From Clostridia bacterium (GTDB taxonomy: Bacteria > Bacillota > Clostridia > Oscillospirales > CAG-382), in NCBI GenBank assembly GCA_017397955.1, contig JAFQHL010000045.1, forward strand, positions 104,764-168,763: a stretch of DNA of 64,000 nucleotides, written 5' to 3'. The position numbers were made by a program, and so were the translations under genes. The notes under the pieces were generated by a model. It searched no databases, had not been told where the DNA came from, and saw only the letters and a program-made list of their open reading frames with translations. Below are positions 1-64,000 of this stretch, piece by piece; the stretch's first letter is position 1; every line of letters starts with the position of its first letter.

Positions 1-1644
1 GCGCGCTACAAATATATCATTGACCGCGCAGGGGCACGCAGGTATAAGGCGGACCCTTATGGATATTTTTCAGAAACGCTGGCAAATACCGCTTCCCGTA
101 TTTTTGATATAGAGGGCTTTGAGTGGGAAGACGAGGCGTATTTAAAATATCGTAAAGAAAATTACGGTTGCCTTGCCAAAAGCGAAACCCCCGATGTGCC
201 TATGAACATTTACGAGGTCCACCTTGGTTCTTGGCAACGCGACGAAAAGGGTGACTACCTTGATTATCGTGAGCTGGCAGACAGGCTTTCTGCTTACGTA
301 AAGCGAATGGGTTATACTCATATAGAGCTTATGCCCGTAGCAGAGCACCCCTTTGACGGTTCTTGGGGTTATCAGATTTGCGGCTACTATGCGCCTACCT
401 CTCGCTTCGGTAATCCTCACGATTTTATGTATTTTGTTAATAAAATGCACAGTGTGGGTATAGGCGTTATAATGGACTGGGTTCCTGCCCACTTTCCAAA
501 GGACGCCCACGGACTTTATGAGTTTGACGGTGGTCCTTTATACGAGTATCAGGGTTGGGATAGGCAGGAGCATAAGGAATGGGGCACCCGTTGCTTTGAC
601 GTTGCCCGCAACGAGGTTAGTTGCTTCCTCATCTCCAACGCAATGTTCTGGGCAGAAAAGTATCATATAGATGGTCTGCGTGTGGATGCCGTGTCATCTA
701 TGCTGTATTTGGATTACGGAAGAAACGCAGGCGAATGGTTGCCTAACCCCGACGGCAGCAATATCAATACCCAAAGCGTAGCATTTTTGCAAAAACTTAA
801 CGGCGAGATGAAGGGTAATTATCCCGACGTACTTATGATAGCCGAGGAGGCTACTTCCTATATAGGAATAACCCGCGGTGACGGCTTAGGGTTTAGTATG
901 AAGTGGAATATGGGGTGGATGAATGACACCTTAAAGTACATTTCCGCCGACCCGATTTACCGCAAGGATATGCACACTAAGATGAACTTTTCACTGATGT
1001 ACGCTTACAACGAGCGTTATGTATTGCCCATCTCCCACGATGAGGTGGTGCACGGTAAAAAGTCCTTAGTGGACAAGATGACGGGCAATTATCATAATAA
1101 ATTTGCAACTGCCCGCACCTATTTGGCGTATATGATGACACACCCCGGCAAAAAGCTGTTGTTTATGGGCTGTGAATTCGCACAGTTTAGGGAATGGGAC
1201 TATGAAAACAGCCTTGAATGGTTTATGTTGGACTACGATATGCACGCCCGTTTCCAACGTTACGTATCAGAGCTTAATGCTTTTTATCTGCAAGAGCCTG
1301 CATTGTGGCAACAGGACGGCAGTCCTTTGGGCTTTGAGTGGATAGACGCAGACAGGAATAACGACAACACCTATCTTTATCGCCGCTACGCTAAAAACGG
1401 TGAATATATAACGGTAGTGGTGAACTTTGCCCCCGTGGAGAGGGAATATTACATCCCCGTAAAAGAAAAAGGTGTCTATAAGGAACTTATAAACAGCGAT
1501 AACACGGACTATGGCGGCGGCGGCTGTATAAACTACGGGCTTATGTCCTCCTGTGATGACGGCTACGGACCGTACCTTAAAATAAAAATACCGCCTGCGG
1601 GCTTTACGGCAATAAAAAAATTTGAAGGGAATGATGAGGAATGA
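1..1644 (+). CDS. glgB: 1,4-alpha-glucan branching enzyme (GH13), 5' end cut by window edge
   Basis: Frame 1 is open from base 1 ([25 protein letters not shown]...), so the Met at 196 is internal. Branching-enzyme/GH13 motifs are present: [53 protein letters not shown]. The stop overlaps the glgC start (ATGA at 1641-1644). Confidence 0.95.
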
Positions 1645-2861
1645 TTAAAAAGAAAGAATGTGTGGCAATGCTTCTTGCCGGCGGACAGGGCAGCAGACTT
1701 TACCTCCTTACGCAAAGGGTGGCTAAACCTGCGGTATCCTTCGGCAGCAAATACAGAATAATAGACTTTACCCTTTCCAACTGCATCAATTCCGGTATAG
1801 ATACTGTAGGTGTTCTCACGCAGTATCAGCCTTTGGCACTTAATGAATACATAGGCAACGGTCAGCCTTGGGACCTTGACCGTACCTTTGGCGGTGTAAT
1901 GGTGCTTCCCCCTTATCAAGGACAAAAGCGTGCCGATTGGTACAAGGGCACGGCAAACGCCATTTACCAGAACCTGCACTTTTTGGATAAGTATGACCCG
2001 GATTATGTTGTTGTGCTTTCCGGTGACCATATCTATAAGATGGACTACAGCGCAATGGTAGACTATCACAAGCGTATGGGCGCGGCTTGTACCATAGCCG
2101 TAATCGATGTTCCCCTTTCCGAAGCAAGCCGCTTCGGTATAATGAACACCGATGAAAATATGCAGGTTTACGAGTTTGAAGAGAAACCCAAGAATCCCAA
2201 GAGCACATTGGCATCTATGGGCGTTTACGTGTTCTCCAAGAAACAGCTTTACGAGTATCTTATAGCTGACGAAGCAGATGAAAACAGCGATAAAGATTTT
2301 GGTAAGAACGTTATCCCCGCCATGCTTGGCGCAGGCGAAAAGTTGTTTGCTTATCCCTTTAAAGGCTATTGGAAGGATGTTGGTACCATTAACTCTCTTT
2401 GGGAAGCTAATATGGACCTGCTTGGTGACAGACCCGCACTTAACCTTAATAACGGCAATTGGCGTATTTTCGCACGTCACTCCTCCAACCCGCCCCACTT
2501 TCTCGGTTACGGCGCGCAGGTTGAAAACAGCCTTGTTACAGGCGGCTGCGAAATATACGGCACCGTTATCAACAGCGTGCTTTCCAGCGGCGTAAAGGTT
2601 GCAAAGGGCGCTGTTGTTAAGGATAGCGTTATAATGAAGGACTGCGTTATTTCCGAAAACGCCCGTGTTGAGTATTCAATAATGGACAGCGATACCGTTG
2701 TGGGCGTTAACGCCAGCGTAGGCGAAGCTAAGGATGCAGGCAAGGGAATAGCTCTTGTTGGTTTTGGTCTTAATATAAAGGCAGGCACAAAGGTGCCCGG
2801 CGGCGCAATGGTGGATGAAGCGTTCCTTGCGTCTCTTGAAGCAGGAAAGGAGGAGGCATAA
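1641..2861 (+). CDS. glgC: glucose-1-phosphate adenylyltransferase
   Basis: N-terminal [10 protein letters not shown] nucleotidyltransferase loop, [18 protein letters not shown], and a C-terminal left-handed beta-helix-like repeat region. Sits at the expected position in the glgBCDAP order. Confidence 0.95.
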
Positions 2862-2864
2862 GCT

Positions 2865-3995
2865 ATGGCAAGCGTAGTAGGTATTATTTTTTCTAACATA
2901 CACGATAAAAACGTAAGCGAGCTTACAAGAAGAAGAACCATGGCAAGCGTGCCCTTCGGTTGCAGATACAGACTTATAGACTTTACTCTTTCCAACTTGG
3001 TAAACTCAGGCATAACCCACGTTGGCGTGGTAACCCACTACAACTATCAGTCTCTTATGGACCACATCGGCACCGGTAAGGATTGGGACTTGGCAAGAAG
3101 GTCCGGCGGTATTAAAATATTGCCACCTTTCATAACCGCTTTTGCAAACACTCAGAATTCCCTTTACAATACCCGTCTTGAGGCTATGAAGAGCATGATA
3201 GAATTCATTTCTTCCTGTAAGGAAGAGTATGTTATTCTTTCCGACTGTGATATAATATGCAACATCGACCTTGGTGAAATGATAAACGCTCATATAGCAA
3301 GCGGCGCGGATATGACTATGGCTGTTAAGCGTATGTACATCACCCATGACGTTAGAAACGCTGAGGTGGTAGAGTCGGATGCGGAAGGAAGAATAACCGA
3401 TATATCTGAGGCAAACGGTATAGTTACAGGCTACAGAGACATTAACCTTAACATAATAGTAATGCAACGCAAGTATCTTGTAAATTTGATAATGGATGCT
3501 ACTGCCCACGGTTACGACAGCTTTACCAAGGATATAATCGCAAAGAATTTGGAAAACTGTGATTATCGCGTGTACCGTTACGATAATTATTTTGCGGCAG
3601 TTAATTCCCTTACCGATTATTATATGTGTAATATGGACCTTCTCAGCTCTTCTGCAAGGGATAGTCTGTTCAATGTTAAAAACCGTCCTGTTTACACAAA
3701 GATACGCAACTCCAGCCCCACCACCTATGAAGAGGGCAGTAATGTTAAAAATTCTCTTATTGCCGACGGTTGCGTTATCTATGGCACAGTTGAAAACTCC
3801 ATCCTTTTCCGTGGCGTAAAGGTTGGCAAAAATACGGTAATTAAAAATTCCATACTTATGCAGGATACTCTTGTGGGCGAAAACGTAGACCTTAACTGTG
3901 TAATTACCGATAAGGATGTTGTTATCCGCGACGGTAGAGTGCTTTCCGGTCACGAAACCAAGCCCTTCTATATAGACAAGCTTACAGTGGTATAA
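2865..3995 (+). CDS. glgD: glucose-1-phosphate adenylyltransferase regulatory subunit GlgD
   Basis: Paralog of GlgC (RTMASVPFGCRYRLIDFTLSNLVNSGI) that lacks the GGxGxRL loop. Its position between glgC and glgA is typical of Firmicutes. Confidence 0.88.
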   Translation: MASVVGIIFSNIHDKNVSELTRRRTMASVPFGCRYRLIDFTLSNLVNSGITHVGVVTHYNYQSLMDHIGTGKDWDLARRSGGIKILPPFITAFANTQNSLYNTRLEAMKSMIEFISSCKEEYVILSDCDIICNIDLGEMINAHIASGADMTMAVKRMYITHDVRNAEVVESDAEGRITDISEANGIVTGYRDINLNIIVMQRKYLVNLIMDATAHGYDSFTKDIIAKNLENCDYRVYRYDNYFAAVNSLTDYYMCNMDLLSSSARDSLFNVKNRPVYTKIRNSSPTTYEEGSNVKNSLIADGCVIYGTVENSILFRGVKVGKNTVIKNSILMQDTLVGENVDLNCVITDKDVVIRDGRVLSGHETKPFYIDKLTVV

Positions 3996-4022
3996 ACTTA
4001 TATAAAATAAGGAGGCTTTACA

Positions 4023-5459
4023 ATGAGAAAGCAAAAAATACTGTTTGTAGCTTCCGAGGCGGTGCCTTATGCATCTTCCGGCGGTTTGGGCGATGTTATA
4101 GGCTCTCTTCCCGCGGCGCTTTGCAGTGCCTCTAAGGGAGAGCTGGACGTTCGCGTAATTATGCCCCTTTACGGAAGTATGAAGGACAGCTATAGGGAAG
4201 AGCTTACTAAGGTATGCGAAACCTATATCAGCCTTTCTTGGCGCAGACAATATTTGGGTATATACAAATTGGAAAAGAACGGCGTTATATATTACTTTTT
4301 GGATAACGAGTATTATTTTAAACGCCCCACCCTTTACGGCAGTTATGATGACGGCGAACGCTATGCCTTCTTCTGCCGCGCCGTAATGGAAGCTCTGCCC
4401 ATTATAGATTTCTTCCCCGACGTGCTTCACGCACACGACTGGCAAAGTGCACTTACGGTTATCTACCTCAAGCGTCGCTATGCCCACGAGGAAGGCTACA
4501 AGGACATAAAAACCGTGTTCACCATCCACAACATTGCTTATCAGGGTGTGTACGGTCACGAGATACTAGGTGACGTATTTGACCTTGGCTATGGTGACAG
4601 GGAAATAGTTGATTATAACGGTGCCATCAACCTTATGAAGGGCGCAATAGTTTGTGCCGATACCGTAAGCACCGTAAGCCCAACTTACGCGTTGGAGATT
4701 CTTTCTCCCCGTTTTTCCAACGGTCTGCACTATGTGCTTGAGCAAAACAAGGGCAAGCTTCGCGGTATACTTAATGGTATAGATATTGACTATTATAATC
4801 CCGAAACGGATACAGAGCTGTTCGCAAATTACTCCTCCAACGACCTTGGCGGCAAAGCAGTTAACAAAAAGGAACTGCAAAAGCTGGTAGGTTTGGAAGA
4901 GAGGGAAGATATCCCCGTTGTGGCAATAATATCCCGTCTTACAGGTCACAAGGGCATAGATATAGTAATGCTTGCTGCAGAGGAGCTGCTAAAGGATAAA
5001 ATACAGCTTGTTGTGCTGGGACAGGGCGACTATACCTACGAAAATTATTTCTGGCATCTTGCAGATAGTTATAAGGGTAAGGTAAGCACTTTGCTTATGT
5101 ACAATAAGGATATGTCTAAAAAGATTTACGCAGGTGCCGATATATTCCTTATGCCTTCTAAGAGTGAGCCCTGCGGTCTTGCTCAGATGATAGCTTCCCG
5201 CTACGGCACAGTGCCTGTTGTAAGGGAAACCGGCGGACTTTACGATTCTATTAAGGACGTAGGCTTTGAAAACGGAAACGGTTTTACCTTTGCCCACTAC
5301 AGCTCCGAGGACCTTATAGGTGCCGTAAGGCGCGCGGTAAATGCATATAACGACAAAGAAAACTATAAATCCCTTGTTAAAAAAGTAATGGAAGTTGATT
5401 TTTCTTGGGACAAATCTGCTCTTGAATACATTAAAATGTATAAAGAGCTATTAGCATAA
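4023..5459 (+). CDS. glgA: glycogen synthase (GT5)
   Basis: KILFVASEAVPYASSGGLGDV (KxGGL motif), HAHDWQSAL, and a C-terminal PSKSEPCGLAQM / GGLYDSI GT-B signature. RBS GGAGG lies upstream. Confidence 0.95.
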   Translation: MRKQKILFVASEAVPYASSGGLGDVIGSLPAALCSASKGELDVRVIMPLYGSMKDSYREELTKVCETYISLSWRRQYLGIYKLEKNGVIYYFLDNEYYFKRPTLYGSYDDGERYAFFCRAVMEALPIIDFFPDVLHAHDWQSALTVIYLKRRYAHEEGYKDIKTVFTIHNIAYQGVYGHEILGDVFDLGYGDREIVDYNGAINLMKGAIVCADTVSTVSPTYALEILSPRFSNGLHYVLEQNKGKLRGILNGIDIDYYNPETDTELFANYSSNDLGGKAVNKKELQKLVGLEEREDIPVVAIISRLTGHKGIDIVMLAAEELLKDKIQLVVLGQGDYTYENYFWHLADSYKGKVSTLLMYNKDMSKKIYAGADIFLMPSKSEPCGLAQMIASRYGTVPVVRETGGLYDSIKDVGFENGNGFTFAHYSSEDLIGAVRRAVNAYNDKENYKSLVKKVMEVDFSWDKSALEYIKMYKELLA

Positions 5460-5487
5460 AAATCAGTAATTTAAGGAGATACAAAAA

Positions 5488-7908
5488 ATGACCGTTAATC
5501 GCAATCAGATTGAAGAGGCTATACAGAATAAGCTTTCTCGCTTTTTCAGTGTAGCAATTGAGGAGGCCGATGCCAACCAGATGTATAAGGCAACGGTTCT
5601 TACCGTAAGAGATATTCTTGCACAAAAGCGTAAGCTTTTCAATGCCGAAACCCGCGCGCAGGGCAAGAAAAAGGTTTATTATATGTGTATGGAGTTCCTT
5701 ATGGGTACGTCCTTACGTACAAATCTTAACAATTTGGGTATAGAAGCAGAATATAAGGACGTTTTAAAGGCGCATGGCTTCAACCTTGATGATATTTATG
5801 AGATGGAGTCTGACCCCGGCTTGGGTAACGGCGGTCTTGGCAGACTTGCAGCCTGCTTTATGGATTCGCTTTCCACCCTTTCTTATCCCGCCCGCGGCTA
5901 CTCTATTCTTTACGAATACGGTCTGTTTAAACAGAAGCTGGCAGAGGGTGAGCAGATTGAGCTGCCCGATATTTGGATGCCCGGCGGTGATGCTTGGCTT
6001 GTTCCCCGTCAGGATAAATCCTGCGTTGTACGCTTTGGCGGTACAATTACCGAAAAGTGGGATAACGGCAGATGTGAGATAATCCACGAAAACTATGAAG
6101 AAGTAGAGGCTGTTCCTTACGATATGCTTGTTTCCGGCGCAGACAGTAAGGCGATAACCACTCTTAGACTGTGGAAGGCACAGGATATCCGCAACTTTAA
6201 TATGGAGTTGTTCTCTCAAGGTCAGTATATCAAAGCCGTTGAAGAAAACACCATGGCACAGACCATTTCTAAGGTGCTTTATCCTAATGATAACCATCCC
6301 GAAGGTAAGCTTCTCCGTCTTAGTCAGCAGTATTTCCTTGTAAGCGCATCCCTTCAGAATATTATCAGCGACCATATTTCTACCTTTAAGAACCTTAACA
6401 CTCTTCCCGAAAAGGTAGCTATCCATATTAACGATACTCACCCCGCTCTTTGTATTCCCGAACTTATGCGTATACTTATGGATATGCATAACTATTCTTG
6501 GGAAGAAGCCTGGGATATGGTTGTTAAGACCGTTTCTTACACCAACCACACCGTAATGCCTGAGGCGCTTGAGTGCTGGAACGAAGGACTCTTCCGTCTT
6601 AAGCTGCCCAGACTATATATGATTATCCGTGAAATTAACGAGCGTTTCTGTGCAGATGCTTGGGAACAGTTCCCCGGCAACTGGGATAAGGTTGGCAGAA
6701 TGTCTATAATCAACCACGGTCAAATCCGTATGGCAAACCTTTCCGTTGTTGGTTCTCACCATATAAACGGCGTTTCCGAATTGCACTCCGATATACTTAA
6801 GAACAACACCTTTAAAGACTTTAACGATATGTATCCCGAAAGGTTCCTTAATGTTACCAACGGTATTGCACATCGCAGATGGCTCTGCTACTCCAACCCT
6901 CGTCTTGCCTCTCTGCTTGACGAAACTATCGGCAACGGCTATCGCACCGATGCTGCTCAGCTTTCTAAGTTCCTTAAGTATCAGGACGATAAGAGCGTTC
7001 TTAACAAGCTTGCAGATATCAAGCACGCCAACAAGGTGGACTTCTCTAATTATATCAAGCGCACTGCAGGCGTTTCTATCGACCCCGATTCTATCTATGA
7101 CGTGCAGGTTAAACGTATACATGAGTATAAGCGCCAGCTTCTCAACGCTATCCATATCATAAGCGTTTACTGCGCTCTAAAAGAAAACCCTGACCTTGAC
7201 ATTAAGCCCGTAACCTATATGTTCGGCGGTAAGGCTGCCCCCGGTTACTATATGGCTAAGGATATAATCCGTCTTATTTGCTACATCAGCGCGGATATCC
7301 AAAAGAACCCCAAAATAAGAGAAAAGCTTAACGTTTTGTTCCTTGAGAACTACAACGTAAGCCTTGCAGAAAAGCTTATCCCCACCGCCGATGTAAGTGA
7401 GCAGATTTCACTTGCAGGTAAGGAGGCAAGCGGTACCGGTAATATGAAGTTTATGATAAACGGTGCTGTTACCATCGGTACCCTTGACGGTGCGAATGTG
7501 GAAATGTGTGAAGAGGTTGGTAAGGACAACATCTTTATATTCGGTCACACTGCAGAAGAGGTTGATGAGCTTTGGAAGAAAGGCTACGCTTCTTCTTACT
7601 ACTATAACCGTAACGAATCTCTTAAGAAAGCAATTGACTATTTGCAAATCGGCTTCAACGGCAGGTCCTTCTCCGATATAGCCAATTACTTGCTGTTCTC
7701 CTACGGTATAGCAGATCCCTATATGTGTCTTGCAGACTTCGACTTCTATCAGGATGCACACAAGGATTTGGTTAAGGCTTACGAGGACAAGGAAGCCTGG
7801 AATAAGAAGAGCCTTATCAATATAGCAAAAGCAGGCAAGTTCGCGGCAGACAGAAGCATAGAGGACTATGCAAGAGATATCTGGAAGCTGGAAAAACAGC
7901 TTGACTAA
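5488..7908 (+). CDS. glgP: glycogen/maltodextrin phosphorylase (GT35)
   Basis: 806 aa; GLGNGGLGRLAACFMDS; PLP-lysine region ISLAGKEASGTGNMKFMINGA; RBS AAGGAGA upstream. Confidence 0.95.
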   Translation: MTVNRNQIEEAIQNKLSRFFSVAIEEADANQMYKATVLTVRDILAQKRKLFNAETRAQGKKKVYYMCMEFLMGTSLRTNLNNLGIEAEYKDVLKAHGFNLDDIYEMESDPGLGNGGLGRLAACFMDSLSTLSYPARGYSILYEYGLFKQKLAEGEQIELPDIWMPGGDAWLVPRQDKSCVVRFGGTITEKWDNGRCEIIHENYEEVEAVPYDMLVSGADSKAITTLRLWKAQDIRNFNMELFSQGQYIKAVEENTMAQTISKVLYPNDNHPEGKLLRLSQQYFLVSASLQNIISDHISTFKNLNTLPEKVAIHINDTHPALCIPELMRILMDMHNYSWEEAWDMVVKTVSYTNHTVMPEALECWNEGLFRLKLPRLYMIIREINERFCADAWEQFPGNWDKVGRMSIINHGQIRMANLSVVGSHHINGVSELHSDILKNNTFKDFNDMYPERFLNVTNGIAHRRWLCYSNPRLASLLDETIGNGYRTDAAQLSKFLKYQDDKSVLNKLADIKHANKVDFSNYIKRTAGVSIDPDSIYDVQVKRIHEYKRQLLNAIHIISVYCALKENPDLDIKPVTYMFGGKAAPGYYMAKDIIRLICYISADIQKNPKIREKLNVLFLENYNVSLAEKLIPTADVSEQISLAGKEASGTGNMKFMINGAVTIGTLDGANVEMCEEVGKDNIFIFGHTAEEVDELWKKGYASSYYYNRNESLKKAIDYLQIGFNGRSFSDIANYLLFSYGIADPYMCLADFDFYQDAHKDLVKAYEDKEAWNKKSLINIAKAGKFAADRSIEDYARDIWKLEKQLD

Positions 7909-7925
7909 ATCGCAAGAGGTAGTTT

Positions 7926-9806
7926 GTGTCTTTCAATGTATTAAACAGGCTGACGGAAATGGCCTACGGAAAATTCTTTCAGCCTACAGTATTTGTCAAT
8001 AAAAAAGAAACAAATCTATGTACCGCACCCAAGGGAAAAGCTATTAGCTTTTCCCTAAGGGCGTTGCGCACTTTGGGTGTTCTCAAAGCGTACCTCATTT
8101 TTACAGAGGATGGCTGTGCCGACCAAAGATACGAGGGTAAGTGGCAGAGCTTGGAAAACGGTATGGATGTATACAGCTTTGATTTATCTGTAAAACCTGC
8201 CGCAGGTCTGTATTTTTACGGTTTTGAGGTGCATACCCCCAGCGGTGTGTGGTATGTAGCAGAGGACGGCTCCAAATGCCGCCACAAAATCCATACCGAC
8301 CGCGTGCTTGTGTATAACGAGAAGTATAAAGCCCCCACTTGGCTTGACGGCGGTATTATATACCACATATTTGTGGACAGATTCTATAAGGGTGAAAAGC
8401 AAGTTCCCATAAGGGACGATGTGGTAATGTATACGGATTGGGAAAACGGTATCCCTGAATTTCCCGAATATCCGGGTGCATTTCTGCGTAACAACACCTT
8501 TTTCGGCGGTACCCTTTGGGGTGTTATAGAAAAACTGCCTTATTTGAAGGGACTTGGCGTTTCCTGTATTTATCTCAGCCCCGTATTCAAGGCGTATTCC
8601 AACCATAAATACGATACGGGTGACTATATGCAGGTGGACGAAATGTTCGGCGGCGATGATGCGCTTAAGCAGCTTTTTGCTAAGGCAAAAGAGCAGGGCA
8701 TTGGCGTAATTCTGGATGGCGTGTTTAACCACGTGGGCGACGACAGCTTGTATTTTGACCATTTTGGTAAATACGGCGGCAACGGTGCCTATTCCGGCAA
8801 GAAAAGTCCCTATTATAAGTGGTTCAGTTTTATTGATTTCCCAGATGTTTATGAGGCGTGGTGGGGCATAGGTAACCTGCCCCGCGTTAATCGCGTATCT
8901 TCCTTCCGTAAGCTTATTTACGGCAAGGGCGGCGTGGTTGAAAAGTATATGGGTATGGGCGCTTCCGGCTTCCGCCTTGACGTTGTTGATGAGCTGGAGC
9001 GGGATTTTACCGAAGGCCTTTGCGCCGCTGTTAAAAAGCATAAGGAAGATGCGTATATGGTGGGCGAAGTTTGGGAGGATGCCTCCGACAAAATAGCCTA
9101 CGATGACCGTAAACGCTATTTTCAGGGTAAACAGCTGGATGCAGTAATGAACTATCCTCTTCGCAGCGGAATCATTGAGTATGCGCTTTGGGGTAATGCA
9201 GAGTTTTTGGCAGATACGGTAAATACCCTTTACCGTCATTACCCGCCCCACAAGACTGCGTATATGATGAATGTGCTTGGCACCCATGATACGGAGCGTA
9301 TTTTGACGGTTCTTGGCGGCGACAAAGCAGATGACCGCACAAACGCAGAAAAGGCGGTTATGAAAATGAGCGCGCAACAGCGCGAAAACGCTGTTAAACG
9401 CCTTAAAATAGCCTCTTTGTTGCAAATGACCCTTCCCGGTATTCCTTGTGTGTATTACGGTGACGAGGCGGGTATGGAGGGATACAAAGACCCCTTTAAT
9501 CGCCGTCCGTACCCTTGGCACAATGTAGACGGTGATATATACGGCTGGTATAAAAAGCTTACGGAGATAAGAAAAAAAAGTGCGGCGTTTACAGCCAATG
9601 AGTTTAAAATAATTAAGCGCCACCGCGGTGTTTTTGCCTTTGTCAGAGGCGAAGGTGAGGAAAGCGTAACCGTTATCACAAACATGGGCAACGGAGATGC
9701 TACACTAAACGGAAGTTATATTTCACTTCTTAACGGAATGCAGTATAAGGACGGCTGCACTTTGCCGCCTTTCAGCGGGGATGTGCTTTTGCAAAACAAA
9801 AATTGA
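7926..9806 (+). CDS. GH13 alpha-amylase-family enzyme (neopullulanase/cyclomaltodextrinase-like) with N-terminal extra domain
   Basis: All four GH13 conserved regions are present: VILDGVFNHVG, GFRLDVVDEL, MVGEVWED, VLGTHDTERI. GTG start. Last gene of the glycogen cluster. Confidence 0.85.
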   Translation: MSFNVLNRLTEMAYGKFFQPTVFVNKKETNLCTAPKGKAISFSLRALRTLGVLKAYLIFTEDGCADQRYEGKWQSLENGMDVYSFDLSVKPAAGLYFYGFEVHTPSGVWYVAEDGSKCRHKIHTDRVLVYNEKYKAPTWLDGGIIYHIFVDRFYKGEKQVPIRDDVVMYTDWENGIPEFPEYPGAFLRNNTFFGGTLWGVIEKLPYLKGLGVSCIYLSPVFKAYSNHKYDTGDYMQVDEMFGGDDALKQLFAKAKEQGIGVILDGVFNHVGDDSLYFDHFGKYGGNGAYSGKKSPYYKWFSFIDFPDVYEAWWGIGNLPRVNRVSSFRKLIYGKGGVVEKYMGMGASGFRLDVVDELERDFTEGLCAAVKKHKEDAYMVGEVWEDASDKIAYDDRKRYFQGKQLDAVMNYPLRSGIIEYALWGNAEFLADTVNTLYRHYPPHKTAYMMNVLGTHDTERILTVLGGDKADDRTNAEKAVMKMSAQQRENAVKRLKIASLLQMTLPGIPCVYYGDEAGMEGYKDPFNRRPYPWHNVDGDIYGWYKKLTEIRKKSAAFTANEFKIIKRHRGVFAFVRGEGEESVTVITNMGNGDATLNGSYISLLNGMQYKDGCTLPPFSGDVLLQNKN

Positions 9807-9867
9807 TGTACGCGCATATACTTAAAACACAGGTGTGTAAAAATATTTAAGATAGGTTGGTGTCAAA

Positions 9868-10968
9868 ATGGATCAACTGTTCGGCGAAATATGTAAAGCG
9901 TATGAACTAAAGGGCGCTCTTTATAAATGGACCCGTTTAAAGCGCGGACATATAAATGATACATATAGGGTTGACCTGCTTGAGGACGGCAATGAAAAGT
10001 CTTACCTTTTCCAAAAGGTAAACGACTTTGTTTTTAAAAAGCCGGAGCTTATTGTTAAAAACGTAAAGGGTGTTACTGCCCACATCAGATGTAAGATGGA
10101 GGCAATGGGCATCTCCGATGTAAAAAGAAATGTTTTGAAGCTGTACGAAACCAATGGTAAAGGTCTGTACTATACCGCCGACGGGCAATGTTGGCGCGTG
10201 TTGTCTTTTGTGTACAACGCTACCACTTATGACGAATTCGACCTTAAAAAGCTGGGGGCAATAGGCAGAGGCTTCGGCGTTTTTCTTGCCCTCCTTTCGG
10301 ATTTCCCCTGTGGCGATCTCTACGAAACTATACCTGATTTTCATAATACCCCCAAACGCTTTGATGCCTTTTTTAAAGCCTATGAGGCGGATACAGAGGG
10401 TAGAGCGGCAAATATAGCAGAGGATGCGGAGTATATCCGTAGTGTTGCCTGCCATGCAGACAGATTTAATAAGCTTTATATGGAAGGTAAGCTTCCTTTG
10501 CGCGTTACCCATAACGATACCAAGGGCAATAATATAATGATGGATATTACCACAGATGAGCCTTTGGCGGTTATCGACCTTGACACTGTTATGCCCGGCT
10601 TTGCTATGCACGACTTTGGTGATGCGGTGCGTTATGCGGCAAACACCGCCGCCGAGGACGAAAAGGATCTGACAAAGGTGTCCTTGGATTTAGAGCGTTA
10701 CAAAGCATTGGCAGATGGCTTTTTGCCGCCGATGATGGGTAAGTTTACGGATGTGGAAATCCGCAATATGCCTTGGGGTGTTATACTTATAACGTTGGAA
10801 ACAGCTGTTCGTTTTTTGACCGATTATTTGCAGGGTGACGTGTATTTTAAAACAGAATACGAGGAACATAACCTTGTAAGAGGTCGTTGTCAGCTTGCAT
10901 TGGCAAAAGATGCTATGAAAAAGCTTTGCGATATGGAAAAAATAACCGAAAATTACCTTAAAATTTAG
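9868..10968 (+). CDS. APH-family phosphotransferase, N-acetylhexosamine-1-kinase-like sugar kinase
   Basis: Kinase catalytic loop HNDTKGNNIMMD followed by IDLDTVMPG (Brenner/DxD-like motifs of the aminoglycoside-phosphotransferase fold). Length of ~360 aa is as in NahK-type kinases. Substrate not determinable. Confidence 0.55.
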   Translation: MDQLFGEICKAYELKGALYKWTRLKRGHINDTYRVDLLEDGNEKSYLFQKVNDFVFKKPELIVKNVKGVTAHIRCKMEAMGISDVKRNVLKLYETNGKGLYYTADGQCWRVLSFVYNATTYDEFDLKKLGAIGRGFGVFLALLSDFPCGDLYETIPDFHNTPKRFDAFFKAYEADTEGRAANIAEDAEYIRSVACHADRFNKLYMEGKLPLRVTHNDTKGNNIMMDITTDEPLAVIDLDTVMPGFAMHDFGDAVRYAANTAAEDEKDLTKVSLDLERYKALADGFLPPMMGKFTDVEIRNMPWGVILITLETAVRFLTDYLQGDVYFKTEYEEHNLVRGRCQLALAKDAMKKLCDMEKITENYLKI

Positions 10969-11002
10969 TGTATTCTTACAAGCGCAAAATTTTTAAAAAA
11001 AC

Positions 11003-11030
11003 TTGACAATCGATTAAAAAATGATATAAT
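11003..11030 (+). promoter_or_regulatory. sigma-70-type promoter
   Basis: TTGACA (11003-11008), 16-nt spacer, TGATATAAT with extended -10 (TATAAT at 11025-11030), about 60 nt upstream of the 11088 ORF. Confidence 0.6.
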
Positions 11031-11087
11031 TAGTCTTAGAGCTGTGCAAATGTTCGGCTTTAATAGCTAAAACGGTTGGTCTGATAG

Positions 11088-11642
11088 ATGAACAATGGCA
11101 ATGTAATGGAAGAAAACGCGTTGGTTGCCTCTGCCAAAGAGGGTGACAACAATGCATTTGACTTGCTTGCAAGTCGGTATCATGGCTTTTTGAACGCCTA
11201 TATCTCTTCTTTGCCCGTGCTCCCCTCCGAAAAAGAGGATTTGATGCAAGAGGCGTTGATAGGTCTTTTGCGCGCAGTACGTAGTTATAATTCAGAAAAA
11301 GCCGGTTTTTCTACATACGTTTCCGCTTGTGTAAAAAACAGTGTTATCTCTTACTTAAGGAAGTATGGCAAGCAAAACAAGGCTTTACCTATGGAAGACG
11401 TTGTTTCCGTCGGTGGTGATTGTGACACAAACACGCCGGAGTTACAGTTTATTGATTTAGAGACCACAGCACAGTTGCAAGAAAAAGTTTTCTCGGTTCT
11501 TTCGCCTTACGAAACAAAGGTTTTTGAGATGTATTTGGCAGAAACCCCTTATGCGTTAATAGCGAAACGGCTAAACAAAAACGAGAAAAGCATCGATAAC
11601 GCTATACAGCGTATCAAATCCAAGCTGAAAAAGCTTGTTTGA
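11088..11642 (+). CDS. sigma-70 family RNA polymerase sigma factor (small, region 2 + region 4)
   Basis: Region 2-like EDLMQEALIGLLRAVRSYN...FSTYVSACVKNSVISYLRK and a C-terminal region 4 HTH (YETKVFEMYLAETPYALIAKRLNKNEKSIDNAIQRIKSKL). The start codon is uncertain (11088 or 11106). Confidence 0.8.
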   Translation: MNNGNVMEENALVASAKEGDNNAFDLLASRYHGFLNAYISSLPVLPSEKEDLMQEALIGLLRAVRSYNSEKAGFSTYVSACVKNSVISYLRKYGKQNKALPMEDVVSVGGDCDTNTPELQFIDLETTAQLQEKVFSVLSPYETKVFEMYLAETPYALIAKRLNKNEKSIDNAIQRIKSKLKKLV

Positions 11643-11694
11643 TAAATATGGGGTGACCCAAATAATCACATTATACCAAAGCGAGGTAAAAATT

Positions 11695-11967
11695 ATGTAC
11701 GAAGACAAGACCTTAGTTTGTAAGGAATGCGGCGCAGAATTCGTTTTCTCCGCTGGCGAACAGCAGTTCTATGCAGAACGTGGCTTCCAGAACGAGCCTC
11801 AGCGCTGCAAGGCTTGCCGCGATGCTAAGAAGAACGCTGCAAGAGGCCCCAGAGAATTCTTCACCACCACTTGCGCAAGCTGTGGTAAGGAAGCAAAGGT
11901 TCCCTTTAAGCCTTCCGATGACAGACCTGTTTACTGCAGCGAATGCTTTGCAGCTCAGAAGCAGTAA
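11695..11967 (+). CDS. double zinc-ribbon protein (zf-trcl-like CxxC...CxxC x2)
   Basis: MYEDKTLVCKECGAEFVFSAGEQQFYAERGFQNEPQRCKACR followed by a second CxxC...CxxC module. The preferred start is ATG 11695, preceded by GAGGTAAAAATT, rather than the ORF-track Met at 11635. Confidence 0.7.
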   Translation: MYEDKTLVCKECGAEFVFSAGEQQFYAERGFQNEPQRCKACRDAKKNAARGPREFFTTTCASCGKEAKVPFKPSDDRPVYCSECFAAQKQ

Positions 11968-12011
11968 TTTGCGAGTTTGTGGTTTATAACATAAACAATA
12001 AATAAGCACAT

Positions 12012-12044
12012 AAAAACGCAACCGATTTTCGGTTGCGTTTTTTG
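12012..12044. terminator. bidirectional rho-independent terminator
   Basis: ACGCAACCG-ATTTT-CGGTTGCGT stem-loop flanked by an A-run and a T-run, between convergent genes. Confidence 0.8.
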
Positions 12045-12059
12045 GTTATACAAAAGTAT

Positions 12060-12617
12060 TTACTGCTTAATACTGCCGTCCGCATTAAACAGGGGCAGGG
12101 GCTTGAGGTATAAAATATCATCTCTGCTTTGTGCATCACCCTCTGCAAGCACTGCCATTTTACCAACAATGTTGCCGCCCGCTTGCTTTACAAGCTCTTC
12201 AAGTGCCGCCAAAGACTCGCCCGTAGAGATAACGTCATCAACAATAAGTATCCGCTTGCCCTTCATCAGCTCGGCATCCGCCTTGTCAAGATACAGCTTC
12301 TGCTCCTTAGCCGTGGTTATAGAGCGCACATTTACTTCAAAAACGCCTGTCATATAAAGCTTAGGCGCCTTGCGTGCAAGCATATAACGCTTTTCGCCGT
12401 TTTGCCTTGCCATCTCGTGTATAATAGGTATACCCTTTGCCTCAGCGGTGATAATATAATCATGCTCAGGCGCAATTTTCAAAAGTTCTTTGGCACACTC
12501 CACAGTCAGCTCATAATCTCCAAAAACTACAAAGGCGCCGATATACAAATCATCGGTAACAGGGCAGATGGGCAGTTGCCTTTCAACCTTGCCTATAGTC
12601 ATAGGATAATAATGCAT
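12060..12617 (-). CDS. phosphoribosyltransferase family protein (purine PRTase-like)
   Basis: PRPP-binding motif RILIVDDVISTGESL; 185 aa. Confidence 0.75.
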   Translation of the reverse strand: MHYYPMTIGKVERQLPICPVTDDLYIGAFVVFGDYELTVECAKELLKIAPEHDYIITAEAKGIPIIHEMARQNGEKRYMLARKAPKLYMTGVFEVNVRSITTAKEQKLYLDKADAELMKGKRILIVDDVISTGESLAALEELVKQAGGNIVGKMAVLAEGDAQSRDDILYLKPLPLFNADGSIKQ

Positions 12618-12742
12618 TATTTCACATCCCCTATAAGTTTTTTCAAGGGTATTATATATCTCTCGCGGTCAAATGTCAATAGCCTTGACAAAACAGCAAG
12701 CTATGTATAAAATGTAGTCATAATACAAAACGAGGTAAAAGT

Positions 12743-13504
12743 ATGAATATTGCCATAATAACAGGTGCCTCCTCCGGTATGGGTATGGAGTTTGCCCGCC
12801 GTATAAGTGAAACCGTAACCTTGGATGAAATGTGGCTGATAGCCCGACGTGAGGACAAGCTTAAGGAGCTGGGGGCACAGCTTAAAATTCCATGCCGTGT
12901 GTTGCCGTTGGATTTGAGCGACTCTAGGTGCCTTGAAAGCCTTAAAGCTTTGCTAAAAGGCGAAAAACCCGTCGTGAAGGCGCTTGTTAATGCCAGTGGC
13001 TATGGCAAATTCGGTTCTTTTGAGGACATCCCCATAGAAGAGCAATTGAATATGATTGACCTTAACTGCAAAGCCCTTACCAAAATCACTTACGATGTAT
13101 TGCCGTACACAGAAAATGGAAGCCAAATATATCAGTTAGGCTCACTTTCCGCTTTTCAGCCCGTACCCTATATCGGCGTTTACGGCGCAGGCAAGGCCTA
13201 TGTTTTAAGCTTTAGCCGCGCTCTTAACCGCGAACTTAAGGGCAGGGGAATAAAGGTAATGGCGGTATGTCCCGGTTGGGTGCGGACGGAGTTTTTTGAC
13301 CGTGCCGTAAGGGATGACACCATAACTTATTATAACCGCTTCTACACCCCTGAACAGGTTGTAAATCGGGCACTGCGGGATATGAAGAAGGGCAAGGATG
13401 TTTCAATATGCGGTCTTGCCATCCGTATGCAGGTAAGAGCCACTAAACTGTTGCCCCATAAGCTTGTTATGTCAATCTGGTGCAAACAGCAAAAGAAGGG
13501 GTGA
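12743..13504 (+). CDS. SDR-family short-chain dehydrogenase/reductase
   Basis: N-terminal ITGASSGMG cofactor motif and catalytic YGAGKAY (YxxxK); RBS GAGG upstream. Confidence 0.85.
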   Translation: MNIAIITGASSGMGMEFARRISETVTLDEMWLIARREDKLKELGAQLKIPCRVLPLDLSDSRCLESLKALLKGEKPVVKALVNASGYGKFGSFEDIPIEEQLNMIDLNCKALTKITYDVLPYTENGSQIYQLGSLSAFQPVPYIGVYGAGKAYVLSFSRALNRELKGRGIKVMAVCPGWVRTEFFDRAVRDDTITYYNRFYTPEQVVNRALRDMKKGKDVSICGLAIRMQVRATKLLPHKLVMSIWCKQQKKG

Positions 13505-13509
13505 CGGAT

Positions 13510-14352
13510 TTGAAAAAAGGCTTGGTAATGGAAGGCGGCGGTATGCGCGGTCTGTTTACCGCAGGCGTAACGGATGTGCTTCTTAAAGCAGGAATAGAGT
13601 TTGACGGCGCTATAGGTGTTTCCGCAGGCGCTACCTTCGGATGCAATTTTAAATCCCGTCAACAGGGCAGGGCGTTAAGGTATAACCTCCGCTTCTGCGG
13701 TGACAAACGCTATTGCAGCTTTTATTCTCTCATTAAAACCGGCGACCTCTTCGGTGTGGATTTTTGTTATAAGCAAATCCCCGAAATCCTTGATGTTTTC
13801 GACACAGAGGCATATAACCTAAACCCAATGGATTTCTATATAGTTTGTACCGATGTAGAAAGCGGTAAGCCTGTGTATAAGCTATGCAACGATGGTGCAG
13901 AGTCCATAAAATGGATGCAGGCGTCGGCATCTCTGCCCTTGGTTGCGCGGATAGTGGAAATAGACGGCGGCAAATATCTGGACGGCGGTGTGTCCGACTC
14001 AATCCCCGTAAAGTATTTTGAAAGCATGGGCTATACCAAAAACATAGTGGTACTTACTCAGCCGCAGGGGTATGTAAAAGGTAAAAACCCCACAATGCCA
14101 CTGATAAACCTCAAGTACCGCAAATACCCCAATTTATGCAAGGCGGCAAGAGAACGCCACCTTGTGTATAACGCCACGCTGAATTACATAGCAGAGCAGG
14201 AGAAAGCGGGAAAAATGCTTGTAATCCGCCCGCCGCAAAAGTTACCTGTGGGCAGAACGGAAAAAGACCCTCAAAAGCTACAAGCCGCCTACGATATAGG
14301 CGTAAGTACAGCAAAAGCAAGACTTGAAGAAATAAAAGAGTTTATAAAGTAA
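13510..14352 (+). CDS. patatin-like phospholipase
   Basis: LVMEGGGMRG oxyanion motif, GVSAGA nucleophile elbow (GxSxG), and DGGVSD catalytic Asp motif. The likely start is TTG 13510 after GAAGGGG; the ORF-track ATG 13480 is the alternative. Confidence 0.8.
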   Translation: MKKGLVMEGGGMRGLFTAGVTDVLLKAGIEFDGAIGVSAGATFGCNFKSRQQGRALRYNLRFCGDKRYCSFYSLIKTGDLFGVDFCYKQIPEILDVFDTEAYNLNPMDFYIVCTDVESGKPVYKLCNDGAESIKWMQASASLPLVARIVEIDGGKYLDGGVSDSIPVKYFESMGYTKNIVVLTQPQGYVKGKNPTMPLINLKYRKYPNLCKAARERHLVYNATLNYIAEQEKAGKMLVIRPPQKLPVGRTEKDPQKLQAAYDIGVSTAKARLEEIKEFIK

Positions 14353-14377
14353 AGGAAGGGCAAAACACCCTTCCTTT
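14351..14377. terminator. bidirectional terminator hairpin
   Basis: AAAGGAAGGG-CAAAACA-CCCTTCCTTT perfect 10-bp stem between convergent genes. Confidence 0.75.
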
Positions 14378-14383
14378 AAACAT

Positions 14384-15253
14384 TTATTCCACTACAATAA
14401 GTTCGTATTCCCTTGTGCCGTAGCCCAATTCTGCGGCGGCTTCTATGGTGTGTACGCCGTTGCGGCTTTCCACACGCTTTAAAAAGTGGGCTTTGCCCTT
14501 ATCATCGCTTGCGTAAACCAAATCAATACAGACTTGGTCTATAGCAACGGGGTCGCTTGACACCAGAACGCCTATATCTGCTATACAGGGGTCCTCGGCA
14601 ACGGCGCAACAATCGCAGTCCACGCTCATATTTTTCATCACATTGATGTAAACAATATTGCCGTCAAAATATTTAACAACGCTCTCTGCCGCATCTGCCA
14701 TGGCTTCAAGAAAACTGTCGTGGTCGGCAGTCCATATCTTTTCGGGCTCGCCCGCACCGTGGATATACGCCTTGCCGTAAGAGGATGCCACGCCAATGGA
14801 AAGCTGTTTAAGCGCACCGCCGTATCCACCCATGGGATGCCCTTTGAAGTGGGACAGCACCAACATGCTGTCATATTTTTCTATATTTTTACCAACATAG
14901 TTCTTTTTTATAATCCTGCCGTCGGGTATCTCAAGTACCTTGTCGGGTCCTTCAGCATCCAGCAAATCCACATTGTAAAGTGCGTTCCAACCGTGGTAAT
15001 CAAAAAGTCTCAAGTGCTTTTCCGTGCTGTTGCGCTCCCCATCGTAGGCAGTATTGCACTCCACGACCGTGCCGTCCACACGGTCTATAACAGGCTTCCA
15101 AAAGTCGGGCTTTAAAAAGTTTTGGTTGCCCTTCTCACCGGAGTGTACTTTTACCGCCACATTACCTTGAAGCTCCTTGCCCAAAAGATTGTAAAGCTTC
15201 AGTACCTCCGCAGGGGTAATAGTCTTGGAAAAATAAACCTTAGCTTTGTTCAT
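14384..15253 (-). CDS. DUF362 domain protein (putative Fe-S binding)
   Basis: MNKAKVYFSKTITP...VKVHSGEKGN...VECNTAY is typical of DUF362; C-terminal Cys cluster VDCDCCAV. The start is set at the Met preceded by AAAGGAGAA (15253) rather than 15337. Confidence 0.7.
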   Translation of the reverse strand: MNKAKVYFSKTITPAEVLKLYNLLGKELQGNVAVKVHSGEKGNQNFLKPDFWKPVIDRVDGTVVECNTAYDGERNSTEKHLRLFDYHGWNALYNVDLLDAEGPDKVLEIPDGRIIKKNYVGKNIEKYDSMLVLSHFKGHPMGGYGGALKQLSIGVASSYGKAYIHGAGEPEKIWTADHDSFLEAMADAAESVVKYFDGNIVYINVMKNMSVDCDCCAVAEDPCIADIGVLVSSDPVAIDQVCIDLVYASDDKGKAHFLKRVESRNGVHTIEAAAELGYGTREYELIVVE

Positions 15254-15366
15254 GTATTTTCTCCTTTCGGTTCTTTTTAATTCATTTCTGAATTTGAAGG
15301 CGTTTTTAATTGTGCTGAATAATCCCATTTGCGGCACCTCGCTTTGCAGTTTTTCATAGCTTGACT

Positions 15367-16185
15367 CTATTTGTATCCAGCGTTCTTGCCAAGCTGATAA
15401 AACGCCACGGCAGAAGCGGCGGCAACATTCAGTGAGTCAACACCGTGATGCATTGGTATTTTTACAGTATAATCGCATTCGGCTATAGTCTTGTCAGAAA
15501 GCCCGTCACCCTCGGTTCCCATTATGACAGCAAGCTTCTTTTCGGCTGTCAGCCTTGGGTCGTCTATGGCAATGGTATTATCTTTGAGTGCCATAGCTGC
15601 GGTTTTAAAACCAAGTGCTTTTATTTCGCTAAGGCTATCGCTTTCCAAAAATGTCCATTCGATTTGGAATACGGTGCCCATGCTGACTCTTGCAGCCCGT
15701 CTGTACAGTGGGTCGGAACATCCCGGAGTGAGCAAAACGGCATCCATTCCAAGTGCCGCAGCAGAGCGGATTACTGCGCCCACATTGGTGGGGTTCATAA
15801 CTTTGTCAAGTACAACTACTCTGCTTTTGTTTTTGCAGATTTCTTTCACAGTGGGCAACTTTTTTCGTTTCATGGCACACAGCATACCTCGGGTGAGCTT
15901 AAATCCCGTAAGCTGTGTCAGAATATCAAATTCAGCTGTAAAAACGGGAACACCTGCTATTCGGGAAAGGATATGCTTGCCTTCAGCCTCGATATGCTTT
16001 TTCTCCATGAGGCAGGAAACGCTCTCGTATCCGGCATCAAGGGCGCGCTCAATAACCTTTGGACTTTCTGCTATAAACAAACCTTTTTCGGGATGTTCGT
16101 TGTTCAAGAGCTGTGCTTCGGTTAACCGTGCATATACATCCAGCTCAGGCGCAAGAAAGTCTGTTATTTCTATAATATTACTCAT
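15367..16185 (-). CDS. TrmH/SpoU-family RNA 2'-O-methyltransferase
   Basis: SpoU motifs NVGAVIRSAAALG, IMGTEGDGLS, IPMHHGVDSLNVAAASAVAFY. The start is probably MSNIIE (16185) or MENK (16197), not 16260. Confidence 0.85.
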   Translation of the reverse strand: MSNIIEITDFLAPELDVYARLTEAQLLNNEHPEKGLFIAESPKVIERALDAGYESVSCLMEKKHIEAEGKHILSRIAGVPVFTAEFDILTQLTGFKLTRGMLCAMKRKKLPTVKEICKNKSRVVVLDKVMNPTNVGAVIRSAAALGMDAVLLTPGCSDPLYRRAARVSMGTVFQIEWTFLESDSLSEIKALGFKTAAMALKDNTIAIDDPRLTAEKKLAVIMGTEGDGLSDKTIAECDYTVKIPMHHGVDSLNVAAASAVAFYQLGKNAGYK

Positions 16186-16506
16186 TTTATTCTCCATAGG
16201 GTTAAAGGAAGACCACCCAATAGGGTGGTCTTCCAGACCGCTGACAAAGGCACAGAACACGAAAAAAGAAAATATAGTTACTGTAAAGTGAAAAATTTCG
16301 GGGAAAATTTTCCCGAAATTTTTATATATTTTTATATTTTTTCGCTCAAAACGAACCTCGGCTCACAGTACTCAGTACAGCTTTCGCCTCGGTTCGTCTT
16401 GTCTGCACTCTTTCTCAGTAGTCTTTCGGTATGTAAGACCAAAAATGTAGTTTAAGGCACCGCCTTATCATACAAGCAACATATTAGATTCAAGGTTTTT
16501 GCGTTT

Positions 16507-18432
16507 TTATTGATAAATCTCCAGCTCAGACATAAAGAATATCGTGTTTGTAATACTCTTTACACCTATCTGCACACAATCAATCTGTGTTGCATCAAAA
16601 TCTGCAAAGAATGCAAGCGTCATATCATCGTACTTCATACAAACCGAATCAGCATCGAAGGTAGCAAGAACCTTCCATTCTATACTGCCGTCCGATTGTG
16701 TAACACCGCCGAGCAAGTCAAAGGCGTCGGGTGCATTCACTCTGTTAAAGAACACCCCTACACCGCTTGCGCTTACCGCGTTGGTTAGGTCATAGCCAAT
16801 CAAAGATATATACGCCTGCTCGTTGCTTGCGGCAGTTTTGCCGTTTGCGTTATAGGCATCGCCAAGGTTATTTACCTTCCAATAGGTTTCACTGCCGTCG
16901 GTTTTACCTTTGCTTCCGCGCACACCGTCGCAGGATGCTGCCATCCCCTGGATAGAGCTGTAGCCGGCGCGGCCCCAACCCGATGTTGTCTTATAAAACA
17001 CATTGCCAAGACCTGCAAGCATATAATCCTTAACGGTGCTGTAGCCTGCGGCGCTTACATCATCGTTGCTGATGTACATGTGGTTAATGCCGTTACCGTC
17101 CGTTTCCTCAAGACTGATGCTGCCGCAAAGGGTGCATTCGTGCGCCTTAAGACCTGCCGATGCAAGAGCTGAATCGTTTGCGTTGTTTAGGTATTCGGTA
17201 TTGCTGTGCTCGCCGCCGTCAAAAAGGCTGAAATTGTATTTTTCAAGATACTTATCCATAAGTGTTTGCAAACCCAGCATATCGGGCACGGAATCGAAAA
17301 CCGCGTCAAAATTAGTTGTGCCCGCGTTGTAATAACTGGAGATAAAAGCATCGGGATCGTATTTGCTGTTAATGGAAGTATCGGTACAATACTCATAGCT
17401 TTGGCCGACAGCGCTTTTACCGGTTATCGCACAATACGCCATTTGCGCGGTGATGTATCCCGAAAGCATATTTTCGTGGTGAGTATCGTTTTTGTTAACT
17501 ATAAATGTGTCCTTATTGTAGGTTTTCGTAGCGCCGGGAACCGATTCGTTCCCTTTCCAAACATCATACACAAGCTTGCCCCAGTTCACTATGCCAATGC
17601 CCTTGTCCTGTAAGGTGGAAAGGGCGTTTTTGATGTTGCTGTGTCCCGCCTGATAGGTATAAGAATGGCAGAGGTAATAGAACTCTGTTTTGGAAGACGG
17701 ATAAAGGTCTATTATTTTTTGTATATCCGATACCAAGGCGGAATTGTTTTCGCCTGCTTCAGAGATGAAAACGTAATCTATCGTGCTTAAAAAATCCTCG
17801 GTACAATCTACAAGATAATTTGTGTAAATATATTCAAGGTTTCTTCCACCCCAAACATAGTCGTAAACATTAACGCTTTCGCCGTTTGCCGTGCACAACT
17901 GCTTGAAGTATCCTTTGTCTGTTTTTGTTTGGCTGCCGTTATTTACGCAATATCCGTAATATATAAACGAGTTGCCTATAAACATTACGTTTTTGCCGTC
18001 TATAGAACGGATTGCCGCACCGTTTTCCGTATAGGACTTTTCGGTTTTATTACAAATACTGCAAGTGCGTGATGTTATTATTTTGCCCAAACAGTTATAT
18101 GTTCCGGTTTCCGCCCAGCTTGAGTAATTGTGCTGACAAACAAGCAGATTTTCACCGGATAAATGTTTTCTTACGGCGGCAATGTCCACGGTAGAAACAA
18201 CACCGTCGGAATTAACGTCCGAAGCGGCAAAGCTCGATTCCGACAAGACACACCCGCCGGTTAAGTATAATCTCAACATAACGTAATCGGTAGTGTTGAC
18301 AATACCGTCACCGTTTGTGTCACCAACTAAAATTTCACCAACATTTGCGCTGACTGATGAGGCTTGAACTGCTAAAGAAATAAAGGATAAAAGTATTGCT
18401 ATGCACAAAAATAATGAAATCCTTTTCGTCAT
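16507..18432 (-). CDS. secreted dockerin-containing protein with SGNH-like middle region and C-terminal discoidin/CBM32-like end
   Basis: A signal peptide (MTKRISLFLCIAILLSFISLAVQA) is followed directly by two dockerin Ca-binding repeats (DTNGDGIVNTTDYVMLRLYL and DVNSDGVVSTVDIAAVRKHL). A VMFIGNSFIYYG block resembles the SGNH/DUF4886 N-terminal motif. The C-terminus (...FFMSELEIYQ) resembles F5/8-type-C endings. Confidence 0.7.
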   Translation of the reverse strand: MTKRISLFLCIAILLSFISLAVQASSVSANVGEILVGDTNGDGIVNTTDYVMLRLYLTGGCVLSESSFAASDVNSDGVVSTVDIAAVRKHLSGENLLVCQHNYSSWAETGTYNCLGKIITSRTCSICNKTEKSYTENGAAIRSIDGKNVMFIGNSFIYYGYCVNNGSQTKTDKGYFKQLCTANGESVNVYDYVWGGRNLEYIYTNYLVDCTEDFLSTIDYVFISEAGENNSALVSDIQKIIDLYPSSKTEFYYLCHSYTYQAGHSNIKNALSTLQDKGIGIVNWGKLVYDVWKGNESVPGATKTYNKDTFIVNKNDTHHENMLSGYITAQMAYCAITGKSAVGQSYEYCTDTSINSKYDPDAFISSYYNAGTTNFDAVFDSVPDMLGLQTLMDKYLEKYNFSLFDGGEHSNTEYLNNANDSALASAGLKAHECTLCGSISLEETDGNGINHMYISNDDVSAAGYSTVKDYMLAGLGNVFYKTTSGWGRAGYSSIQGMAASCDGVRGSKGKTDGSETYWKVNNLGDAYNANGKTAASNEQAYISLIGYDLTNAVSASGVGVFFNRVNAPDAFDLLGGVTQSDGSIEWKVLATFDADSVCMKYDDMTLAFFADFDATQIDCVQIGVKSITNTIFFMSELEIYQ

Positions 18433-18607
18433 AGTACCATCTCCAATTCTAATTTTTATCGCTTTGATAAGTGCATGTCTTTAGTGATGTCAGCAAAGTC
18501 CTGCCCATGCATGTTCAGTGTATCATATCTCTTTTCAAATGTCAATTTTTTTTAAGGAATATAATGCCGTTTTTGTATAGTCTAAAATAAAGATCGTTCT
18601 TTACCCT

Positions 18608-18656
18608 GTTGCGGGAGCAGGAGTCAAACCTACGCCCGTTTGCGGTGCCCGAAAAA
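18608..18656 (-). repeat. displaced tRNA-fMet 3'-end fragment plus 22-nt junction core (att-like remnant)
   Basis: 18608-18634 GTTGCGGGAGCAGGAGTCAAACCTACG matches the last ~27 nt of the tRNA at 21181-21208 with 3 T-loop changes. It is followed by CCCGTTTGCGGTGCCCGAAAAA, the same core seen at 20965 and 19948. Confidence 0.75.
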
Positions 18657-18663
18657 GATGCCG

Positions 18664-19389
18664 TTATCTAGAATAATATTTCCAAAGATTTGCCAAGGAG
18701 TGTTTCGCTTTTCTGATTTTCTCTATTTCGTCGAAAGTATACAAATCGGTGACAGCAGAAGAATAGATTTCAAATTTTTTACAATCCAAATAAAAGCCAT
18801 ACTCTTTTTCACTTATATAAACAATGTTTTGTAGACTGTCTTTTACCAACTCTCCAACGAAGAATTTATAGGCAACGCCACTTTGAGGTTCCCTCATGTA
18901 TCCCAAAAGGAATACCCTGTTTTCTTCGCAATTATATTCAATAGCCTTCAAAACAACATTGTAATCACTATATAGAACTCTCTTCTTCAAAGAAAAATCT
19001 GATGTATCATATACGGAAAGTGCAGTTTTACAACTGTCGATATGTCGTTCTATATTATAAAACTCTGTGCAGTCGGGGGAAAAGCAAAAATTATCATCCT
19101 GCGAACCGTTAACTTTTGAAAAACGGAATTTTTTTATAAGTGTGTAAGATTCAAGCGAATAAACCGCAAGCCTACCTTCCGTTGACTTCACAACAAAAAT
19201 TTTTCCATCAGGTGAAATCATAGGAGAATAAGCATATCTCAAATCCTTGAATTTTGCAAGCTCTTTGCCGTCTTTGTCATATAAATAAACTGTTTGTCCT
19301 GTGCAGCCAACGGAATATTCACCGTTTGAGGTAAAGCCTACAAAGTTTCTCATCTTTACACCGTCATTCATTTGTTTTTTGAAATTCAT
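18664..19389 (-). CDS. hypothetical protein (beta-propeller-like repeats?)
   Basis: 241-aa ORF with recurring G-x-hydrophobic-S/Y-D motifs and no recognisable family. Lies inside the tRNA-flanked cassette. Confidence 0.5.
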   Translation of the reverse strand: MNFKKQMNDGVKMRNFVGFTSNGEYSVGCTGQTVYLYDKDGKELAKFKDLRYAYSPMISPDGKIFVVKSTEGRLAVYSLESYTLIKKFRFSKVNGSQDDNFCFSPDCTEFYNIERHIDSCKTALSVYDTSDFSLKKRVLYSDYNVVLKAIEYNCEENRVFLLGYMREPQSGVAYKFFVGELVKDSLQNIVYISEKEYGFYLDCKKFEIYSSAVTDLYTFDEIEKIRKAKHSLANLWKYYSR

Positions 19390-19441
19390 CGTAATCTCGG
19401 AGTAATTTTGGTTCTTATCAAATCAAGTATGCCATTTCTAA

Positions 19442-19855
19442 TTATCCATATTTTTCGATAGTTTTACGATAGTATTTACGGATCATTTCCGTTGTTTTTT
19501 TATTTTTAGGAATACAAGCTATCTCGTGAAAGGGGATCTTTGTTTTGAAATAAACAATTTCATATTCTCGCCACCACGGAAAGCATTTGTCGCAATGATC
19601 CTCAATATGTTTAATATCTTTCCAAGATAAAAATGTTTTCAAACCGAAGCAATATCTGACGGTAATGCCTTCCGATGAAAAAGTATAGCCGTTTGGCATA
19701 ATTAAAGCATAACCTAGAATTAAAATAATGCAGGTAGATATAATTGCTATAGATATACCTGTTTCTTCGCCCAAAGTCATAAATCCAAGTAGAATCAAAA
19801 CGAAAAACAGCAACACAAAAAATATCCAACGTTTGTTAATAATTGTTTTCTTCAT
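19442..19855 (-). CDS. hypothetical membrane protein (2 TM + soluble tail)
   Basis: 137 aa; N-terminal hydrophobic segments WIFFVLLFFVLILLGF and IAIISTCIILILGYALI. Confidence 0.5.
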   Translation of the reverse strand: MKKTIINKRWIFFVLLFFVLILLGFMTLGEETGISIAIISTCIILILGYALIMPNGYTFSSEGITVRYCFGLKTFLSWKDIKHIEDHCDKCFPWWREYEIVYFKTKIPFHEIACIPKNKKTTEMIRKYYRKTIEKYG

Positions 19856-19947
19856 TTGTTTTCCTTTGCAGTGTTGATTGAAGTTATTATATCAAACTTT
19901 TAACTAAAAATCAATGATATTACTTCCCTTAATTCTTTTCCCTCCGT

Positions 19948-20164
19948 CCGTTTGCGGTGCCCGAAAAAATCTTCGCATTCGTAGGTGCTTGATTTTTTCT
20001 AACGCTGCACCCAAAACTCCTCGTTGTATCCGCCGCAGGCGGCGCTTCGGAGTTTTGACCTCCGAGTTATTCGCCCTTCGGGCTCATAACCCGTCGGTCA
20101 TCGCACCAACCACACTTCAGAACCAAAACGAAAAACCACCCTGTTTGGGTGGTTTTTCGTTTTG
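19948..20164 (+). repeat. structured ~215-bp repeat, copy B (with terminal intrinsic-terminator hairpin)
   Basis: About 90% identical by eye to 20965-21179 over the first ~150 nt. Ends in the AAAAACCACCC-TGTT-TGGGTGGTTTTT hairpin (20131-20157). Confidence 0.8.
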
Positions 20165-20189
20165 AGTAGAGGTGCCGAAAAAGATGCAT

Positions 20190-20702
20190 CTATTTGTTTT
20201 TCTTTTCAAATTTCCGCAACCACTTAAATGCAGTTATAAGCTGGCGATTTATCTCGTTGCAAATTTCAACGGCAGTCTCATCATTGAATTTTTGCACAAG
20301 TCGATATCCCCTAGGGGGTACGAAATTTGCTGCATGTTTTTCGCTTACGTTATGATATATTTTTCCAAAAAAGATAGTGCGTTTAGCATATAAATCTCTA
20401 TAATAGAACCAACCGTCATACATCCCCTCCAGGCGATATCTTTCATTGGTATTCCAAACTGTCAGTTGTTCTATACCCAAGCCATCCCATTCTACATAGT
20501 TTTTATTGGGTGAATCAGGGAAAACACAAGATACCTCAATGGTAAAAGAGCCGCCCCATTTATTTGTTTGAATGCTGATGAGTTCGATGTGATCTGTGAA
20601 CGTTTTGCGAAAATGAGGGTACTTACCCTTAAACCCCTCCTCCACAAGCGGAGCGATAACTAATTTTTTTAGATAAGATTTCATTATTTCATTGTTAGTC
20701 AT
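20190..20702 (-). CDS. DUF4304-like hypothetical protein
   Basis: MTNNEIMKSYLKKLVIAPLVEEGFKGKYPHFRK...WGGSFTIEV resembles the DUF4304 N-terminus. The start is set at the Met after AAGGGGTGAAGAC. Confidence 0.55.
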   Translation of the reverse strand: MTNNEIMKSYLKKLVIAPLVEEGFKGKYPHFRKTFTDHIELISIQTNKWGGSFTIEVSCVFPDSPNKNYVEWDGLGIEQLTVWNTNERYRLEGMYDGWFYYRDLYAKRTIFFGKIYHNVSEKHAANFVPPRGYRLVQKFNDETAVEICNEINRQLITAFKWLRKFEKKNK

Positions 20703-20936
20703 GTCTTCACCCCTTGGCAATCTGTTGACACAATTATACCACCAAATCGCTTACTTTTCAATCTAAAAAAGCTTTTTGCCACGGCAAAAAGCTACATCTG
20801 ATACCTTTTCACTATTCACTATTACTTATTACTTCCAAAAAAATTCCCTTGCAGAGATTAGTGAAGAGTTAAAAGTGAAGAGTGAAGAGTGAAGAGGTAA
20901 AAAAATACCCTCGGAACAAGTCCGAGGGATTTTTCT

Positions 20937-21179
20937 GGTTGCGGGAGCAGGATTTGAACCTACGCCCGTTTGCGGTGCCCGAAAAAATCTTCGCATCCGT
21001 GGGTGCTTGATTTTTTCGACCGCGGCACCCAAAACTCCTCGCTGTATCCGCCGCAGGCGGCGCCTCGGAGTTTTGACCTCCGAGTTATTCGCCCTTCGGG
21101 CTCATAACCCGTCGGTCGTAGGTCACCAAACTTATAAATCAAAACGAAAAAACCACCCTGTAGGGGTGGTTTTTCATTT
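20937..21179 (+). repeat. 28-nt exact copy of the tRNA-fMet 3' end followed by structured repeat copy A
   Basis: 20937-20964 is identical to 21181-21208. 20965-21179 holds the core CCCGTTTGCGGTGCCCGAAAAA, long helices, an anticodon-arm look-alike (21096-21123) and a terminator hairpin (21147-21171). Confidence 0.85.
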
Positions 21180-21256
<77 letters not shown>

Positions 21257-21305
21257 AAATATATGACACGGTCAACCCCCGAGGGGAGACCCTGTATTGT
21301 TAAAA

Positions 21306-21394
21306 TGGTGCCGGAAACCGGGCTTGAACCGGTACGAGATTTGAGTCTCACGGGATTTTAAGTCCCGGGCGTCTGCCAATTCCGCCACTCCGGC
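21306..21394 (-). tRNA. tRNA-Leu (anticodon UAA), long variable arm, CCA encoded
   Basis: The reverse complement reads GCCGGAGTGGCGGAATTGGCAGACGCCCGGGACTTAAAATCCCGTGAGACTCAAATCTCGTACCGGTTCAAGCCCGGTTTCCGGCACCA. Anticodon stem CGGGA/TCCCG with loop CTTAAAA. Confidence 0.93.
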
Positions 21395-21473
21395 GTCAGC
21401 AAAGAGTATTATAACCTAAAGCCCCTCGTTTGTCAAGCCCTTTTTTAAGATTTTTGTGTTTTACTTTTCGACA

Positions 21474-22073
21474 TTATGCAAAAAGCTCCATTTTATACAG
21501 CTTGTTTATCCCTTCACAGGCGGTGTAGCCTATGTGAAACTCCGCAGGGATTTGCGGGTGTGAGACTGAGAACCGTCTGCCGTTCATCTCTGCAAAAATT
21601 GTACCGTCCTTAACCTCAACAGCCATATCAATAAGGCTTCCGTCTTCAATTTTAAAGCTTTCCGCAAGAATTTTAGTGGGTCTTACGGGGTGCTCTGTTC
21701 TTTCGGGGCAGGGGACGATGTACCATATATTACAGCCCTGCTCCCAAGCCACCACCTCAAAATGCACGCCGTAAAACAGATGCTTTTTGCCGTCCTTGCC
21801 CACAGCCTCGCTTATATCGTTGCCGAACACAATGATGGGCGCGCCGTATTTGTGGAAGTCGCACTTCGCTCTAAGCTTTGCGCTCTTATATGTATCGGCG
21901 GATATAATGCTTATGTATTCGTAGTCCTCTAATCCTTCGTCGTAGCGGTTAACAAGGCAGTTCTCCTGCTCCTCAAATGTAGGGTAGCTTTTTACAATGG
22001 GCGAGTAGACATACATAAAATCCTTCTGCCAGTCCGATGTTCCCCCAAAATCATAGCTCTTAAACATAAGCAT
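21474..22073 (-). CDS. hypothetical protein
   Basis: 199-aa ORF with host-like composition; no family recognised. Confidence 0.5.
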   Translation of the reverse strand: MLMFKSYDFGGTSDWQKDFMYVYSPIVKSYPTFEEQENCLVNRYDEGLEDYEYISIISADTYKSAKLRAKCDFHKYGAPIIVFGNDISEAVGKDGKKHLFYGVHFEVVAWEQGCNIWYIVPCPERTEHPVRPTKILAESFKIEDGSLIDMAVEVKDGTIFAEMNGRRFSVSHPQIPAEFHIGYTACEGINKLYKMELFA

Positions 22074-22080
22074 CCCTCCT

Positions 22081-22479
22081 ATGAGCTATTATATCGCAAG
22101 CGCCGCCGTTTTGCAACAGCAAATTGACATTTTCAAAGGTGAGGGTTATAATCCCTCCGTAGGAGGTGCGGCTATGGGCTGTTTAATAGAGCTTTTTTGC
22201 GAGGTCGTTTTTGAGATGTTTGGTTTTGCCTACATAAAGCTCATGACTATGATAATCCCCAAAAACAGGCTTGCTCAGGCAAAAGAAGCAAAACTGCGCA
22301 AATTTGTTACGGTCTATGCGGTAGTACTGGCGCTTGCGGTGGTGGAAGGCTTGTTAATGTTGCTTTTCGATAACCAAGGTGTAAACCGTGCAGGCGGCTG
22401 CATTGCGTATATTTCCGCAGGGCTTATAGTATTGCAGGTTATTGCAGGTCTTGTTGTCAAACTCGTTACAGACAAATAA
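22081..22479 (+). CDS. hypothetical small membrane protein
   Basis: Hydrophobic segments (VYAVVLALAVVEGLLMLLF, AYISAGLIVLQVIAGLVV). The start is uncertain (22081 or the internal Met near 22174). Confidence 0.4.
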   Translation: MSYYIASAAVLQQQIDIFKGEGYNPSVGGAAMGCLIELFCEVVFEMFGFAYIKLMTMIIPKNRLAQAKEAKLRKFVTVYAVVLALAVVEGLLMLLFDNQGVNRAGGCIAYISAGLIVLQVIAGLVVKLVTDK

Positions 22480-22506
22480 ATCATAACCGTTTGCTATTGC
22501 AGACGG

Positions 22507-22989
22507 TTATTTTGTTATAATAAGTGAAACAAGAATACTTGGCATACTGCCAAGCACACTTCCCAAAAGATAACTCCAAAACGGAAAACCTGCATTTCCC
22601 ATACACATCCCAACGGTTTTGTAAGGTATAAAACGCACACAGCACAAAACCAATGCGGTGAAAAATCCGCCGGAAGCGGGCAGGTTTACCGATGCACAGC
22701 CCGAAGCTCCTTTGTGTTTTCCAAAAAAATAAGAAAACGAAAACACCAATGCACTGCCGCAGATGCACATAATTAAGCCTTGGCGAAAGGGAAGCACCAT
22801 TCCGCAAAGGAGATATATAAACGACAGCGGCGGAAACACCCCCAAGGCACAAACACCGAAAAGCACTGCGATAACACAGGCGGCACGTATGGGCGTGGCG
22901 GCAATCAACAGCAAAAGGGGGCGGCTTTGGTCTTTGTACAGATAAAGCATAAGGGTAACAAAAACCGTGCTGAAAACCAAACGCCGCAT
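22507..22989 (-). CDS. TVP38/TMEM64 (DedA-like) family membrane protein
   Basis: 160 aa, polytopic; the pattern ...GVFPPLSFIYLLCGMVLPF...FSYFFGK resembles the SNARE-associated/TVP38 family. Confidence 0.5.
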   Translation of the reverse strand: MRRLVFSTVFVTLMLYLYKDQSRPLLLLIAATPIRAACVIAVLFGVCALGVFPPLSFIYLLCGMVLPFRQGLIMCICGSALVFSFSYFFGKHKGASGCASVNLPASGGFFTALVLCCVRFIPYKTVGMCMGNAGFPFWSYLLGSVLGSMPSILVSLIITK

Positions 22990-23095
22990 AAACTGTTTTC
23001 CTATAAAAACACCTCCCGTATTACAGCAGTTAACAATTATATGCAGCAGCGCGCCTAAATATTAAATAACGGCTTAAATTATTTGTCATATTCTA

Positions 23096-23124
23096 TTGCA
23101 ATTTGATAATTATGTTGTTATAAT
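23096..23124 (+). promoter_or_regulatory. sigma-70-type promoter of the dTDP-sugar cluster
   Basis: TTGCAA (23096-23101), 17-nt spacer, TATAAT (23119-23124). Confidence 0.6.
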
Positions 23125-23160
23125 GTAGTTTGATGAAATGGGAAAGGATGTGTCCGAATA

Positions 23161-24027
23161 ATGAAAGGTATAGTTCTTGCAGGCGGCAAGGGTACAAGGC
23201 TTTATCCCCTTACAATGGCGGTTTCCAAACAGCTTTTGCCTGTTTATGATAAACCCCTTATCTATTACCCTCTTTCCACACTTTTACTTGGCGGTATAAA
23301 TGAAATACTTATTATTTCCACACCTGCAGATATAGAGGATTACAGAACGTTGCTTGGTGACGGTTCGGGGTTTGGCGCAAAGCTTTCTTACGCTGTGCAG
23401 GAAACACCCCGCGGCTTGGCTGATGCGTTTATTATAGGCAGGAACTTTATCGGTGACGACAGCGTTTGCCTTATCCTTGGTGATAATGTGTTTTACGGGC
23501 AGGACCTTACCCGTATACTACAGCGCGCGCTTAAGCGTACGGAAGGCGCAACAATTTTCGGCTATCCCGTTAAGGACCCTCGCGCCTTTGGCGTTGTGGA
23601 GTTTGATGAGAACAAAAAGGTTGTTTCAATAGAAGAAAAACCCGCAAAACCCAAGTCCAATTATGCGGTGCCCGGTCTGTATTTCTATGACAACCGCGTG
23701 TGCGAGATTGCCGCAAACGTTAAACCTTCCCCTCGTGGTGAGATAGAGATTACTTCCATAAACAACGCATATCTTGAGATGGGGCTTCTTAATGTGGAGC
23801 TTATGGGCAGAGGTATGGCATGGCTTGATACAGGCACGCCCGACGGTCTTTTAAAGGCGGCTATGTATGTGGAAGCAGTGCAGTCCAGACAAGGCTTTTA
23901 CATAGCCTGCCTTGAAGAAATAGCGTGGAGACGAGGTCTTATCACCAAAGAGCAGCTAAAAGCAGTAGGCGAAAAGCTTAAGATGACGGAATACGGTCAG
24001 TACATACTTTCACTTGTGGAAGATTGA
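23161..24027 (+). CDS. rfbA: glucose-1-phosphate thymidylyltransferase
   Basis: [18 protein letters not shown]...[20 protein letters not shown] is the canonical RmlA N-terminus; 288 aa. Confidence 0.95.
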
Positions 24028-24041
24028 GAGGATATAACGTA

Positions 24042-25097
24042 ATGAAAAATATACTTGTAACGGGCGGCGCGGGCTTTATAGGCAGTAATTTTGTAAAGTA
24101 TATGCTTAATGAGCATAGCGAATACCGCATAGTGAACATAGATGCACTTACTTACGCAGGTAATCTTGAAAACCTTGCAGATGTTAAGGAAGGTACAAAC
24201 TACCGTTTCGTTAAATGCGATATTAGGGACAGCGCGACTGTGGAAAAGATTTTTGCGGAAGAGAATATCGACACCGTTGTTAACTTTGCGGCAGAAAGTC
24301 ATGTTGACCGCAGTATTGTGGACCCGCAGGCGTTTTTGACCACTAACGTGCTTGGCACACAAGTGCTTCTTGATGCGGCTAAAAAGTTTTGGAAGCTGAA
24401 TCCCGATGATAAGTATGACAGAAGTTTCCGCGAAGGCGTAAAGTATCTGCAGGTTTCCACCGATGAGGTTTACGGCGCGCTGGGTAAGACGGGTATGTTT
24501 ACCGAAACAACGCCACTTTCTCCCAACAGCCCCTATTCTTCCTCTAAGGCATCTGCAGACTTGTTTGTAAGAGCATATCACGAAACTTTCGGTCTGCCCG
24601 TTAATATTACCCGTTGCTCTAATAACTACGGGCCTTATCAGTTCCCGGAAAAGCTCATTCCCCTTATGTTGAATAACTGCATAAAGGGTAAGCCCTTACC
24701 GGTATACGGCGACGGCTTGCAGATTAGAGACTGGCTACACGTAAGCGACCATTGCAAGGGCATTTACACCGTTCTAGAGAAGGGTAGGGTAGGCGAGGTT
24801 TACAATATCGGCGGCAATAACGAAAAAGCTAATATAGAGATAGTAAAGCTTATAATAAAAGCGGCAGGCGCATCTGAGGAGCTTATAACTTACGTTAAAG
24901 ACCGCCCCGGTCACGACCGTCGCTACGCAATAGATAACACCAAAATCACCACAGAGCTTGGTTGGGCGCCCGAGTATACCTTTGAACAGGGTATAGCGGA
25001 AACAGTAAAATGGTACCTTGATAATCAGGAATGGACCGAGCACATCATCAGCGGTGACTATGCAAACTATTACGATAAAATGTATAAAAACGCGTAG
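24042..25097 (+). CDS. rfbB: dTDP-glucose 4,6-dehydratase
   Basis: MKNILVTGGAGFIGSNF, STDEVYG, YSSSKASADL (YxxxK). The start is set at 24042 after GAGAGGA. Confidence 0.93.
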   Translation: MKNILVTGGAGFIGSNFVKYMLNEHSEYRIVNIDALTYAGNLENLADVKEGTNYRFVKCDIRDSATVEKIFAEENIDTVVNFAAESHVDRSIVDPQAFLTTNVLGTQVLLDAAKKFWKLNPDDKYDRSFREGVKYLQVSTDEVYGALGKTGMFTETTPLSPNSPYSSSKASADLFVRAYHETFGLPVNITRCSNNYGPYQFPEKLIPLMLNNCIKGKPLPVYGDGLQIRDWLHVSDHCKGIYTVLEKGRVGEVYNIGGNNEKANIEIVKLIIKAAGASEELITYVKDRPGHDRRYAIDNTKITTELGWAPEYTFEQGIAETVKWYLDNQEWTEHIISGDYANYYDKMYKNA

Positions 25098-25114
25098 GTA
25101 GAGGTGAAAAACAA

Positions 25115-26248
25115 ATGATTCCTTTTAATCGTCCCCCTTTTGTGGGCAAGGAAACAGATTATATAAAAGAAGCTATAGCCGCAGGTAAAATATGCGGCGA
25201 CGGCGCATTTACCAAAAAGTGTAACAAGTGGATAGAGGAAAAAACTGGCACCCCCAAAGCATTGCTCACCACTTCCTGCACCCACGCTTTGGAGATGGCG
25301 GCACTGCTTGCGGATATCAAAGTCGGTGACGAGGTTATTATGCCCTCCTACACTTTTGTTTCCACCGCAGATGCTTTTGTTCAAAGAGGCGCGACAATAG
25401 TATTTGTGGATGTGCGCCCCGATACTATGAATATAGACGAAAACCTTATAGAAGCGGCAATCACACCCAAGACCAAGGCAGTTGTTCCCGTTCATTACGC
25501 AGGTGTTTCCTGTGAGATGGATACCATAAACGCCATAGCCAAAAAGCACGGGCTTTGGGTAGTTGAAGATGCGGCACAGGGTGTTATGGCAAGCTATAAA
25601 GGCAAAGCACTGGGCACTATTGGTGACTTTGGCTGTTACAGCTTCCACGAAACCAAGAATTACAGTATGGGCGAAGGCGGCGCTTTGCTTATCGGTAGAG
25701 AAGACCGAATAGAACAGGCAGAAATAATCCGCGAGAAGGGTACGGATAGAAGCCGCTTCTTCCGCGGACAGGTGGATAAATACACTTGGGTGGACTATGG
25801 CTCCTCCTATCTGCCCAGTGATATGAACGCCGCTTACCTTTATGCACAGCTTGAGGAGGCAGAAACAATTAACAATGCCCGCCTTTCTGTTTGGAACCGT
25901 TATTACAATGGGCTTAAAACCTTGGCAGATGCAGGCAAGATAGCTTTGCCGGTTATCCCGGAAGGTTGTGTTCACAACGCACATATGTTTTATATTAAAG
26001 CGGCTGACCTTGCACAAAGGACTGCGCTAATTGCCTCTCTTAAAGAAAACGGCGTGGGCAGTGCGTTCCACTATATCCCCTTGCACAGCGCACCCGCAGG
26101 CATCAAGTTCGGCAGGTTCCACGGCGAGGACAAGTATACCACGGCAGAAAGTGAAAAGTTACTACGCCTGCCCATGTATTACGGCTTGACAGACGAAGAA
26201 GTAGAAAAGGTAATTTCTTCGGTATTGGAGTTTTATAAAACAGTATGA
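25115..26248 (+). CDS. wecE: dTDP-4-amino-4,6-dideoxyhexose aminotransferase (WecE/RffA family, DegT/DnrJ/EryC1 fold)
   Basis: Near-colinear with E. coli WecE as I recall it: MIPFNRPPFVGKE..CGDGAFTKKC..W, EVIMPSYTFVSTA, VDVRPDTMNIDE, SFHETKNY (PLP Lys), IREKGTDRSRFFRGQVDKYTW, NAHMFYIK. Confidence 0.85.
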   Translation: MIPFNRPPFVGKETDYIKEAIAAGKICGDGAFTKKCNKWIEEKTGTPKALLTTSCTHALEMAALLADIKVGDEVIMPSYTFVSTADAFVQRGATIVFVDVRPDTMNIDENLIEAAITPKTKAVVPVHYAGVSCEMDTINAIAKKHGLWVVEDAAQGVMASYKGKALGTIGDFGCYSFHETKNYSMGEGGALLIGREDRIEQAEIIREKGTDRSRFFRGQVDKYTWVDYGSSYLPSDMNAAYLYAQLEEAETINNARLSVWNRYYNGLKTLADAGKIALPVIPEGCVHNAHMFYIKAADLAQRTALIASLKENGVGSAFHYIPLHSAPAGIKFGRFHGEDKYTTAESEKLLRLPMYYGLTDEEVEKVISSVLEFYKTV

Positions 26249-27354
26249 AAAAGATTGCAATAATAGGCGCAAACAGTTTTCAGAACAGGCTCATATTAAA
26301 GGCTAAAGAAATGGGCTACGAAACCCATGTTTTTGCTTGGCAATGCGGCGATGTGGGTGAGACTACTGCGGATTTTTTCTACCCCATAAGCATAGTGGAA
26401 AAAGAGCAGATATTGGAAGAATGTAGAAAAATAAAGCCCGACGGTGTTGCTTCCATAGCATCGGATTTGGCGGTTATTACCGTAAACTATGTGGCAGAAG
26501 CTTTGGGGCTCACCTGTAACGACTATAAGGATAGCATTATATGTACCAACAAGTACGAAATGCGCCGTGCCTTTATGGCAGGCGGCGTACCTGTACCAAA
26601 GTTTTTAAAAGTAAGCACTACTCCTGCGGAAGAAGAGCTTGCAGGCTTCAGTTATCCTCTTATAGTTAAACCTACCGACCGTAGCGGCAGTAGAGGCATA
26701 ACTAAGATAAACTCTTACAGCGAGCTTGCCGCAGCAGTAGAGGCTTCTGTTTGCCACAGCTTTGAGAAATGCGCGGTTATTGAAGAATTTATAGAGGGCA
26801 ACGAGTACAGCTGTGAGTGTGTTTCATATAACGGTAAGCACCATTTTCTTGCCCTTACAAAGAAGTATACCACGGGCGCACCTCATTTTATAGAGACAGG
26901 GCACTGCCAACCATCCGACATTCCGGCGGAATATCAGAGCGGCATAGTTAAAAGCATATTCAAAGCCCTTGACAGTCTTAATATCAAAAACGGCGCATCA
27001 CATTCCGAGTTCAAATTGCTCACAGGCGGCGATATACGCATAATAGAGATAGGCGCACGCATGGGCGGTGACTGTATCGGCAGTGACCTTGTGTACCTTT
27101 CCACGGGCGTGGATTTTGTGGGCGCGGTAGTGGATATCGCCTGCGGTAACGCCCCCGACCTTGAGCCCAAGCACGCACCTCAAAAAGCGGTCATACGCTT
27201 CCTGTTTGATGAGGCAGACCTTGCGCTAGTTGACGAGGCAAAGGCGGACAGCACTAAGAATATTGTGTTTGTAAGCGATATTGACAAGGAGAATATGGGC
27301 AAGGTTACAGACAGCTCTACCCGTATGGGTTATTACATTTATACACAAGCATAA
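26245..27354 (+). CDS. ATP-grasp domain protein (carboxylate-amine ligase-like)
   Basis: Rossmann-like pre-ATP-grasp N-terminus; YPLIVKPTDRSGSRGI, EEFIEGNEYSCE, IIEIGARMGGD. The start overlaps the wecE-like stop (ATGA). Confidence 0.75.
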   Translation: MKKIAIIGANSFQNRLILKAKEMGYETHVFAWQCGDVGETTADFFYPISIVEKEQILEECRKIKPDGVASIASDLAVITVNYVAEALGLTCNDYKDSIICTNKYEMRRAFMAGGVPVPKFLKVSTTPAEEELAGFSYPLIVKPTDRSGSRGITKINSYSELAAAVEASVCHSFEKCAVIEEFIEGNEYSCECVSYNGKHHFLALTKKYTTGAPHFIETGHCQPSDIPAEYQSGIVKSIFKALDSLNIKNGASHSEFKLLTGGDIRIIEIGARMGGDCIGSDLVYLSTGVDFVGAVVDIACGNAPDLEPKHAPQKAVIRFLFDEADLALVDEAKADSTKNIVFVSDIDKENMGKVTDSSTRMGYYIYTQA

Positions 27355-27404
27355 GCGGAAGCAAATCCGCTGAGCATAAATTAAACACCTTTAAGGAGGA
27401 AAGT

Positions 27405-27773
27405 ATGGGAAAATTCGTAGTAAGAGAAACAGCAACAGGTGTAAAGTTTGACCTTAAAGCAGGCAACGGTGAAGTTATTGCAACCTCCGAAGTTTACACC
27501 ACAAAAGCCGCTTGTCTTAACGGTGTTGAAAGCGTTAAGAACAACTGTGTTGGCGAAATTGAAGACCAGACCGTAGAAAACTTTGAAAAAGTAAAGCATC
27601 CCAAGTTTGAGCTTTATCAGGACAAAGCAGGTGAATATCGTTTCCGCCTTAAGGCAAAAAACGGCGAGGTTATAGCTACCTCGGAAGGTTATAAGACCAA
27701 GGCAAGCTGTGAAAACGGTATAGCAAGCGTTAAGAAAAACGCGCCGGACGCAGAAGTTGCAGAAGCTGAATAG
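27405..27773 (+). CDS. YegP-family protein (DUF1508 tandem repeat)
   Basis: Two copies of the F.L.A.NGEVIATSE.Y..K..C.NGI.SVK repeat; RBS AAGGAGGA. Confidence 0.85.
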   Translation: MGKFVVRETATGVKFDLKAGNGEVIATSEVYTTKAACLNGVESVKNNCVGEIEDQTVENFEKVKHPKFELYQDKAGEYRFRLKAKNGEVIATSEGYKTKASCENGIASVKKNAPDAEVAEAE

Positions 27774-27784
27774 TTAAAATAAAC

Positions 27785-27810
27785 AGGACTGAGCTTTTAT
27801 GTTCAGTCCT
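27785..27810. terminator. terminator hairpin between convergent genes
   Basis: AGGACTGA-N10-TCAGTCCT followed by a T-rich tract. Confidence 0.6.
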
Positions 27811-27819
27811 TCACTTTTG

Positions 27820-28815
27820 TTATTCAAATATCTCTTTAAGTTTCGCGTTATCTTCATTGCTCAAAAAGTAGTTGCCTTGGATGTAGCCGCTTCCCAAATT
27901 GGGCTGATATTCAAAACTTACAGCAAGCCCGTTTTTAAGTGACAGCTTGACTTGGATTGCTGTTTGCTGCTTTTTGTCCAGCTTTTTGTATTCCTCGCGT
28001 GCATCACAAAGCCAGTCTGGGTCGCCGGAAAGGTTGCTTTCCCGAATATACGGCTTAAGCTTTGTAATTATCTCCGTTACGGCGGCAATCTCCTCGTAAT
28101 CTGTTACTATGGATGCTTTTTGAACTTCCATAAGAGTACCTGTGGGCACCTGTGTAATATAGCTTAGGAGTTCTACATCCTCGGCACTGTGTGCGCCCTT
28201 AACCTCAAGCACTTCGGCAATACTGTGACCTTCTTCGGAAAAACCGCAAAACTCAAACAGATTGCGGTGTCCGTTCCCTTCTACAATAATAAGCCCTTGG
28301 CAGTCAATGGGCGCGTACCAAAAGACATCACAGCCCCTCAGATTCGGCTCCTGTGAGCAAGGGCTGTTATCTGCCTTATCCCACGCACCTATCTCCTTGA
28401 CGGCGCCGAGCTTTTCCCCGTAAGCGGCAGCATCGAGCCTGCCATCCTTTACAAAAGCGCGGCATTCTGTTTCCCCAAGCTGTGTATACACCATGTTGCC
28501 CTGCAGAATAATTTCCACATGCCGTAGCTCGTCTTCCGCAAACCAATCCTCCCCGTCCGATGGGGGCGTGGCTGCAAAGGGGGAGAGCATACCGTCTTCT
28601 GTAGACACAGCAGGCGCAGAAAGCGTTTCATCGTTTGGCGGTGTTTTGCGGTCGCCTCCGATTAAAAGTAAACAGACAGCTACTGTAATGCAGGCACAGG
28701 CGGCAATAGACGCATATTTCCAAAACTTAGGCATAGACCTTTTTACAGGCTCCGCTTCGTTTATGTGACTGTCGTCGATATCTCCGATAAGCTGTAATAA
28801 ACGCTTATTTTTCAT
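27820..28815 (-). CDS. putative anti-sigma factor (single-pass membrane protein)
   Basis: Translationally coupled to the upstream ECF sigma gene. Short cytoplasmic N-terminus, one TM segment (ASIAACACITVAVCLLLIGG), large extracytoplasmic domain. Confidence 0.6.
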   Translation of the reverse strand: MKNKRLLQLIGDIDDSHINEAEPVKRSMPKFWKYASIAACACITVAVCLLLIGGDRKTPPNDETLSAPAVSTEDGMLSPFAATPPSDGEDWFAEDELRHVEIILQGNMVYTQLGETECRAFVKDGRLDAAAYGEKLGAVKEIGAWDKADNSPCSQEPNLRGCDVFWYAPIDCQGLIIVEGNGHRNLFEFCGFSEEGHSIAEVLEVKGAHSAEDVELLSYITQVPTGTLMEVQKASIVTDYEEIAAVTEIITKLKPYIRESNLSGDPDWLCDAREEYKKLDKKQQTAIQVKLSLKNGLAVSFEYQPNLGSGYIQGNYFLSNEDNAKLKEIFE

Positions 28816-29372
28816 ATTTCAATCCCTTCCTTTTCCAATAAAGCTTTTAGCTTTTTTCTGCCGCGGTGCAACAATGTTGCAACCTTTGAATGAGTAAAAC
28901 CGTACATATCCGCAATTTCAGCAACCGAGCTCATATACCAATACCGCCGCACAAACACCCGTCGCATATCAGTGGGCAAGCCTTCAAGGAAACCGTTAAG
29001 CAGTTGCTTTATGGCAATATCATCGGCAATCCGTCCGCCGTCGCTGTTTGCGGGGATGCATTCCGCAAGCTCTTCAAGGCAAAGGGCTGCCTGCCCGCCG
29101 CCGCGCTTTTCTGCCGACCGCTTTTCGTATAGTTTAAGTGACAGGTTGCGCGTTATTTTGCCTATAAAGGTTCTAAGTAGTTTTGGGCGTTGGGGCGGAA
29201 TACAGTTCCAAGTGTTCAAATAAGCTTCGTTTACGCACTCCTCAGCATCCTCGCGGTTTTCAAGTATCCCGTATGCAATGCTGTAGCAGTACTTTCCGTA
29301 TTTGTATGCGGTTGCTTTTATAGCTTTTTCATTTCTAAGCAGGTAAAGCTCAACTATTTTGTCGTCATTCAC
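28812..29372 (-). CDS. ECF-type sigma-70 family sigma factor
   Basis: Region 2 (EDAEECVNEAYLNTWN) and region 4 (SSVAEIADMYGFTHSKVATLLHRGRKKLK). Confidence 0.85.
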   Translation of the reverse strand: MNDDKIVELYLLRNEKAIKATAYKYGKYCYSIAYGILENREDAEECVNEAYLNTWNCIPPQRPKLLRTFIGKITRNLSLKLYEKRSAEKRGGGQAALCLEELAECIPANSDGGRIADDIAIKQLLNGFLEGLPTDMRRVFVRRYWYMSSVAEIADMYGFTHSKVATLLHRGRKKLKALLEKEGIEI

Positions 29373-29511
29373 GGATTTTCACATCCTTTCGTAAAGGCCC
29401 CTTACACTATAATACACCGATTTTGTGTGGCAAATATTACAAAGATATTGCAAAAAAATTTATTTGTGATAAACTAATAACGGTGGTGTGTTACACCAAA
29501 GGAGGCGTAAA

Positions 29512-30015
29512 ATGAATATAGATTTTCAGAATCCTGAATATTTAAATCTTATAAAAAGCATACGGCGCAAAAGGAAGTGCGTTATGGCGGTAATGGTTAT
29601 TTCCATACTCGCCTGCTTACCCACAGACATAAGCTTTGGTGATACGGTGATAATTGATAAGGCGTTTTCACCTTGGATTTCCGTACTGCTTGTTTTACTT
29701 TGTCTTTTCCTCGGTATTGTAGCTTATGCGGCTGTGTCTATACCCTTGCAAACAGCAATGGACAAAGATTGTGACCCGGAAAAGCATCTCGTTTTAAATG
29801 CGGCATTAACCTCAAAAACGGGTATTGATAATGTGTACGCAACGGATTATCTGTATTTGGGTTATTTTACTGAAGCGCTTGAATACGCTATGCGTATGAC
29901 CTCCAACGCTAATCCTCAAGTGTCTGTTATAGGCTGGTTCAACAAGGCCAGATGCGCTTTCATGCTTGAAACCACTTTTGTCAAGGGCAAAGTGTGTATG
30001 TTTACAATTTCTTAA
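29512..30015 (+). CDS. hypothetical membrane protein, possibly a 3'-truncated gene fragment
   Basis: Start after GGAGGCGTAAA. Two TM segments followed by a helical region. Composition changes abruptly to AT-rich right at its 3' end (~29990). Confidence 0.5.
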   Translation: MNIDFQNPEYLNLIKSIRRKRKCVMAVMVISILACLPTDISFGDTVIIDKAFSPWISVLLVLLCLFLGIVAYAAVSIPLQTAMDKDCDPEKHLVLNAALTSKTGIDNVYATDYLYLGYFTEALEYAMRMTSNANPQVSVIGWFNKARCAFMLETTFVKGKVCMFTIS

Positions 30016-30238
30016 CACTTGTGAGGTTAATGTCAAAAATGCTTTCCAAAAGTGTACTTATTCAATTGAATAAAGAAGAACTTACAAACATTCACGCATC
30101 TACAAAAAAGGCGGAAAAAGATTTAGGAAATTTAGAAATAGTCGATAAAACCTATTGCATTTTCACTCAATTTATGTTATAATTGTTATGCGGATAGTAA
30201 CATTTGAAATCCGACACTTTATAATTGGAGGTGGCATC

Positions 30239-30343
30239 ATGAATATTCGTATCAACAAACTGTCTGATTTTATGCGAAATCATATTTTGTACCGCTCCCG
30301 GTTATGGGGAGGACAAAGTAAACGTCTTAAGATGAGCGCATAA
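30239..30343 (+). CDS. candidate 34-aa small ORF
   Basis: GGAGGTGG RBS 7 nt before the ATG. The ORF (MNIRINKLSDFMRNHILYRSRLWGGQSKRLKMSA) is followed by the AGCGCATAAG...CTTATGCGCT stem and TTTTT. Confidence 0.3.
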   Translation: MNIRINKLSDFMRNHILYRSRLWGGQSKRLKMSA

Positions 30344-30446
30344 GTCGGACGATTGATAGTAATTGTCTGCTTATGCGCTTTTTGACTTTATAAGATAATA
30401 TCAACTTAAAAATTTCAAAATCTTTATTAAGGAGAAAGGATTAGTT

Positions 30447-32354
30447 ATGTTCAAGAGAGTAATATCTGTCATTTTGACATTAGTACTTTTGTCTTGTCCG
30501 TTAACGGCGAACGGTGCTACTATTGAAGCAATCGGCACTAATCAGTTTGCATTAACGATTGTTGATGGCGACACGACAAATAAAGATATGTCGGGAATTG
30601 AAATTGATGTATATTCATCAGTTCTATCTTCGTATGATCCTACTTCAGAGGTATCTGAATATACTCACACCTATGCTTTTTCTGTAAATACAGATTCGAG
30701 AGGCAAGGTGAATTTCACTCGTCCATCTGGAAATTTTTTGATCATGATAGATTTGGCGACATTGCCAAAAAATACGGGAATTGATGTCCAAACAAAATTT
30801 TATAGAAATAACATTCACGATGATGTTTTGTATGTGACAGAGATCGATGATGTTGTTTTAGAATTGAACGAGATGGCTGAAAATGGAGTTTCTGTTATAG
30901 CGCTTGATAAGCAAGATGATGTGATAAATGCCCATTATACCATAGAAGAAACTACTGAAAAACTTTCCACCGCATCTTTGCTATATTCATCTTCGCAAAT
31001 CCTGTCGGGCAAAGTGTACATTGGGGACTTCGTAGAATCTTACAGTTATGAAGTAGAATACGACGATGAACAAAAGATGTCAATAGTCGAAACCGCTATT
31101 AAAAAGAATAGTATTACTAAAACCGAAGCACTAAATTATTATATTGACTATTTTGAAGAGCATGGAAGAAGTCCGGAATTATACGAAAGGGTTTCATCGT
31201 TAACCTCCGATTCTGCTTGGTTTGAAACACTTTCTTCTGCTCAACAGAGTGATGTTAATGTAATATTGTCTGCTCCGTCGTATAACAAAGAGTATGAAGT
31301 AGGCAATTTTATAATTCGCTATAATTCATCATCCTCTACTGTTCCGACATATATTCAATCCGTTATGACGGCGCTTCAAGCTTCAGACTCAAGTTTGGTT
31401 ACTGGGTTATCACTTAATAGACCCAAATCAAATTGGCTTGGAACTGCGAAATATCATATCTATGTTACAAGTGACTATTCCAGCTCTGCTGCGTATACTC
31501 AACCAGAAACTCATTTAGGAATTCGAACCTCATACATTGTAATTCCTAACATAACCGATTTGACACAAAGTTTGGACGATTTTATGCAAGGCACTGTAGC
31601 ACACGAGTATCTGCATGCAATAACACATGATTATCGGAGCTCAGGCGAATTACCATCTTGGTTTAAAGAAGCATGGGCAGACTGGGCGGCAGTGCGAGTA
31701 TTTGGGATTGATGCAACAGATACATGGAGAGTTAACAACTACCTTAACAATACATGGAAATCATTGACAAGCAATGAAATTACTTACGGTAAGTTCTTAT
31801 ATCCGCTTTATATAAGACAAGTACACGGTGGCGATACTACTGTAGCAAATGTTATCAAAAATTTGTCATCGACCGCTGATGTTAAGACAGCTATAACTAA
31901 TGCATTACCCGGTAGCAATACTTTTGACTCGATCTTTCCCGCATATATGCGATTTAATTATGCTCCTAAAACATTTTATTCAACGAATTTATCTGGCTGG
32001 AGCGATCGACCATTTTTGTCGTCTGATTATCCATTAGACGGATATCCCAATAATGCTGGAGTATGGAACGTTAACCCATATGCAGCTCATTATAGGGAAT
32101 TTGCTGTGCCAACAGGAAGCACATATCACTTGGATATAACCATAAATTTGACGGAAAGTTCATCTACTTTTTCTGGCAAACTGCTTATGAATGGTTCTTC
32201 CGGCGTAATAACCAATTGGAACTTTACCGTTTCTGGAACACTTGTTACATATTCAACAAATATCGGTGCATCTTATGTCAAAGGTGGTTTAATGCTTGTT
32301 GATTCTGGCAACGATGACGTTACGGGTTACAGAATAACTATTACAAGAAGTTAA
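30447..32354 (+). CDS. secreted protein with HExxH zinc-metalloprotease motif (gluzincin-like)
   Basis: Signal peptide (MFKRVISVILTLVLLSCPLTANGA). VAHEYLHAITHDY, with downstream acidic residues (GELPSWFKEAWADW) as candidate third ligand. AT-rich codon usage. Confidence 0.6.
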   Translation: MFKRVISVILTLVLLSCPLTANGATIEAIGTNQFALTIVDGDTTNKDMSGIEIDVYSSVLSSYDPTSEVSEYTHTYAFSVNTDSRGKVNFTRPSGNFLIMIDLATLPKNTGIDVQTKFYRNNIHDDVLYVTEIDDVVLELNEMAENGVSVIALDKQDDVINAHYTIEETTEKLSTASLLYSSSQILSGKVYIGDFVESYSYEVEYDDEQKMSIVETAIKKNSITKTEALNYYIDYFEEHGRSPELYERVSSLTSDSAWFETLSSAQQSDVNVILSAPSYNKEYEVGNFIIRYNSSSSTVPTYIQSVMTALQASDSSLVTGLSLNRPKSNWLGTAKYHIYVTSDYSSSAAYTQPETHLGIRTSYIVIPNITDLTQSLDDFMQGTVAHEYLHAITHDYRSSGELPSWFKEAWADWAAVRVFGIDATDTWRVNNYLNNTWKSLTSNEITYGKFLYPLYIRQVHGGDTTVANVIKNLSSTADVKTAITNALPGSNTFDSIFPAYMRFNYAPKTFYSTNLSGWSDRPFLSSDYPLDGYPNNAGVWNVNPYAAHYREFAVPTGSTYHLDITINLTESSSTFSGKLLMNGSSGVITNWNFTVSGTLVTYSTNIGASYVKGGLMLVDSGNDDVTGYRITITRS

Positions 32355-32505
32355 GTTAAATGACCAATGGGGTGATTGTTTTGTGTAAAAATAAAACAAT
32401 TGCCCCTACTTTTTTATGAAAACGAGACGGAATTTGTAACCTTCACCTATTATTTTTCGCTATAGAAGGTGAAAGCACATAGATAAGTAAAAAAGGGGGG
32501 GCAAT

Positions 32506-33069
32506 GTGTTGGATGATAAACAAATTGTGAATCTGTACTTCGAGCGCAATGAAGAAGGAATAAGACAGACATCGCTCAAGTATGGTATTCGACTACGTAA
32601 CATCGCAAATGGGATCTTGAATAATTACGAAGAAGCTGAGGAGTGTGAAAATGATACCTACATACAAGCTTGGAATTTAATTCCACCCAATGATCCGAGC
32701 GAATATTTTTTTCCTTTCTTGGCAAAAACCATTAGACATATTTGCTTGGATATATGTAAAAAAAGACAGTCAAAGAAAAGATATGTTCAATATGTTGAAC
32801 TGTCAAAAGAGCTCGAAGAGTGTCTATCGTCTCCGAATGATGTAGAGGAATACATCGATTACATTGAATTGTGCAAAGTAATCAGTGACTTTCTAAACAT
32901 TCAAACAGATGAAAAAAAATTTATTTTTCTCAGACGATATTGGTTTTTTGATAATATTTGTGAGATTGCAAAAAAGGCAGAGATATCCGAAAGCAAAGTA
33001 AAAACTACTTTACATCGATTAAGAAATGAATTAAAGATTTATCTACAAGAGGAGGGGTACGTATTATGA
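32506..33069 (+). CDS. ECF-type sigma factor (paralog of 28812-29372)
   Basis: The N-terminus aligns with the other ECF sigma (MLDDKQIVNLYFERNEEGIRQ...EEAEECENDTYIQAWNLIPPNDP versus MNDDKIVELYLLRNEKAIKA...EDAEECVNEAYLNTWNCIPPQRP). Region 4 HTH at the C-terminus. Confidence 0.85.
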   Translation: MLDDKQIVNLYFERNEEGIRQTSLKYGIRLRNIANGILNNYEEAEECENDTYIQAWNLIPPNDPSEYFFPFLAKTIRHICLDICKKRQSKKRYVQYVELSKELEECLSSPNDVEEYIDYIELCKVISDFLNIQTDEKKFIFLRRYWFFDNICEIAKKAEISESKVKTTLHRLRNELKIYLQEEGYVL

Positions 33070-33785
33070 AAGGTGATAAATTGTTGGTAGGAATGACTCA
33101 CATAGACAATAATCTGATTGATTTTGCTGAGTCATATAAAATGAGAAAAAGAATAAGTTATAAAACAATTCTATCGATAGCTGCTTCATTTTGTCTTGTT
33201 ATGAGCATAGTCATTATTTTTGCAACCAATTTTCAGAACGCCAAATATGAATATGGCGAAGACGGCAAAATCAATATTTCATCGATACCTGGCGCTATTC
33301 AAATTAACACTTCCAACAAAGTGTTTTTAGCAGACAATGGGAATATTTATCCGCCAGAAGAATTTATTGATGTGCATAAAAATAACGGTAGCACCATTGT
33401 CTATGGCTCAGTAAAAAATGTGAAAACCGTAAGCATTACTGATGGCGATTTGATTTGGTATATTACCACATTTGAGATTGATGTAATTGATGCCATCAAA
33501 AAAGTTGATAAGTCTTCTACAGTAAAAGCAACTTCTATAAGCTGTTATGAAAAAGGCAACCCCAATTTTATTGGCAGTCTCTCAAGTAACATAAAGATTG
33601 ATAAAAACACTACAGGTCTATTTCTTCTAAAGAACTCACCAGCCGATAAATATGAGATTAACGGAGAAAAGTATTCCGCAGATCAGTTCGCGAGTTATTA
33701 TGCTATGAGTCAGTACGATTGTGATGGAAAAAATTTTGATTATTATGGCACAACCATTGAAGTGGATAAACTTAGATCTCCATGA
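33066..33785 (+). CDS. putative anti-sigma factor (single-pass membrane protein)
   Basis: 4-nt overlap with the sigma gene; one TM segment (ILSIAASFCLVMSIVIIFA). Confidence 0.55.
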   Translation: MKGDKLLVGMTHIDNNLIDFAESYKMRKRISYKTILSIAASFCLVMSIVIIFATNFQNAKYEYGEDGKINISSIPGAIQINTSNKVFLADNGNIYPPEEFIDVHKNNGSTIVYGSVKNVKTVSITDGDLIWYITTFEIDVIDAIKKVDKSSTVKATSISCYEKGNPNFIGSLSSNIKIDKNTTGLFLLKNSPADKYEINGEKYSADQFASYYAMSQYDCDGKNFDYYGTTIEVDKLRSP

Positions 33786-34051
33786 CTTCACGCTCGAATT
33801 ATTAGCCTATCTTACTGAGTGATTAGTTAGCGTTTAGGAATTATGCTACTTAACCGCCTTATCTATCACAAAAAATTCTTGAAATCTTTGGTATTCGTTG
33901 AAGTATGAAGTTTTTATTTTGCTCTTTCGCGCTTATCTGTGTAGTAGCTGTGCTCTACAAGTAAAGTGATATTGCAGATTATATTACTGCTCCTATCATT
34001 CACAACGATCTGTGTGACGAAACAGCAGAAAAGTTAGCGAACAAATAATAT

Positions 34052-34079
34052 GACCCTCGTGCCAACTTGCACGAGGGTC
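34052..34079 (-). terminator. terminator after relaxase gene
   Basis: GACCCTCGTGC-CAACTT-GCACGAGGGTC 11-bp stem immediately 3' of the mobA stop. Confidence 0.65.
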
Positions 34080-34085
34080 TCTCTA

Positions 34086-35450
34086 TTATCTCTCATCACG
34101 ATCATCTTTCTTTTTCCTTCCTCTGATCCAACTCGGTGTAGGAACAGTTTGCTTATTAGGTTCTTGCTTTTCAATATTCGCAGGCTGTTCACCAAGCCGC
34201 TTGGCAACTGCATTTTTGCTTGCGCGGAAAAAGGCATCTTCGCAATAGCCGTAGATATCGGATATGCGCTTCTTCGCCGTTTCTTCTTTCTGCGGACGGA
34301 TGCCCATACGCTTCTCGTTTAGCTTTTCTTGGTCAAGGTCTGCCGCTTTTGCTTGCAGTGCGCGGTAGCTCTGCATCTGCTTCTGAATAGCGTTCTCGTC
34401 GGGATAGCCGTTGAGACGGTCATATTCAAGAGCAAGCATATTCACGCGCACTTCCTCCATTTCGTCGGCAATGCGGTCAACAATGGCAAATATGCTCTTG
34501 ACGAGATACTTGATAGCCTCCATAATATTCCGCAAGAAGCTGTTGTCCTTCCGTATCTGCCGGTTGATCTCACGGCGCTCGGATATAAAGCCCTTGCGTT
34601 CCATTGCGATGGCAATAACGCCTTCGTGAATGGTCGGTTGTTCGATCTGCCCCCGATCTTTATGACTTCGGTGGTCGATGCGCTCTTCAAGCTCACATCC
34701 CTCAAGCTCGCGGTTGACGTAACGCGCCCACATCTTTCTCCAATACAAAATCTGTTCTTCGCTGTTCCATTGCTCGGAGATAGGGTTCTGTCTGCCGTAC
34801 TTACTGCTCTTGGGATATTTGTTCACACGCTCCAAGCCTTCCGCTTTTGATGGCGGGAGGTATTCTTTTTTCTTGCCGATCTTGTAAAGGTATTGTTTCT
34901 CCCAACCGTCCTTTTGTGCTTGTAAAAACTCCGCCGCCGTAAAGCCACGCTCCTCTCCGTTACGAACACAGAGATATTCCTTTTCGGTCTTGTGCTGCCA
35001 AGTACCGTCCTTATTCAGCGGTCGCACCGTCAGCATAATATGCGCGTGAGGATTATGACCATCGGTATCGTGATAACAGACGTGAGCGCACATACCTTTG
35101 GCGACGCACTCCTTTTCAACGAAGTATTGTAGTAAGAACTCATTGGTTTCTTGTGACAACTCTTTCGGGAGGGCAACGATCAACTCCCGCGCCAAGCGGC
35201 TGTCCTTGGATTTCTCACTTGCTTCAACGGCGTTCCATAACACACTTCTGTCTGCCCATTCCTTTGGAGCGTTCTCGGGAAGGAATATCTGCTCCCACAC
35301 AAGACCTCGCTTTCGGGTGTAATCGTGGGTAATGCCGTCGTAATCGTTATAGATACGGGAACAGCTCATATAGGCGGCTGCCGCCACCGCAGAGCGTCCC
35401 GTACCTCTTGTGATGACTTTTGCTTCAAGATGGTATATGGCGATAGGCAA
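34086..35450 (-). CDS. MobA/MobL-family (MOBQ) relaxase
   Basis: MPIAIYHLEAKVITRGTGRSAVAAAAYMS (catalytic Tyr region) and HNPHAHIMLTVRP (HxH metal motif). Confidence 0.9.
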   Translation of the reverse strand: MPIAIYHLEAKVITRGTGRSAVAAAAYMSCSRIYNDYDGITHDYTRKRGLVWEQIFLPENAPKEWADRSVLWNAVEASEKSKDSRLARELIVALPKELSQETNEFLLQYFVEKECVAKGMCAHVCYHDTDGHNPHAHIMLTVRPLNKDGTWQHKTEKEYLCVRNGEERGFTAAEFLQAQKDGWEKQYLYKIGKKKEYLPPSKAEGLERVNKYPKSSKYGRQNPISEQWNSEEQILYWRKMWARYVNRELEGCELEERIDHRSHKDRGQIEQPTIHEGVIAIAMERKGFISERREINRQIRKDNSFLRNIMEAIKYLVKSIFAIVDRIADEMEEVRVNMLALEYDRLNGYPDENAIQKQMQSYRALQAKAADLDQEKLNEKRMGIRPQKEETAKKRISDIYGYCEDAFFRASKNAVAKRLGEQPANIEKQEPNKQTVPTPSWIRGRKKKDDRDER

Positions 35451-35768
35451 TCACCTCTTTTCAGCGCGATAGGATTTCTGTCTGCAACCATTAGAGCAAT
35501 ACTGCGCGTCGGTGCGCTTGGAAGAAAAGATCTTTCCGCAGACCTTGCAGATATGCTCCGAGTGATGCGCTAACTTTCTTTCCTCTGTCCGTTTGCGCTC
35601 GGCTTCGGCACAACAAGCATCACTGCAATATTTACGGAAATTACAGATCGTGTAATATTCCTTGCCGCATTCAAGGCAGACGTGCTTGCGGACGGTGTAC
35701 CACTTCTTGTCCTCATACCTTGCCCTCAAAAAATCTTGGTTCTCATATTCCCACTGTGCATTTGACAT
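35451..35768 (-). CDS. cysteine-rich double zinc-ribbon protein (relaxase-coupled)
   Basis: Two C-x2-C-G...(K/Q)YCS-x2-C modules. The stop abuts the mobA ATG. The start is set at MSNAQWEY after AAGGAG. Paralog of 38112-38522. Confidence 0.65.
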   Translation of the reverse strand: MSNAQWEYENQDFLRARYEDKKWYTVRKHVCLECGKEYYTICNFRKYCSDACCAEAERKRTEERKLAHHSEHICKVCGKIFSSKRTDAQYCSNGCRQKSYRAEKR

Positions 35769-35862
35769 ACTACTTGCTCCTTTCTTGTGTAACGATTGTA
35801 AAGATATTGGCGCGTCGCGACGACACATAACCTCGTAGAGCGCACGTCTGCCGCAGGCAGTA

Positions 35863-35899
35863 CACCGCCGACTTTGTCGGTGGTGAGTAAGTGCGCCCT
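35863..35899 (+). promoter_or_regulatory. oriT (MOBQ/RSF1010-type): inverted repeat plus nick-region consensus
   Basis: CACCGCCGAC-TTT-GTCGGTGGTG (35863-35885) is followed by AG-TAAGTGCGCCCT (35888-35899). This matches the R1162/RSF1010 arrangement (IR followed by TAAGTGCGCCCT) as I recall it. A degenerate second copy AGTAAGCGCCCC lies at 35911-35922. Confidence 0.7.
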
Positions 35900-35945
35900 T
35901 CGGGAAAGAAAGTAAGCGCCCCGGTCTCCCGAGACGCTTTTTCCG

Positions 35946-36155
35946 TTATTCTGCTTTCTTGGATATAGCGCATAGCCGGTTCTCCAATTCCTCAAGATCG
36001 GCTACATTTTTTACCCAAGGAAAGACTTTTTCAAGAATCGCGCCCTCTTGAATGAGCCGCCTTGTACGCGCTTTTTGTTCTTTGGAGCGATTTCTCATCT
36101 GTGCTTGCTCCAAGCGGTGTTGCTCTTGAATGAGCTTTTTCTGTTCGTCTAACAT
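35946..36155 (-). CDS. DUF3847 protein (relaxase-associated coiled-coil)
   Basis: MLDEQKKLIQEQHRLEQAQMRNRSKEQKARTRRLIQEGAILEKVF. The start is set after GGAGGAA. DUF3847 plus MobA/MobL adjacency is common in Firmicute mobilizable elements. Confidence 0.7.
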   Translation of the reverse strand: MLDEQKKLIQEQHRLEQAQMRNRSKEQKARTRRLIQEGAILEKVFPWVKNVADLEELENRLCAISKKAE

Positions 36156-36256
36156 TTTTACGTTTCCTCCGTGATTGCATTTTTCATAGGTTTTGATATC
36201 ATCGTTCGCTCCGCATTCGGTCTTTGTGATTGCAAAAACGCCCTTTTTTGATATCA

Positions 36257-36583
36257 TCAAAAGGATTTCAAAAATCCCAAAAGGACTTGATCATCTACGT
36301 TTTCTTCCTCATCCATACTGGCAGGAGAGACGGGAGTGGCATACTGTAATGCCGAAAGTATTCTTTCAACAAAAGCATCCTCTTTCTCCCGTGTCTCAAA
36401 ATACGGATCGTTTTCAAGCCTTGCCTTGCGCTCATAAAAATCATTGACCGCCCGAGACACAAGCGCAGCGTATGAGCTGTATTTCGAACGGTCACGGTTT
36501 TGAAGATAATCGTAGGCTTTTCTTTCTTCCTCGTTGGCAAGATCAAAACGTAGGCAAAGCGGCTTTATATCTTGCTTTGCCAT
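36257..36583 (-). CDS. putative ParR-like partition adaptor
   Basis: The 108-aa gene is translationally coupled to parM-like (TGATG overlap), in the position of parR in parMRC loci. No motif-level support. Confidence 0.4.
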   Translation of the reverse strand: MAKQDIKPLCLRFDLANEEERKAYDYLQNRDRSKYSSYAALVSRAVNDFYERKARLENDPYFETREKEDAFVERILSALQYATPVSPASMDEEENVDDQVLLGFLKSF

Positions 36584-37521
36584 CAGAGCTTACCGCCGTT
36601 CTGCTTCATTTTCAGTTTGGTCAAGAACTCATATCCCTTTGCCGTGGCGCAAATATCATCCTTTATAACCACTCGATTGGGATCGTACTGACCGAAATTC
36701 TTTATCAGACAACCACCGCCGCCTACAACGTAGAGCTTCATAAGGTCGGGGTTATATTCGTGCTCTCGGAGCTTGCGGAAGATGCCCTCAACATATTCAA
36801 TGGCAACGCTGCGAATGACCATCAAATATTTCTCGGCAATATCAAGAGTGCCAAAGCGAAGGACACCCTCGATGATCGTATCATCGGGAACAGAACCAAA
36901 GCGGCGCATAAGCTGTTCGCGGATGTTCAGTACACATTGATGTGTGCCGTATTTCTCGGTAAACATCTTTTCGACTATCGGGCGGTGATCGTTGATATAC
37001 ATTACGTTCATTGTTCCGTTGCCGATGTCACAGATCATATTCACACCGCGAAACTCGCCCATTTGGTTGGTAACTGCCGCGAAGCCCTGCGGTAAAATAT
37101 CAGCACCTACGAAGTCCACGTGAAAAGTTCTTTTCTTAAAAACAAAATCCACGTGAGGCTCTCGGAGAAGATAAGCCTTGAACTCGTCCTTTTGCTCACT
37201 TACCCAAGTCAGAGGAAGTCCCGCAGCAAGATAGACCGACGCGCTCTCCAAGTTCCTTGCATAAAGCTCACGGGCAACAGCGGCAAGGGTGAGGATATAA
37301 TAGTCATCGTCGTTCTGCTTCTCGGGAATAAACTCCTTGTGTCCCTCCCCGATGATATAATACCGCCCGTTATAGACAAGCATATTGCTTGTAAAGGTCG
37401 GCTCGGTGTCATAGGCTTTCACGCTTGTGCGGAAACAAGCGGATGCAGTTTTGATGTTCCCATAGCCGTGGTCGATGCCGATCACGATGGGCGTCCCGGA
37501 TTGATTTTTGTTTACGTTCAT
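36583..37521 (-). CDS. ParM/StbA-family actin-like segregation ATPase
   Basis: Actin-fold motifs are present: IVIGIDHGYGNIKT (phosphate 1), MICDIGNGTMNV (phosphate 2), LYVVGGGG (adenosine). Confidence 0.8.
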   Translation of the reverse strand: MNVNKNQSGTPIVIGIDHGYGNIKTASACFRTSVKAYDTEPTFTSNMLVYNGRYYIIGEGHKEFIPEKQNDDDYYILTLAAVARELYARNLESASVYLAAGLPLTWVSEQKDEFKAYLLREPHVDFVFKKRTFHVDFVGADILPQGFAAVTNQMGEFRGVNMICDIGNGTMNVMYINDHRPIVEKMFTEKYGTHQCVLNIREQLMRRFGSVPDDTIIEGVLRFGTLDIAEKYLMVIRSVAIEYVEGIFRKLREHEYNPDLMKLYVVGGGGCLIKNFGQYDPNRVVIKDDICATAKGYEFLTKLKMKQNGGKL

Positions 37522-37645
37522 AATGATTTCTCCTTTTTCTTTTTACGGGGCATTATTTGTCCCTCTTAATCTTTAATTATCCCTTGCATAACATTTCAAG
37601 GGCTTTTTGTGATATAATTGTAAAAACAATTATGGGGGTATTAGA

Positions 37646-37987
37646 ATGGCGAACACGAATGACTATTTAGACCACTTGTTGAAAGGTTTGAACTATCAAA
37701 AGCAGATCGTAATAAAACAACTCGACAAAATAGATATTGCACCACCCGATGCTTTGACGCTATTTGAAGAATGGCAACAACAAATTATAGAATACGCAAT
37801 CGCCAATCCGCCGGTCTATTATCTAAAGTCACTCATTCTTCTTCAAGATACAAACCAACACATTCAAAGCATTTCATACTCCTACTGCAATGAATTTGAA
37901 TATACAGATTATGTGTCTGCTTCGATTTGTTGGAATGAAGAAGATTATAATAGCCTAACCCGATCTAAATCAGTGGTCAAAATTTGA
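37646..37987 (+). CDS. hypothetical protein
   Basis: 113-aa ORF divergent from parM-like; no family recognised. Confidence 0.4.
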   Translation: MANTNDYLDHLLKGLNYQKQIVIKQLDKIDIAPPDALTLFEEWQQQIIEYAIANPPVYYLKSLILLQDTNQHIQSISYSYCNEFEYTDYVSASICWNEEDYNSLTRSKSVVKI

Positions 37988-38111
37988 CCACTGATCCGTA
38001 ATTTTCAGTGGGCGAATTTCGCCCGTTGATTTCAAAGTGTCAAAATGACCCTTTGCTCCTTGATTTCATCGGGTGTTTTCCGCCCGATGATTTTTACATA
38101 AGAAAAGCGAC

Positions 38112-38522
38112 CTATGATCTCTCACGAGTCGCAATCCTTTTCTGTTCCGTTACGGATAAGCAAGTGTTCTTTGTGACTACTTGGTTATCCGTAACACTTT
38201 TACGGTATGCTTTCTGTCTGCAAGCGTTGGAGCAATAAACACCGTCCGATCTTGTCGGCGTAAAGACCTTGCCGCAGACCTTACAAACGCGGTCTTTCCG
38301 CGCTTCACGCGCCCGCTCTGATAATTCCTTGCGATAGCCGCGATTTCCACACAGATGGTAAAGACAATACTTTTTTGTACTGATCTGCGTGTAAAACTCT
38401 CTGCCGCAGCCCTTGCAGATGATCTTTCTGACCGCTAAATTCGGCTTTTTACCCGATATTTTCTCTTGATACCAAGCCTTCAGCGTCTCTTGGTTTTGGT
38501 ATTCCCATTCGCTGTTTCCCAT
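38112..38522 (-). CDS. cysteine-rich double zinc-ribbon protein (paralog of 35451-35768)
   Basis: MGNSEWEYQNQETLKAWY..., CKGCGREF...KKYC and CKVCGKVF...VYCSNACRQKAYR. Same architecture as the relaxase-coupled copy. Confidence 0.65.
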   Translation of the reverse strand: MGNSEWEYQNQETLKAWYQEKISGKKPNLAVRKIICKGCGREFYTQISTKKYCLYHLCGNRGYRKELSERAREARKDRVCKVCGKVFTPTRSDGVYCSNACRQKAYRKSVTDNQVVTKNTCLSVTEQKRIATRERS

Positions 38523-38545
38523 TTTAATTTCACCTCCAATCAGAA

Positions 38546-38585
38546 AAGCGACCTGCCTTTTACAGCAGATCGCTTGATTTGTTTA
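38546..38585 (-). repeat. 40-bp perfect direct repeat (copy 1) containing a terminator hairpin
   Basis: AAGCGACCTGCCTTTTACAGCAGATCGCTTGATTTGTTTA is identical to 40406-40445. The hairpin AAGCGA.CTGC/GCAG.TCGCTT is followed by T-rich sequence on the minus strand and sits directly after the AbiEii stop. Confidence 0.85.
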
Positions 38586-39548
38586 TTATCTTGCATCTTT
38601 ATCTTTATTTTCTCGCGTTTTCCACAATGCCATCGGATGCGCCTTTAGACGTTCTAATGCTTCTCCCTCAAAAATAATCTCGGGACAATACTGTCCTTTT
38701 TTGAAGTTCTCCAAGAAGGAGATATCTTTATCCGTAAGATAAAGGTTTTTATCGAGAAAAGCCTTAACAGCATCCTTAGCGGCATTCAGCTCAAAGGCAT
38801 CGCGATCACGAATCACGGGTTTTAGATCGGTCATAATCTTATGCGGTGTAATCGTTTCCATCGCCCGATAATCAATCTTGGTTATCGGGGTGTCTGTCGC
38901 CACAGCCAAGTAGAACACCACGCTTTGGCGATACAAGGCAAGTTCGTCCTCGGAAAAGAGATCGTGACTTACCATATAATTCATATCGTAAAGATCTCTC
39001 GCCGCGCCACGAGTGAGAAGCGCCACCGTCTTTGTGGCGTAAATCTCAATCGGAGATACAGTGTTGACATCAAAGCCTCCGTCTACAATATCGTTTGGCA
39101 TTTTGATCTTCTGTGTGGGCAGAACGTGGGAACGAAGCGAATAATTGATCTCGATCTTGATATTATCCTTCATTCCTCCGGCGTTGGTATATTCAAACAC
39201 ATAGGAATAAAGACTGTGATAGGTTTTGGATTTCGGGCTCAGCGTATAACCCGAAGCGGTCATATACTTTAAGAGCTTATCTCCTATGGTTGCTCTGAAG
39301 GACATCATTTCCGTTCTTCCTACGTTAGCGCAAAAATCAAGGTCGATATCAACGGACAGACGAGGAAGATTGAAGAACAATAGATTGATGGCAGTACCGC
39401 CCTTTAGAGCAAGTTTGTTTCTAAAAAGCTCACTGCTATCGAAAAATTTCAATATTTCGCAAAGTCGTAACACCTTTTCAAAGGTATCTCTTACGACCGA
39501 AAGTTCTTTTGCCTTACGCGCAAGCTCGGTTTTATCATATATCGGCAT
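38586..39548 (-). CDS. AbiEii/AbiGii-family nucleotidyltransferase toxin (DUF1814)
   Basis: 320 aa; LALKGGTAINL...SVDIDL is the N-terminal NTase pattern. Overlaps the upstream AbiEi-like gene by 14 nt. Confidence 0.8.
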   Translation of the reverse strand: MPIYDKTELARKAKELSVVRDTFEKVLRLCEILKFFDSSELFRNKLALKGGTAINLLFFNLPRLSVDIDLDFCANVGRTEMMSFRATIGDKLLKYMTASGYTLSPKSKTYHSLYSYVFEYTNAGGMKDNIKIEINYSLRSHVLPTQKIKMPNDIVDGGFDVNTVSPIEIYATKTVALLTRGAARDLYDMNYMVSHDLFSEDELALYRQSVVFYLAVATDTPITKIDYRAMETITPHKIMTDLKPVIRDRDAFELNAAKDAVKAFLDKNLYLTDKDISFLENFKKGQYCPEIIFEGEALERLKAHPMALWKTRENKDKDAR

Positions 39549-40302
39549 CTATATCACCTCCGGATAGGTTGTTCCATAAATTTTTAGGATAGGTTAAGCG
39601 CCATTTATTACTGAAATCCATATCCGCGCCCTGCATATCTTTGAGCAAATATCTTGAACTGTTTCCCGCGCGCACCTTACATATACGGAAGAATTCGTCT
39701 GATAGGTCAAAATTGTTACGGAAATGCTCAAATATAAAGCCAGCCTTCTGATAAAGAAAACACTTGCCATAGGCTTCAAGATAGGAAAGCATTTTGCTCT
39801 CGTTTAATATGGGGATTGCAGATATACACTGTATCAGTTCTTCAAAGCCCATATCCTTTTCAAAATCGTTGACAGAATCCAAAACCGTCCGTTCAAGATC
39901 TGTGATCCTCTCGCCGCGCGATGTGGTTTCTATACCTACACCAACGCTTGCAGGTACTCTCGTGAATACGTTACCTCCAAACTCAAAGGTATTGAACTTA
40001 CTCTCAGAGGACACGAATACACGATATGATACTTGATTGGCATAACCGTGATATTCAAACGCGGAATGATGAGATATAACGGCGGTTTCGGTTAACTTTG
40101 TGCCGATCAGATACTTGTTGGCAACGGGTTCTTTGTCAAGCGGATTGATTGCTGAATACAATCCCTTTCGTATCTGCACGACCGCGCCGTGCTTGGTATA
40201 ATACAATAGCATTGAAGCTGCCGTTACGTTATTACCCGTCAAAGCAACTGCTTCATCAAACGAAAAACAACCAAGTTGTAGCAATTTTTCCGTATATTTC
40301 AT
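39535..40302 (-). CDS. AbiEi-family antitoxin / transcriptional regulator (type IV TA)
   Basis: N-terminal wHTH-like region and a C-terminal AbiEi_4-like domain; paired with AbiEii. The start is set at MKYTEKLL after AAGGAGGA. Confidence 0.75.
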   Translation of the reverse strand: MKYTEKLLQLGCFSFDEAVALTGNNVTAASMLLYYTKHGAVVQIRKGLYSAINPLDKEPVANKYLIGTKLTETAVISHHSAFEYHGYANQVSYRVFVSSESKFNTFEFGGNVFTRVPASVGVGIETTSRGERITDLERTVLDSVNDFEKDMGFEELIQCISAIPILNESKMLSYLEAYGKCFLYQKAGFIFEHFRNNFDLSDEFFRICKVRAGNSSRYLLKDMQGADMDFSNKWRLTYPKNLWNNLSGGDIDADI

Positions 40303-40334
40303 AAAAAACATCCTCCTTTCGATTCATTGTTTAT

Positions 40335-40387
40335 ATTATACTCGATTATCGGTTGTTTGTCAATATGTTTGAGAACATTTCAAACAT
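40335..40387 (-). promoter_or_regulatory. abiE promoter with adjacent inverted-repeat operator candidate
   Basis: On the minus strand: TTGACA (40363-40358), 17-nt spacer, TATAAT (40340-40335). Immediately upstream lies ATGTTTGA-N7-TCAAACAT (40365-40387). Confidence 0.7.
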
Positions 40388-40405
40388 AAAATTCTGATAA
40401 AAACT

Positions 40406-40445
40406 AAGCGACCTGCCTTTTACAGCAGATCGCTTGATTTGTTTA
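40406..40445 (-). repeat. 40-bp perfect direct repeat (copy 2), terminator after recombinase gene
   Basis: Identical to 38546-38585; lies 3' of the serine recombinase stop (40497). Confidence 0.85.
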
Positions 40446-40496
40446 ATATTTACTTGATAATAGCGGTATTTTCAATACCTTTGGGCAATACTTAAA

Positions 40497-42389
40497 TTAA
40501 GCGCTCGGTACTTGTCTGACCTCAAAGGGCAGCGTCGGGGGATTATCCTTCATATCCTCCGCGAAGCTCTCGATGATATCCGCTTGGGTTTGAGCAAACT
40601 GTGCGGCTTTCTTCGCCTTTTCCTCCGCGCGTATTCTCTTACGACGGGCAAGCTCCTTGTCTCTGCGTTTGCGGTACAGTTCCTTCCAATACCGATCCTT
40701 CTCCATCTGCTCCAATTCCTCGGGTGTAGGTTCGGGCGCGGGAATACTGATATTGCCGACAAAGTTCAAATAGATCTCGACCTCTTGGATACGCTCTCCT
40801 GTGGAACGGTCGGGGGCGTGAACTACGATCTTGTCGATAAACTCGTTTATCATCGGCTTTGTAAGCTCGGAGAAGTCTGTGTACTTGGCGGCAAGAGACA
40901 GAAAAGCGTCGATGTTAACGCTGTCTTTCTCAAACTGTTCTACCGCATTTTCCGCTTCGGATATGGATATTTTGAGTTCCTTCTGCTCCTGCTCATAGCC
41001 GCTTGAGAGCATATCGAACTTTTCCTCGGATATTTTACCGACAGCGTAGGATTCGTAAAGACGTTTATAGAGAACGTCCAATTCCTCATAGCGCCGCTTG
41101 TCCTTGTTCAGCTTACGCTTTAATTCCTTTGCGGTGTTGTCTTGCTGTACCGCCGACGCTTCACGAACACGGGCAATAAAGTCATCCTTGTTGGCAATGG
41201 CGTATTGGCTGACCGTTCTGACGGTAAATAATACGATCTCTCTTAAAGAATTGGTACTGATATGATGTGCAAAGCATCCCTTGCCCTTATTCTTCTTGGA
41301 TAACTTATAAGTTGAGCAATTATACGCATCCGTTCCCGAATGCTTCGTTCCAATCGAATCCGTAAAAGGACGCGAGCGTTGGTTATACATCTTCTCACCG
41401 CAATCGGCGCAATAGACAAGTCCCGTAAATGGATTGGATTCTTCAATCGTATCACAGCGTCGGGGCGTTCCCAAGAGCTTTTGGCACAACTGCCAAGTTT
41501 CAAGGTCAATGATGGGTTCTTGAGTCCCTTCAAATACTGCCCACTTTTCGGGTGGGTTCTGAATACTTTTCTTATCCTTGTAGGATTTGCTTGTGGTACG
41601 GAAGTTGACAGTATATCCAAGATAGTCGGGCTTGGTCAGTATATGCTTGACCATCGTGCCACTCCACTTATATGGGTCTAACACATCAAGGCGATTCTTA
41701 TATACACCATTACTCCGCTTGGCTTGATAATAGCCGGGTGTTTCGATCTTATCCGCTTGCAGTTGCTTGGCGATCATCTGTATGCCTTTGCCCTCAATGC
41801 AAAGCCGATAGATGCGTCTGACGACCTCTGCCGCTTCTTCATCCACAAGCCAATGATGCTTGTCCTCGGGGTCTTTCTTGTACCCATAGGGCGCGTGAGA
41901 GGAAATATGCTTTCCCGAATTGCCGATGACCTGCTTGGTGGCTCTGATCTTGCGGCTGCAATCTCGCAAGTACCATTCATTCATCACGTTCAAAAAAGGT
42001 GCGAACTCGCTACTTCCTTGATTATCACTATCCACTCCGTTGGCAATGGCGATAAAGTGGATGTCCTTCTGCCCGAAATAGATCTCGGTGTAATAACCGA
42101 CTTCAAGGTAATTACGACCGATACGGCTCATATCCTTCGTGATGACCATACCGACCTTACCTGCTTCAATGTCCTCGATCAGACGTTTCCAATCGGGTCT
42201 GTCGAAGCTGCCGCCGCTGTAACCGTCATCGGTGTAGTGGACGATATTGGTGTAGCCGTTCTGTTCGCAATAGGTTTCGAGCATTTTCTTTTGATTCACG
42301 ATGGAATTGCTATCGCCAAGCTGCTCGTCGTCTCTCGATAGTCTTTCATAAAGGGCAGTAATCAATCCGTCAATCTGCTTGTTGTTCAT
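40497..42389 (-). CDS. large serine recombinase (TnpX-like)
   Basis: N-terminal resolvase domain (ALYERLSRDDEQ...SNSIVNQKKML...GYSGGSFDRPDW...VITKDMSRIGRN), recombinase domain, Cys-rich zinc ribbon (CADCGEKMY...YNCSTY), and a long coiled-coil tail; 630 aa. Confidence 0.92.
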   Translation of the reverse strand: MNNKQIDGLITALYERLSRDDEQLGDSNSIVNQKKMLETYCEQNGYTNIVHYTDDGYSGGSFDRPDWKRLIEDIEAGKVGMVITKDMSRIGRNYLEVGYYTEIYFGQKDIHFIAIANGVDSDNQGSSEFAPFLNVMNEWYLRDCSRKIRATKQVIGNSGKHISSHAPYGYKKDPEDKHHWLVDEEAAEVVRRIYRLCIEGKGIQMIAKQLQADKIETPGYYQAKRSNGVYKNRLDVLDPYKWSGTMVKHILTKPDYLGYTVNFRTTSKSYKDKKSIQNPPEKWAVFEGTQEPIIDLETWQLCQKLLGTPRRCDTIEESNPFTGLVYCADCGEKMYNQRSRPFTDSIGTKHSGTDAYNCSTYKLSKKNKGKGCFAHHISTNSLREIVLFTVRTVSQYAIANKDDFIARVREASAVQQDNTAKELKRKLNKDKRRYEELDVLYKRLYESYAVGKISEEKFDMLSSGYEQEQKELKISISEAENAVEQFEKDSVNIDAFLSLAAKYTDFSELTKPMINEFIDKIVVHAPDRSTGERIQEVEIYLNFVGNISIPAPEPTPEELEQMEKDRYWKELYRKRRDKELARRKRIRAEEKAKKAAQFAQTQADIIESFAEDMKDNPPTLPFEVRQVPSA

Positions 42390-42402
42390 TCTTGAACTCC
42401 TT

Positions 42403-42621
42403 TCAAGCAGGACGGCTCATTTGTGGTGACTCTATTATACCACACTTTTCGCCGTTTGTCGATACCTCATTTTTAATCATTCGTAAAATTTTATCCTCCA
42501 TCGTTTCTTTTGCGGTCTCGCTGAAGAAAACCTTCAGCTTGTAGGTGGTGCTCCCGATGCGGCGGGTGATGACGTTTTCCTTCAAATTGTTATTCTTTTC
42601 GTTCAATAGGCTTTCCTCCAA
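42403..42621 (-). CDS. TnpW-like transposon-encoded small protein
   Basis: RRIGSTTYKLKVFFSETAKETMEDKILRMIKNE is the pattern of TnpW-family proteins; sits directly upstream of the recombinase. Confidence 0.65.
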   Translation of the reverse strand: MEESLLNEKNNNLKENVITRRIGSTTYKLKVFFSETAKETMEDKILRMIKNEVSTNGEKCGIIESPQMSRPA

Positions 42622-43029
42622 AATTCAAATTTAGATTGGTCGCCGATCTGAGCGCGTCTGTCAGCCTCCTTACGCTTCGTTATTTGCGTCTGTGATCGAC
42701 TTATGTAAAGCCCTGCAACCGCATTTGCAGGGGAAATATCCACGTGGACACGATGTCCACTCGGGTTATATAGCGCGTTACGGATAATCTGTCTGTGTGG
42801 TGTGGGTCATTTTGACCCATACCACGCTCTCCGATTAAACGTAACAGCATACTTTTTATGTATCCGTGCGCTGTTCTCCTATCCCATTCTCTGCGACGTA
42901 TTCCGTATTGGCGTGCTCGGTCAAAAGACTGTCTTGGCACACATCGCCTACGGTAATATCCACACGGCGTTATTCGATTTTCAAGGAACGTAAATGTATA
43001 AGGCTAAATTGTGGGGGCAGTGTTCAAGT

Positions 43030-44250
43030 TACCTCTCACTATTTAGTTGGGAACTTTCTCGGCAAAAATTAGCCATCGACCAAGAAATAAATATCCCTCT
43101 AAGTGGTAGGCAGCGAGAATGGCTAAAACCCGCCACAAAATCAAAAAAATATTTTATGACCTCATCTAATAGGACAAAAATACGCGAATTGTATAGTGTC
43201 TGTAAAAATTCCTCTCTATTAGGTAGCCAGCGAAATTGGTAAAAACCCGACACGATTTCAAAATATCCCCCTAAGTAGTAGGCAGCGAAAAGGGCAAAAA
43301 GACAACCATAGCCTCAAAAAACTCTCCTTCACTTGACAACGGACATTTTTTCATTGAAATCGGGGGTAGGTAAACTCACCACTCTCAAATTTTCTCTCCT
43401 ACTATTCGTTGCTGACTTTTTGGGAAAATTTTGCGTGCCTTTCTAATATTCGTTACTGACTTTTTTGCAAAATAATAGCCTGAGAACATCAAAAAAATCC
43501 CCCTCTAAGTGGTAGCCGGCGAAACGACCCAAAAAGGGCAAGATTTTCAGAAAAAATTTTACTCCTCAATAGGTAGGCAGCGAGAACGGCTAAAACCCGA
43601 CATTTCCTCTAATATTTAGTTGGGAACTTTTTTGTCGTTTGAGCCAAACTTTTTTGAAAATAAAAGTCCCTCTAAGTGGTAGCCAGCGAGAAGCCTTGAT
43701 TTTTGCACTTTTGTGTAAATTTGTCCCTCTAATTGGTAGGCAGCGAAATCGCAGAAAAAGGGCAAGATTCTGAAAAAATATTTATCCCCTCAATAGGTAG
43801 CCGGCGAAAACGCGTAAAACCCGCCACTTTTTTCGTTTCTATTTTATTACCGTATCGAAAACGGCAAAATTGTCCTACGAAAACAAGCTCTCAATTGGTA
43901 GCCATCGAAAACCCCAATTTTATACCCCTCACTATTACGTTGCTTACTTTTTTTGAATTTGGCCGAAAATTTTTTCAAAAAAATTGAAGAAAATTTTTGC
44001 TCCCTTAAGTAGTAGGCGATAAGAATGGAGAAAACTCGACACTTCCTCTAATATTTAGTTGGGAACTTTTTTCACGTTTGGACGAAAAATACTTTGAAAA
44101 ATATGTCCCTCTAATTGGTAGGCAGCGAGAAGCCGCGATTTTTGCACTTTTCAGAAAAATTGTCCTCTACTTTTTAGTTGGGAACTTTTTTGAGAAATTT
44201 TGCGTGATACTTACAAATAATTTATCCTTCTAAGTAGTAGGCAGCGAAAA
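43030..44250 (+). repeat. non-coding array of ~20 degenerate 25-29-nt direct repeats (two motif classes) with recurring inter-repeat segments
   Basis: Class A CCCTCTAAGTGGTAGSCAGCGARAA starts at 43095, 43211, 43267, 43499, 43562, 43667, 43724, 43785, 43887, 44001, 44106 and 44225. Class B CCTCTAATATTTAGTTGGGAACTTTTTT starts at 43032, 43394, 43438, 43606, 43925, 44045 and 44164. Mean period is ~60 bp. No credible ORF. Confidence 0.9.
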
Positions 44251-44295
44251 GGGCAAAAATATAAGGCTGTTCGTAAAAAACAGCCTAAAAATTGA

Positions 44296-44330
44296 AAACG
44301 GCGGTGGAATTTTGTTTTCCACCGCCGTTT
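44296..44330 (-). terminator. rho-independent terminator after the 44343-45705 operon
   Basis: AAACGGCGGTGGAA-TTTTGT-TTCCACCGCCGTTT 14-bp stem. A second hairpin AGGCTGTT-N8-AACAGCCT lies at 44264-44287. Confidence 0.8.
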
Positions 44331-44342
44331 AAGGTCATTTAT

Positions 44343-44840
44343 TCAATTTGTTTCCATAACTCTTGCACAAGCCTCGGGTTCATATTTTATGCTTTCAATC
44401 ATTCGCTTGATGTTGTCTCGTTTCATAAAAGCTTCAATCTGATCTCGTTGTTCGTCGTTTTCAACCTCGTGTGTGATTGCTAAAACAAACCCGTTTTGTC
44501 CTTCACTGTTCATCGGATAGCCGAGTCGTTCTTCGTAGTATTCGTAAGACCACCCGCCGTTCCGATAGAAAGAAGCATAACCACTCATTCCATTACGTTC
44601 AACGGGAAAGATATTCCCGACGTTCTCATTTTCATCGTAAGCGAGGATCTGCGCTATTTCTCCATACGGAGATTTATCAAATTCTTCTGCTCCTATATCG
44701 ATCTGAAATCTTCCATCGTAGGTTTCGACTATAATCGTATCGGGGGATACAACGGACGGATCGGAAACAAAACACATATCCTCGGGCAATTCAAACGAAA
44801 AGCTCTGAGTATATAATCTTCCGTTTTTTATGTATAACAT
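44343..44840 (-). CDS. hypothetical protein
   Basis: 165-aa ORF whose start abuts the stop of the sigma-like gene; no family recognised. Confidence 0.5.
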   Translation of the reverse strand: MLYIKNGRLYTQSFSFELPEDMCFVSDPSVVSPDTIIVETYDGRFQIDIGAEEFDKSPYGEIAQILAYDENENVGNIFPVERNGMSGYASFYRNGGWSYEYYEERLGYPMNSEGQNGFVLAITHEVENDEQRDQIEAFMKRDNIKRMIESIKYEPEACARVMETN

Positions 44841-45479
44841 TTATTTTTCTTCCTTCCTGTTCGGTATAAATTTGTTCCAATTCGTATTGGTAATGCCGAG
44901 GTTTTCAAGCTCCACGGCAACCTCTACGATAGACTTTTTTCCCAAGTCCTTGATGCCCATGATCTCGTCCTCGGTAAGTTCAACAATGTCCTTTACCGTC
45001 TCATATCCTTTGGCGATAAGGCGGTTTATCGGTCTTACTGAAATATTCAATTCACTGATTCGACGCTGATACTTATCTTCACTGTAACGCTCTTCCTTTT
45101 CCAGCGCTATTTCTTTACATCTTTCCTCGTAGGTATGCTTACCGTACTTTATGTATCCAATCAACGGGGGATGATGAAGTTTAGAGATAGATCTATGCTC
45201 TAAGGTGCGGATGCGTTCTCCCGTAACGTCAAACTCTTTTGCGATAGCAGTATAGGTCATTTTCCGTGCGTAACGCATTTCGATAACTTTCTGATCGCGC
45301 GGCGGCAACGTAGAGAGCGCATATTCAAGTCCGGCAACCATATCCTCGGTTATATTATCCACGGGAATCTGTACGTTGAACCATTTATCTGTTGCAAGCG
45401 TTAAAAACAGATTGCGTGGGTATGGCTCCTTGTATGCTGCTTTAAGTATATTTTTTGTTTCATTATCCAATGCTTTCAT
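44841..45479 (-). CDS. sigma-70 region-4-like HTH protein with RpoA-CTD-like helix-hairpin-helix tail
   Basis: LPPRDQKVIEMRYARKMTYTAIAKEFDVTGERIRTLEHRSISKL (region 4 HTH), then LNISVRPINRLIAKGYETVKDIVELTEDEIMGIKDLGKKS (alpha-CTD-like). Confidence 0.7.
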   Translation of the reverse strand: MKALDNETKNILKAAYKEPYPRNLFLTLATDKWFNVQIPVDNITEDMVAGLEYALSTLPPRDQKVIEMRYARKMTYTAIAKEFDVTGERIRTLEHRSISKLHHPPLIGYIKYGKHTYEERCKEIALEKEERYSEDKYQRRISELNISVRPINRLIAKGYETVKDIVELTEDEIMGIKDLGKKSIVEVAVELENLGITNTNWNKFIPNRKEEK

Positions 45480-45705
45480 CCTCCTTGATCACTTTTATAC
45501 ATTCCTTGCACAAGCAGTATTTCGACTTGGCAGGGATAACGGCACCACAGCTATGACATACTGTTTGCTTCGGCGTTAAGACGATAGCTCCGTCCTTGAC
45601 CTCCATATCAAGATCGCATTTCGTATCGACACTCAATGCCTTTCTAAATTCTATCGGAAGAACGATCCTTCCAAGCTCATCAATCTTTCTTGTAATTACC
45701 AACAT
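45463..45705 (-). CDS. AbrB/MazE/SpoVT-family DNA-binding protein with C-terminal CxxC pairs
   Basis: ITRKIDELGRIVLPIEFRKAL swapped-hairpin motif; C-terminal CHSCG...CLCKEC. Confidence 0.75.
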   Translation of the reverse strand: MLVITRKIDELGRIVLPIEFRKALSVDTKCDLDMEVKDGAIVLTPKQTVCHSCGAVIPAKSKYCLCKECIKVIKEDESIG

Positions 45706-45816
45706 TTTGTTTCTCCTTCGCCTTCATATTATTTTACCATATTTTTTACCATTTGAAAATGGCATAGCAGTTCAATTTTTGCTGGCTCAGCAGTTCATTG
45801 ATGCTTTTATTCTCGT

Positions 45817-45958
45817 TGTCGAATAATGACGAAGGGTGCTTTGCGTTTCGACATAATATTACCCACCTTTCTATCGTGTTACGATTGCTCTTATCGCTAC
45901 GCTCACATTATAGCATAGGCGTATTGTCGAATTATGTTATAATCTCGTGTCGAAATAA
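45817..45958. promoter_or_regulatory. cluster of four TGTCGAA heptamers (operator candidates) in the regulator intergenic region
   Basis: TGTCGAATAAT at 45817, inverted TTCGACATAAT at 45847, TGTCGAATTAT at 45925, TGTCGAAATAA at 45948. Confidence 0.45.
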
Positions 45959-45982
45959 AAAAATCTGCGATTTCTCGCAGAT
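45955..45982 (-). terminator. terminator after XRE gene
   Basis: On the minus strand, ATCTGCGA-GAAA-TCGCAGAT is followed by TTTTTTT. Confidence 0.75.
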
Positions 45983-46008
45983 TATGTGGATAAGCTATTC
46001 AATTTCGT

Positions 46009-46338
46009 TTATTTTCTTCTTGCCGTTCTCAAAAGAGCATCGAGCACTTCAAAGATTCTTTGCTGTTCTTCAGCAGGAAGTGTTGCGATCTCGTCGGAAA
46101 GGCGAGAGGTGCGGTTCACGTAACCGTTCTTTATGACATCACGGAAAAGGTCGTCAGCCGTAATGTCAAGACAGTCGATGATCTGAACCAACAATTCCAA
46201 CTTGATGTTGTATGCACCGCGCTCCAACGCACTCATATAGTTCGGAGAAATACCGATCATCTCGGCAAGCTTCTCTTGGGGAATCTTTTTCTGTTTGCGA
46301 ATTTCTTTAATTCGGCGTCCGATCTCCTGTTCAATCAT
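46009..46338 (-). CDS. XRE-family HTH transcriptional regulator
   Basis: IGRRIKEIRKQKKIPQEKLAEMIGISPNYMSALERG is a canonical HTH_3. Confidence 0.85.
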   Translation of the reverse strand: MIEQEIGRRIKEIRKQKKIPQEKLAEMIGISPNYMSALERGAYNIKLELLVQIIDCLDITADDLFRDVIKNGYVNRTSRLSDEIATLPAEEQQRIFEVLDALLRTARRK

Positions 46339-46354
46339 AGTTTCACCTCCAATT

Positions 46355-46435
46355 CAATCGGTATAGCATAAGTATAATTGTTTTCCGATTGATTTAGAAG
46401 TAAGGTCTCCGATAGGAGCAATCGGAAACCGATAG
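46355..46435. promoter_or_regulatory. CAATCGG/CCGATWG palindromic motif set upstream of the XRE gene (operator candidates)
   Basis: CAATCGG at 46355-46361 and its complement CCGATTG at 46385-46391; CCGATAG at 46409-46415; CAATCGG-AAA-CCGATAG at 46419-46435. Confidence 0.45.
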
Positions 46436-46555
46436 ACAATGCCGCTTTTCGATTAGAAAATTGAAATTTGTAATGTCCGCTCAGCATTGTCTTGTTGATC
46501 GTCTTTATATTATATCATAAAAATGTTAAACTTTCCACCACGATAAATAGCAAGA

Positions 46556-46586
46556 CGGCGGTGGAAAATGTGTTATTCTCCACCGC
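46556..46586 (-). terminator. terminator hairpin after 46603-47016
   Basis: GGCGGTGGA-N13-TCCACCGCC. The stem sequence is related to the 44296-44330 terminator. Confidence 0.6.
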
Positions 46587-46602
46587 CGCAGCGTTATTGG
46601 CT

Positions 46603-47016
46603 TTATTCAGTTGTATCGTCACCGATAGCCGCCAAAGTGTTTGCGATCAATGTCTCGGTAGAAACGCCGTATTTAACCGCATTTTCATAAGAGCCGTCCA
46701 TCGTAACGATAGAAACCTTAGACTCATCAAGTGCATCCGCAACCGCGTTAAGCTCCGAAGGAGTACCAACCACTCTGTTGGAGGATGCCATTACGATGGT
46801 CTTAGTATCTGTGTTCTTTGCGTACTCAATGGCTTTTTTTAACGCATCGAGGCTTTCCGCACGGCTACCAATTGTGCTGACGGTCTCGCTGACGTCATAG
46901 CCTTGCTGCTTGCAATAGCTTTGAACCTTTTGCACTTGTCTCTCCAAGCACTCTGCCGCGCCGTCGTGATTGCTTTCTCTTACGTAAACAACCACTTGTT
47001 TATTTTCAGAAGTCAT
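46603..47016 (-). CDS. resolvase-N-terminal-domain-only protein (TnpY-like)
   Basis: VVVYVRESNHDG...LERQVQKVQSYCKQQGYDV resembles a serine-recombinase catalytic domain, but there is no DNA-binding domain; 137 aa. Confidence 0.5.
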   Translation of the reverse strand: MTSENKQVVVYVRESNHDGAAECLERQVQKVQSYCKQQGYDVSETVSTIGSRAESLDALKKAIEYAKNTDTKTIVMASSNRVVGTPSELNAVADALDESKVSIVTMDGSYENAVKYGVSTETLIANTLAAIGDDTTE

Positions 47017-47102
47017 AAGACAGCTCCTTTCTCATTGATAAATCGAACGTATTTATTATACCATAAAAATTTGAAAAAATCCAGTTCTTTATCACATTTT
47101 TA

Positions 47103-47384
47103 TTACGAATATATTTGAAACGTATAAACGCTATTCTTTGTCGTGAAGATCAGATAATCTTCGCGGTATTCATACGTTCCGCAGCTTGTTTGAAGATAGC
47201 GTCCGTCTCGGCTTTCGATATACATAAATTTCTCGCCGGGGTGTTTGTGTTCGCTTTCAAACATTCCAAGTATACCTTCCATTCCGACGTATCTCATTCG
47301 CCAAGACCATTCGTTTTCCTCAGCCTCGGTGATGGGAATGATCTCTATGAGCTTGGCGATATATGCGTTTACCTTTTTAGCCAT
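47103..47384 (-). CDS. hypothetical protein
   Basis: 93-aa ORF within the co-oriented element operon. Confidence 0.45.
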   Translation of the reverse strand: MAKKVNAYIAKLIEIIPITEAEENEWSWRMRYVGMEGILGMFESEHKHPGEKFMYIESRDGRYLQTSCGTYEYREDYLIFTTKNSVYTFQIYS

Positions 47385-47396
47385 AGCTTGTCCTCC

Positions 47397-47678
47397 TTAA
47401 AGCGTATCACGATGTTCACCGCTCAACACTTCAAGCATAATCCGAGCGCCGAGCCTAAAGGCGTACGTAAATATCTCTCGCTCGTTGATCTCGGACAGCT
47501 CTGACCAACAATCGTCAAACCTTTGCAGAATGTCCTTCTGCTTTTCGTCAAGGGTTGCGGATAGGTTGTCGTGATGGGTGGCAATGTAGCCGATAAGCTC
47601 CTTTGTTTCCTTCGTGGCGATTCTGCAATCGCTGTTCGGAGAGATATTGCCGTACCATAATTCGTTCAGTACCGTCAT
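47397..47678 (-). CDS. DUF6809-like small protein
   Basis: LNELWYGNISPNSD...FDDCWSELSEINEREIFTYAFRLGARIMLEV is a pattern seen next to TnpV in clostridial elements (from memory). Confidence 0.5.
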   Translation of the reverse strand: MTVLNELWYGNISPNSDCRIATKETKELIGYIATHHDNLSATLDEKQKDILQRFDDCWSELSEINEREIFTYAFRLGARIMLEVLSGEHRDTL

Positions 47679-48025
47679 CTGTAGATCACCTCCCGCAGCA
47701 CAAACTCCTTGGCGCAGGCGCGGACGTTATTCATTTCTTGCACCCAGCGCATTTGATCTGTAGCCTTGAGTTCCTCGGTGATGCCATTCTTTTTGACAAG
47801 TCCCGCAACGATTGATTCCATCTGTGCAACCGCTTGCTCATCAATGCTGTGAAGGTGCTCGTTGAGCCTACCTTCTGCTAAAAGGGTGGTGTAAGTCCCG
47901 CGTCGGTGGTTTTTGAGAAACGCGAGATGCAGGTTGCCGTACTTGCCGATCTTATAGTCGGTCTGTTCGGGCAGTTCAAGCTCGGGGTAAAACTGATCCC
48001 CGATTTGTTTGTAGCGCAGTTCCAT
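47675..48025 (-). CDS. TnpV-like transposon-encoded protein
   Basis: MELRYKQIGDQFYPELELPEQ...IGKYGNLHLAFLKNHRRGTYTTLL..GRLNEHL..IDEQA...KATDQMRWVQEMNNVRACAKEFVLREVIY matches the TnpV family pattern. Confidence 0.8.
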   Translation of the reverse strand: MELRYKQIGDQFYPELELPEQTDYKIGKYGNLHLAFLKNHRRGTYTTLLAEGRLNEHLHSIDEQAVAQMESIVAGLVKKNGITEELKATDQMRWVQEMNNVRACAKEFVLREVIYR

Positions 48026-48296
48026 ACTGTATTCCTTTCTTTGCTGTAATGGATTAGTGGGTTTCTCAGCAGTTGAGAATAGCTTTTATTGCTCCTTTCC
48101 TCATAACTGCCGTTCTATTCACCACAAATGAGCCGTCACAGCTATGTATTTATTAGGTTCTGCGTGACGTACACACATTACCCTTTATAGAATACAATAT
48201 GGGGATACAGAAGGACTGCATCAAAGTACCCTTTGTTTTTCAAACTCTTTGTCTGACCCTAAAATTCCTGCAAAAAGTGCACGGAATTTTAAGAAA

Positions 48297-48554
48297 ATGG
48301 AACTATTATTAAATCTGATGTGCGCTGTTGCCGATAACGACACGGACCGCATAGAAGAACTGCGCATCAAAGCCGAAACTTGGAATACTTCCGTAGCTAC
48401 CGCAGGCTTTGTGAATTATATTAAGGGCATATCCGCCGTAGAAACAGATGACAAGGTAGAAGCCGTATACAGATTCAAGCTTGTTACGGAAAATTGCCCC
48501 AAAACCGTTTTTGCAAGACTGTCTGCTGAAAAGATTGAATCTTTAAACATATAG
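48297..48554 (+). CDS. hypothetical small protein or 3' fragment of an interrupted gene
   Basis: The ORF is open from 48168, with a first ATG at 48297 (MELLLNLMCAV...). Host-like composition resumes here. Confidence 0.35.
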   Translation: MELLLNLMCAVADNDTDRIEELRIKAETWNTSVATAGFVNYIKGISAVETDDKVEAVYRFKLVTENCPKTVFARLSAEKIESLNI

Positions 48555-48556
48555 GC

Positions 48557-48590
48557 AAAAAATTTCGCCCGCTGTGCGGGCGAAATTTTT
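48557..48590. terminator. bidirectional terminator
   Basis: AAAAAATTTCGCCCGC-TGT-GCGGGCGAAATTTTT between convergent genes. Confidence 0.8.
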
Positions 48591-50889
48591 ACGCTTTTGT
48601 TTTTTCAAGGTCCTTCTTGCGAATTTCCACACGCCTTACCTTGCCGCTGATGGTCTTGGGCAGCTCTTCCACAAACTCCACAATTCTGGGGTATTTGTAG
48701 GGCGCGGTGTGGGTCTTTACATATTCCTGAATTTCCTTCTTCAAGGCATCCGTGCCGACGGTATTCTTGGTAAGCACTATGGTCGCCTTTACAATCTGTC
48801 CGCGTACTTCATCGGGTACGGGGGTGATTGCACATTCCAACACATAAGGAAGCTCCATAATAACGCTTTCAATTTCAAAGGGCCCGATGCGATAGCCGCT
48901 GGACTTGATAACATCGTCGATACGACCCACATACCACAGATATCCGTCTTCGTCCATGGTTGCCTGGTCGCCTGTGTGGTAGAATCCGTCGTGCCATACT
49001 TCGTTTGTTTTTTCTTCATCAAGATAATAGCCAATGAACAATCCGCAGGGTGCGCCGTCCTTGGTGCGGATACAAATCTCGCCCGCATCACCGGTCTTAC
49101 ATTCGTTGCCGTCGGGGTCAAGAATTACCACATCGTACAAAGGACTTGCTTTACCCATAGAGCCAATCTTGGGTGTAGAGCCCACAAAGTTTGCGATGGA
49201 GAGCGTTGTTTCCGTTTGTCCAAAGCCTTCCATAATGGTAAGCCCAGTTGCCTTCTTAAACTGGTTGAACACTTCGGGGTTAAGCGCCTCACCTGCTGTG
49301 GTAGCGTACTGAATAGAGGAGAGGTCGTACTTAGAGAGGTCTTCCTTGATGAAGAATCTATACATCGTGGGCGGTGCACAGAATGTGGTAATACCGTACT
49401 TTTTAAAGAGGGGAAGAATATCGTCGGGATGGAACCTGTCAAAGTCGTAGGTGAAAACACCTGCTTCGCAGAGCCACTGACCGTAGAGCTTGCCCCAAAG
49501 TGCCTTACCCCAGCCTGTATCGGAGATAGTGAAGTGCAAGCCGTCACGCTTAACATTGTGCCAATGCTTGGCGGTGGGGTAGTGACCCAACGCATATTTG
49601 TAGGAATGGGTTGCAATACGGGGGTAACCCGTAGTACCCGATGTAAACAGCATAAGCATGGGGTCGTTACCGCAGGGGGTATCTTCCTTGCGGTAGAAAT
49701 GGGTACTGAAACGCTCCATTTCCACATTAAAGTCGTTCCAGCCGTCTTTTTTGCCGCCCACAAGAATCTTTATCATTTCGGGGAACTCTGCTGCCGCTTT
49801 TTCTGCTTCTTCCGATACAGTGCCGTCTGCTGTACAAACAATGGCCTTTACCTTGGCGGCTTTATACCTATAGGTAAAATCGTGCTCGACAAGCTGGTTA
49901 GTAGCGGGGATGGCAATAGCGCCAATCTTGTGCAGTGCAAGCATACAGAACCAGAACTGATAATGACGCTTGAGCACCAGCATAACCGTATCACCGCGCT
50001 TTATACCAAGGGATTCAAAGTAGTTTGCGGTCTTAGCGGAGTACTTCTTCATATCGCTGAAAGTGAATCTACGCTCGGTTTTATCACCTGCAACCCACAT
50101 CATAGCAAGCTTGTCGGGGGTCTTTTCCGCAATAGCATCAACGCAGTCAAAGGCAAAGTTGAATTTATCCTCGTTTTTGAAGCTTATGCCGTTGAATACG
50201 CCCTGTTCGTCGTAGGTGGATGTAATAAAGTTGTCGGCAACGGTTTTAACCTCGGTTTCTTCCTTAACAGCCTTTGCGGCGATAAAGGGCGCTTCGGGAT
50301 AAGTCTCGCTGTAATCCCCGTCCTGAGGATTAAGTACCACTGCGTGGAACTCACAGCCGCCCTCGCTTACGGCAATCATACCATGAGGGATAATACTGTT
50401 GTAAAAAATAGAGTCGCCTTCGTTAAGTACGCTTATGTGGTTGCCAACCTGTACTTTAAGGGAGCCTTTTACGATAACATCAAATTCTTGTCCGTTGTGG
50501 GAATTAAGCTTAATGGCTTTGTTTTGCTCTTCTTCCATGTAAGGCATTTTAACCAAAAAAGGCTCTGCCAATTTATCCTTGAATTTAGGTGCAAGGTTGT
50601 AATAAACCCCTGCCTGCTTTTTAATTATCTCAAGTCCTTCGCCTTTTCTCGTAATGGCAAAGGAGGTAAGTGTGGTACTTGTACCTTCTATAATATCAAC
50701 AACCTCGACATTACATGCCTTGGCACATTTGTAAATGAATGTAAAGCTAAAATCGGTTTCGCCCTGTTCAAGGAGTTTGTAGTCCTCAACAGATACGCCC
50801 GTAAGCTTTGCCAGCTCTTCTTGGGAATACCCCTTAGCTTCACGCAGGTCTTTAATTCTACCTGCAACATCTTTCAAATTGAACTCCAT
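48589..50889 (-). CDS. tripartite fusion: XRE-type HTH + cupin + AMP-forming acyl-adenylate/acyl-CoA ligase
   Basis: Residues 1-65 form an HTH_3 (IKDLREAKGYSQEELAKLTGVSVEDYKLLEQG). Residues ~110-190 form a cupin (GQEFDVIVKGSLKVQVG...GDSIFYNSIIPHG). The rest is an ANL-superfamily ligase (LMLFTSGTTGYPRIA, GYYHTGD, SSGYRIGPFEIE, PKTISGKVRR). Confidence 0.85.
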   Translation of the reverse strand: MEFNLKDVAGRIKDLREAKGYSQEELAKLTGVSVEDYKLLEQGETDFSFTFIYKCAKACNVEVVDIIEGTSTTLTSFAITRKGEGLEIIKKQAGVYYNLAPKFKDKLAEPFLVKMPYMEEEQNKAIKLNSHNGQEFDVIVKGSLKVQVGNHISVLNEGDSIFYNSIIPHGMIAVSEGGCEFHAVVLNPQDGDYSETYPEAPFIAAKAVKEETEVKTVADNFITSTYDEQGVFNGISFKNEDKFNFAFDCVDAIAEKTPDKLAMMWVAGDKTERRFTFSDMKKYSAKTANYFESLGIKRGDTVMLVLKRHYQFWFCMLALHKIGAIAIPATNQLVEHDFTYRYKAAKVKAIVCTADGTVSEEAEKAAAEFPEMIKILVGGKKDGWNDFNVEMERFSTHFYRKEDTPCGNDPMLMLFTSGTTGYPRIATHSYKYALGHYPTAKHWHNVKRDGLHFTISDTGWGKALWGKLYGQWLCEAGVFTYDFDRFHPDDILPLFKKYGITTFCAPPTMYRFFIKEDLSKYDLSSIQYATTAGEALNPEVFNQFKKATGLTIMEGFGQTETTLSIANFVGSTPKIGSMGKASPLYDVVILDPDGNECKTGDAGEICIRTKDGAPCGLFIGYYLDEEKTNEVWHDGFYHTGDQATMDEDGYLWYVGRIDDVIKSSGYRIGPFEIESVIMELPYVLECAITPVPDEVRGQIVKATIVLTKNTVGTDALKKEIQEYVKTHTAPYKYPRIVEFVEELPKTISGKVRRVEIRKKDLEKTKA

Positions 50890-50947
50890 AGTTTTTTGCT
50901 CCTTTCGTTTCCGCTTGCTTCGTTATGAAGCATAAATTTTCGGATTT

Positions 50948-51290
50948 GAATAAAACAAAACAGACCCATCTCAAATATACTTTGAGACGGGTGCAATTAT
51001 ACATATAAAATCACACTCGCGGTACCACTCAAATTGCGGACAAATAATCCGCCACTTTGCAGGCTCTAACAAGCCCTTGCTTTAACGCAGCATTACGGAA
51101 GAAGCCTACTGACCGCTTGGGTGTTCAGCCCTCCAACTCGGAAGTGATGGGTCATTGGAAAACTCTGCCATTGGCTCGCAGCAACCGCCAACTCTCTTAA
51201 GGCTCGGTAATCCGACCGTCTTCGTCATAGTTGTTTGTGATATTCAAATTTCTTGTTATGCATTATACTCGCGCAAAAACTGTTTGTCAA
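50948..51290 (-). promoter_or_regulatory. promoter plus T-box leader (tRNA-sensing riboswitch); specifier unresolved (Pro/Thr/His registers)
   Basis: All on the minus strand. Promoter: TTGACA (51290-51285), 17 nt, TATAAT (51267-51262). Stem I has GA-motif, AGAGAG and GCTGCGAG elements; an F-box-like GCGTTA is present. The T-box sequence AATTTGAGTGGTACCGCG lies at 51035-51018. The terminator ACCCGTCTCAAA/TTTGAGATGGGT (50992-50964) is followed by a U-tract. Confidence 0.85.
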
Positions 51291-51321
51291 TAGTTTTTTG
51301 TGAAAAAATTAAATTTTTTTG

Positions 51322-53781
51322 TTATTTCTTAAGCCCCAAAATTTCGGCAGAGTCATCACGCATTTTGTATTTAAGAATCTTGCCCGCCGCATTCATGGGG
51401 AACTCGTCCACAAACAGGAAATAACGGGGAACCTTGTGGCGTGCTATGTAAGCGTTGCCAAACTCTTTCATCTCCGCTTCCGTTGCAGTCTCTCCCTTGT
51501 GCAATATTATCCATGCACAGCATTCCTCCCCGTACTTTTCGTCGGGAACGCCAACCACCTGTACATCGCGCACCTTGGGGTTGGTAAGATAAAACTCTTC
51601 TATCTCGCGAGGGTACAGATTTTCACCGCCGCGGATAATCATATCTTTAAGACGCCCCGTTACCTTGTAGTATCCGTCGGGTGTGCGACAACATATATCG
51701 CCGCTGTGCAACCAGCCGTCCGCATCTATAGCCTGTGCGGTAGCCTCCGGCATCTTATAGTAACCCTTCATAATATTAAAGCCGCGGGCTACAAATTCGC
51801 CACTCTCGCCGTCGGGTAACTCTTCTCCTGTTTCAGGGTCGATAACCTTACACTCCACACCGGGGAAAGGACTGCCTACGGTTTCCACACGGTGGTCAAG
51901 GTCTTCGTTAACCTCACCCATGGTACAGCCTGGGGACGCTTCTGTCTGCCCGTAAACGGAGATAATCTCTCGCATATTCATTTCGTCTGCGGCGCGGCGC
52001 ATAAGGTCGGCAGGGCAGTTTGCACCTGCCATAATGCCCGTACGCATATAGGAAAAATCCGTCTTTGCAAAATCGGGGTGGTTAAACATGGCAATAAACA
52101 TAGTAGGTACGCCGTTAAAGCAGGTTATATGCTCGTCATTAACGCAAGCCAAGGACGACTTAGGTGAAAAATAGGGGATAGGGCAAAGTGTGCCGCCGTG
52201 TGTCATCATGGAGGTCATGGAAAGCACCATGCCAAAGCAGTGGAACATTGGCACCTGTATCATCATACGGTCGGCAGTGGAAAGGTCCATCCTGTCGCCT
52301 ATGGTCTTGCCGTTGTTTACAATATTGCGGTGGGTGAGCATAACCCCTTTGGGGAAACCTGTTGTGCCGGAGGTGTACTGCATATTACAAACGTCGTCGG
52401 GTTTAACAAGGGATGCGCGCCTGCGTACCTCCTCCACAGGAACAAGGGAGGAGCGGGAAAGCATTTGTTCCCAAGTAAGACAGCCTTCCATGGAAAAACC
52501 TACGGTAACAACGTTACGCAGGAAGGGTAAAGCCTTAGAGTAAAGGGGCTTACCGGGTGTAAGACTTTCAAGCTCCGGACAAAGCTGCTTAATAATCTCC
52601 TTATAGTTGATGTCCTTGCAGTACTCAATCATCACAAGTGTATGAGTGTCTGACTGCTTTAACAAATACTCTATCTCGTGTATCTTATAAGCAGTGTTAA
52701 CAGTTACCAGAACAGCACCGATTTTAGTGGTTGCCCAGAAAGTAATAAACCATTCGGGCACGTTGGTTGCCCATACCGCCACATGGTCGCCCGCCTTCAC
52801 GCCCAAGGAAATAAGGGCGGCGGCACATTCGTCAACATCGCGGCGGAACTGCTTATAGGTTCTGGTATAGTCAAGGGTAGGGTACTTAAAGGCGTACTGG
52901 TCCGGGTAGGTTTCAGCCATAGTGTCAAGTACGTCACCAAAAGTAGCATCAATAACGTCGTATTTCTTCCACACAAAGGTGCCAGTTTTTGCCCTGTTGT
53001 AATAAGCGCGGTCGTAATTCTTCTTTTTGCGGCCAAGGGATGAAACGTAGTTTGCAAAATGGGTAAGCACTATATCCGCATCGTTTATTTCCTCGTTCCA
53101 AGCGGCACAAATAAAGCCGTCAAAATTAAGGGAGGAGAGGGCATTGATAAGCTTTTCTACGGGCAGTTCGCCTTCGCCTATAAGTACTGTCTTCCCGTCC
53201 TTCATATCGCCCAACCGTACATACTTGATATACGCACCCAGCGTTTTAATGGTGGTTTCAGCCGTCTCTCCTTCGCCGAAATATGTGCCTCTCACATTCC
53301 ATGAAGCACCTATTACCGCAGATGAGAAGAAGTTTATAATATCTATAACATTTTCCGTATTTGCCAAGTAGCCTACAGTCTCAAAGAGGATACCCACATC
53401 AGCGGATTCAGCACGCTTTATGGCCTTGCTCAGCTTTTCCTTCAGCAATTCGTAGGGCGCTTCCTCCTCTATACGAACGATGATGTTTTCAATTCCTGCG
53501 CTTGCCGCCATATCCACATATTTAAGTACTGCATCGGCAGTTGCATCCTCGCTGTCCAAGGGATGAGGATAGCTCAATGCGGAAACAGCAAGCCCGCGGT
53601 TTACAAGCTTTCTTTTGGAGTCCGCCGTACGGTCGCGGCGCAGAATACTGTCGTGGTGGGTGCTGCGCTCGTTTATTGCATCGTAAATCTCAAAGCCCGC
53701 AAATCCGTAGTCATAAGCATAACGGCAAAGCTCTATAAAGGAGGGACGATTTACGTACTTTGTAGAAAAAACAATTTTCAT
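51322..53781 (-). CDS. fusion: xylose-isomerase-like TIM-barrel domain + AMP-forming fatty-acyl-CoA ligase
   Basis: The N-terminal ~260 aa look like a sugar-phosphate isomerase/epimerase-type TIM barrel (FAGFEIYD..., ILFETVG..., VRLGD). The C-terminal ~550 aa form an ANL ligase (MQYTSGTTGFPKGVMLTH, GWLHSGD, IRGGENLYPREIE, PMNAAGKILK). The start is set at MKIVFS (53781), 1 nt after the upstream stop and preceded by GAGGAGGAG. Confidence 0.85.
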   Translation of the reverse strand: MKIVFSTKYVNRPSFIELCRYAYDYGFAGFEIYDAINERSTHHDSILRRDRTADSKRKLVNRGLAVSALSYPHPLDSEDATADAVLKYVDMAASAGIENIIVRIEEEAPYELLKEKLSKAIKRAESADVGILFETVGYLANTENVIDIINFFSSAVIGASWNVRGTYFGEGETAETTIKTLGAYIKYVRLGDMKDGKTVLIGEGELPVEKLINALSSLNFDGFICAAWNEEINDADIVLTHFANYVSSLGRKKKNYDRAYYNRAKTGTFVWKKYDVIDATFGDVLDTMAETYPDQYAFKYPTLDYTRTYKQFRRDVDECAAALISLGVKAGDHVAVWATNVPEWFITFWATTKIGAVLVTVNTAYKIHEIEYLLKQSDTHTLVMIEYCKDINYKEIIKQLCPELESLTPGKPLYSKALPFLRNVVTVGFSMEGCLTWEQMLSRSSLVPVEEVRRRASLVKPDDVCNMQYTSGTTGFPKGVMLTHRNIVNNGKTIGDRMDLSTADRMMIQVPMFHCFGMVLSMTSMMTHGGTLCPIPYFSPKSSLACVNDEHITCFNGVPTMFIAMFNHPDFAKTDFSYMRTGIMAGANCPADLMRRAADEMNMREIISVYGQTEASPGCTMGEVNEDLDHRVETVGSPFPGVECKVIDPETGEELPDGESGEFVARGFNIMKGYYKMPEATAQAIDADGWLHSGDICCRTPDGYYKVTGRLKDMIIRGGENLYPREIEEFYLTNPKVRDVQVVGVPDEKYGEECCAWIILHKGETATEAEMKEFGNAYIARHKVPRYFLFVDEFPMNAAGKILKYKMRDDSAEILGLKK

Positions 53782-53782
53782 A

Positions 53783-55171
53783 TTACTCCTCCTCAAACAC
53801 AATCTTGTTCAGGGCGTTGATATATGCTCTTATACTTGCCGCAACAATATCTGCTGAAATACCGTTGCCTGAATAAAGCTTGCCGTTGTTTCTGAGCCTT
53901 ACCAAAGCAGAGCCCAAAGCCTCTTTGCCTTCGGTTACGGATTGCACCTGAAAATCGTCCAGCTCATAGTGATAACCTATGCACTGCTCAATGGCACGGA
54001 AGGCAGAGTCAATAGGACCGTCCCCTGTGCTTACACCGCAAATAATGTCGTCGTTGAATCTTAGTGTTACCTGTGACATAGAGCTTGTAAGGTTACTGCT
54101 GTTTGTGGTGTAGCTTTCAAGGTGATAGGTAGAGGGCGCCTGCATAGCGGCGCTTGCAATAAGCGCGTCAAGCTCCTTTGCGCCTACGGCATCCTTCTTT
54201 TGACATACCTGTATAAGCGCCTTGTGCACTTTGCCGCAATCGGCCTCGGAAAGGTCGTAACCCAAAACACTTGCCGCCTGCGCTACTTGTGCAATGGTAC
54301 TGTCACAGTCAAGCAAAATCTTTTTCTTTTCGCTTACGGTGCTTTCGCTTTCGTAAACCTCGTGGTTTATTTTTGCAAGCATATCGTCAATACTAGCATG
54401 TATTTTTGTATTATTAAGCCCTGTTCCTATACCCAGTCGGTCAGAACAAACTTTAAGGGCATCTGCAATCTCACCCGTCAAAAGAGCATCGCCGCCCGCC
54501 ATAGAGCATTTAACACCGTCTGCGCCGTTGGCAACAGCGGCTATTGCAGAAGCTACCGCCATATTTATCTTATCGGAAACCTGCACGTATACGGGCACGT
54601 TTACAGCCGCTTTTACCGCTTGGGTCAGCGCGACAATCTCTTCTGGCAGAGATATTCCTGCATCATCACACAGTGTAATAAGGGTTGCGCCGTTAGCTAC
54701 CGCTTCTTTGGCTGCATTAACTACAAAGTCTGCTTCTGCGCGTGTAGCATCAAGGGCAGAAAACTCAACGTCCTCAGTAAGCCCTTTTGCAGCCTTTACA
54801 AGCTCTGCAATCTTTGCCAACATTTTGTCCGCCTTAATGTGGTAATTGTACTCCATTTGAACGGTAGAAACAGGAAGCTCTATCTGTAAACGGGGGCTTT
54901 TTGCCGATTTAATGCACTCCCATGCATCAACTACAGAGGCAACCGTAGAGCCTACGGGGATGGCAACCGTGGCGTTTTGCACATTCTGCGCTACAGTTTT
55001 ATATACAATGGAATCCTCACGCAGACTCTTAATGGGTGCAAGCTCCACGCTGTCGGCGCCGATAAGGTCGGCACAAACGGCAATAGCGGTTTTTTCGCGG
55101 AAAAGCAGGGCAACCTGGCGGTCTGCGGAAAGCTTTTTAAGTGTAATGTCGGATACATTGATTTTTCTCAT
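53783..55171 (-). CDS. LeuA/HMGL-like protein with degenerate catalytic motifs and retained LeuA C-terminal regulatory (dimerisation) domain
   Basis: Colinear by eye with 2-isopropylmalate synthase, but DTTLRDGEQ is replaced by SDITLKKLSADRQ and HxHNDxGxAxAN by VQVSDKINMAVAS. The C-terminal TGDGPIDSAFRAIE...VTEGKEALG...GISADIVAASIRAYINALNK resembles the LeuA_dimer domain. Confidence 0.65.
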   Translation of the reverse strand: MRKINVSDITLKKLSADRQVALLFREKTAIAVCADLIGADSVELAPIKSLREDSIVYKTVAQNVQNATVAIPVGSTVASVVDAWECIKSAKSPRLQIELPVSTVQMEYNYHIKADKMLAKIAELVKAAKGLTEDVEFSALDATRAEADFVVNAAKEAVANGATLITLCDDAGISLPEEIVALTQAVKAAVNVPVYVQVSDKINMAVASAIAAVANGADGVKCSMAGGDALLTGEIADALKVCSDRLGIGTGLNNTKIHASIDDMLAKINHEVYESESTVSEKKKILLDCDSTIAQVAQAASVLGYDLSEADCGKVHKALIQVCQKKDAVGAKELDALIASAAMQAPSTYHLESYTTNSSNLTSSMSQVTLRFNDDIICGVSTGDGPIDSAFRAIEQCIGYHYELDDFQVQSVTEGKEALGSALVRLRNNGKLYSGNGISADIVAASIRAYINALNKIVFEEE

Positions 55172-55214
55172 TTTCTAAAACCCTTTCACAAATAAAATTG
55201 GTGCCTTGGAATAT

Positions 55215-55540
55215 CAACAAAAAAACGTCCCCGTCCCCTTGTCGAATCAAAGAGACGAAAACGTTAAACACAATTTAACTTTCCGCGGTACCACTCTTCT
55301 TCATCCAGTAAAGGATGCACTCAGATGCCAACACATCTTTACTCTGTAACGGGAGCTACCCGTCTGTCATTACACCTAAAACAGGTTCACAACAGCCGCT
55401 CCGCGGTGAGTTCAGCAAGCTTTTCCCAATGTCTCACACCGACCGACATCTCTCTCAAGGCGAAAACACCTGCGTACTATTCCGCATCACTGCGTTTACT
55501 AATTGCTTGGAATTTTATCACAAGAAAATTTCTTTGTCAA
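55215..55540 (-). promoter_or_regulatory. promoter plus T-box leader, specifier CUC (leucine)
   Basis: All on the minus strand. Promoter: TTGACA (55540-55535), 17 nt, TAAAAT (55517-55512). Stem I has GATGCGGAAT-AGTA, AGAGAG and GGTGTGAG. The specifier loop is GAA-CTC-A (55413-55407), and CCGTTA is the F-box. The T-box sequence GAGTGGTACCGCGG lies around 55284-55297. A terminator (55265-55224) is followed by a U-tract. Confidence 0.88.
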
Positions 55541-55627
55541 GAGTTTTTTAAAGTTTTTTATCTTAAAACATAAAAAAACAGCATACGGACATACTGTTTA
55601 TATGCCAAAAAAGGAGATAACGATACT

Positions 55628-56062
55628 ATGATAGAACAAGATACCGTAAAGCTGCTGCGTGAATGTGACGCCGGCGTAAAGATGGGTGTAAGCTCTATTG
55701 ACGATGTGTTGGATTACGTAAAATCCGACAGCCTGAAACAACAGCTTATCCATTGTAAAGACGAGCATATAAAGCTTAATCGTGAACTGCAAAGCCTTCT
55801 TGACAGATATCACGACGACGGAAAAGATCCCAATCCCATTGCCAAGGGGATGTCTTATATCAAGACAAATGCAAAGCTGGCTATGGAAAAGAGCGATGCC
55901 ACCGTGTCTGACCTTATTACCGACGGTTGCAATATGGGTGTAAAATCTCTAAGTCGTTATTTAAATCAGTATAAAGCGGCAGATGAATCCTCCAAAAATA
56001 TAGCTAAACGTCTTATTGATTCAGAGGCAAATTTGGCGGAGCAGTTAAGAAGCTACCTTTAA
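55628..56062 (+). CDS. hypothetical all-helical protein (four-helix-bundle-like)
   Basis: 144 aa with heptad-like helical composition; RBS AAGGAGA. Confidence 0.5.
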   Translation: MIEQDTVKLLRECDAGVKMGVSSIDDVLDYVKSDSLKQQLIHCKDEHIKLNRELQSLLDRYHDDGKDPNPIAKGMSYIKTNAKLAMEKSDATVSDLITDGCNMGVKSLSRYLNQYKAADESSKNIAKRLIDSEANLAEQLRSYL

Positions 56063-56135
56063 ATTTTCCAAAAAAACATTGCAACTGCACACCGATTGTT
56101 GTATAATTAAAATGACTTAAGGAGGTGCAGTTGCA

Positions 56136-57017
56136 ATGCAAAACAATATTTCCGAAAAGGCATTGTCTATAATCAAAAAAATGCAACAGAATGAGCTTAC
56201 GGAAAGTGTAATTTACAAAAAAATTGCCGCTTTTGCCAAGGGTAAGGAAAACAAACAAACTCTACATAGACTTGCAGCAGAAGAAAAAGCTCACTACGAA
56301 ATATGGAAAAACTACACTGGGATAGAGATGAAGCCCCAGAAGGGTAAAGTGCTTAAGTACACCCTTATCGCCCGTATTTTCGGCTTTACCTTTGCGGTTA
56401 AGCTTATGGAGAAGGGTGAGGAGGCGGCACAGAAGGAATATACCGCTCTTGCAGAAGAAGTGCCCGAAAGTCAGCATATTAAGGAGCAGGAGGAGGAGCA
56501 TGAGCAGTCTCTTCTTGCAATGCTTGACGAGGAGCGACTTAAGTACGTGGGCAGTATGGTACTGGGGCTTAACGATGCGCTTGTAGAGCTGGCGGGTAGT
56601 CTTGCAGGATTTACTTTTGCTTTACAAAATACAGGGCTTGTAGCTCTTTCGGGTTTGATAGTGGGTATCTCGGCTACATTTTCTATGGCATCCAGTGAGT
56701 TTCTTTCGGCTAAAAGTGAGGGCAGGGACGATGCCTTTAAGTCCTGCTCCTATACGGGCGTAGCATACCTTATAACCGTTGTGTTGCTTATCTTGCCTTA
56801 TTTGCTGTTTGAAAGCACTCAGTATATCCCCGCACTTGTATGTATGTTGCTTATCATAGTGGCTATCATTGCGGCGTTTACATATTATACTTCCGTTGCT
56901 CAGGACCGTCCCTTTGCTTCACGATTTTTTGAGATGGCATGTATCAGTATCGGCGTGGCGGTAATATCCTTCGGCGTCGGTATCCTTGCCAAAAAGCTTC
57001 TCGGCGTAGATGTTTAA
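56136..57017 (+). CDS. VIT1/CCC1-family Fe/Mn transporter with N-terminal ferritin/rubrerythrin-like domain
   Basis: N-terminal E..H pairs (ELTESVIYKKIA...AAEEKAHYEIW...QEEEHEQSL) and a C-terminal VIT membrane domain (GLNDALVELAGSLAG...). Confidence 0.75.
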   Translation: MQNNISEKALSIIKKMQQNELTESVIYKKIAAFAKGKENKQTLHRLAAEEKAHYEIWKNYTGIEMKPQKGKVLKYTLIARIFGFTFAVKLMEKGEEAAQKEYTALAEEVPESQHIKEQEEEHEQSLLAMLDEERLKYVGSMVLGLNDALVELAGSLAGFTFALQNTGLVALSGLIVGISATFSMASSEFLSAKSEGRDDAFKSCSYTGVAYLITVVLLILPYLLFESTQYIPALVCMLLIIVAIIAAFTYYTSVAQDRPFASRFFEMACISIGVAVISFGVGILAKKLLGVDV

Positions 57018-57259
57018 CAATGAGTATTCATATACTAATAAAAATAGGCTTATATATTCCTTTTGCGGGCATAGCCGCCATAGTTGTTGCTTTAATTGTT
57101 TAACACCTAAGCTCAAATGTAAAGGCTTAGACAAAAAATGCAGACTTGTTGTGGTGTATCTGCAGTTATAGCGGCGGCTGTTGTCTGGCTGATATTGTTG
57201 CTTGTAATATGCATTGTATTTTGGAATATTATCAGTTTTACTTAACAGGATTTTAAAGT

Positions 57260-58441
57260 ATGTATTCTTTACTTATAGCTGTTATATATTTAGCATTTAT
57301 CGGTCTGGGTCTGCCCGACTCGCTTCTCGGCTCTGCTTGGCCCAAAATGATTACAGAGCTGGATTCGCCTCTTTCCTACGCAGGCATAGTTTCAACTATC
57401 ATAGCCTTGGGCACCATCGTGTCAAGTCTTCTTTCCGATAGGCTTACCTTAAAGCTTGGTGCAGGAAAAGTAACACTGATAAGCGTGGGTATAACCGCCG
57501 CGGCACTTTTCGGCTTTTCTCTGTCTACCTCTTTTGTGTGGCTTTGTGTGCTTGCTGTACCCTACGGTTTGGGCGCAGGCGCTGTGGATGCAGCACTTAA
57601 CAACTATGTGGCGCTTCACTACTCTTCGCGATATATGAGCTGGCTTCATTGCTTTTGGGGCGTGGGCGCAACCGTCGGACCTTACATAATGGGCTATGCT
57701 ATATCAGCAGATAAAGGTTGGCGTTTCGGCTACGCTTCGGTTGCCTGCATACAGGCGATTATTGTTGCTTTCTTGTTTTTTTCTTTACCGCTTTGGAAAA
57801 ACAGAAGGGCAGAGGAAAAGGGGGTAGAAGAAGCCCCTATCGGTATAAAAGATGCACTGAAAATTAAAGGTGTTAAACCCATTTTGCTCGCCTTTTTTGC
57901 CTATTGCGGTGCGGAGACAACTGCAGGCCTTTGGGCAAGCAGTTACCTCGTTATTGGCAAAGGTGTGTCGGTTGAAATCGCCGCAGGTTTTGCTTCTCTG
58001 TTTTATTTGGGAATAACGGCAGGACGATTTATCATTGGCTTTTTTGCCGACCGTGTTGGTGACAAAAATATGATACGACTTGGCACGGCGGTAATGGCAT
58101 TGGGGCTTGCTTTGGTGCTGTCACCCATGGATAACAACGAATTTGCTCTTGCAGGGCTTACGGTAATAGGCTTTGGAGCGGCGCCCGTTTATCCTGCAAT
58201 AATACACGCAACACCCAAAAATTTTGGAAAAGAAAACAGCCACGCTATAGTGGGAATCCAAATGGCAAGCGCGTATTGCGGCAGTGTTATTGCACCACCT
58301 TTGTTTGGCATAATAGCTCAAAAAATAGGTATGGGGCTGTATCCGTATTATTTGGTTCTGTTTGTGCTGTTGATGTTTGTTATGACCGAGTGTGTTAATA
58401 AGACTTGCACAAAACAGCCCAAGCATAAGCCCTTGTTATAG
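57260..58441 (+). CDS. MFS transporter
   Basis: 393 aa, ~12 predicted TM segments; loop motif LSDRLTLKLG between TM2 and TM3. Confidence 0.8.
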   Translation: MYSLLIAVIYLAFIGLGLPDSLLGSAWPKMITELDSPLSYAGIVSTIIALGTIVSSLLSDRLTLKLGAGKVTLISVGITAAALFGFSLSTSFVWLCVLAVPYGLGAGAVDAALNNYVALHYSSRYMSWLHCFWGVGATVGPYIMGYAISADKGWRFGYASVACIQAIIVAFLFFSLPLWKNRRAEEKGVEEAPIGIKDALKIKGVKPILLAFFAYCGAETTAGLWASSYLVIGKGVSVEIAAGFASLFYLGITAGRFIIGFFADRVGDKNMIRLGTAVMALGLALVLSPMDNNEFALAGLTVIGFGAAPVYPAIIHATPKNFGKENSHAIVGIQMASAYCGSVIAPPLFGIIAQKIGMGLYPYYLVLFVLLMFVMTECVNKTCTKQPKHKPLL

Positions 58442-58556
58442 CTTATAAAAGCATAAAAAACGGCTTTAATACATATTAGAACGTAAAACTGTTTGGACAA
58501 ACAGTTTAATTGTGTTATAGTCAAAATGAATACAATATTTTTGGAGGGACGTTGTA

Positions 58557-59444
58557 TTGAAAGTAAAGAATATGCTGAAAGATTTGAATAATTTAAAATG
58601 GCAAAACTTTATTATGCTGTTTATAGCAGGCTGTGTTAACGCTTTCGGCGTAACGGTGTTTTTGGCACCGGTTAAGCTTTACGACAGCGGTATTTCCGGT
58701 ACCTCCATTTTGCTTTCGCAAATAACGCCGGAATACTTGTCTTTGTCTTTCTTCCTCGTTATCCTAAATATACCGTTATTTCTCTTTGGGCTTAAAAAGC
58801 AAGGTGTGGCGTTTACCGTATATTCAATTTTTACGGTAATCGTATATTCCGTTGGCTCGTGGCTTATAACCGATGTGTTACCCATAGATGTAAGTATCGC
58901 ATCACCTCTTGCCGGTGAGGATTTGTTACTTTGTGCTCTGTTCGGCGGTATGATTTCCGGGGTGGGAAGCGGTTTAACTATACGGTACGGAGGCGCAATA
59001 GACGGCGTAGAGGTTATGGCGGTTATCTTTGCAAAAAGGTTGGGGGTAACCGTTGGTACTTTTGTAATGGTATATAATGTGCTTTTGTATGTTGTATGCG
59101 GTGTTGTTATCAACAGTTGGATTTTGCCGTTGTACTCCATTGTTACATACGCCGCCGGTCTGAAAACCGTTGACTTCGTAGTTGAAGGTTTTGACCGTTC
59201 AAAGGAGGTTATGATAATCACAAGCAAGCCTGAGGAGATAAGTATGTCTCTTATGGAAGCCTTTGAGTGCGGAACTACAAAGATAAGCGCCCTCGGAGGT
59301 TATTCTAACACGGAAAAGACAATCATTTATTTTGTCGTTAACCGTTTTCAAATTTCAAAGATGAAAAGTATAATATACAATATCGACTCTAAGGCATTTG
59401 TCACAATAAGTGATGTGGCGGATGTGTTTAAGAGCAATGATTGA
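58557..59444 (+). CDS. YitT-family membrane protein (DUF2179 C-terminal domain)
   Basis: GVTVFLAPVKLYDSGISG, GGMISGVGSGLTIRYGG, and a C-terminal soluble DUF2179-like end (...TISDV). Confidence 0.8.
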   Translation: MKVKNMLKDLNNLKWQNFIMLFIAGCVNAFGVTVFLAPVKLYDSGISGTSILLSQITPEYLSLSFFLVILNIPLFLFGLKKQGVAFTVYSIFTVIVYSVGSWLITDVLPIDVSIASPLAGEDLLLCALFGGMISGVGSGLTIRYGGAIDGVEVMAVIFAKRLGVTVGTFVMVYNVLLYVVCGVVINSWILPLYSIVTYAAGLKTVDFVVEGFDRSKEVMIITSKPEEISMSLMEAFECGTTKISALGGYSNTEKTIIYFVVNRFQISKMKSIIYNIDSKAFVTISDVADVFKSND

Positions 59445-59485
59445 CAACGGTTTTTGTATAAATTGCATAAAAACAGCAAAAGCTG

Positions 59486-59514
59486 TTGCATTTATGCATT
59501 TTATGTGCTATAAT
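59486..59514 (+). promoter_or_regulatory. sigma-70-type promoter of putP
   Basis: TTGCAT (59486-59491), 17-nt spacer, TGCTATAAT (TATAAT at 59509-59514). Confidence 0.6.
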
Positions 59515-59556
59515 AATACATCTTTACAGCACTAAACAGTTAAAGGAGAATTGTTA

Positions 59557-61092
59557 ATGGAATTAGTTGCTTTTATTGCTTATTTTGCATTGATTCTTGC
59601 AATAGGCGTTTTCTTCTTCCTCCGTTCTAAGAGTGGGGACGAAAAAGAGTATTTCCTAGGCGGTCGTTCTATGGGGCCGTGGGTAACGGCTATGAGTGCA
59701 CAGGCATCCGATATGTCAGGTTGGTTGCTTATGGGCTTCCCGGGCGCTATTTTAGCGTTGGGTATGGGTCAGGTTTGGATAGGCATCGGTCTCGGCCTCG
59801 GTACTGCGGCTAACTGGATACTTGTGGCAAAGCGTTTGCGCCGCTTCTCCCGTGCATCCGGTGACTCTATTACACTTCCTCAGTATCTTACAAACCGATT
59901 TGCTTCACAAAACCCGTTGCTTAAAATAGTTTGTGCAGTAATCTTTTTAATAAGCTTTACCATTTATGTTGCTTCCGCTTTTGTTGCGGGAAAAGGCGTT
60001 ATGTGTGCGGTTATCCCTTCGTTGGCAGATAAGCCAATGATTGCAATGGGCATTTTTGCCGTACTCATACTTGTATACACCTTCCTCGGCGGTTATAAAG
60101 CTGTTTGCTGGACAGACTTTTTCCAAGGTCTGCTTATGCTGGTAGCTATTCTTGCAGTGCCTATAGTTATGTCTTTTGGCGACTTTAACTCTGTTTATAA
60201 CGGCAGTTTCGGTATTGACGTAAACGGTGAAGCAATCAAGGCTTTCGGCTCCAATCCCTTTGTGGCACCTTGGCAGGAGATTGTAACAGGTCTTGCGTGG
60301 GGGCTTGGTTATTTCGGTATGCCTCATATAATCGTAAGATTTATGGGCATACAAAAACCCTCAATGGTTAAAAAATCCGCAACCGTTGCAATTACTTGGG
60401 TTGTTCTTTCCCTTGGTGCAGCTATTGCAATCGCAATTTTGGGCAGAACATATATTATGTCTGACGGTCTTTCTTTGGCAGGTGTTTTACTTAATAACGG
60501 TGCACAGGAAAACATTTTCATCACCGTTGTTCAAGATATATTCCCCGGCTTTATTGCAGGCTTGTTGTTGGCGGCAATAGTTGCTGCGGCAATGTCTACC
60601 GCAGACTCTCAGTTGCTTGTTGCTTCTTCCGCGTTTACCAGCGACCTTTATAAACCTATGATTCGTAAAGAAAAAGCTACCGACAAAGAAGTTTTGTGGG
60701 TTGGTAGAACAGTGGTTGTTATCGTTGCTGTTATTGCGTTTATTATCGCTGCGTTGGGTGAAAGCGGTAAGGCTGATTGGGCAAACAGCATAATGAATTT
60801 GGTTTCAAATGCATGGGGGCTTTTCGGCGCCGCATTCGGTCCTGTAGTTATTCTGTCTCTATTTTGGCGCAAGATGAACTATGCAGGTGCTTGTGCAGGC
60901 GTTATCGTCGGCGCTATAGTGGATATTGTTTGGCTCGTTACCCTTACATCCTCCACAGGCGTTTACGAGCTGCTTCCCGGCTTCATCGCAGGCTTTATAG
61001 CAACCGTTATTGTAACTCTTGTAACAAAGGCACCCGGTGCTGAGGTTATAGCGATATTTGATTCCGCAACTGACACAAGCATCGACGACTAA
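59557..61092 (+). CDS. putP: sodium:proline symporter (SSS family)
   Basis: YFLGGRSMGPWVTAMSAQASDMSGWLLMGFPG signature; ~13 TM segments. ATG 59557 follows AGGAGA. Confidence 0.85.
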   Translation: MELVAFIAYFALILAIGVFFFLRSKSGDEKEYFLGGRSMGPWVTAMSAQASDMSGWLLMGFPGAILALGMGQVWIGIGLGLGTAANWILVAKRLRRFSRASGDSITLPQYLTNRFASQNPLLKIVCAVIFLISFTIYVASAFVAGKGVMCAVIPSLADKPMIAMGIFAVLILVYTFLGGYKAVCWTDFFQGLLMLVAILAVPIVMSFGDFNSVYNGSFGIDVNGEAIKAFGSNPFVAPWQEIVTGLAWGLGYFGMPHIIVRFMGIQKPSMVKKSATVAITWVVLSLGAAIAIAILGRTYIMSDGLSLAGVLLNNGAQENIFITVVQDIFPGFIAGLLLAAIVAAAMSTADSQLLVASSAFTSDLYKPMIRKEKATDKEVLWVGRTVVVIVAVIAFIIAALGESGKADWANSIMNLVSNAWGLFGAAFGPVVILSLFWRKMNYAGACAGVIVGAIVDIVWLVTLTSSTGVYELLPGFIAGFIATVIVTLVTKAPGAEVIAIFDSATDTSIDD

Positions 61093-61188
61093 ATTTATCA
61101 GATAACAATCTAAATGGGCCGCCCCGTATTTCAATACGGGACTGCCCATTTCTGTACTCCATCATATACTGTATACGGAGGTGGCGAA

Positions 61189-61878
61189 ATGACCGCATTT
61201 TTTGACAGCCTTTTGAATTTTGAAAAGGATTTGAATATGCTTACTGTTGCATTTAGAATCCTGCTTGCCGTGATTTTTGGCGGCGTAATAGGTATAGAAC
61301 GTGGCAGACATGGAAGTCAGGCAGGACTTCGCACCCATATTCTTGTGTGTCTCGGTGGTACTATGACCGCGCTTGTTGGTGCTTACAGCACTGAGCTTTT
61401 GGGCTATGGCGGTGATCCGTTCAGAATCGCCGCACAGGTCGTTTCCGGCATCGGTTTTCTGGGCGCAGGTATGATTGTTGTTAAAAACGATAAAATGATA
61501 ACGGGGCTGACTACCGCCGCCATAATGTGGACAACTGCAATTATAGGCATCGCACTTGGTATCGGTTTTTATAGCGGGGCCTTTTTGGCAATGCTTGCCT
61601 GTGTATTTACTGCGGCTGTGCTTACCCGTATTGAACACAAGAGAAAAAAGACCATGCGTATCTACATTGAGGTAAACCAGCTTGATTTGCTTGAGGAAAT
61701 AACAGAGCATTTGAAAAGATTATTGCCACCGGATGCTTACGTGGAGGTAACGGCTCCAAAAAGTGCCACGGCAGGAAATATGGGCGTAGTGGTTATCAGT
61801 GCTCGCGTTGCAGATACTGATGCGCTGAAGGCGCAAATTAAAGCTCACGGCGGCATACATTTTATAATCATTGAATAG
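61189..61878 (+). CDS. MgtC/SapB-family membrane protein
   Basis: RILLAVIFGGVIGIERGRHGSQAGLRTHILVCLG signature. The start is set at the ATG after GGAGGTGG. Confidence 0.8.
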   Translation: MTAFFDSLLNFEKDLNMLTVAFRILLAVIFGGVIGIERGRHGSQAGLRTHILVCLGGTMTALVGAYSTELLGYGGDPFRIAAQVVSGIGFLGAGMIVVKNDKMITGLTTAAIMWTTAIIGIALGIGFYSGAFLAMLACVFTAAVLTRIEHKRKKTMRIYIEVNQLDLLEEITEHLKRLLPPDAYVEVTAPKSATAGNMGVVVISARVADTDALKAQIKAHGGIHFIIIE

Positions 61879-61982
61879 CGGACAAGCACGGGGGCGGTTT
61901 TACCGTCCCCGTAAATATATTAAAAAGCTGTCTTAGAGGTCATTGACCTCTAAGACAGCTTTGATTTTTGTAAGGGGGTGAT

Positions 61983-62231
61983 TTATGCTAGCAAGAAAAA
62001 CAGAAAATACAGAATCATATACAGAATACACAAGCCGCATATAACCACAAGCATGGGCACAAACATCATCTTCATAGCCCCAAAAAATGTCTGTGACTGA
62101 GCTTTTAAGCTCTTTATAGGTGCTGTCCCCTTATACTCGAATTTTGGCTTGCTGTCAAGCTTTGACATATCGGCAACGCTACTGCCGTCATCATAGTATA
62201 CAATCTTTTCCTTCTTTTTCTTTTTGCCCAT
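61983..62231 (-). CDS. small membrane protein
   Basis: 82 aa with a C-terminal TM segment (FVPMLVVICGLCILYMILYFLFFLLA); lies directly downstream of oppF. Confidence 0.45.
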   Translation of the reverse strand: MGKKKKKEKIVYYDDGSSVADMSKLDSKPKFEYKGTAPIKSLKAQSQTFFGAMKMMFVPMLVVICGLCILYMILYFLFFLLA

Positions 62232-62234
62232 AAT

Positions 62235-63242
62235 TTACTCTCCTTCAAGTAAATGGCAGGATGCAAAGTGTCCGTTTTCGTATTCCTTGTATTCAGGTGT
62301 TACCTCAGAGCAAATAGGCTTTGCATAGGGGCAACGAGTATGGAAACGGCACCCCTTGGGCGGGTTTGCAGGGGAGGGGATATCGCCCTTAAGCACTATT
62401 CTTTGCATCTTAACGTCAGGGTCGGGATAGGGGATTGCGGAGAACAATGCCTTTGTATAAGGGTGCAAGGGATTGGCAAAAATATCTTCCTTGCTGCCGT
62501 ACTCCACAATACTGCCAAGGTACATAACACCTATTTTATCGGAGATAAACTTAACTACCGAAAGGTCGTGGGATATAAACAGGTAGGTAAGGTTCAAATC
62601 CTTTTGCAACCCCTTGAGTAGGTTAATAATCTGTGCCTGAATGGAAACATCCAGCGCGGAAACAGGCTCATCACACACAACAAGTTCAGGCTTTACGGAA
62701 AGTGCACGGGCTATACAAATACGCTGGCGCTGACCGCCTGAAAACTCGTGAGGATATCTTTCGTAGTAATAATCCCTAAGTCCGCATTTCTCCATAAGCT
62801 CCAGTACATAGGATTTGATTTGGTCCTTGGGGACTATGCTGTGCACCTGCACAGGCTCGGAAAGAATGCCGCCAACAGTACTGCGTGGAGGCAAAGAGGA
62901 ATAGGGGTCTTGGAATATTATTTGCATCTTCTTGCGTATCTCGCGCATCTGGGAGGGCTTAAGCTTTGTAATATCCTTGCCGTTAAACAAAACCTGCCCG
63001 CCCGTAGGTTCGTGCAGTTTAAGTATAGTTCTGCCCATGGTAGTCTTGCCGCAACCGGACTCACCAACAATACCCAGTGTTTCGCCGCGCTTCAGCTTAA
63101 AGGAAACATTGTCAACCGCCACAAGCTCGGAGGTAACCTTGCCCGTGATAGTCTTCTTTAAAGGAAAGCTCTTTCTAAGGTTACGGACCTCTAAGATAAT
63201 ATCGTCATCGGGGATGTTGTTAACAGTCTTGTTCTCATCCAT
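62235..63242 (-). CDS. oppF: oligopeptide/dipeptide ABC transporter ATP-binding protein
   Basis: Walker A GESGCGKTT, signature FSGGQRQR, Walker B LVVCDEPVSALD, and a C-terminal oligo_HPY Cys motif. The start at 63242 overlaps the oppD stop. Confidence 0.88.
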   Translation of the reverse strand: MDENKTVNNIPDDDIILEVRNLRKSFPLKKTITGKVTSELVAVDNVSFKLKRGETLGIVGESGCGKTTMGRTILKLHEPTGGQVLFNGKDITKLKPSQMREIRKKMQIIFQDPYSSLPPRSTVGGILSEPVQVHSIVPKDQIKSYVLELMEKCGLRDYYYERYPHEFSGGQRQRICIARALSVKPELVVCDEPVSALDVSIQAQIINLLKGLQKDLNLTYLFISHDLSVVKFISDKIGVMYLGSIVEYGSKEDIFANPLHPYTKALFSAIPYPDPDVKMQRIVLKGDIPSPANPPKGCRFHTRCPYAKPICSEVTPEYKEYENGHFASCHLLEGE

Positions 63243-64000
63243 TGTTTTTTGCCTCCTCCCCGTAAATATGACACGCCACAAAGTGGGTGGGGCTGACCTG
63301 AATCATATCGGGATATTCACCGCCGCATTTTGCTGTGCAACGGGAGCATCGTTCTTTGAAATAGCAATGGTTTGGCATATTTATGGGGTTTGGTACATTG
63401 CCGGGGATATTGTAAAGAGTGTCGCTGTCGGAATCCAATGTAGGCTTGGACTTCTGCAAGCCGATGGTGTAGGGGTGCATGGGATTATGGAAAATCTCAT
63501 CAACAGTACCTTTTTCAATAACTCTGCCTGCGTACATAACAACCACATAATCTGCCATCTCCGCAATAATACCAAGGTCGTGAGTTATCAGCAGAATAGA
63601 GCCGTCGATTTTTGTTTTCAAATCCCTCAGCAGGTCAAGTATCTGTGCTTGAATTGTAACGTCAAGAGCAGTGGTAGGCTCGTCGGCAATAATAAGGCGC
63701 GGGTTGCTTACCAATGCCATAGCTATCATAACGCGCTGACGCATACCGCCCGAAAGCTCGTGAGGGAACGCGTTATAAACGCGCTCCGGCATTGCAATAC
63801 CTACAAGATTAAGCATTTCCATAGACTTTGCCTTTGCGCTCTCTGCGGTAGCCTCGGGGTTATGTATAAAGCTCACCTCGTCAAGCTGTTGCCCTATGGT
63901 GAACACAGGGTTAAGGGAGGTCATAGGCTCTTGGAAAATCATAGCAATCTCTTTGCCGCGTATACGGTGTATTTCGTGTATGGGCATTTTTGCTATGTCA
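63235..64000 (-). CDS. oppD: oligopeptide/dipeptide ABC transporter ATP-binding protein, 5' end beyond window
   Basis: Signature LSGGMRQR and Walker B LIIADEPTTALD. The reading frame is open to the window edge, and Walker A is not in the window. Confidence 0.88.
   Translation of the reverse strand, partial: DIAKMPIHEIHRIRGKEIAMIFQEPMTSLNPVFTIGQQLDEVSFIHNPEATAESAKAKSMEMLNLVGIAMPERVYNAFPHELSGGMRQRVMIAMALVSNPRLIIADEPTTALDVTIQAQILDLLRDLKTKIDGSILLITHDLGIIAEMADYVVVMYAGRVIEKGTVDEIFHNPMHPYTIGLQKSKPTLDSDSDTLYNIPGNVPNPINMPNHCYFKERCSRCTAKCGGEYPDMIQVSPTHFVACHIYGEEAKNNG

Follow-up and report, generated by a model that had tools for sequence, protein, structure and literature searches.

The locus described here raises the question of what a T-box for leucine controls when the genes behind it do not form a classical leu operon. 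The window, that is, the whole 64-kb stretch of DNA that was analysed, carries on its minus strand a T-box leader followed by genes for a LeuA-like protein and a fusion of a TIM barrel with an adenylate-forming (ANL) ligase (Table 1). A preliminary description had proposed that this operon is a leucine-starvation-induced route that activates a carboxylic acid, for example isovalerate. The leader's specifier, the gene clusters of some relatives and the presence of parallel T-boxes all support that proposal, and while substrate and pathway are inferred, we consider it rather likely that the operon activates isovalerate for leucine synthesis by reductive carboxylation, with the LeuA-like protein as a leucine-sensing partner.

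The leucine T-box leader

The leader matches the Rfam T-box model (RF00230, gathering score 93) over its full length, and the alignment resolves Stem I with its K-turn, specifier loop, AG bulge and distal loop, as well as Stem III and the antiterminator. The aligned sequence holds AGUA...GAA, AGAGAG, GGUGUGAG, CCGUUA and GAGUGGUACCGCGG, the fold z-score is -3.9, and a 13-nt gap separates the upstream promoter from the beginning of the Rfam match. The preliminary description had reported a complete leader with promoter and terminator, and each of its listed elements was found. It had also read a leucine codon in the specifier loop. This register is upheld by the covariance model, in which CUC and the A after it are followed by the lower Stem I helix CCGC, and by the codons of related leaders. 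Orthologous leaders of the ruminant-gut clade (n = 60) carry CUC in 57 cases, CUG in two and CCC in one (L036). Leaders directly preceding distant fusions (n = 29) have CUC in 27 cases and CUU and CUG in one each; these fusions are ~53% identical and come from digester and gut metagenomes, and the GC content of their leaders is 42–67%. A leucine codon (CUC, CUG or CUU) thus occupies the specifier in 88/89 aligned leaders, the adjoining loop bases being variable, and CUC is also found in a diverged leader type (L078, L083, L048) and in L170.

That the leader is a non-regulating relic or a fortuitous match, or that its specifier was read in the wrong register and the signal is something other than leucine, is effectively refuted. 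The single CCC codon would fit such a reading, as would two loci (L024, L025) in which a T-box is absent before the same LeuA-like and fusion genes, but the match reaches 125 bits (E = 2.8e-27) with promoter and terminator in register, and three synonymous leucine codons, with one exception, recur in leaders that otherwise have little sequence in common. A T-box is lacking from about half of the distant fusions, and these have unrelated neighbours. By sequence and structure, the leader is a full member of RF00230 and a leucine-specific T-box transcription-attenuation switch. The UGGU within GAGUGGUACCGCGG would be the partner of the tRNA 3' end ACCA. Its match to an A73 discriminator, as in tRNA-Leu, had been pointed out before and is correct, but it is not discriminating, since the Ile, Val and Phe leaders described below likewise carry UGGU.

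Table 1. Features of the leucine operon and the adjoining isoleucine unit.
Feature	Position	Strand	Basis and remarks
Promoter of Leu operon, sigma-70-type	55512..55540	-	TTGACA-17-TAAAAT, TG-extended; 11/12 hexamer matches
T-box leader #1	55248..55499	-	RF00230, 125 bits, E = 2.8e-27, full-length model
Specifier codon CUC (Leu), leader #1	55408..55410	-	Covariance-model alignment; GAA before, A after
T-box sequence GAGUGGUACCGCGG, conserved	55283..55296	-	RF00230 alignment
Intrinsic terminator, leader #1	55224..55265	-	Hairpin (18-bp stem) followed by T run
LeuA-like gene, 462 aa	53783..55171	-	Pfam HMGL-like + LeuA_dimer
TIM barrel::ANL ligase fusion, 819 aa	51322..53781	-	Pfam AP_endonuc_2 + AMP-binding + AMP-binding_C
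Xylose-isomerase-like barrel, about aa 1-250	53032..53781	-	Pfam AP_endonuc_2
Adenylate-forming ligase, about aa 281-819	51325..52941	-	Pfam AMP-binding + AMP-binding_C
Promoter of second unit	51262..51290	-	Perfect TTGACA-17-TATAAT; 32 nt past fusion stop codon
T-box leader #2	50980..51237	-	RF00230, 92.7 bits, E = 5.5e-21
Specifier codon AUC (Ile), leader #2	51146..51148	-	RF00230 alignment
Terminator, leader #2	50964..50992	-	–
HTH_3-Cupin_2::ANL ligase (lig2), 766 aa	48589..50889	-	Pfam

The LeuA-like protein and the barrel–ligase fusion

The two genes are coupled as first described, with 1 nt between stop and ATG and the ribosome-binding site GAGGAGGAG before the second gene (GAGGAGGAG TAA T ATG). 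The LeuA-like protein, annotated by NCBI as 'hypothetical protein', combines a degenerate HMGL-like (DRE-TIM) barrel with a well-conserved LeuA C-terminal regulatory domain (70% vs 87% identity). LKKLSA stands in place of LRDGEQ and QVS in place of HxH; Arg-Asp and HxH of the active site are missing, as are the substrate-binding Arg and the three metal ligands of the DRE-TIM metallolyases. The protein misses every cut-off of the NCBIfam LeuA models by far (242 vs 532). The earlier term 'LeuA-like' calls for a correction: the protein is not an isopropylmalate synthase, because the catalytic residues are absent. In L170, with overall identity down to 44%, the catalytic region has diverged and the leucine-binding regulatory domain is almost unchanged.

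Pfam agrees with the earlier view of the second gene product as a fusion of a xylose-isomerase-like TIM barrel and an ANL ligase. An AlphaFold2 model of the barrel (pLDDT 87.7) is grouped by Foldseek with UlaE and ketose 3-epimerases, a fold resembling metal-dependent epimerases and dehydratases. The barrel first described is present, but needs to be qualified as degenerate in the ruminant lineage, where three of four metal ligands are lost: E134 is retained, and the Asp, His and second Glu are replaced by N162, R189 and A227, a pattern invariant in 68 orthologues. The complete E-D-H-E site is retained in 62 distant fusions. The LeuA-like gene occurs only where the metal-binding Asp has become Asn (68/68 ruminant-clade orthologues and L170); all 62 distant fusions retain D-H-H, and a LeuA-like neighbour is absent from each. 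The intact metal-binding barrel of these distant fusions has no role under a simple ligase model.

The core motifs of the ANL domain, read from the sequence, are intact and include the catalytic Lys (YTSGTTGFPKG, YGQTE, GWLHSGD, GRLKDMIIRGGENLYP, AAGKILK). The domain belongs to the medium-chain/FadD-like subfamily, its best NCBIfam match being PRK12583, under cut-off. No close characterised relative was found, so isovalerate, the most likely substrate, is assigned by analogy only.

These patterns suggest that the LeuA-like protein and the TIM barrel are probably non-catalytic partners. It is unlikely that one or both are active, metal-independent enzymes with a new site built from the Lys and Arg replacements. 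The replacement residues are indeed invariant (K12, K13, Q197 and S199 in the LeuA-like protein; N162, R164, R189 and A227 in the barrel), and both domains are under purifying selection (dN/dS 0.07–0.10, with dS saturated). Set against this are the absence of the metal ligands and substrate-binding Arg by which the DRE-TIM metallolyases are defined, the faster change of the LeuA-like barrel relative to the regulatory domain, and the divergence of the catalytic region in L170.

Gene neighbourhoods

Among 57 loci with a length of 9 kb or more, the LeuA-like gene was found in 56 and the fusion gene in 55, and the two are neighbours in all loci whose flank is long enough. The preliminary description had asked whether the fusion sits elsewhere beside 2-oxoacid:ferredoxin oxidoreductase or ilv/leu genes. 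The pair belongs, in L024 and L025, to a co-directional cluster of overlapping or closely spaced genes, in the order Amidohydro_2, LeuA-like, fusion, Aminotran_4, ParA/CbiA-like, oxidoreductase alpha/beta/gamma and HTH-cupin, in which the oxidoreductase is a 2-oxoacid:ferredoxin oxidoreductase and the aminotransferase is of class IV (branched-chain). The same gene set is adjacent in other arrangements in L075 and L036. In L169, a fusion remnant has an aminotransferase and an Amidohydro_2 gene behind it, and a T-box divergent from it leads into genes for an ANL ligase, IorA/IorB-like proteins and a PaaK-like ligase; the specifier of that T-box is apparently UAC (Tyr), as read from one covariance-model alignment. 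Linkage to oxidoreductase and aminotransferase genes is seen in only 3–4 of the 57 related loci, and the 64-kb window was found to lack oxidoreductase and aminotransferase genes as well as ilv and leu genes. Where it occurs, this clustering supports a starvation-induced activation of isovalerate for leucine synthesis. The Amidohydro_2 gene beside the fusion recurs in 12 loci, and the ligase model does not account for its role.

Parallel T-box and ligase modules

Directly downstream of the fusion is a second T-box, specific for isoleucine and controlling a third gene, lig2, which the preliminary description had overlooked. Its score is marginally below the Rfam gathering score; orthologous leaders score 98–112 bits. 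Leaders preceding HTH-cupin::ANL ligases (n = 41) carry AUC in 38 cases and GUA in three, with variable flanking loop bases. Lig2 is 56% identical to MacsMa (PDB 3ETC) across 523 aa, the whole ANL domain, and its best NCBIfam match is MbcS, the cut-off not being reached (450 vs 850). MacsMa prefers 2-methylbutyrate (PMC10455477) and MbcS activates 2-methylbutyrate and isobutyrate (PMC10026030); lig2 is a predicted 2-methylbutyrate-CoA ligase. The two ligases of the window belong to different ANL subfamilies and share only 24% identity. In related loci, a Val (GUA) T-box precedes a paralogue of lig2, and a Phe (UUC, 12/12 leaders) T-box precedes a PaaK-like ligase and an ACT-domain protein. The closest characterised relatives of the ligases behind the Ile, Val and Phe T-boxes use the matching one-carbon-shorter (n-1) acids. 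The leucine operon is one of a series of such T-box::ligase modules (Leu, Ile, Val, Phe).

This series bears on the identity of the acid. Isocaproate, 2-hydroxyisocaproate or 2-oxoisocaproate could be the substrate, or the acceptor might not be CoA, with the barrel performing a second step that was lost or handed over in the ruminant clade. The full metal site of the 62 distant fusions implies a catalysis superfluous to the isovalerate model, the fold would suit an epimerase or dehydratase, the ANL domain lacks a close characterised relative, and the Amidohydro_2 gene is a recurrent neighbour. We nevertheless regard this reading as quite improbable: the modules for Ile, Val and Phe each indicate n-1 acids, clusters with an oxidoreductase and an aminotransferase suit carboxylation of an n-1 acyl-CoA, and stand-alone relatives of the barrel are without T-box control.

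Proposed role of the operon

We infer as follows which acid is activated, which way the flux runs and what the LeuA-like protein and the barrel contribute. Uncharged tRNA-Leu reading CUC would stabilise the antiterminator and allow RNA polymerase to enter the two-gene operon. The working enzyme would be the ANL domain of the fusion, converting isovalerate, ATP and CoA to isovaleryl-CoA, which would undergo reductive carboxylation to 2-oxoisocaproate by a 2-oxoacid:ferredoxin oxidoreductase before a branched-chain aminotransferase forms leucine; both of the latter enzymes would be encoded outside the window in the host genome. The conservation pattern and an analogy with HisZ suggest that the LeuA-like protein is a non-catalytic partner that senses leucine for the ligase, and the degenerate barrel may serve as a docking platform.

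Isovaleryl-CoA, together with 2-methylbutyryl-CoA from the second ligase, might instead provide primers for branched-chain fatty acids, sparing scarce Leu and Ile from degradation. An amino-acid-sparing role of this kind has been proposed for MbcS of Staphylococcus aureus, which lets externally supplied 2-methylbutyrate and isobutyrate enter membrane fatty acids (PMC10026030) and is upregulated when CodY activity falls, the authors implicating branched-chain amino acid limitation (PMC13584741). The match of lig2 to MbcS and the lack of oxidoreductase and aminotransferase genes in the window also fit. As the main purpose it appears improbable, because primer supply needs neither the aminotransferase nor the oxidoreductase genes with which the ligase genes cluster in L024, L025, L075, L036 and L169, and because the Phe module has a PaaK-like ligase and phenylacetyl-CoA would be an unusual primer. 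Primer supply and leucine synthesis are not mutually exclusive.

Comparison with known systems

In Stem I, K-turn, specifier, distal loop, 14-nt T-box with UGGN and terminator/antiterminator, leader #1 resembles other RF00230 members. The known leucine T-boxes of Bacillus subtilis precede leuS, ilvBHC-leuABCD and yvbW. Whereas T-boxes normally control aminoacyl-tRNA synthetases, classical biosynthesis operons or transporters, the target here is an acid-activating ligase, and the 64 T-box-regulated amino-acid biosynthesis genes of the 2013 RegPrecise compendium include no acyl-CoA ligase, paaK, ior or vor (PMC3766115). Lig2 shares its ANL domain with MacsMa of Methanosarcina acetivorans and MbcS, both of which prefer 2-methylbutyrate (PMC10455477; PMC10026030), but differs in its N-terminal HTH_3-Cupin_2 module and upstream Ile T-box.

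The LeuA-like protein has the HMGL-like and LeuA_dimer architecture of LeuA and a strongly conserved regulatory domain, but differs in lacking Arg-Asp and HxH and in meeting none of the NCBIfam LeuA cut-offs. HisZ is a HisRS paralogue without catalytic activity that serves the ATP phosphoribosyltransferase HisG as its histidine-sensing regulatory subunit. The two belong to unrelated families and the analogy is conceptual: each is a dead paralogue of a same-pathway enzyme, with an end-product binding domain kept and co-expressed with a possible target, interaction and leucine binding being predictions for the LeuA-like protein.

The closest physiological parallel is the reductive carboxylation described in rumen bacteria by Allison and co-workers (1962–1971), in which isovalerate gives Leu, 2-methylbutyrate Ile, isobutyrate Val and phenylacetate Phe (cited in PMC7356843). 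The T-box modules involve the same pairs of acid and amino acid, and the habitat is shared because each of the 80 related genomes is an Oscillospiraceae MAG from the ruminant gut. The ligase, ferredoxin oxidoreductase and aminotransferase of this route are all seen in L024 and L025. The work of Allison and co-workers was physiological and enzymological and is not known to have defined genes, regulation or accessory proteins, and a 2020 proteomic study of Prevotella bryantii still described the reverse reaction as 'not proven yet' (PMC7709123). The operon supplies candidate genes for the rumen route from isovalerate to leucine, the biochemistry of which has been known since the 1960s.

The leucine T-box leader and operon

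The complete T-box leader proposed in the preliminary description is present on the minus strand, with a match to the Rfam T-box model (RF00230) running end to end from 55499 to 55248, and the promoter and terminator proposed with it are likewise in place (see table). The covariance-model alignment recovers the Stem I elements that had been read by eye (UGAUGCGGAAUAGUA...AGAGAG...GGUGUGAG...GAA-CUC-A-CCGC), and the leader carries a GA/K-turn, an S-turn (AGUA...GAA), a purine after the codon, an AG bulge and a distal loop. The T-box sequence GAGUGGUACCGCGG with its UGGN bulge is followed by the 18-bp terminator and a U tract, and antiterminator and terminator compete. In the alignment the lower Stem I helix CCGC comes after the specifier loop GAA-CUC-A. 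This places CUC in the specifier position, and the leucine assignment stands.

The leader precedes the genes for a LeuA-like protein and for a fusion of a TIM barrel with an ANL ligase, joined at GAGGAGGAG-TAA-T-ATG, the close coupling noted before. No 2-oxoacid:ferredoxin oxidoreductase, aminotransferase, ilv or leu genes were found within the 64-kb window. Transporter genes border the operon on one side; on the other lies an integrated mobile element, annotated from the identical contig L001, which adjoins the ligase genes. Elsewhere in the window there are glycogen metabolism and nucleotide-sugar clusters, and a type I dockerin protein that fits a cellulosome-bearing Oscillospiraceae organism. 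The window also encodes a tRNA-Leu (UAA), which has discriminator A73 and is not the isoacceptor that would read the CUC specifier.

Features of the window and of related loci (L-numbers) from other genomes
Feature	Sequence	Position	Strand	Description
Promoter, Leu unit	window	55540..55512	(-)	TG-extended TTGACA-17-TAAAAT
T-box leader #1	window	55248..55499	(-)	RF00230 positions 1-219, 125 bits vs gathering score 93, E = 2.8e-27
Leu specifier	window	55410..55408	(-)	CUC
Terminator	window	55265..55224	(-)	18-bp hairpin + T run
LeuA-like ORF	window	55171..53783	(-)	462 aa, Pfam HMGL-like + LeuA_dimer
Fusion ORF	window	53781..51322	(-)	819 aa, Pfam AP_endonuc_2 + AMP-binding + AMP-binding_C
Promoter, second unit	window	51290..51262	(-)	perfect TTGACA-17-TATAAT, 32 bases past fusion stop
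T-box leader #2	window	51237..50980	(-)	RF00230 92.7 bits vs 93; own terminator
lig2	window	50889..48589	(-)	766 aa, HTH_3 + Cupin_2 + ANL ligase
Mobile element	window	~40497-48025		large serine recombinase (630 aa), TnpW, TnpV, small resolvase, MazE-like and sigma-70 region-4 proteins
Nucleotide-sugar cluster	window	23161-27354	(+)	NTP transferase, 4,6-dehydratase, DegT aminotransferase, ATP-grasp
tRNA-Met (CAU), tRNA-Leu (UAA)	window	21180-21394	(-)	
Type I dockerin protein	window	16507-18432	(-)	641 aa
Glycogen metabolism cluster	window	196-9806	(+)	amylase-family protein, two nucleotidyl transferases (GlgC/GlgD-like), starch synthase, glycogen phosphorylase, further alpha-amylase-family protein
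GUA (Val) T-box	L078	2966-3201		before lig2 paralogue
GUA (Val) T-box	L083	3110-3358		before lig2 paralogue
GUA (Val) T-box	L024	5059-5294		before lig2 paralogue
UUC (Phe) T-box	L059	4102-4347		also in nine more loci
UUC (Phe) T-box	L064	13292-13543		
UUC (Phe) T-box	L047	14038-14284		
T-box leader, CCC	L036	~6300-6575		5' of LeuA-like gene
Oxidoreductase cluster	L024	5766-15379		
Oxidoreductase cluster	L025	5795-15594		
T-box unit, apparently UAC (Tyr)	L169	1-4803	(-)	
Amidohydro_2 (PF04909)	L074	4468-5289		directly beside fusion; also in 11 other loci; ~265-273 aa
Amidohydro_2 (PF04909)	L169	9078-9875		
c-di-AMP riboswitch	L134	12501-12629	(-)	flank
Glycine riboswitch	L059	1619-1710	(-)	flank

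Conservation of the leucine specifier

Surveying one genome per species with the TIM domain of the fusion (a two-sequence alignment) as query showed relatives in at least 308 species. All of the best 80 were MAGs from the guts of goat, sheep, yak, deer and cattle, labelled Oscillospiraceae, Acutalibacteraceae, Ructibacterium or Congzhengia, and the LeuA-like and fusion genes are adjacent in all loci with enough flank. Specifiers could be aligned in 60 leaders ahead of LeuA-like genes (57 CUC, 2 CUG and 1 CCC), and 59 of them have a purine directly after the codon. The diverged leader type of L078, L083 and L048 also has CUC according to the Rfam model, as does L170, a diverged relative. The single CCC (Pro) belongs to L036 and may reflect faulty sequencing or a genuine substitution. 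Riboswitches for c-di-AMP and glycine were seen in the flanks of two loci and are unrelated to the Leu operon.

Homologue searches returned only close relatives (at least 88% identical for the fusion and at least 74% for the LeuA-like protein), that is, abundance and no diversity, and among cluster representatives at 50% identity the fusion architecture is limited to a handful of clusters. Diversity came from a metagenome scan using barrel sequences with an intact metal site (a three-sequence alignment), which listed 80 loci (digester, bioreactor and gut samples). Of these, about 60 are TIM::ANL fusions, ~53% identical to the window protein, and not one of the ~60 has a LeuA-like neighbour. 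A T-box core lies 100-200 nt upstream in 31 of the ~60, all ten leaders checked with Rfam scored above the gathering score, and the aligned set reads 27 CUC, 1 CUU and 1 CUG, with leader GC ranging from 42% to 67%. The other half has no T-box and unrelated neighbours; clustering of the genes around the distant fusions gave no conserved partner, and ten flanking genes annotated with Pfam proved unrelated in function.

Apart from the single CCC, leaders that otherwise have little in common thus specify leucine throughout, by three synonymous codons, which points to leucine as the signal and is the strongest sequence evidence for it obtainable without experiment. A T-box that is non-functional or read in the wrong register, for which the CCC of L036 is the one deviating leader before a LeuA-like gene, is effectively excluded. 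The presence of Leu T-boxes before distant fusions that lack a LeuA-like neighbour also shows that, within the Leu regulon, the fusion is the ancient member rather than the LeuA-like gene.

The LeuA-like protein and the fusion

The LeuA-like protein is annotated by NCBI as hypothetical, and its identification as a true 2-isopropylmalate synthase was rejected: it fails all NCBIfam LeuA cut-offs (TIGR00973 / NF002086; best scores 241.6 vs a cut-off of 532 and 224 vs 598.7) and its catalytic residues are gone. Comparison with solved LeuA structures shows LRDGEQ replaced by LKKLSA and HCHND by QVSDK (HxH to QVS), so that the catalytic Arg-Asp and the HxH metal ligands of DRE-TIM metallolyases are missing, a set of changes fixed across 67-71 of 72 orthologues. 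LeuA's C-terminal regulatory domain has been preserved (PF08502, E = 8e-31, profile positions 4-130 of 131); no other part of the protein is as well conserved (87% identity vs 70% for the protein's own HMGL-like barrel). The L170 protein is 44% identical overall, with an almost unchanged regulatory domain.

The ANL domain of the fusion (PF00501, 3.7e-96; PF13193, 2.5e-15) retains all core motifs, namely the A3 P-loop, A5, A7, the A8 hinge and the catalytic lysine of A10. It belongs to a FadD/PRK12583-like subfamily (best NCBIfam match PRK12583, 671 bits vs a cut-off of 832), and the PDB contains no close relative that has been characterised. YngI, the ANL ligase of the leucine-catabolic yng operon of B. 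subtilis, may be a relative of this domain.

The TIM barrel matches PF01261 (2e-13), and a PDB sequence search with this domain gave nothing significant. Its AlphaFold2 model (pLDDT 87.7) was matched by Foldseek to UlaE, ketose 3-epimerases and AsbF (TM ~0.76, 13-18% identity), all of them generic epimerase/dehydratase folds. From the Glu-Asp-His-Glu metal site only E134 is kept in the window protein and all 68 orthologues, with N162, R189 and A227 in place of Asp, His and Glu; distant fusions keep the site (D-H-H in 62/62). A LeuA-like gene is present exactly where the barrel Asp has become Asn (the ruminant clade and L170) and is absent where the site is intact. Two stand-alone barrel relatives, P0387 and P0367, have no T-box and no informative neighbours. 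A less likely alternative to isovalerate, for which the kept metal ligands of the distant barrels speak, is that the ligase acts on another acid related to leucine and that the barrel catalyses a further step. Both degenerate domains are under purifying selection (dN/dS ~0.07-0.10, a rough value because dS is saturated). They could, though less probably, have acquired a new catalytic activity.

Isoleucine, valine and aromatic T-box units

A second T-box, absent from the preliminary description, follows the fusion gene. Its score lies 0.3 below the gathering score, and it is therefore invisible at the default threshold; its orthologues score 98-112 bits. The 3' side of its loop, GACCC-AUC-A, stands ahead of the helix CUUC, giving the specifier AUC (Ile). 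The downstream gene, lig2, encodes an ANL ligase with fused HTH and cupin domains that is 24% identical to the fusion ligase. A 784-aa plus-strand ORF (48574-50928) was rejected as a gene, being the antisense shadow of lig2.

Lig2 shares 56% identity over 523 residues with MacsMa of Methanosarcina acetivorans (PDB 3ETC), and its best NCBIfam match is the MbcS equivalog (450 vs a cut-off of 850). The n-1 acid of isoleucine, one carbon shorter than the skeleton of the amino acid, is 2-methylbutyrate. This is the preferred substrate of MacsMa (PMC10455477), and MbcS is the 2-methylbutyrate/isobutyrate-CoA synthetase of S. aureus (PMC10026030). The substrate of the MacsMa type thus matches the AUC T-box of lig2. 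Among 41 leaders ahead of lig2 homologues 38 carry AUC, with varying flanking loop bases, and three carry GUA (Val); the latter precede a paralogue ~60% identical to lig2, for which isobutyrate is the predicted substrate.

PaaK-like (phenylacetate-CoA ligase-type) genes form a further unit, with UUC (Phe) in 12/12 leaders. The ligase gene is followed by that of a 143-aa ACT-pair protein in nine loci, and the unit often lies directly upstream of the Leu operon. In L169 a T-box with an apparent UAC (Tyr) specifier, as read from a single covariance-model alignment, stands before genes for an ANL ligase, IorA/IorB-like proteins and a PaaK-like ligase; this unit looks like an aromatic counterpart of the branched-chain modules.

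Gene neighbourhoods

ORFs were clustered across 57 related loci, each 9 kb or longer. The LeuA-like gene (56/57) and the fusion gene (55/57) are accompanied by lig2 in 27 loci, a PaaK-like ligase in 13, Amidohydro_2 in 12, the ACT-pair protein in nine, an ACT-metallo-beta-lactamase protein in five, a class IV aminotransferase in four and the alpha, beta and gamma subunits of 2-oxoacid:ferredoxin oxidoreductase in three. The last three loci (L024, L025 and L075) give a positive answer to the earlier question whether the fusion is found beside this enzyme in other genomes. L024 and L025 have the order Amidohydro_2, LeuA-like, fusion, class IV aminotransferase, ParA/CbiA-like gene, oxidoreductase alpha, beta and gamma, and a stand-alone HTH-cupin (183 aa), all co-directional and mostly overlapping or separated by short gaps. 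Upstream searches found no T-box ahead of this cluster in L025, nor does one precede it in L024, and the stand-alone HTH-cupin may be a regulator in the riboswitch's place. L075 has oxidoreductase-aminotransferase, one gene, the T-box, LeuA-like, fusion and Amidohydro_2. Upstream of the T-box of L036 lie Amidohydro_2, an aminotransferase, a PaaK-like ligase and an ACT protein, a linkage to the aminotransferase only. In L169 a decayed LeuA-like/fusion remnant, divergent from the UAC unit, is followed by an aminotransferase and Amidohydro_2. The ligase, oxidoreductase and aminotransferase classes thus occur in at least four different arrangements. The Amidohydro_2 family includes reversible non-oxidative decarboxylases.

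The ligases could instead supply branched-chain fatty-acid primers and so spare amino acids, as has been proposed for MbcS (PMC13584741). The linkage to aminotransferase and oxidoreductase and the existence of a Phe module speak against this as the main role. Assimilation, and not degradation, is favoured both by the use of AMP-forming ligases, which drive the reaction towards acyl-CoA, and by that of a T-box, which switches its genes on in starvation.

Proposed pathway and control

The T-box, the identity of its amino acid, the gene content and the linkage to the other enzymes are established here. It is probable that isovalerate is the substrate and that flux runs toward leucine. Under leucine limitation, uncharged tRNA-Leu(GAG) would stabilise the antiterminator and the operon would be transcribed. 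The fusion ligase would then convert isovalerate, which is abundant in the gut, to isovaleryl-CoA, a ferredoxin-dependent oxidoreductase would carboxylate this to 2-oxoisocaproate, and an aminotransferase would yield leucine. The Ile, Val and Phe units would follow the same scheme with 2-methylbutyrate, isobutyrate and phenylacetate. The isovalerate-to-leucine route goes back to the physiology of Allison and co-workers (as cited in PMC7356843).

Its conservation pattern and the analogy with HisZ allow the tentative suggestion that the LeuA-like protein is a leucine-sensing, non-catalytic partner of the ligase, and that the ACT-pair and HTH-cupin modules might play the same part for theirs. More doubtful is the wider proposal that gut and rumen Clostridia possess a modular, so far undescribed T-box/acid-CoA-ligase regulon (Leu, Ile, Val, Phe, perhaps Tyr) in which each ligase has its own amino-acid-sensing non-catalytic module: the dead LeuA for Leu, the ACT-pair protein for Phe and the fused HTH-cupin for Ile and Val. 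With a T-box and a sensing module for each ligase there would be two levels of control, tRNA charging at transcription and end-product feedback at the enzyme. If true, the dead LeuA would be a new class of pseudoenzyme, an allosteric subunit recruited to an unrelated enzyme.

Comparison with known systems

It has been known since the 1960s that cellulolytic rumen bacteria need branched-chain volatile fatty acids, from which they make branched-chain amino acids. In the open-access literature no description was found of the genes that activate these acids or of their regulation, and no paper connecting T-boxes with acyl-CoA ligases, with isovalerate or with reductive carboxylation. In a 2020 study of Prevotella bryantii the conversion of branched short-chain acids to amino acids was still termed unproven (PMC7709123). 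The present locus provides specific candidate genes, carried by over 300 species-level genomes of Oscillospiraceae from the ruminant gut, and because each is labelled with an amino acid by its own riboswitch, the rumen acid-to-amino-acid pathway becomes directly testable. The result is relevant to supplementing feed with branched-chain volatile fatty acids, and two conserved pseudoenzyme domains are brought to light. The T-box itself is a textbook element. Here a known class of riboswitch gates an undescribed gene-level solution to a long-known pathway, one with two conserved pseudoenzyme components. The genes regulated in this way are not part of the RegPrecise T-box compendium (PMC3766115), and with them the T-box regulon gains a new functional class, that of acid-activating salvage enzymes.

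Follow-up and report, generated by a model that had tools for sequence, protein, structure and literature searches.

A gene for a paralog of 2-isopropylmalate synthase (LeuA or IPMS) in a stretch of Clostridia bacterium DNA has lost the residues with which its family performs catalysis and kept the C-terminal LeuA regulatory domain, and it sits under a leucine T-box directly upstream of a gene for an acyl-CoA ligase fusion. We see an even chance that its product is a pseudoenzyme that senses leucine and regulates or scaffolds a CoA ligase of isovalerate type; under this proposal it would form a complex with the ligase, bind leucine and inhibit activation of isovalerate. The whole stretch analyzed, 64,000 nt long, is called the window below, and the LeuA-like gene has the following parts.

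53783..55171, minus strand: coding sequence of the predicted LeuA-like pseudoenzyme, 462 aa with an ATG start (ORF call, Pfam, NCBIfam, alignments)
54392..55171, minus strand: degenerate HMGL-like (DRE-TIM) barrel, aa 1-260 (Arg to Lys12, Asp to Lys13, His to Gln197, His to Ser199, GERAGN loop shortened)
54137..54361, minus strand: low-confidence short linker (aa 271-282) in place of subdomain I, and helical subdomain II (aa ~283-345) (alignments, AlphaFold2)
53786..54136, minus strand: C-terminal LeuA_dimer regulatory domain, with G383-D-G385-P386-x-D388 and G437-x-S439-x-D441 invariant or nearly so (Pfam 107 bits, conservation, predicted secondary structure)

A degenerate barrel and a conserved regulatory domain

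The colinearity with LeuA claimed in a preliminary description of this DNA is borne out by Pfam, in which HMGL-like (PF00682) matches residues 5-257 (99.1 bits, E = 3.6e-28) and LeuA_dimer (PF08502) matches residues 331-457 (107.1 bits, E = 8e-31, positions 4-130 of a 131-position profile). The NCBIfam equivalog models for LeuA score the protein far under every cut-off, with 241.6 bits against 532 for the top model, NF002086, and 224 bits against 598.7 for TIGR00973. Because bacterial LeuA models reach 224-242 bits and the citramalate synthase model only 52, LeuA rather than CimA is the ancestor indicated by profile scores. The AlphaFold2 model (mean pLDDT 89) has the (beta/alpha)8 pattern in the barrel, with pLDDT >90, and Foldseek matches it to the LeuA barrel 3ewb (rmsd 1.8 A, TM 0.91) and to the full-length Mycobacterium tuberculosis LeuA structures 1sr9 and 3fig; the linker that remains of subdomain I has pLDDT <50. 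The sequence is identical to an entry (P0001) annotated ‘hypothetical protein’ from a Clostridia bacterium MAG.

In LeuA, the Arg of the LRDGEQ motif binds the 2-oxoacid, the Asp of this motif and the two His of HxH are metal ligands, and subdomain I, through its AFxHxSGIHQDG segment, caps the active site of the partner subunit. A residue-by-residue alignment with Neisseria meningitidis IPMS (3rmj) converts DTTLRDGEQ to DITLKKLSA and HCHNDLGLAVAN to QVSDKINMAVAS, and the metal-ligand motif HxHNDxG reads QVSDK, changing HxH to QxS. Alignment with Escherichia coli LeuA and two canonical representatives agrees on the lost catalytic residues and also reveals shortening of the GERAGN loop. Subdomain I, with its AFxHxSGIHQDG segment, has been taken out by a deletion of ~30 aa, which leaves 26-33 residues compared with 60 in E. 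coli LeuA. The preliminary description had reported the Arg, the Asp and both His as lost, and all four are absent from our alignments (LKKLSA against both 3rmj and E. coli LeuA) of a protein in which both Pfam domains are nonetheless recognized; with the GERAGN loop and subdomain I also affected, the case for a dead enzyme is stronger than it had seemed. In M. tuberculosis IPMS, R80K alone destroys activity according to a table that cites Casey et al. 2014 (PMC10464499). We predict from these substitutions and deletions that the 462-aa protein is catalytically dead as a Claisen-condensing synthase and would not join acetyl-CoA to 2-oxoisovalerate. An apparent loss of the Glu in EFSxEDA (here EFSALDA) was not counted as evidence, because canonical LeuAs also vary at this position.

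The same losses extend through the family. Positions that were once catalytic are hypervariable (K, R, C, A and others at position 12; E, K, N, S and others at position 13), and none of the 137 family sequences examined (66 + 71) has a His at either HxH position, so no substitute active site has become fixed. The family comprises 261 representatives at E<1e-30, and its full-length members form more than 100 clusters (~105) at 50% identity, every one of 453-497 aa. Its hosts are uncultured gut Clostridia only, together with a few Spirochaetales, and the conservation data place the paralog under purifying selection despite the lost catalytic residues. Proteins of the P0264 type (511 aa; R to C, HxH to RxY) were considered as intermediates and rejected; their genes adjoin one for a leuC-like aconitase and they retain subdomain I, so they represent a separate lineage. 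Literature searches on an IPMS pseudoenzyme, on LeuA_dimer/PF08502 and on a T-box combined with an acyl-CoA ligase returned no prior description.

The C-terminal part, with the motifs GDGPID..., TEGKEALG and SADIVAASIRAYINALNK, is the best conserved in the family. Mean pairwise identity is 33% in the barrel and 58% in the regulatory domain of the LeuA-like proteins, whereas the corresponding values in canonical LeuAs are 45-52% and 32-41%. The conservation pattern is therefore inverted relative to true LeuAs, and constraint has moved onto the regulatory domain. This domain holds six of the ten invariant residues, four of which (G383, G385, G437 and D441) lie in the loops that lead into the pair of helices of its beta-beta-beta-alpha units, and the GxGPxD and GxSTD motifs at the helix N-termini are invariant or nearly so across the family. 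G420, the equivalent of E. coli G462, is conserved in 65 of 66 sequences in one set and 71 of 71 in the other; the G462D mutant of E. coli LeuA is feedback-resistant (PMC12967937). In M. tuberculosis IPMS, two helix N-termini flank the carboxylate of leucine (PMC11057210), and a PF08502 domain can sense an amino acid on its own (PMC13381585). Because a phmmer search of PDB sequences with the C-terminal 178 aa alone gave no match, the ligand site was assigned from motif conservation and published descriptions rather than by residue-by-residue mapping onto the M. tuberculosis LeuA pocket. The PF08502 score, the helix N-terminal motifs and the G462 equivalent together uphold the earlier proposal that the regulatory/dimerization domain of LeuA has been kept.

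The ligase fusion, its leaders and its neighbors

The partner gene and its junction with the LeuA-like gene are as follows.

53781..53794, minus strand: translational-coupling junction, consisting of GAGGAGGAG (the final three Glu codons, which could serve as a Shine-Dalgarno sequence), TAA, 1 nt and the ATG of the next gene (sequence)
52957..53781, minus strand: divergent xylose-isomerase-like (AP_endonuc_2) TIM barrel, aa 1-275 of the fusion (Pfam AP_endonuc_2, 51 bits)
51322..52956, minus strand: AMP-forming acyl-CoA ligase, aa 276-819 of the fusion (Pfam AMP-binding, 322.7 bits, and AMP-binding_C; NCBIfam PRK12583)

With a junction of the form GAGGAGGAG-TAA-t-ATG, the two genes are translationally coupled, as expected from the preliminary description, which had called the ligase fusion co-translated. 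The LeuA-like gene is directly upstream of the TIM-ligase fusion at all 88 loci seeded on the LeuA-like gene (83 of 83, and 5 of 5 distant representatives at 29-41% identity), and also at all 74 metagenome loci seeded on the TIM domain of the partner, so the pairing persists down to 29% identity. One locus (L160), considered as a case without the LeuA-like gene, was rejected as such when the gene was located ~620 nt further upstream. Adjacency of this kind would also fit a non-sensing assembly factor.

The ligase retains the core motifs of the ANL superfamily (TSGTTGFPKG, YGQTE, SGD, GRLKD..RGGENLYP and the Lys of the terminal AAGK) and scores 671 bits with PRK12583 of NCBIfam, under the cut-off of 832. 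It is 94-100% identical in its best 120 homologs and far more conserved than both accessory barrels. No named close homolog occurs among those 120, which are unnamed 819-aa fusions annotated only ‘AMP-binding protein’, and the search is thus uninformative about substrate. In the partner TIM barrel, motif comparison indicates that the metal-ligand pattern has apparently been lost in the clade of the window, and that distant members keep an E-D-H-H-like pattern. This domain has no sequence relative in the PDB, and its only NCBIfam score is 13 bits (hydroxypyruvate isomerase), so its fold family is the one given by Pfam alone (51 bits).

Upstream of both the LeuA-like gene and a second ligase gene are a promoter and a T-box leader.

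55512..55540, minus strand: operon promoter of sigma-70 type, TTGACA-17-TAAAAT with a TG extension, just upstream of the T-box start (11 of 12 consensus matches)
55248..55499, minus strand: T-box leader with specifier CUC (Leu) at 55408..55410 (Rfam RF00230, 125 bits against a gathering cut-off of 93)
55224..55265, minus strand: intrinsic terminator of this T-box, which competes with the antiterminator (18-pair stem, then a T run)
51262..51290, minus strand: promoter of the second ligase gene (12 of 12 consensus matches)
50980..51237, minus strand: second T-box leader with specifier AUC (Ile) at 51146..51148 (RF00230, 92.7 bits against a gathering cut-off of 93, E = 5.5e-21)
48589..50889, minus strand: functionally linked neighbor gene with HTH_3, Cupin_2 and AMP-forming short-chain acyl-CoA ligase, MbcS-related, 766 aa (Pfam, NCBIfam)

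The leucine T-box to which the preliminary description had alluded is real, with GAA-CUC-A aligned to the specifier columns of the RF00230 model. Specifiers, scored by a loose pattern, manual reading and Rfam checks, are Leu codons (CUC or CUG) in at least 70 relatives and in 35 more from the metagenome set; a T-box specifier is a reliable guide to what the downstream gene does (PMC2494555). Other loci have different upstream elements: a leader peptide rich in Leu and Ile with a terminator replaces the T-box in L024, L031, L034, L039 and L094, and a few clades (L074, L078 and the L105 group) have no T-box but a MarR-like gene upstream. The Ile T-box also precedes the orthologous second ligase in L070 and L074. 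This 766-aa ligase scores 450 bits with the MbcS model NF047394, under its cut-off of 850, and its gene occurs in the 4-6 kb flanks of 37 of the 88 LeuA-like-seeded loci. In Staphylococcus aureus, MbcS supports the use of branched carboxylic acids as building blocks for branched-chain fatty acids (PMC10026030, PMC11167679).

Gene neighborhoods in relatives suggest a pathway. The ligase gene is clustered with genes for a 2-oxoacid:ferredoxin oxidoreductase (POR) and a branched-chain aminotransferase in L068, L089, L037, L054, L063, L137 and L153. For example, the order in L068 is MbcS-like ligase, POR alpha, POR beta, POR gamma, Aminotran_4, T-box, LeuA-like and TIM-ligase, and that in L089 is POR gamma, Aminotran_4, LeuA-like and TIM-ligase. 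An aminotransferase gene lies directly 3' of the ligase gene in L024, L031, L034 and L039, with further examples in L137 and L153, and an aminotransferase without the oxidoreductase is found in L024, L031, L034, L039 and L094. In the window, neither a ferredoxin oxidoreductase nor an aminotransferase gene is near the cassette, and 20 of its larger ORFs outside this region, searched with Pfam, added no genes of branched-chain amino acid metabolism. An account that cites Allison et al. 1962-1971 (PMC7356843) gives isovalerate, 2-methylbutyrate and isobutyrate as the established sources from which rumen bacteria make Leu, Ile and Val. Three points extend the preliminary description: this pathway context, the Ile T-box that precedes the second ligase gene, and the degenerate state of the partner TIM barrel.

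A proposed leucine sensor and its alternatives

An apparently dead enzyme that keeps a leucine-binding domain, is always encoded beside a ligase and is placed under a Leu T-box is probably a feedback sensor of an isovalerate-to-leucine route in gut bacteria. In our model, a true bacterial 2-isopropylmalate synthase would have given rise to the 462-aa protein by losing Claisen condensation while keeping the dimeric, leucine-binding regulatory domain together with the domains on which it is mounted. As a subunit bound to the partner (degenerate AP_endonuc_2 barrel plus intact ligase), the protein would regulate it or act as its scaffold. Isovalerate, or a similar branched acid with a short chain, would most likely be what the ligase activates, giving a CoA ester that the 2-oxoacid:ferredoxin oxidoreductase could reductively carboxylate to 2-oxoisocaproate for transamination to leucine by the branched-chain aminotransferase, the classical rumen ‘isovalerate carboxylation’. 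Control would then operate at two levels. First, uncharged tRNA-Leu would turn transcription on via the CUC T-box. Second, leucine bound to the retained LeuA regulatory domain would turn the ligase off.

More broadly, the allosteric module of the gatekeeper of the isopropylmalate pathway may have been salvaged and now gate the entry enzyme of a different path to the same end product, from isovalerate through isovaleryl-CoA and 2-oxoisocaproate to leucine. The second dead TIM barrel, that of the partner, may be a docking surface that replaces the catalytic barrel of LeuA, and the HTH-cupin ligase under the Ile T-box may be a parallel solution for making isoleucine from 2-methylbutyrate. We hold this wider scenario tentatively, at somewhat short of an even chance.

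Some of the same evidence would be expected if the LeuA-like dimer served only in scaffolding or assembly, joining or stabilizing two ligase fusions and sensing no ligand. PF08502 doubles as the dimerization domain of LeuA, and in such a protein the regulatory domain would be conserved because it provides dimerization and a docking surface; obligate adjacency and the faster evolution of the accessory barrels relative to the ligase also fit. What makes this account unlikely in our judgment is the identity of the conserved residues. The most invariant are in glycine-rich loops before two helices of the regulatory domain, which recall the leucine carboxylate site of M. tuberculosis IPMS (PMC11057210), and the feedback residue equivalent to G462 is conserved as well. 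A surface for docking alone is unlikely to keep exactly the ligand-site motifs across 30-50% divergence.

A sensor could also have another ligand or act with the opposite sign. Isoleucine, valine, 2-oxoisocaproate, isovalerate or CoA could bind in place of leucine, and the ligase could be activated or gated rather than subject to leucine feedback. Another branched-chain compound is conceivable because PF08502 domains can be isoleucine-specific, as in CimA (PMC13381585); ketoisocaproate is bound in crystals of M. tuberculosis LeuA, according to the title of 3hps, and Ile codons are abundant alongside Leu codons in the leader peptides found in place of the T-box. However, the protein is much nearer to bacterial LeuA than to CimA, nearly every locus has a Leu codon at the T-box specifier and the Ile T-box belongs to a separate ligase. 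We consider a change of ligand or sign rather improbable.

Retention of enzymatic activity with new chemistry, in which the barrel, alone or with the AP_endonuc_2 barrel of the partner, performs a metal-independent step on an acyl-adenylate or acyl-CoA, seems quite improbable. The barrel fold is confidently predicted, a few of its residues are invariant (F24, E107, K113; D8, D141, R144, D169) and the partner TIM barrel of distant members keeps its E-D-H-H-like pattern. By contrast, the conserved barrel residues are mostly common to canonical LeuA and look structural, the lining of the old active site is hypervariable, the cap formed by subdomain I is deleted and conservation within the protein is lowest in the barrel. 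Finally, a decaying pseudogene or a misannotated true leuA, which the lost catalytic residues and the NCBI label ‘hypothetical protein’ might suggest, can be dismissed, as it is refuted by the conservation data: the frame is intact, length is constant in several hundred divergent lineages, and conservation is strong in the C-terminal half and extends to synteny and regulation.

Implications and relation to known systems

If the leucine-sensor proposal is correct, there are several implications. First, the cassette would be the first to reveal the activation enzyme and feedback device of isovalerate carboxylation, a route 60 years old, in gut and rumen Clostridia. It would thereby provide genes and a control logic for activating branched-chain volatile fatty acids on their way to amino acids; many fibre-degrading gut and rumen bacteria depend on these acids, and animal nutrition makes use of this dependence. 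Second, it would be a clear case of pseudoenzyme evolution, with a feedback domain that has survived its original enzyme and been turned to the control of another one with the same end product. Third, hundreds of MAG proteins with a LeuA domain and no LeuA active site would risk false calls of the isopropylmalate pathway, so that metabolic models would mis-predict leucine prototrophy. Finally, a natural stand-alone PF08502 module would be a candidate leucine biosensor.

The LeuA-like protein shares with LeuA/IPMS (E. coli; 3rmj; 1sr9/3fig) the domain order of HMGL-like barrel, helical subdomain II and PF08502, as well as the GxGPxD motif and the G462 equivalent. In contrast with these enzymes, it scores less than half of the equivalog cut-offs, and its gene is never beside leuBCD and always beside the TIM-ligase fusion. 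Branched-chain amino acid sensing modules that control an enzyme of a branched-chain pathway have parallels in IlvH/IlvN of acetohydroxyacid synthase and in the PF08502 domain of CimA. Nevertheless, IlvH is an ACT-type subunit, and the PF08502 domain of CimA is attached to an active barrel, whereas here it is carried by a predicted dead one and paired with an unrelated ligase.

On the ligase side, S. aureus MbcS, the closest NCBIfam match of the 766-aa neighbor, likewise represents AMP-forming ligases for branched short-chain acids. MbcS feeds branched-chain fatty-acid synthesis, however, and lacks HTH-cupin, TIM-barrel or LeuA-like parts, and the ligase next to the pseudoenzyme falls in a different, PRK12583-like subgroup of the ANL superfamily. 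The rumen isovalerate carboxylation described in 1962 and 1966, in so far as it is represented by the citations in PMC7356843, resembles our system in its animal-gut Clostridia hosts and control by leucine starvation. Oxidoreductase and aminotransferase genes beside the cassette in some relatives are a further likeness, and the searchable literature yielded no genes or regulators for the activation step of that route and no pseudoenzyme component.

A functional analogy that we propose is with HisZ, an inactive HisRS paralog that serves as the histidine-sensing regulatory subunit of the short-form ATP phosphoribosyltransferase HisG. The complex and allostery of HisZ are experimentally established, whereas those of the LeuA-like protein are ones that we infer, and fold and partner are unrelated in the two systems. 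Both may nevertheless illustrate the same principle, in which an inactive paralog drawn from the metabolism of an amino acid becomes the subunit through which another enzyme senses that amino acid as its end product.

Catalytic site and regulatory domain of the LeuA-like protein

Features of the LeuA-like operon and of the gene downstream in the window
55540..55512, minus strand: operon promoter, 5' of the T-box leader
55248..55499, minus strand: Leu T-box leader, 125 bits
55408..55410, minus strand: T-box specifier CUC (leucine codon), followed by A
55265..55224, minus strand: T-box terminator, part of the LeuA-like operon leader
53783..55171, minus strand: LeuA-like coding sequence, ATG start, 462 aa
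51322..53781, minus strand: TIM-ligase fusion, 819 aa, next gene after the LeuA-like gene
50980..51237, minus strand: second T-box, 92.7 bits (0.3 below gathering), E 5.5e-21
48589..50889, minus strand: second ligase, with HTH_3, Cupin_2 and AMP-binding domains

Comparison with Pfam matches residues 5-257 of the LeuA-like protein to the HMGL-like barrel (99.1 bits, E 3.6e-28) and residues 331-457 to a near-complete LeuA allosteric/dimerisation domain (profile positions 4-130 of 131; 107.1 bits, E 8e-31). These scores put homology to LeuA far beyond chance, and the colinearity with 2-isopropylmalate synthase (IPMS) proposed in the preliminary description holds over both domains. All NCBIfam LeuA equivalog models score less than half of their cut-offs (best 241.6 bits vs 532), citramalate and homocitrate synthase models reach only 52-70 bits, far under the LeuA models, and a 100% identical database entry from a Clostridia MAG is named ‘hypothetical protein’. 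Although a homolog of LeuA, the protein fails four defining catalytic features as well as the curated score thresholds, and judged by its sequence it should not be filed as an isopropylmalate synthase.

In HMMER alignments with N. meningitidis IPMS (3rmj), DTTLRDGEQ corresponds to DITLKKLSA of the LeuA-like protein and HCHNDLGLAVAN to QVSDKINMAVAS. Aligning 66 family members by MAFFT with the E. coli LeuA and two canonical representatives confirmed these losses; the same alignment also shows that the GERAGN loop is shortened and that the subdomain I segment ‘IVGxxAFAHxSGIHQDG...YEIMxPE’ is absent from the family. Subdomain I of true LeuAs extends over the active site of the partner. In the AlphaFold2 model (mean pLDDT 89.1), its place is taken by a 12-residue linker, residues 271-282, with pLDDT <50. 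A replaced LRDGEQ motif and loss of both HxH His residues had been read from the sequence; the losses prove more extensive. The residue equivalent to R80 of M. tuberculosis IPMS is Lys, and R80A and R80K both appear as activity-destroying in a table of PMC10464499 that cites Casey et al. 2014. We are highly confident that the LeuA-like protein is a catalytically dead LeuA paralog. The Glu of EFSxEDA was discounted as a catalytic loss because canonical LeuAs vary there too.

Pairwise identity among family members averages 33% in the barrel, 39% in subdomain II and 58% in the regulatory domain, whereas canonical LeuAs share 45-52% in the barrel and 32-41% in the regulatory domain; constraint has shifted onto the latter. 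Ten residues are invariant over the whole protein, and six of these fall in that domain (G383, G385, G437, D441, A453 and N455), where P386, D388, G420, G435, S439 and T440 are each >90% conserved. Together with the domain score, this selective conservation upholds the earlier claim that the C-terminal regulatory domain is retained. Leucine binds M. tuberculosis IPMS in a hydrophobic pocket at the dimer interface of the regulatory domains, its carboxylate lying between two helix N-termini (PMC11057210), and two helices of the model are taken, by position and motif, to correspond to these. G420, conserved in 65/66 and 71/71 sequences, aligns with E. coli G462, and the E. coli LeuA G462D mutant is feedback-resistant (PMC12967937). 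A PF08502 domain alone has served as an amino-acid biosensor (PMC13381585). The regulatory domain thus looks ligand-competent; that leucine is the ligand we infer from LeuA rather than CimA ancestry, with the Leu T-box in support.

A separate full-length LeuA, P0264 (511 aa; related locus L090:6001-7536), keeps subdomain I (HCS_D2) and reads LCDGEQ and RAYND, with Arg and both His substituted. Its gene lies directly 5' of an aconitase-family (leuC-like) gene, and it may represent a further LeuA lineage that is partly degenerate or metal-independent.

The paired TIM-ligase fusion

The fusion starts one base past the LeuA-like stop (junction GAGGAGGAG-TAA-t-ATG), a spacing that makes the last three Glu codons of the LeuA-like gene usable as its Shine-Dalgarno sequence. 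Its N-terminal part is a xylose-isomerase-like TIM barrel of very divergent sequence (AP_endonuc_2, 51 bits). The remainder (51322..52956, minus strand), which matches AMP-binding at 322.7 bits and is PRK12583-like at 671 bits, is a complete AMP-forming acyl-CoA ligase in which the ANL core motifs are all present (TSGTTGFPKG, YGQTE, SGD, GRLKD...RGGENLYP and the terminal Lys). The fusion follows the LeuA-like gene within a few bases in 83/83 loci from other genomes, and distant representatives at 41, 35, 33 and 29% identity show the same pairing; in the window, the junction bears out the proposed co-translation. In the reverse test, a metagenome scan seeded with the TIM domain alone yielded 80 loci, 74 with sufficient upstream sequence; the LeuA-like gene lies directly upstream in 73 of these and ~620 nt away in the 74th. 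The pairing is obligate in these loci, and the LeuA-like protein probably functions with the ligase.

The ligase is much better conserved than the two accessory barrels: across loci it is 66-96% identical to the window copy, compared with 31-82% (TIM domain) and 41-80% (LeuA-like protein). Among its best 120 homologs (P0271-P0390) the ligase domain is unusually conserved, at 94-100% identity, perhaps because it has several interaction surfaces or has recently spread by horizontal transfer; the co-transcribed LeuA-like protein is 74-82% identical among its own best 120. The TIM domain of the distant member L085 reads E...D-x-H-H...H-x-H-x-x-D...E, which we take to be reminiscent of the metal site of the fold, and the window clade reads ET...WNVRG...YVRLGD...AAW at the corresponding motifs. 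In the TIM domains compared (L085:7458-8288, L087:2010-2834 and L089:2963-3787), distant members retain D-x-H-H and H-V-H-x-x-D. From these motifs, the fusion barrel (52957..53781, minus strand) seems to be degenerating in the window clade and would be a second pseudo-barrel of the system.

RNA leaders and pathway context

T-box specifiers fit downstream gene function in all verified cases (PMC2494555), and the Leu specifier therefore indicates that the operon is turned on by leucine starvation. The core motif occurs in 75 of the 84 genome loci with sufficient upstream sequence, with CUC as specifier in ~70 of them; three more probably have CUG, and one has CCC. In the metagenome set another 35 loci carry CUC or CUG, and Rfam recovered further T-boxes that the pattern search had not caught. 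The T-box layer of leucine control suggested beforehand is thus supported in the window and its relatives. At L033 (upstream of 2903) the specifier reads GAA-CCC-A, a Pro codon in the place of CUC, which may reflect either faulty assembly or a genuine change of specifier.

L024, L031, L034, L039 and L094 have, in place of the T-box, a short Leu/Ile-codon-rich leader ORF, for example MNMSAFHAANILLLIAIIILAIIKQ, and then a terminator. This arrangement is a classical attenuator with the same regulatory message; two distinct RNA mechanisms have been recruited for one operon. Leader-peptide ORFs in which Leu, Ile and Val codons abound (MNMSAFHAANILLLIAIIILAIIKQ..., MKKTLMTSSAVILIGVVILGLLVGGF), each with a terminator after it, are seen upstream of 6001 in L024/L031/L034/L039, in L094 and also at L087:380-460. 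A clade at ~50-55% identity (L074, L105, L106, L111 and L118) has neither leader, and a MarR-like gene ends just upstream. L074 keeps the Ile T-box of its downstream HTH-cupin ligase.

The second ligase has its own perfect promoter and lies inside the analysed flanks of 37 of the 88 LeuA-like-seeded loci. Its T-box is absent from the default Rfam scan because its score is just under gathering; the specifier is AUC, isoleucine, and L070 and L074 have the same specifier ahead of their orthologous gene. The nearest NCBIfam model is MbcS (450 bits, under cut-off), and in S. aureus this enzyme supports the making of branched-chain fatty acids out of branched carboxylic-acid precursors (PMC10026030, PMC11167679). 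This XRE-type HTH-cupin-ligase is possibly a 2-methylbutyrate-to-isoleucine counterpart with a built-in sensor domain. A 784-aa ORF antisense across the entire gene (48574..50928, plus strand), has no family support and almost certainly is a shadow ORF that encodes no protein.

In L068, from a Christensenellaceae MAG, the gene order is MbcS-like ligase, ParA/NUBPL-like P-loop protein, POR_N/PFOR_II, TPP_enzyme_C, POR gamma, class IV aminotransferase, Leu T-box, LeuA-like and TIM-ligase. L089 reads POR gamma, aminotransferase, LeuA-like and TIM-ligase; L037, L054, L063, L137 and L153 are similar, and an aminotransferase gene lies directly 3' of the ligase in L024, L031, L034, L039 and L094. No oxidoreductase or aminotransferase genes were found near the cassette in the window itself. 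According to the account in PMC7356843 citing Allison and co-workers, classical labelling experiments showed that rumen bacteria carboxylate and aminate isovalerate, 2-methylbutyrate and isobutyrate to Leu, Ile and Val. A ligase, a 2-oxoacid:ferredoxin oxidoreductase and an aminotransferase are the steps expected for this route. The hosts, uncultured Acutalibacteraceae, Christensenellaceae, Oscillospiraceae, other Clostridia and two Spirochaetales, come mostly from the guts of ruminants and other animals, and gut Clostridia are consistent with it. We slightly favor an isovalerate-type substrate for the ligase. The ParA/NUBPL-like protein, of the iron-sulfur cluster carrier type, sits beside the oxidoreductase/aminotransferase genes (L068:1087-1743, L034:10939-11628) and may serve in maturation of the ferredoxin oxidoreductase.

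Elsewhere, the window at ~30000..48000 resembles an integrated mobile element, GC is low (35%) at 30-34 kb, and Rfam matches Gut-1 sRNA (79 bits) in the sequence flanking a related locus (L072:11267-11343).

Features of the ~30000..48000 region
34086..35450: MobA/MobL relaxase
36583..37521: actin-like ParM-type protein
38586..40311: AbiEii/AbiEi toxin-antitoxin pair
40497..42389: large serine recombinase
44841..45479: sigma-70 region 4 / alpha-CTD protein

Proposed mechanism, alternatives and precedents

LeuA regulatory and accessory domains normally contact the catalytic barrel. We propose that the pseudoenzyme, as a dimer, binds the ligase fusion. It may dock on the dead TIM barrel that the fusion carries, which would substitute for that catalytic barrel. 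Leucine bound to the regulatory domain would then restrain the ligase, adding feedback inhibition to T-box control, the two layers envisaged in the preliminary description. Leucine feedback by the LeuA-like protein has, in our judgment, an even chance of being correct, and the overall reading of a leucine-feedback pseudoenzyme acting on the ligase fusion is equally finely balanced.

The gene pairing and the conserved regulatory domain can also be read as a non-sensing scaffold, which is unlikely, or as a sensor that binds another ligand or acts with the opposite sign, which is somewhat less likely still. New chemistry in one or both barrels is improbable: the former catalytic positions are hypervariable (12: K, R, C, A, Q...; 13: E, K, N, S, Q, D...; 197: Q, E, C, S, K...; 199: S in most members), His occurs at 197 or 199 in none of 66 family sequences and none of 71 independent metagenomic sequences, and no substitute active site has been fixed at these positions. 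A pseudogene is effectively refuted. An exhaustive HMMER search over 1.84 billion representatives returned 261 proteins at E<1e-30, with ~105 full-length clusters (50% identity; 453-497 aa) aligning end to end at 29-51% identity, and canonical LeuAs (503-516 aa) showing up only below 200 bits; LRDGEQ, HxH and the GERAGN loop were found in none of the full-length members. The family is large and old, and the gene is not a decaying one.

Returning to the leucine-feedback reading, we rate the LeuA-like protein as a putative pseudoenzyme regulatory subunit; it is a member of the LeuA superfamily. The literature searched contained no description of an IPMS-derived pseudoenzyme, of the LeuA-like and TIM-ligase gene pair or of a Leu-T-box-controlled acyl-CoA ligase, and database names for the pair are only ‘hypothetical protein’ and ‘AMP-binding protein’. 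A widespread dead LeuA keeping only its feedback module would surprise specialists, and, for the old isovalerate-to-leucine pathway, genetics and control are now directly testable. The nearest functional precedent appears to be HisZ, a dead HisRS paralog that gives histidine feedback to HisG, and IlvH-type regulatory subunits follow a logic similar to that proposed here.
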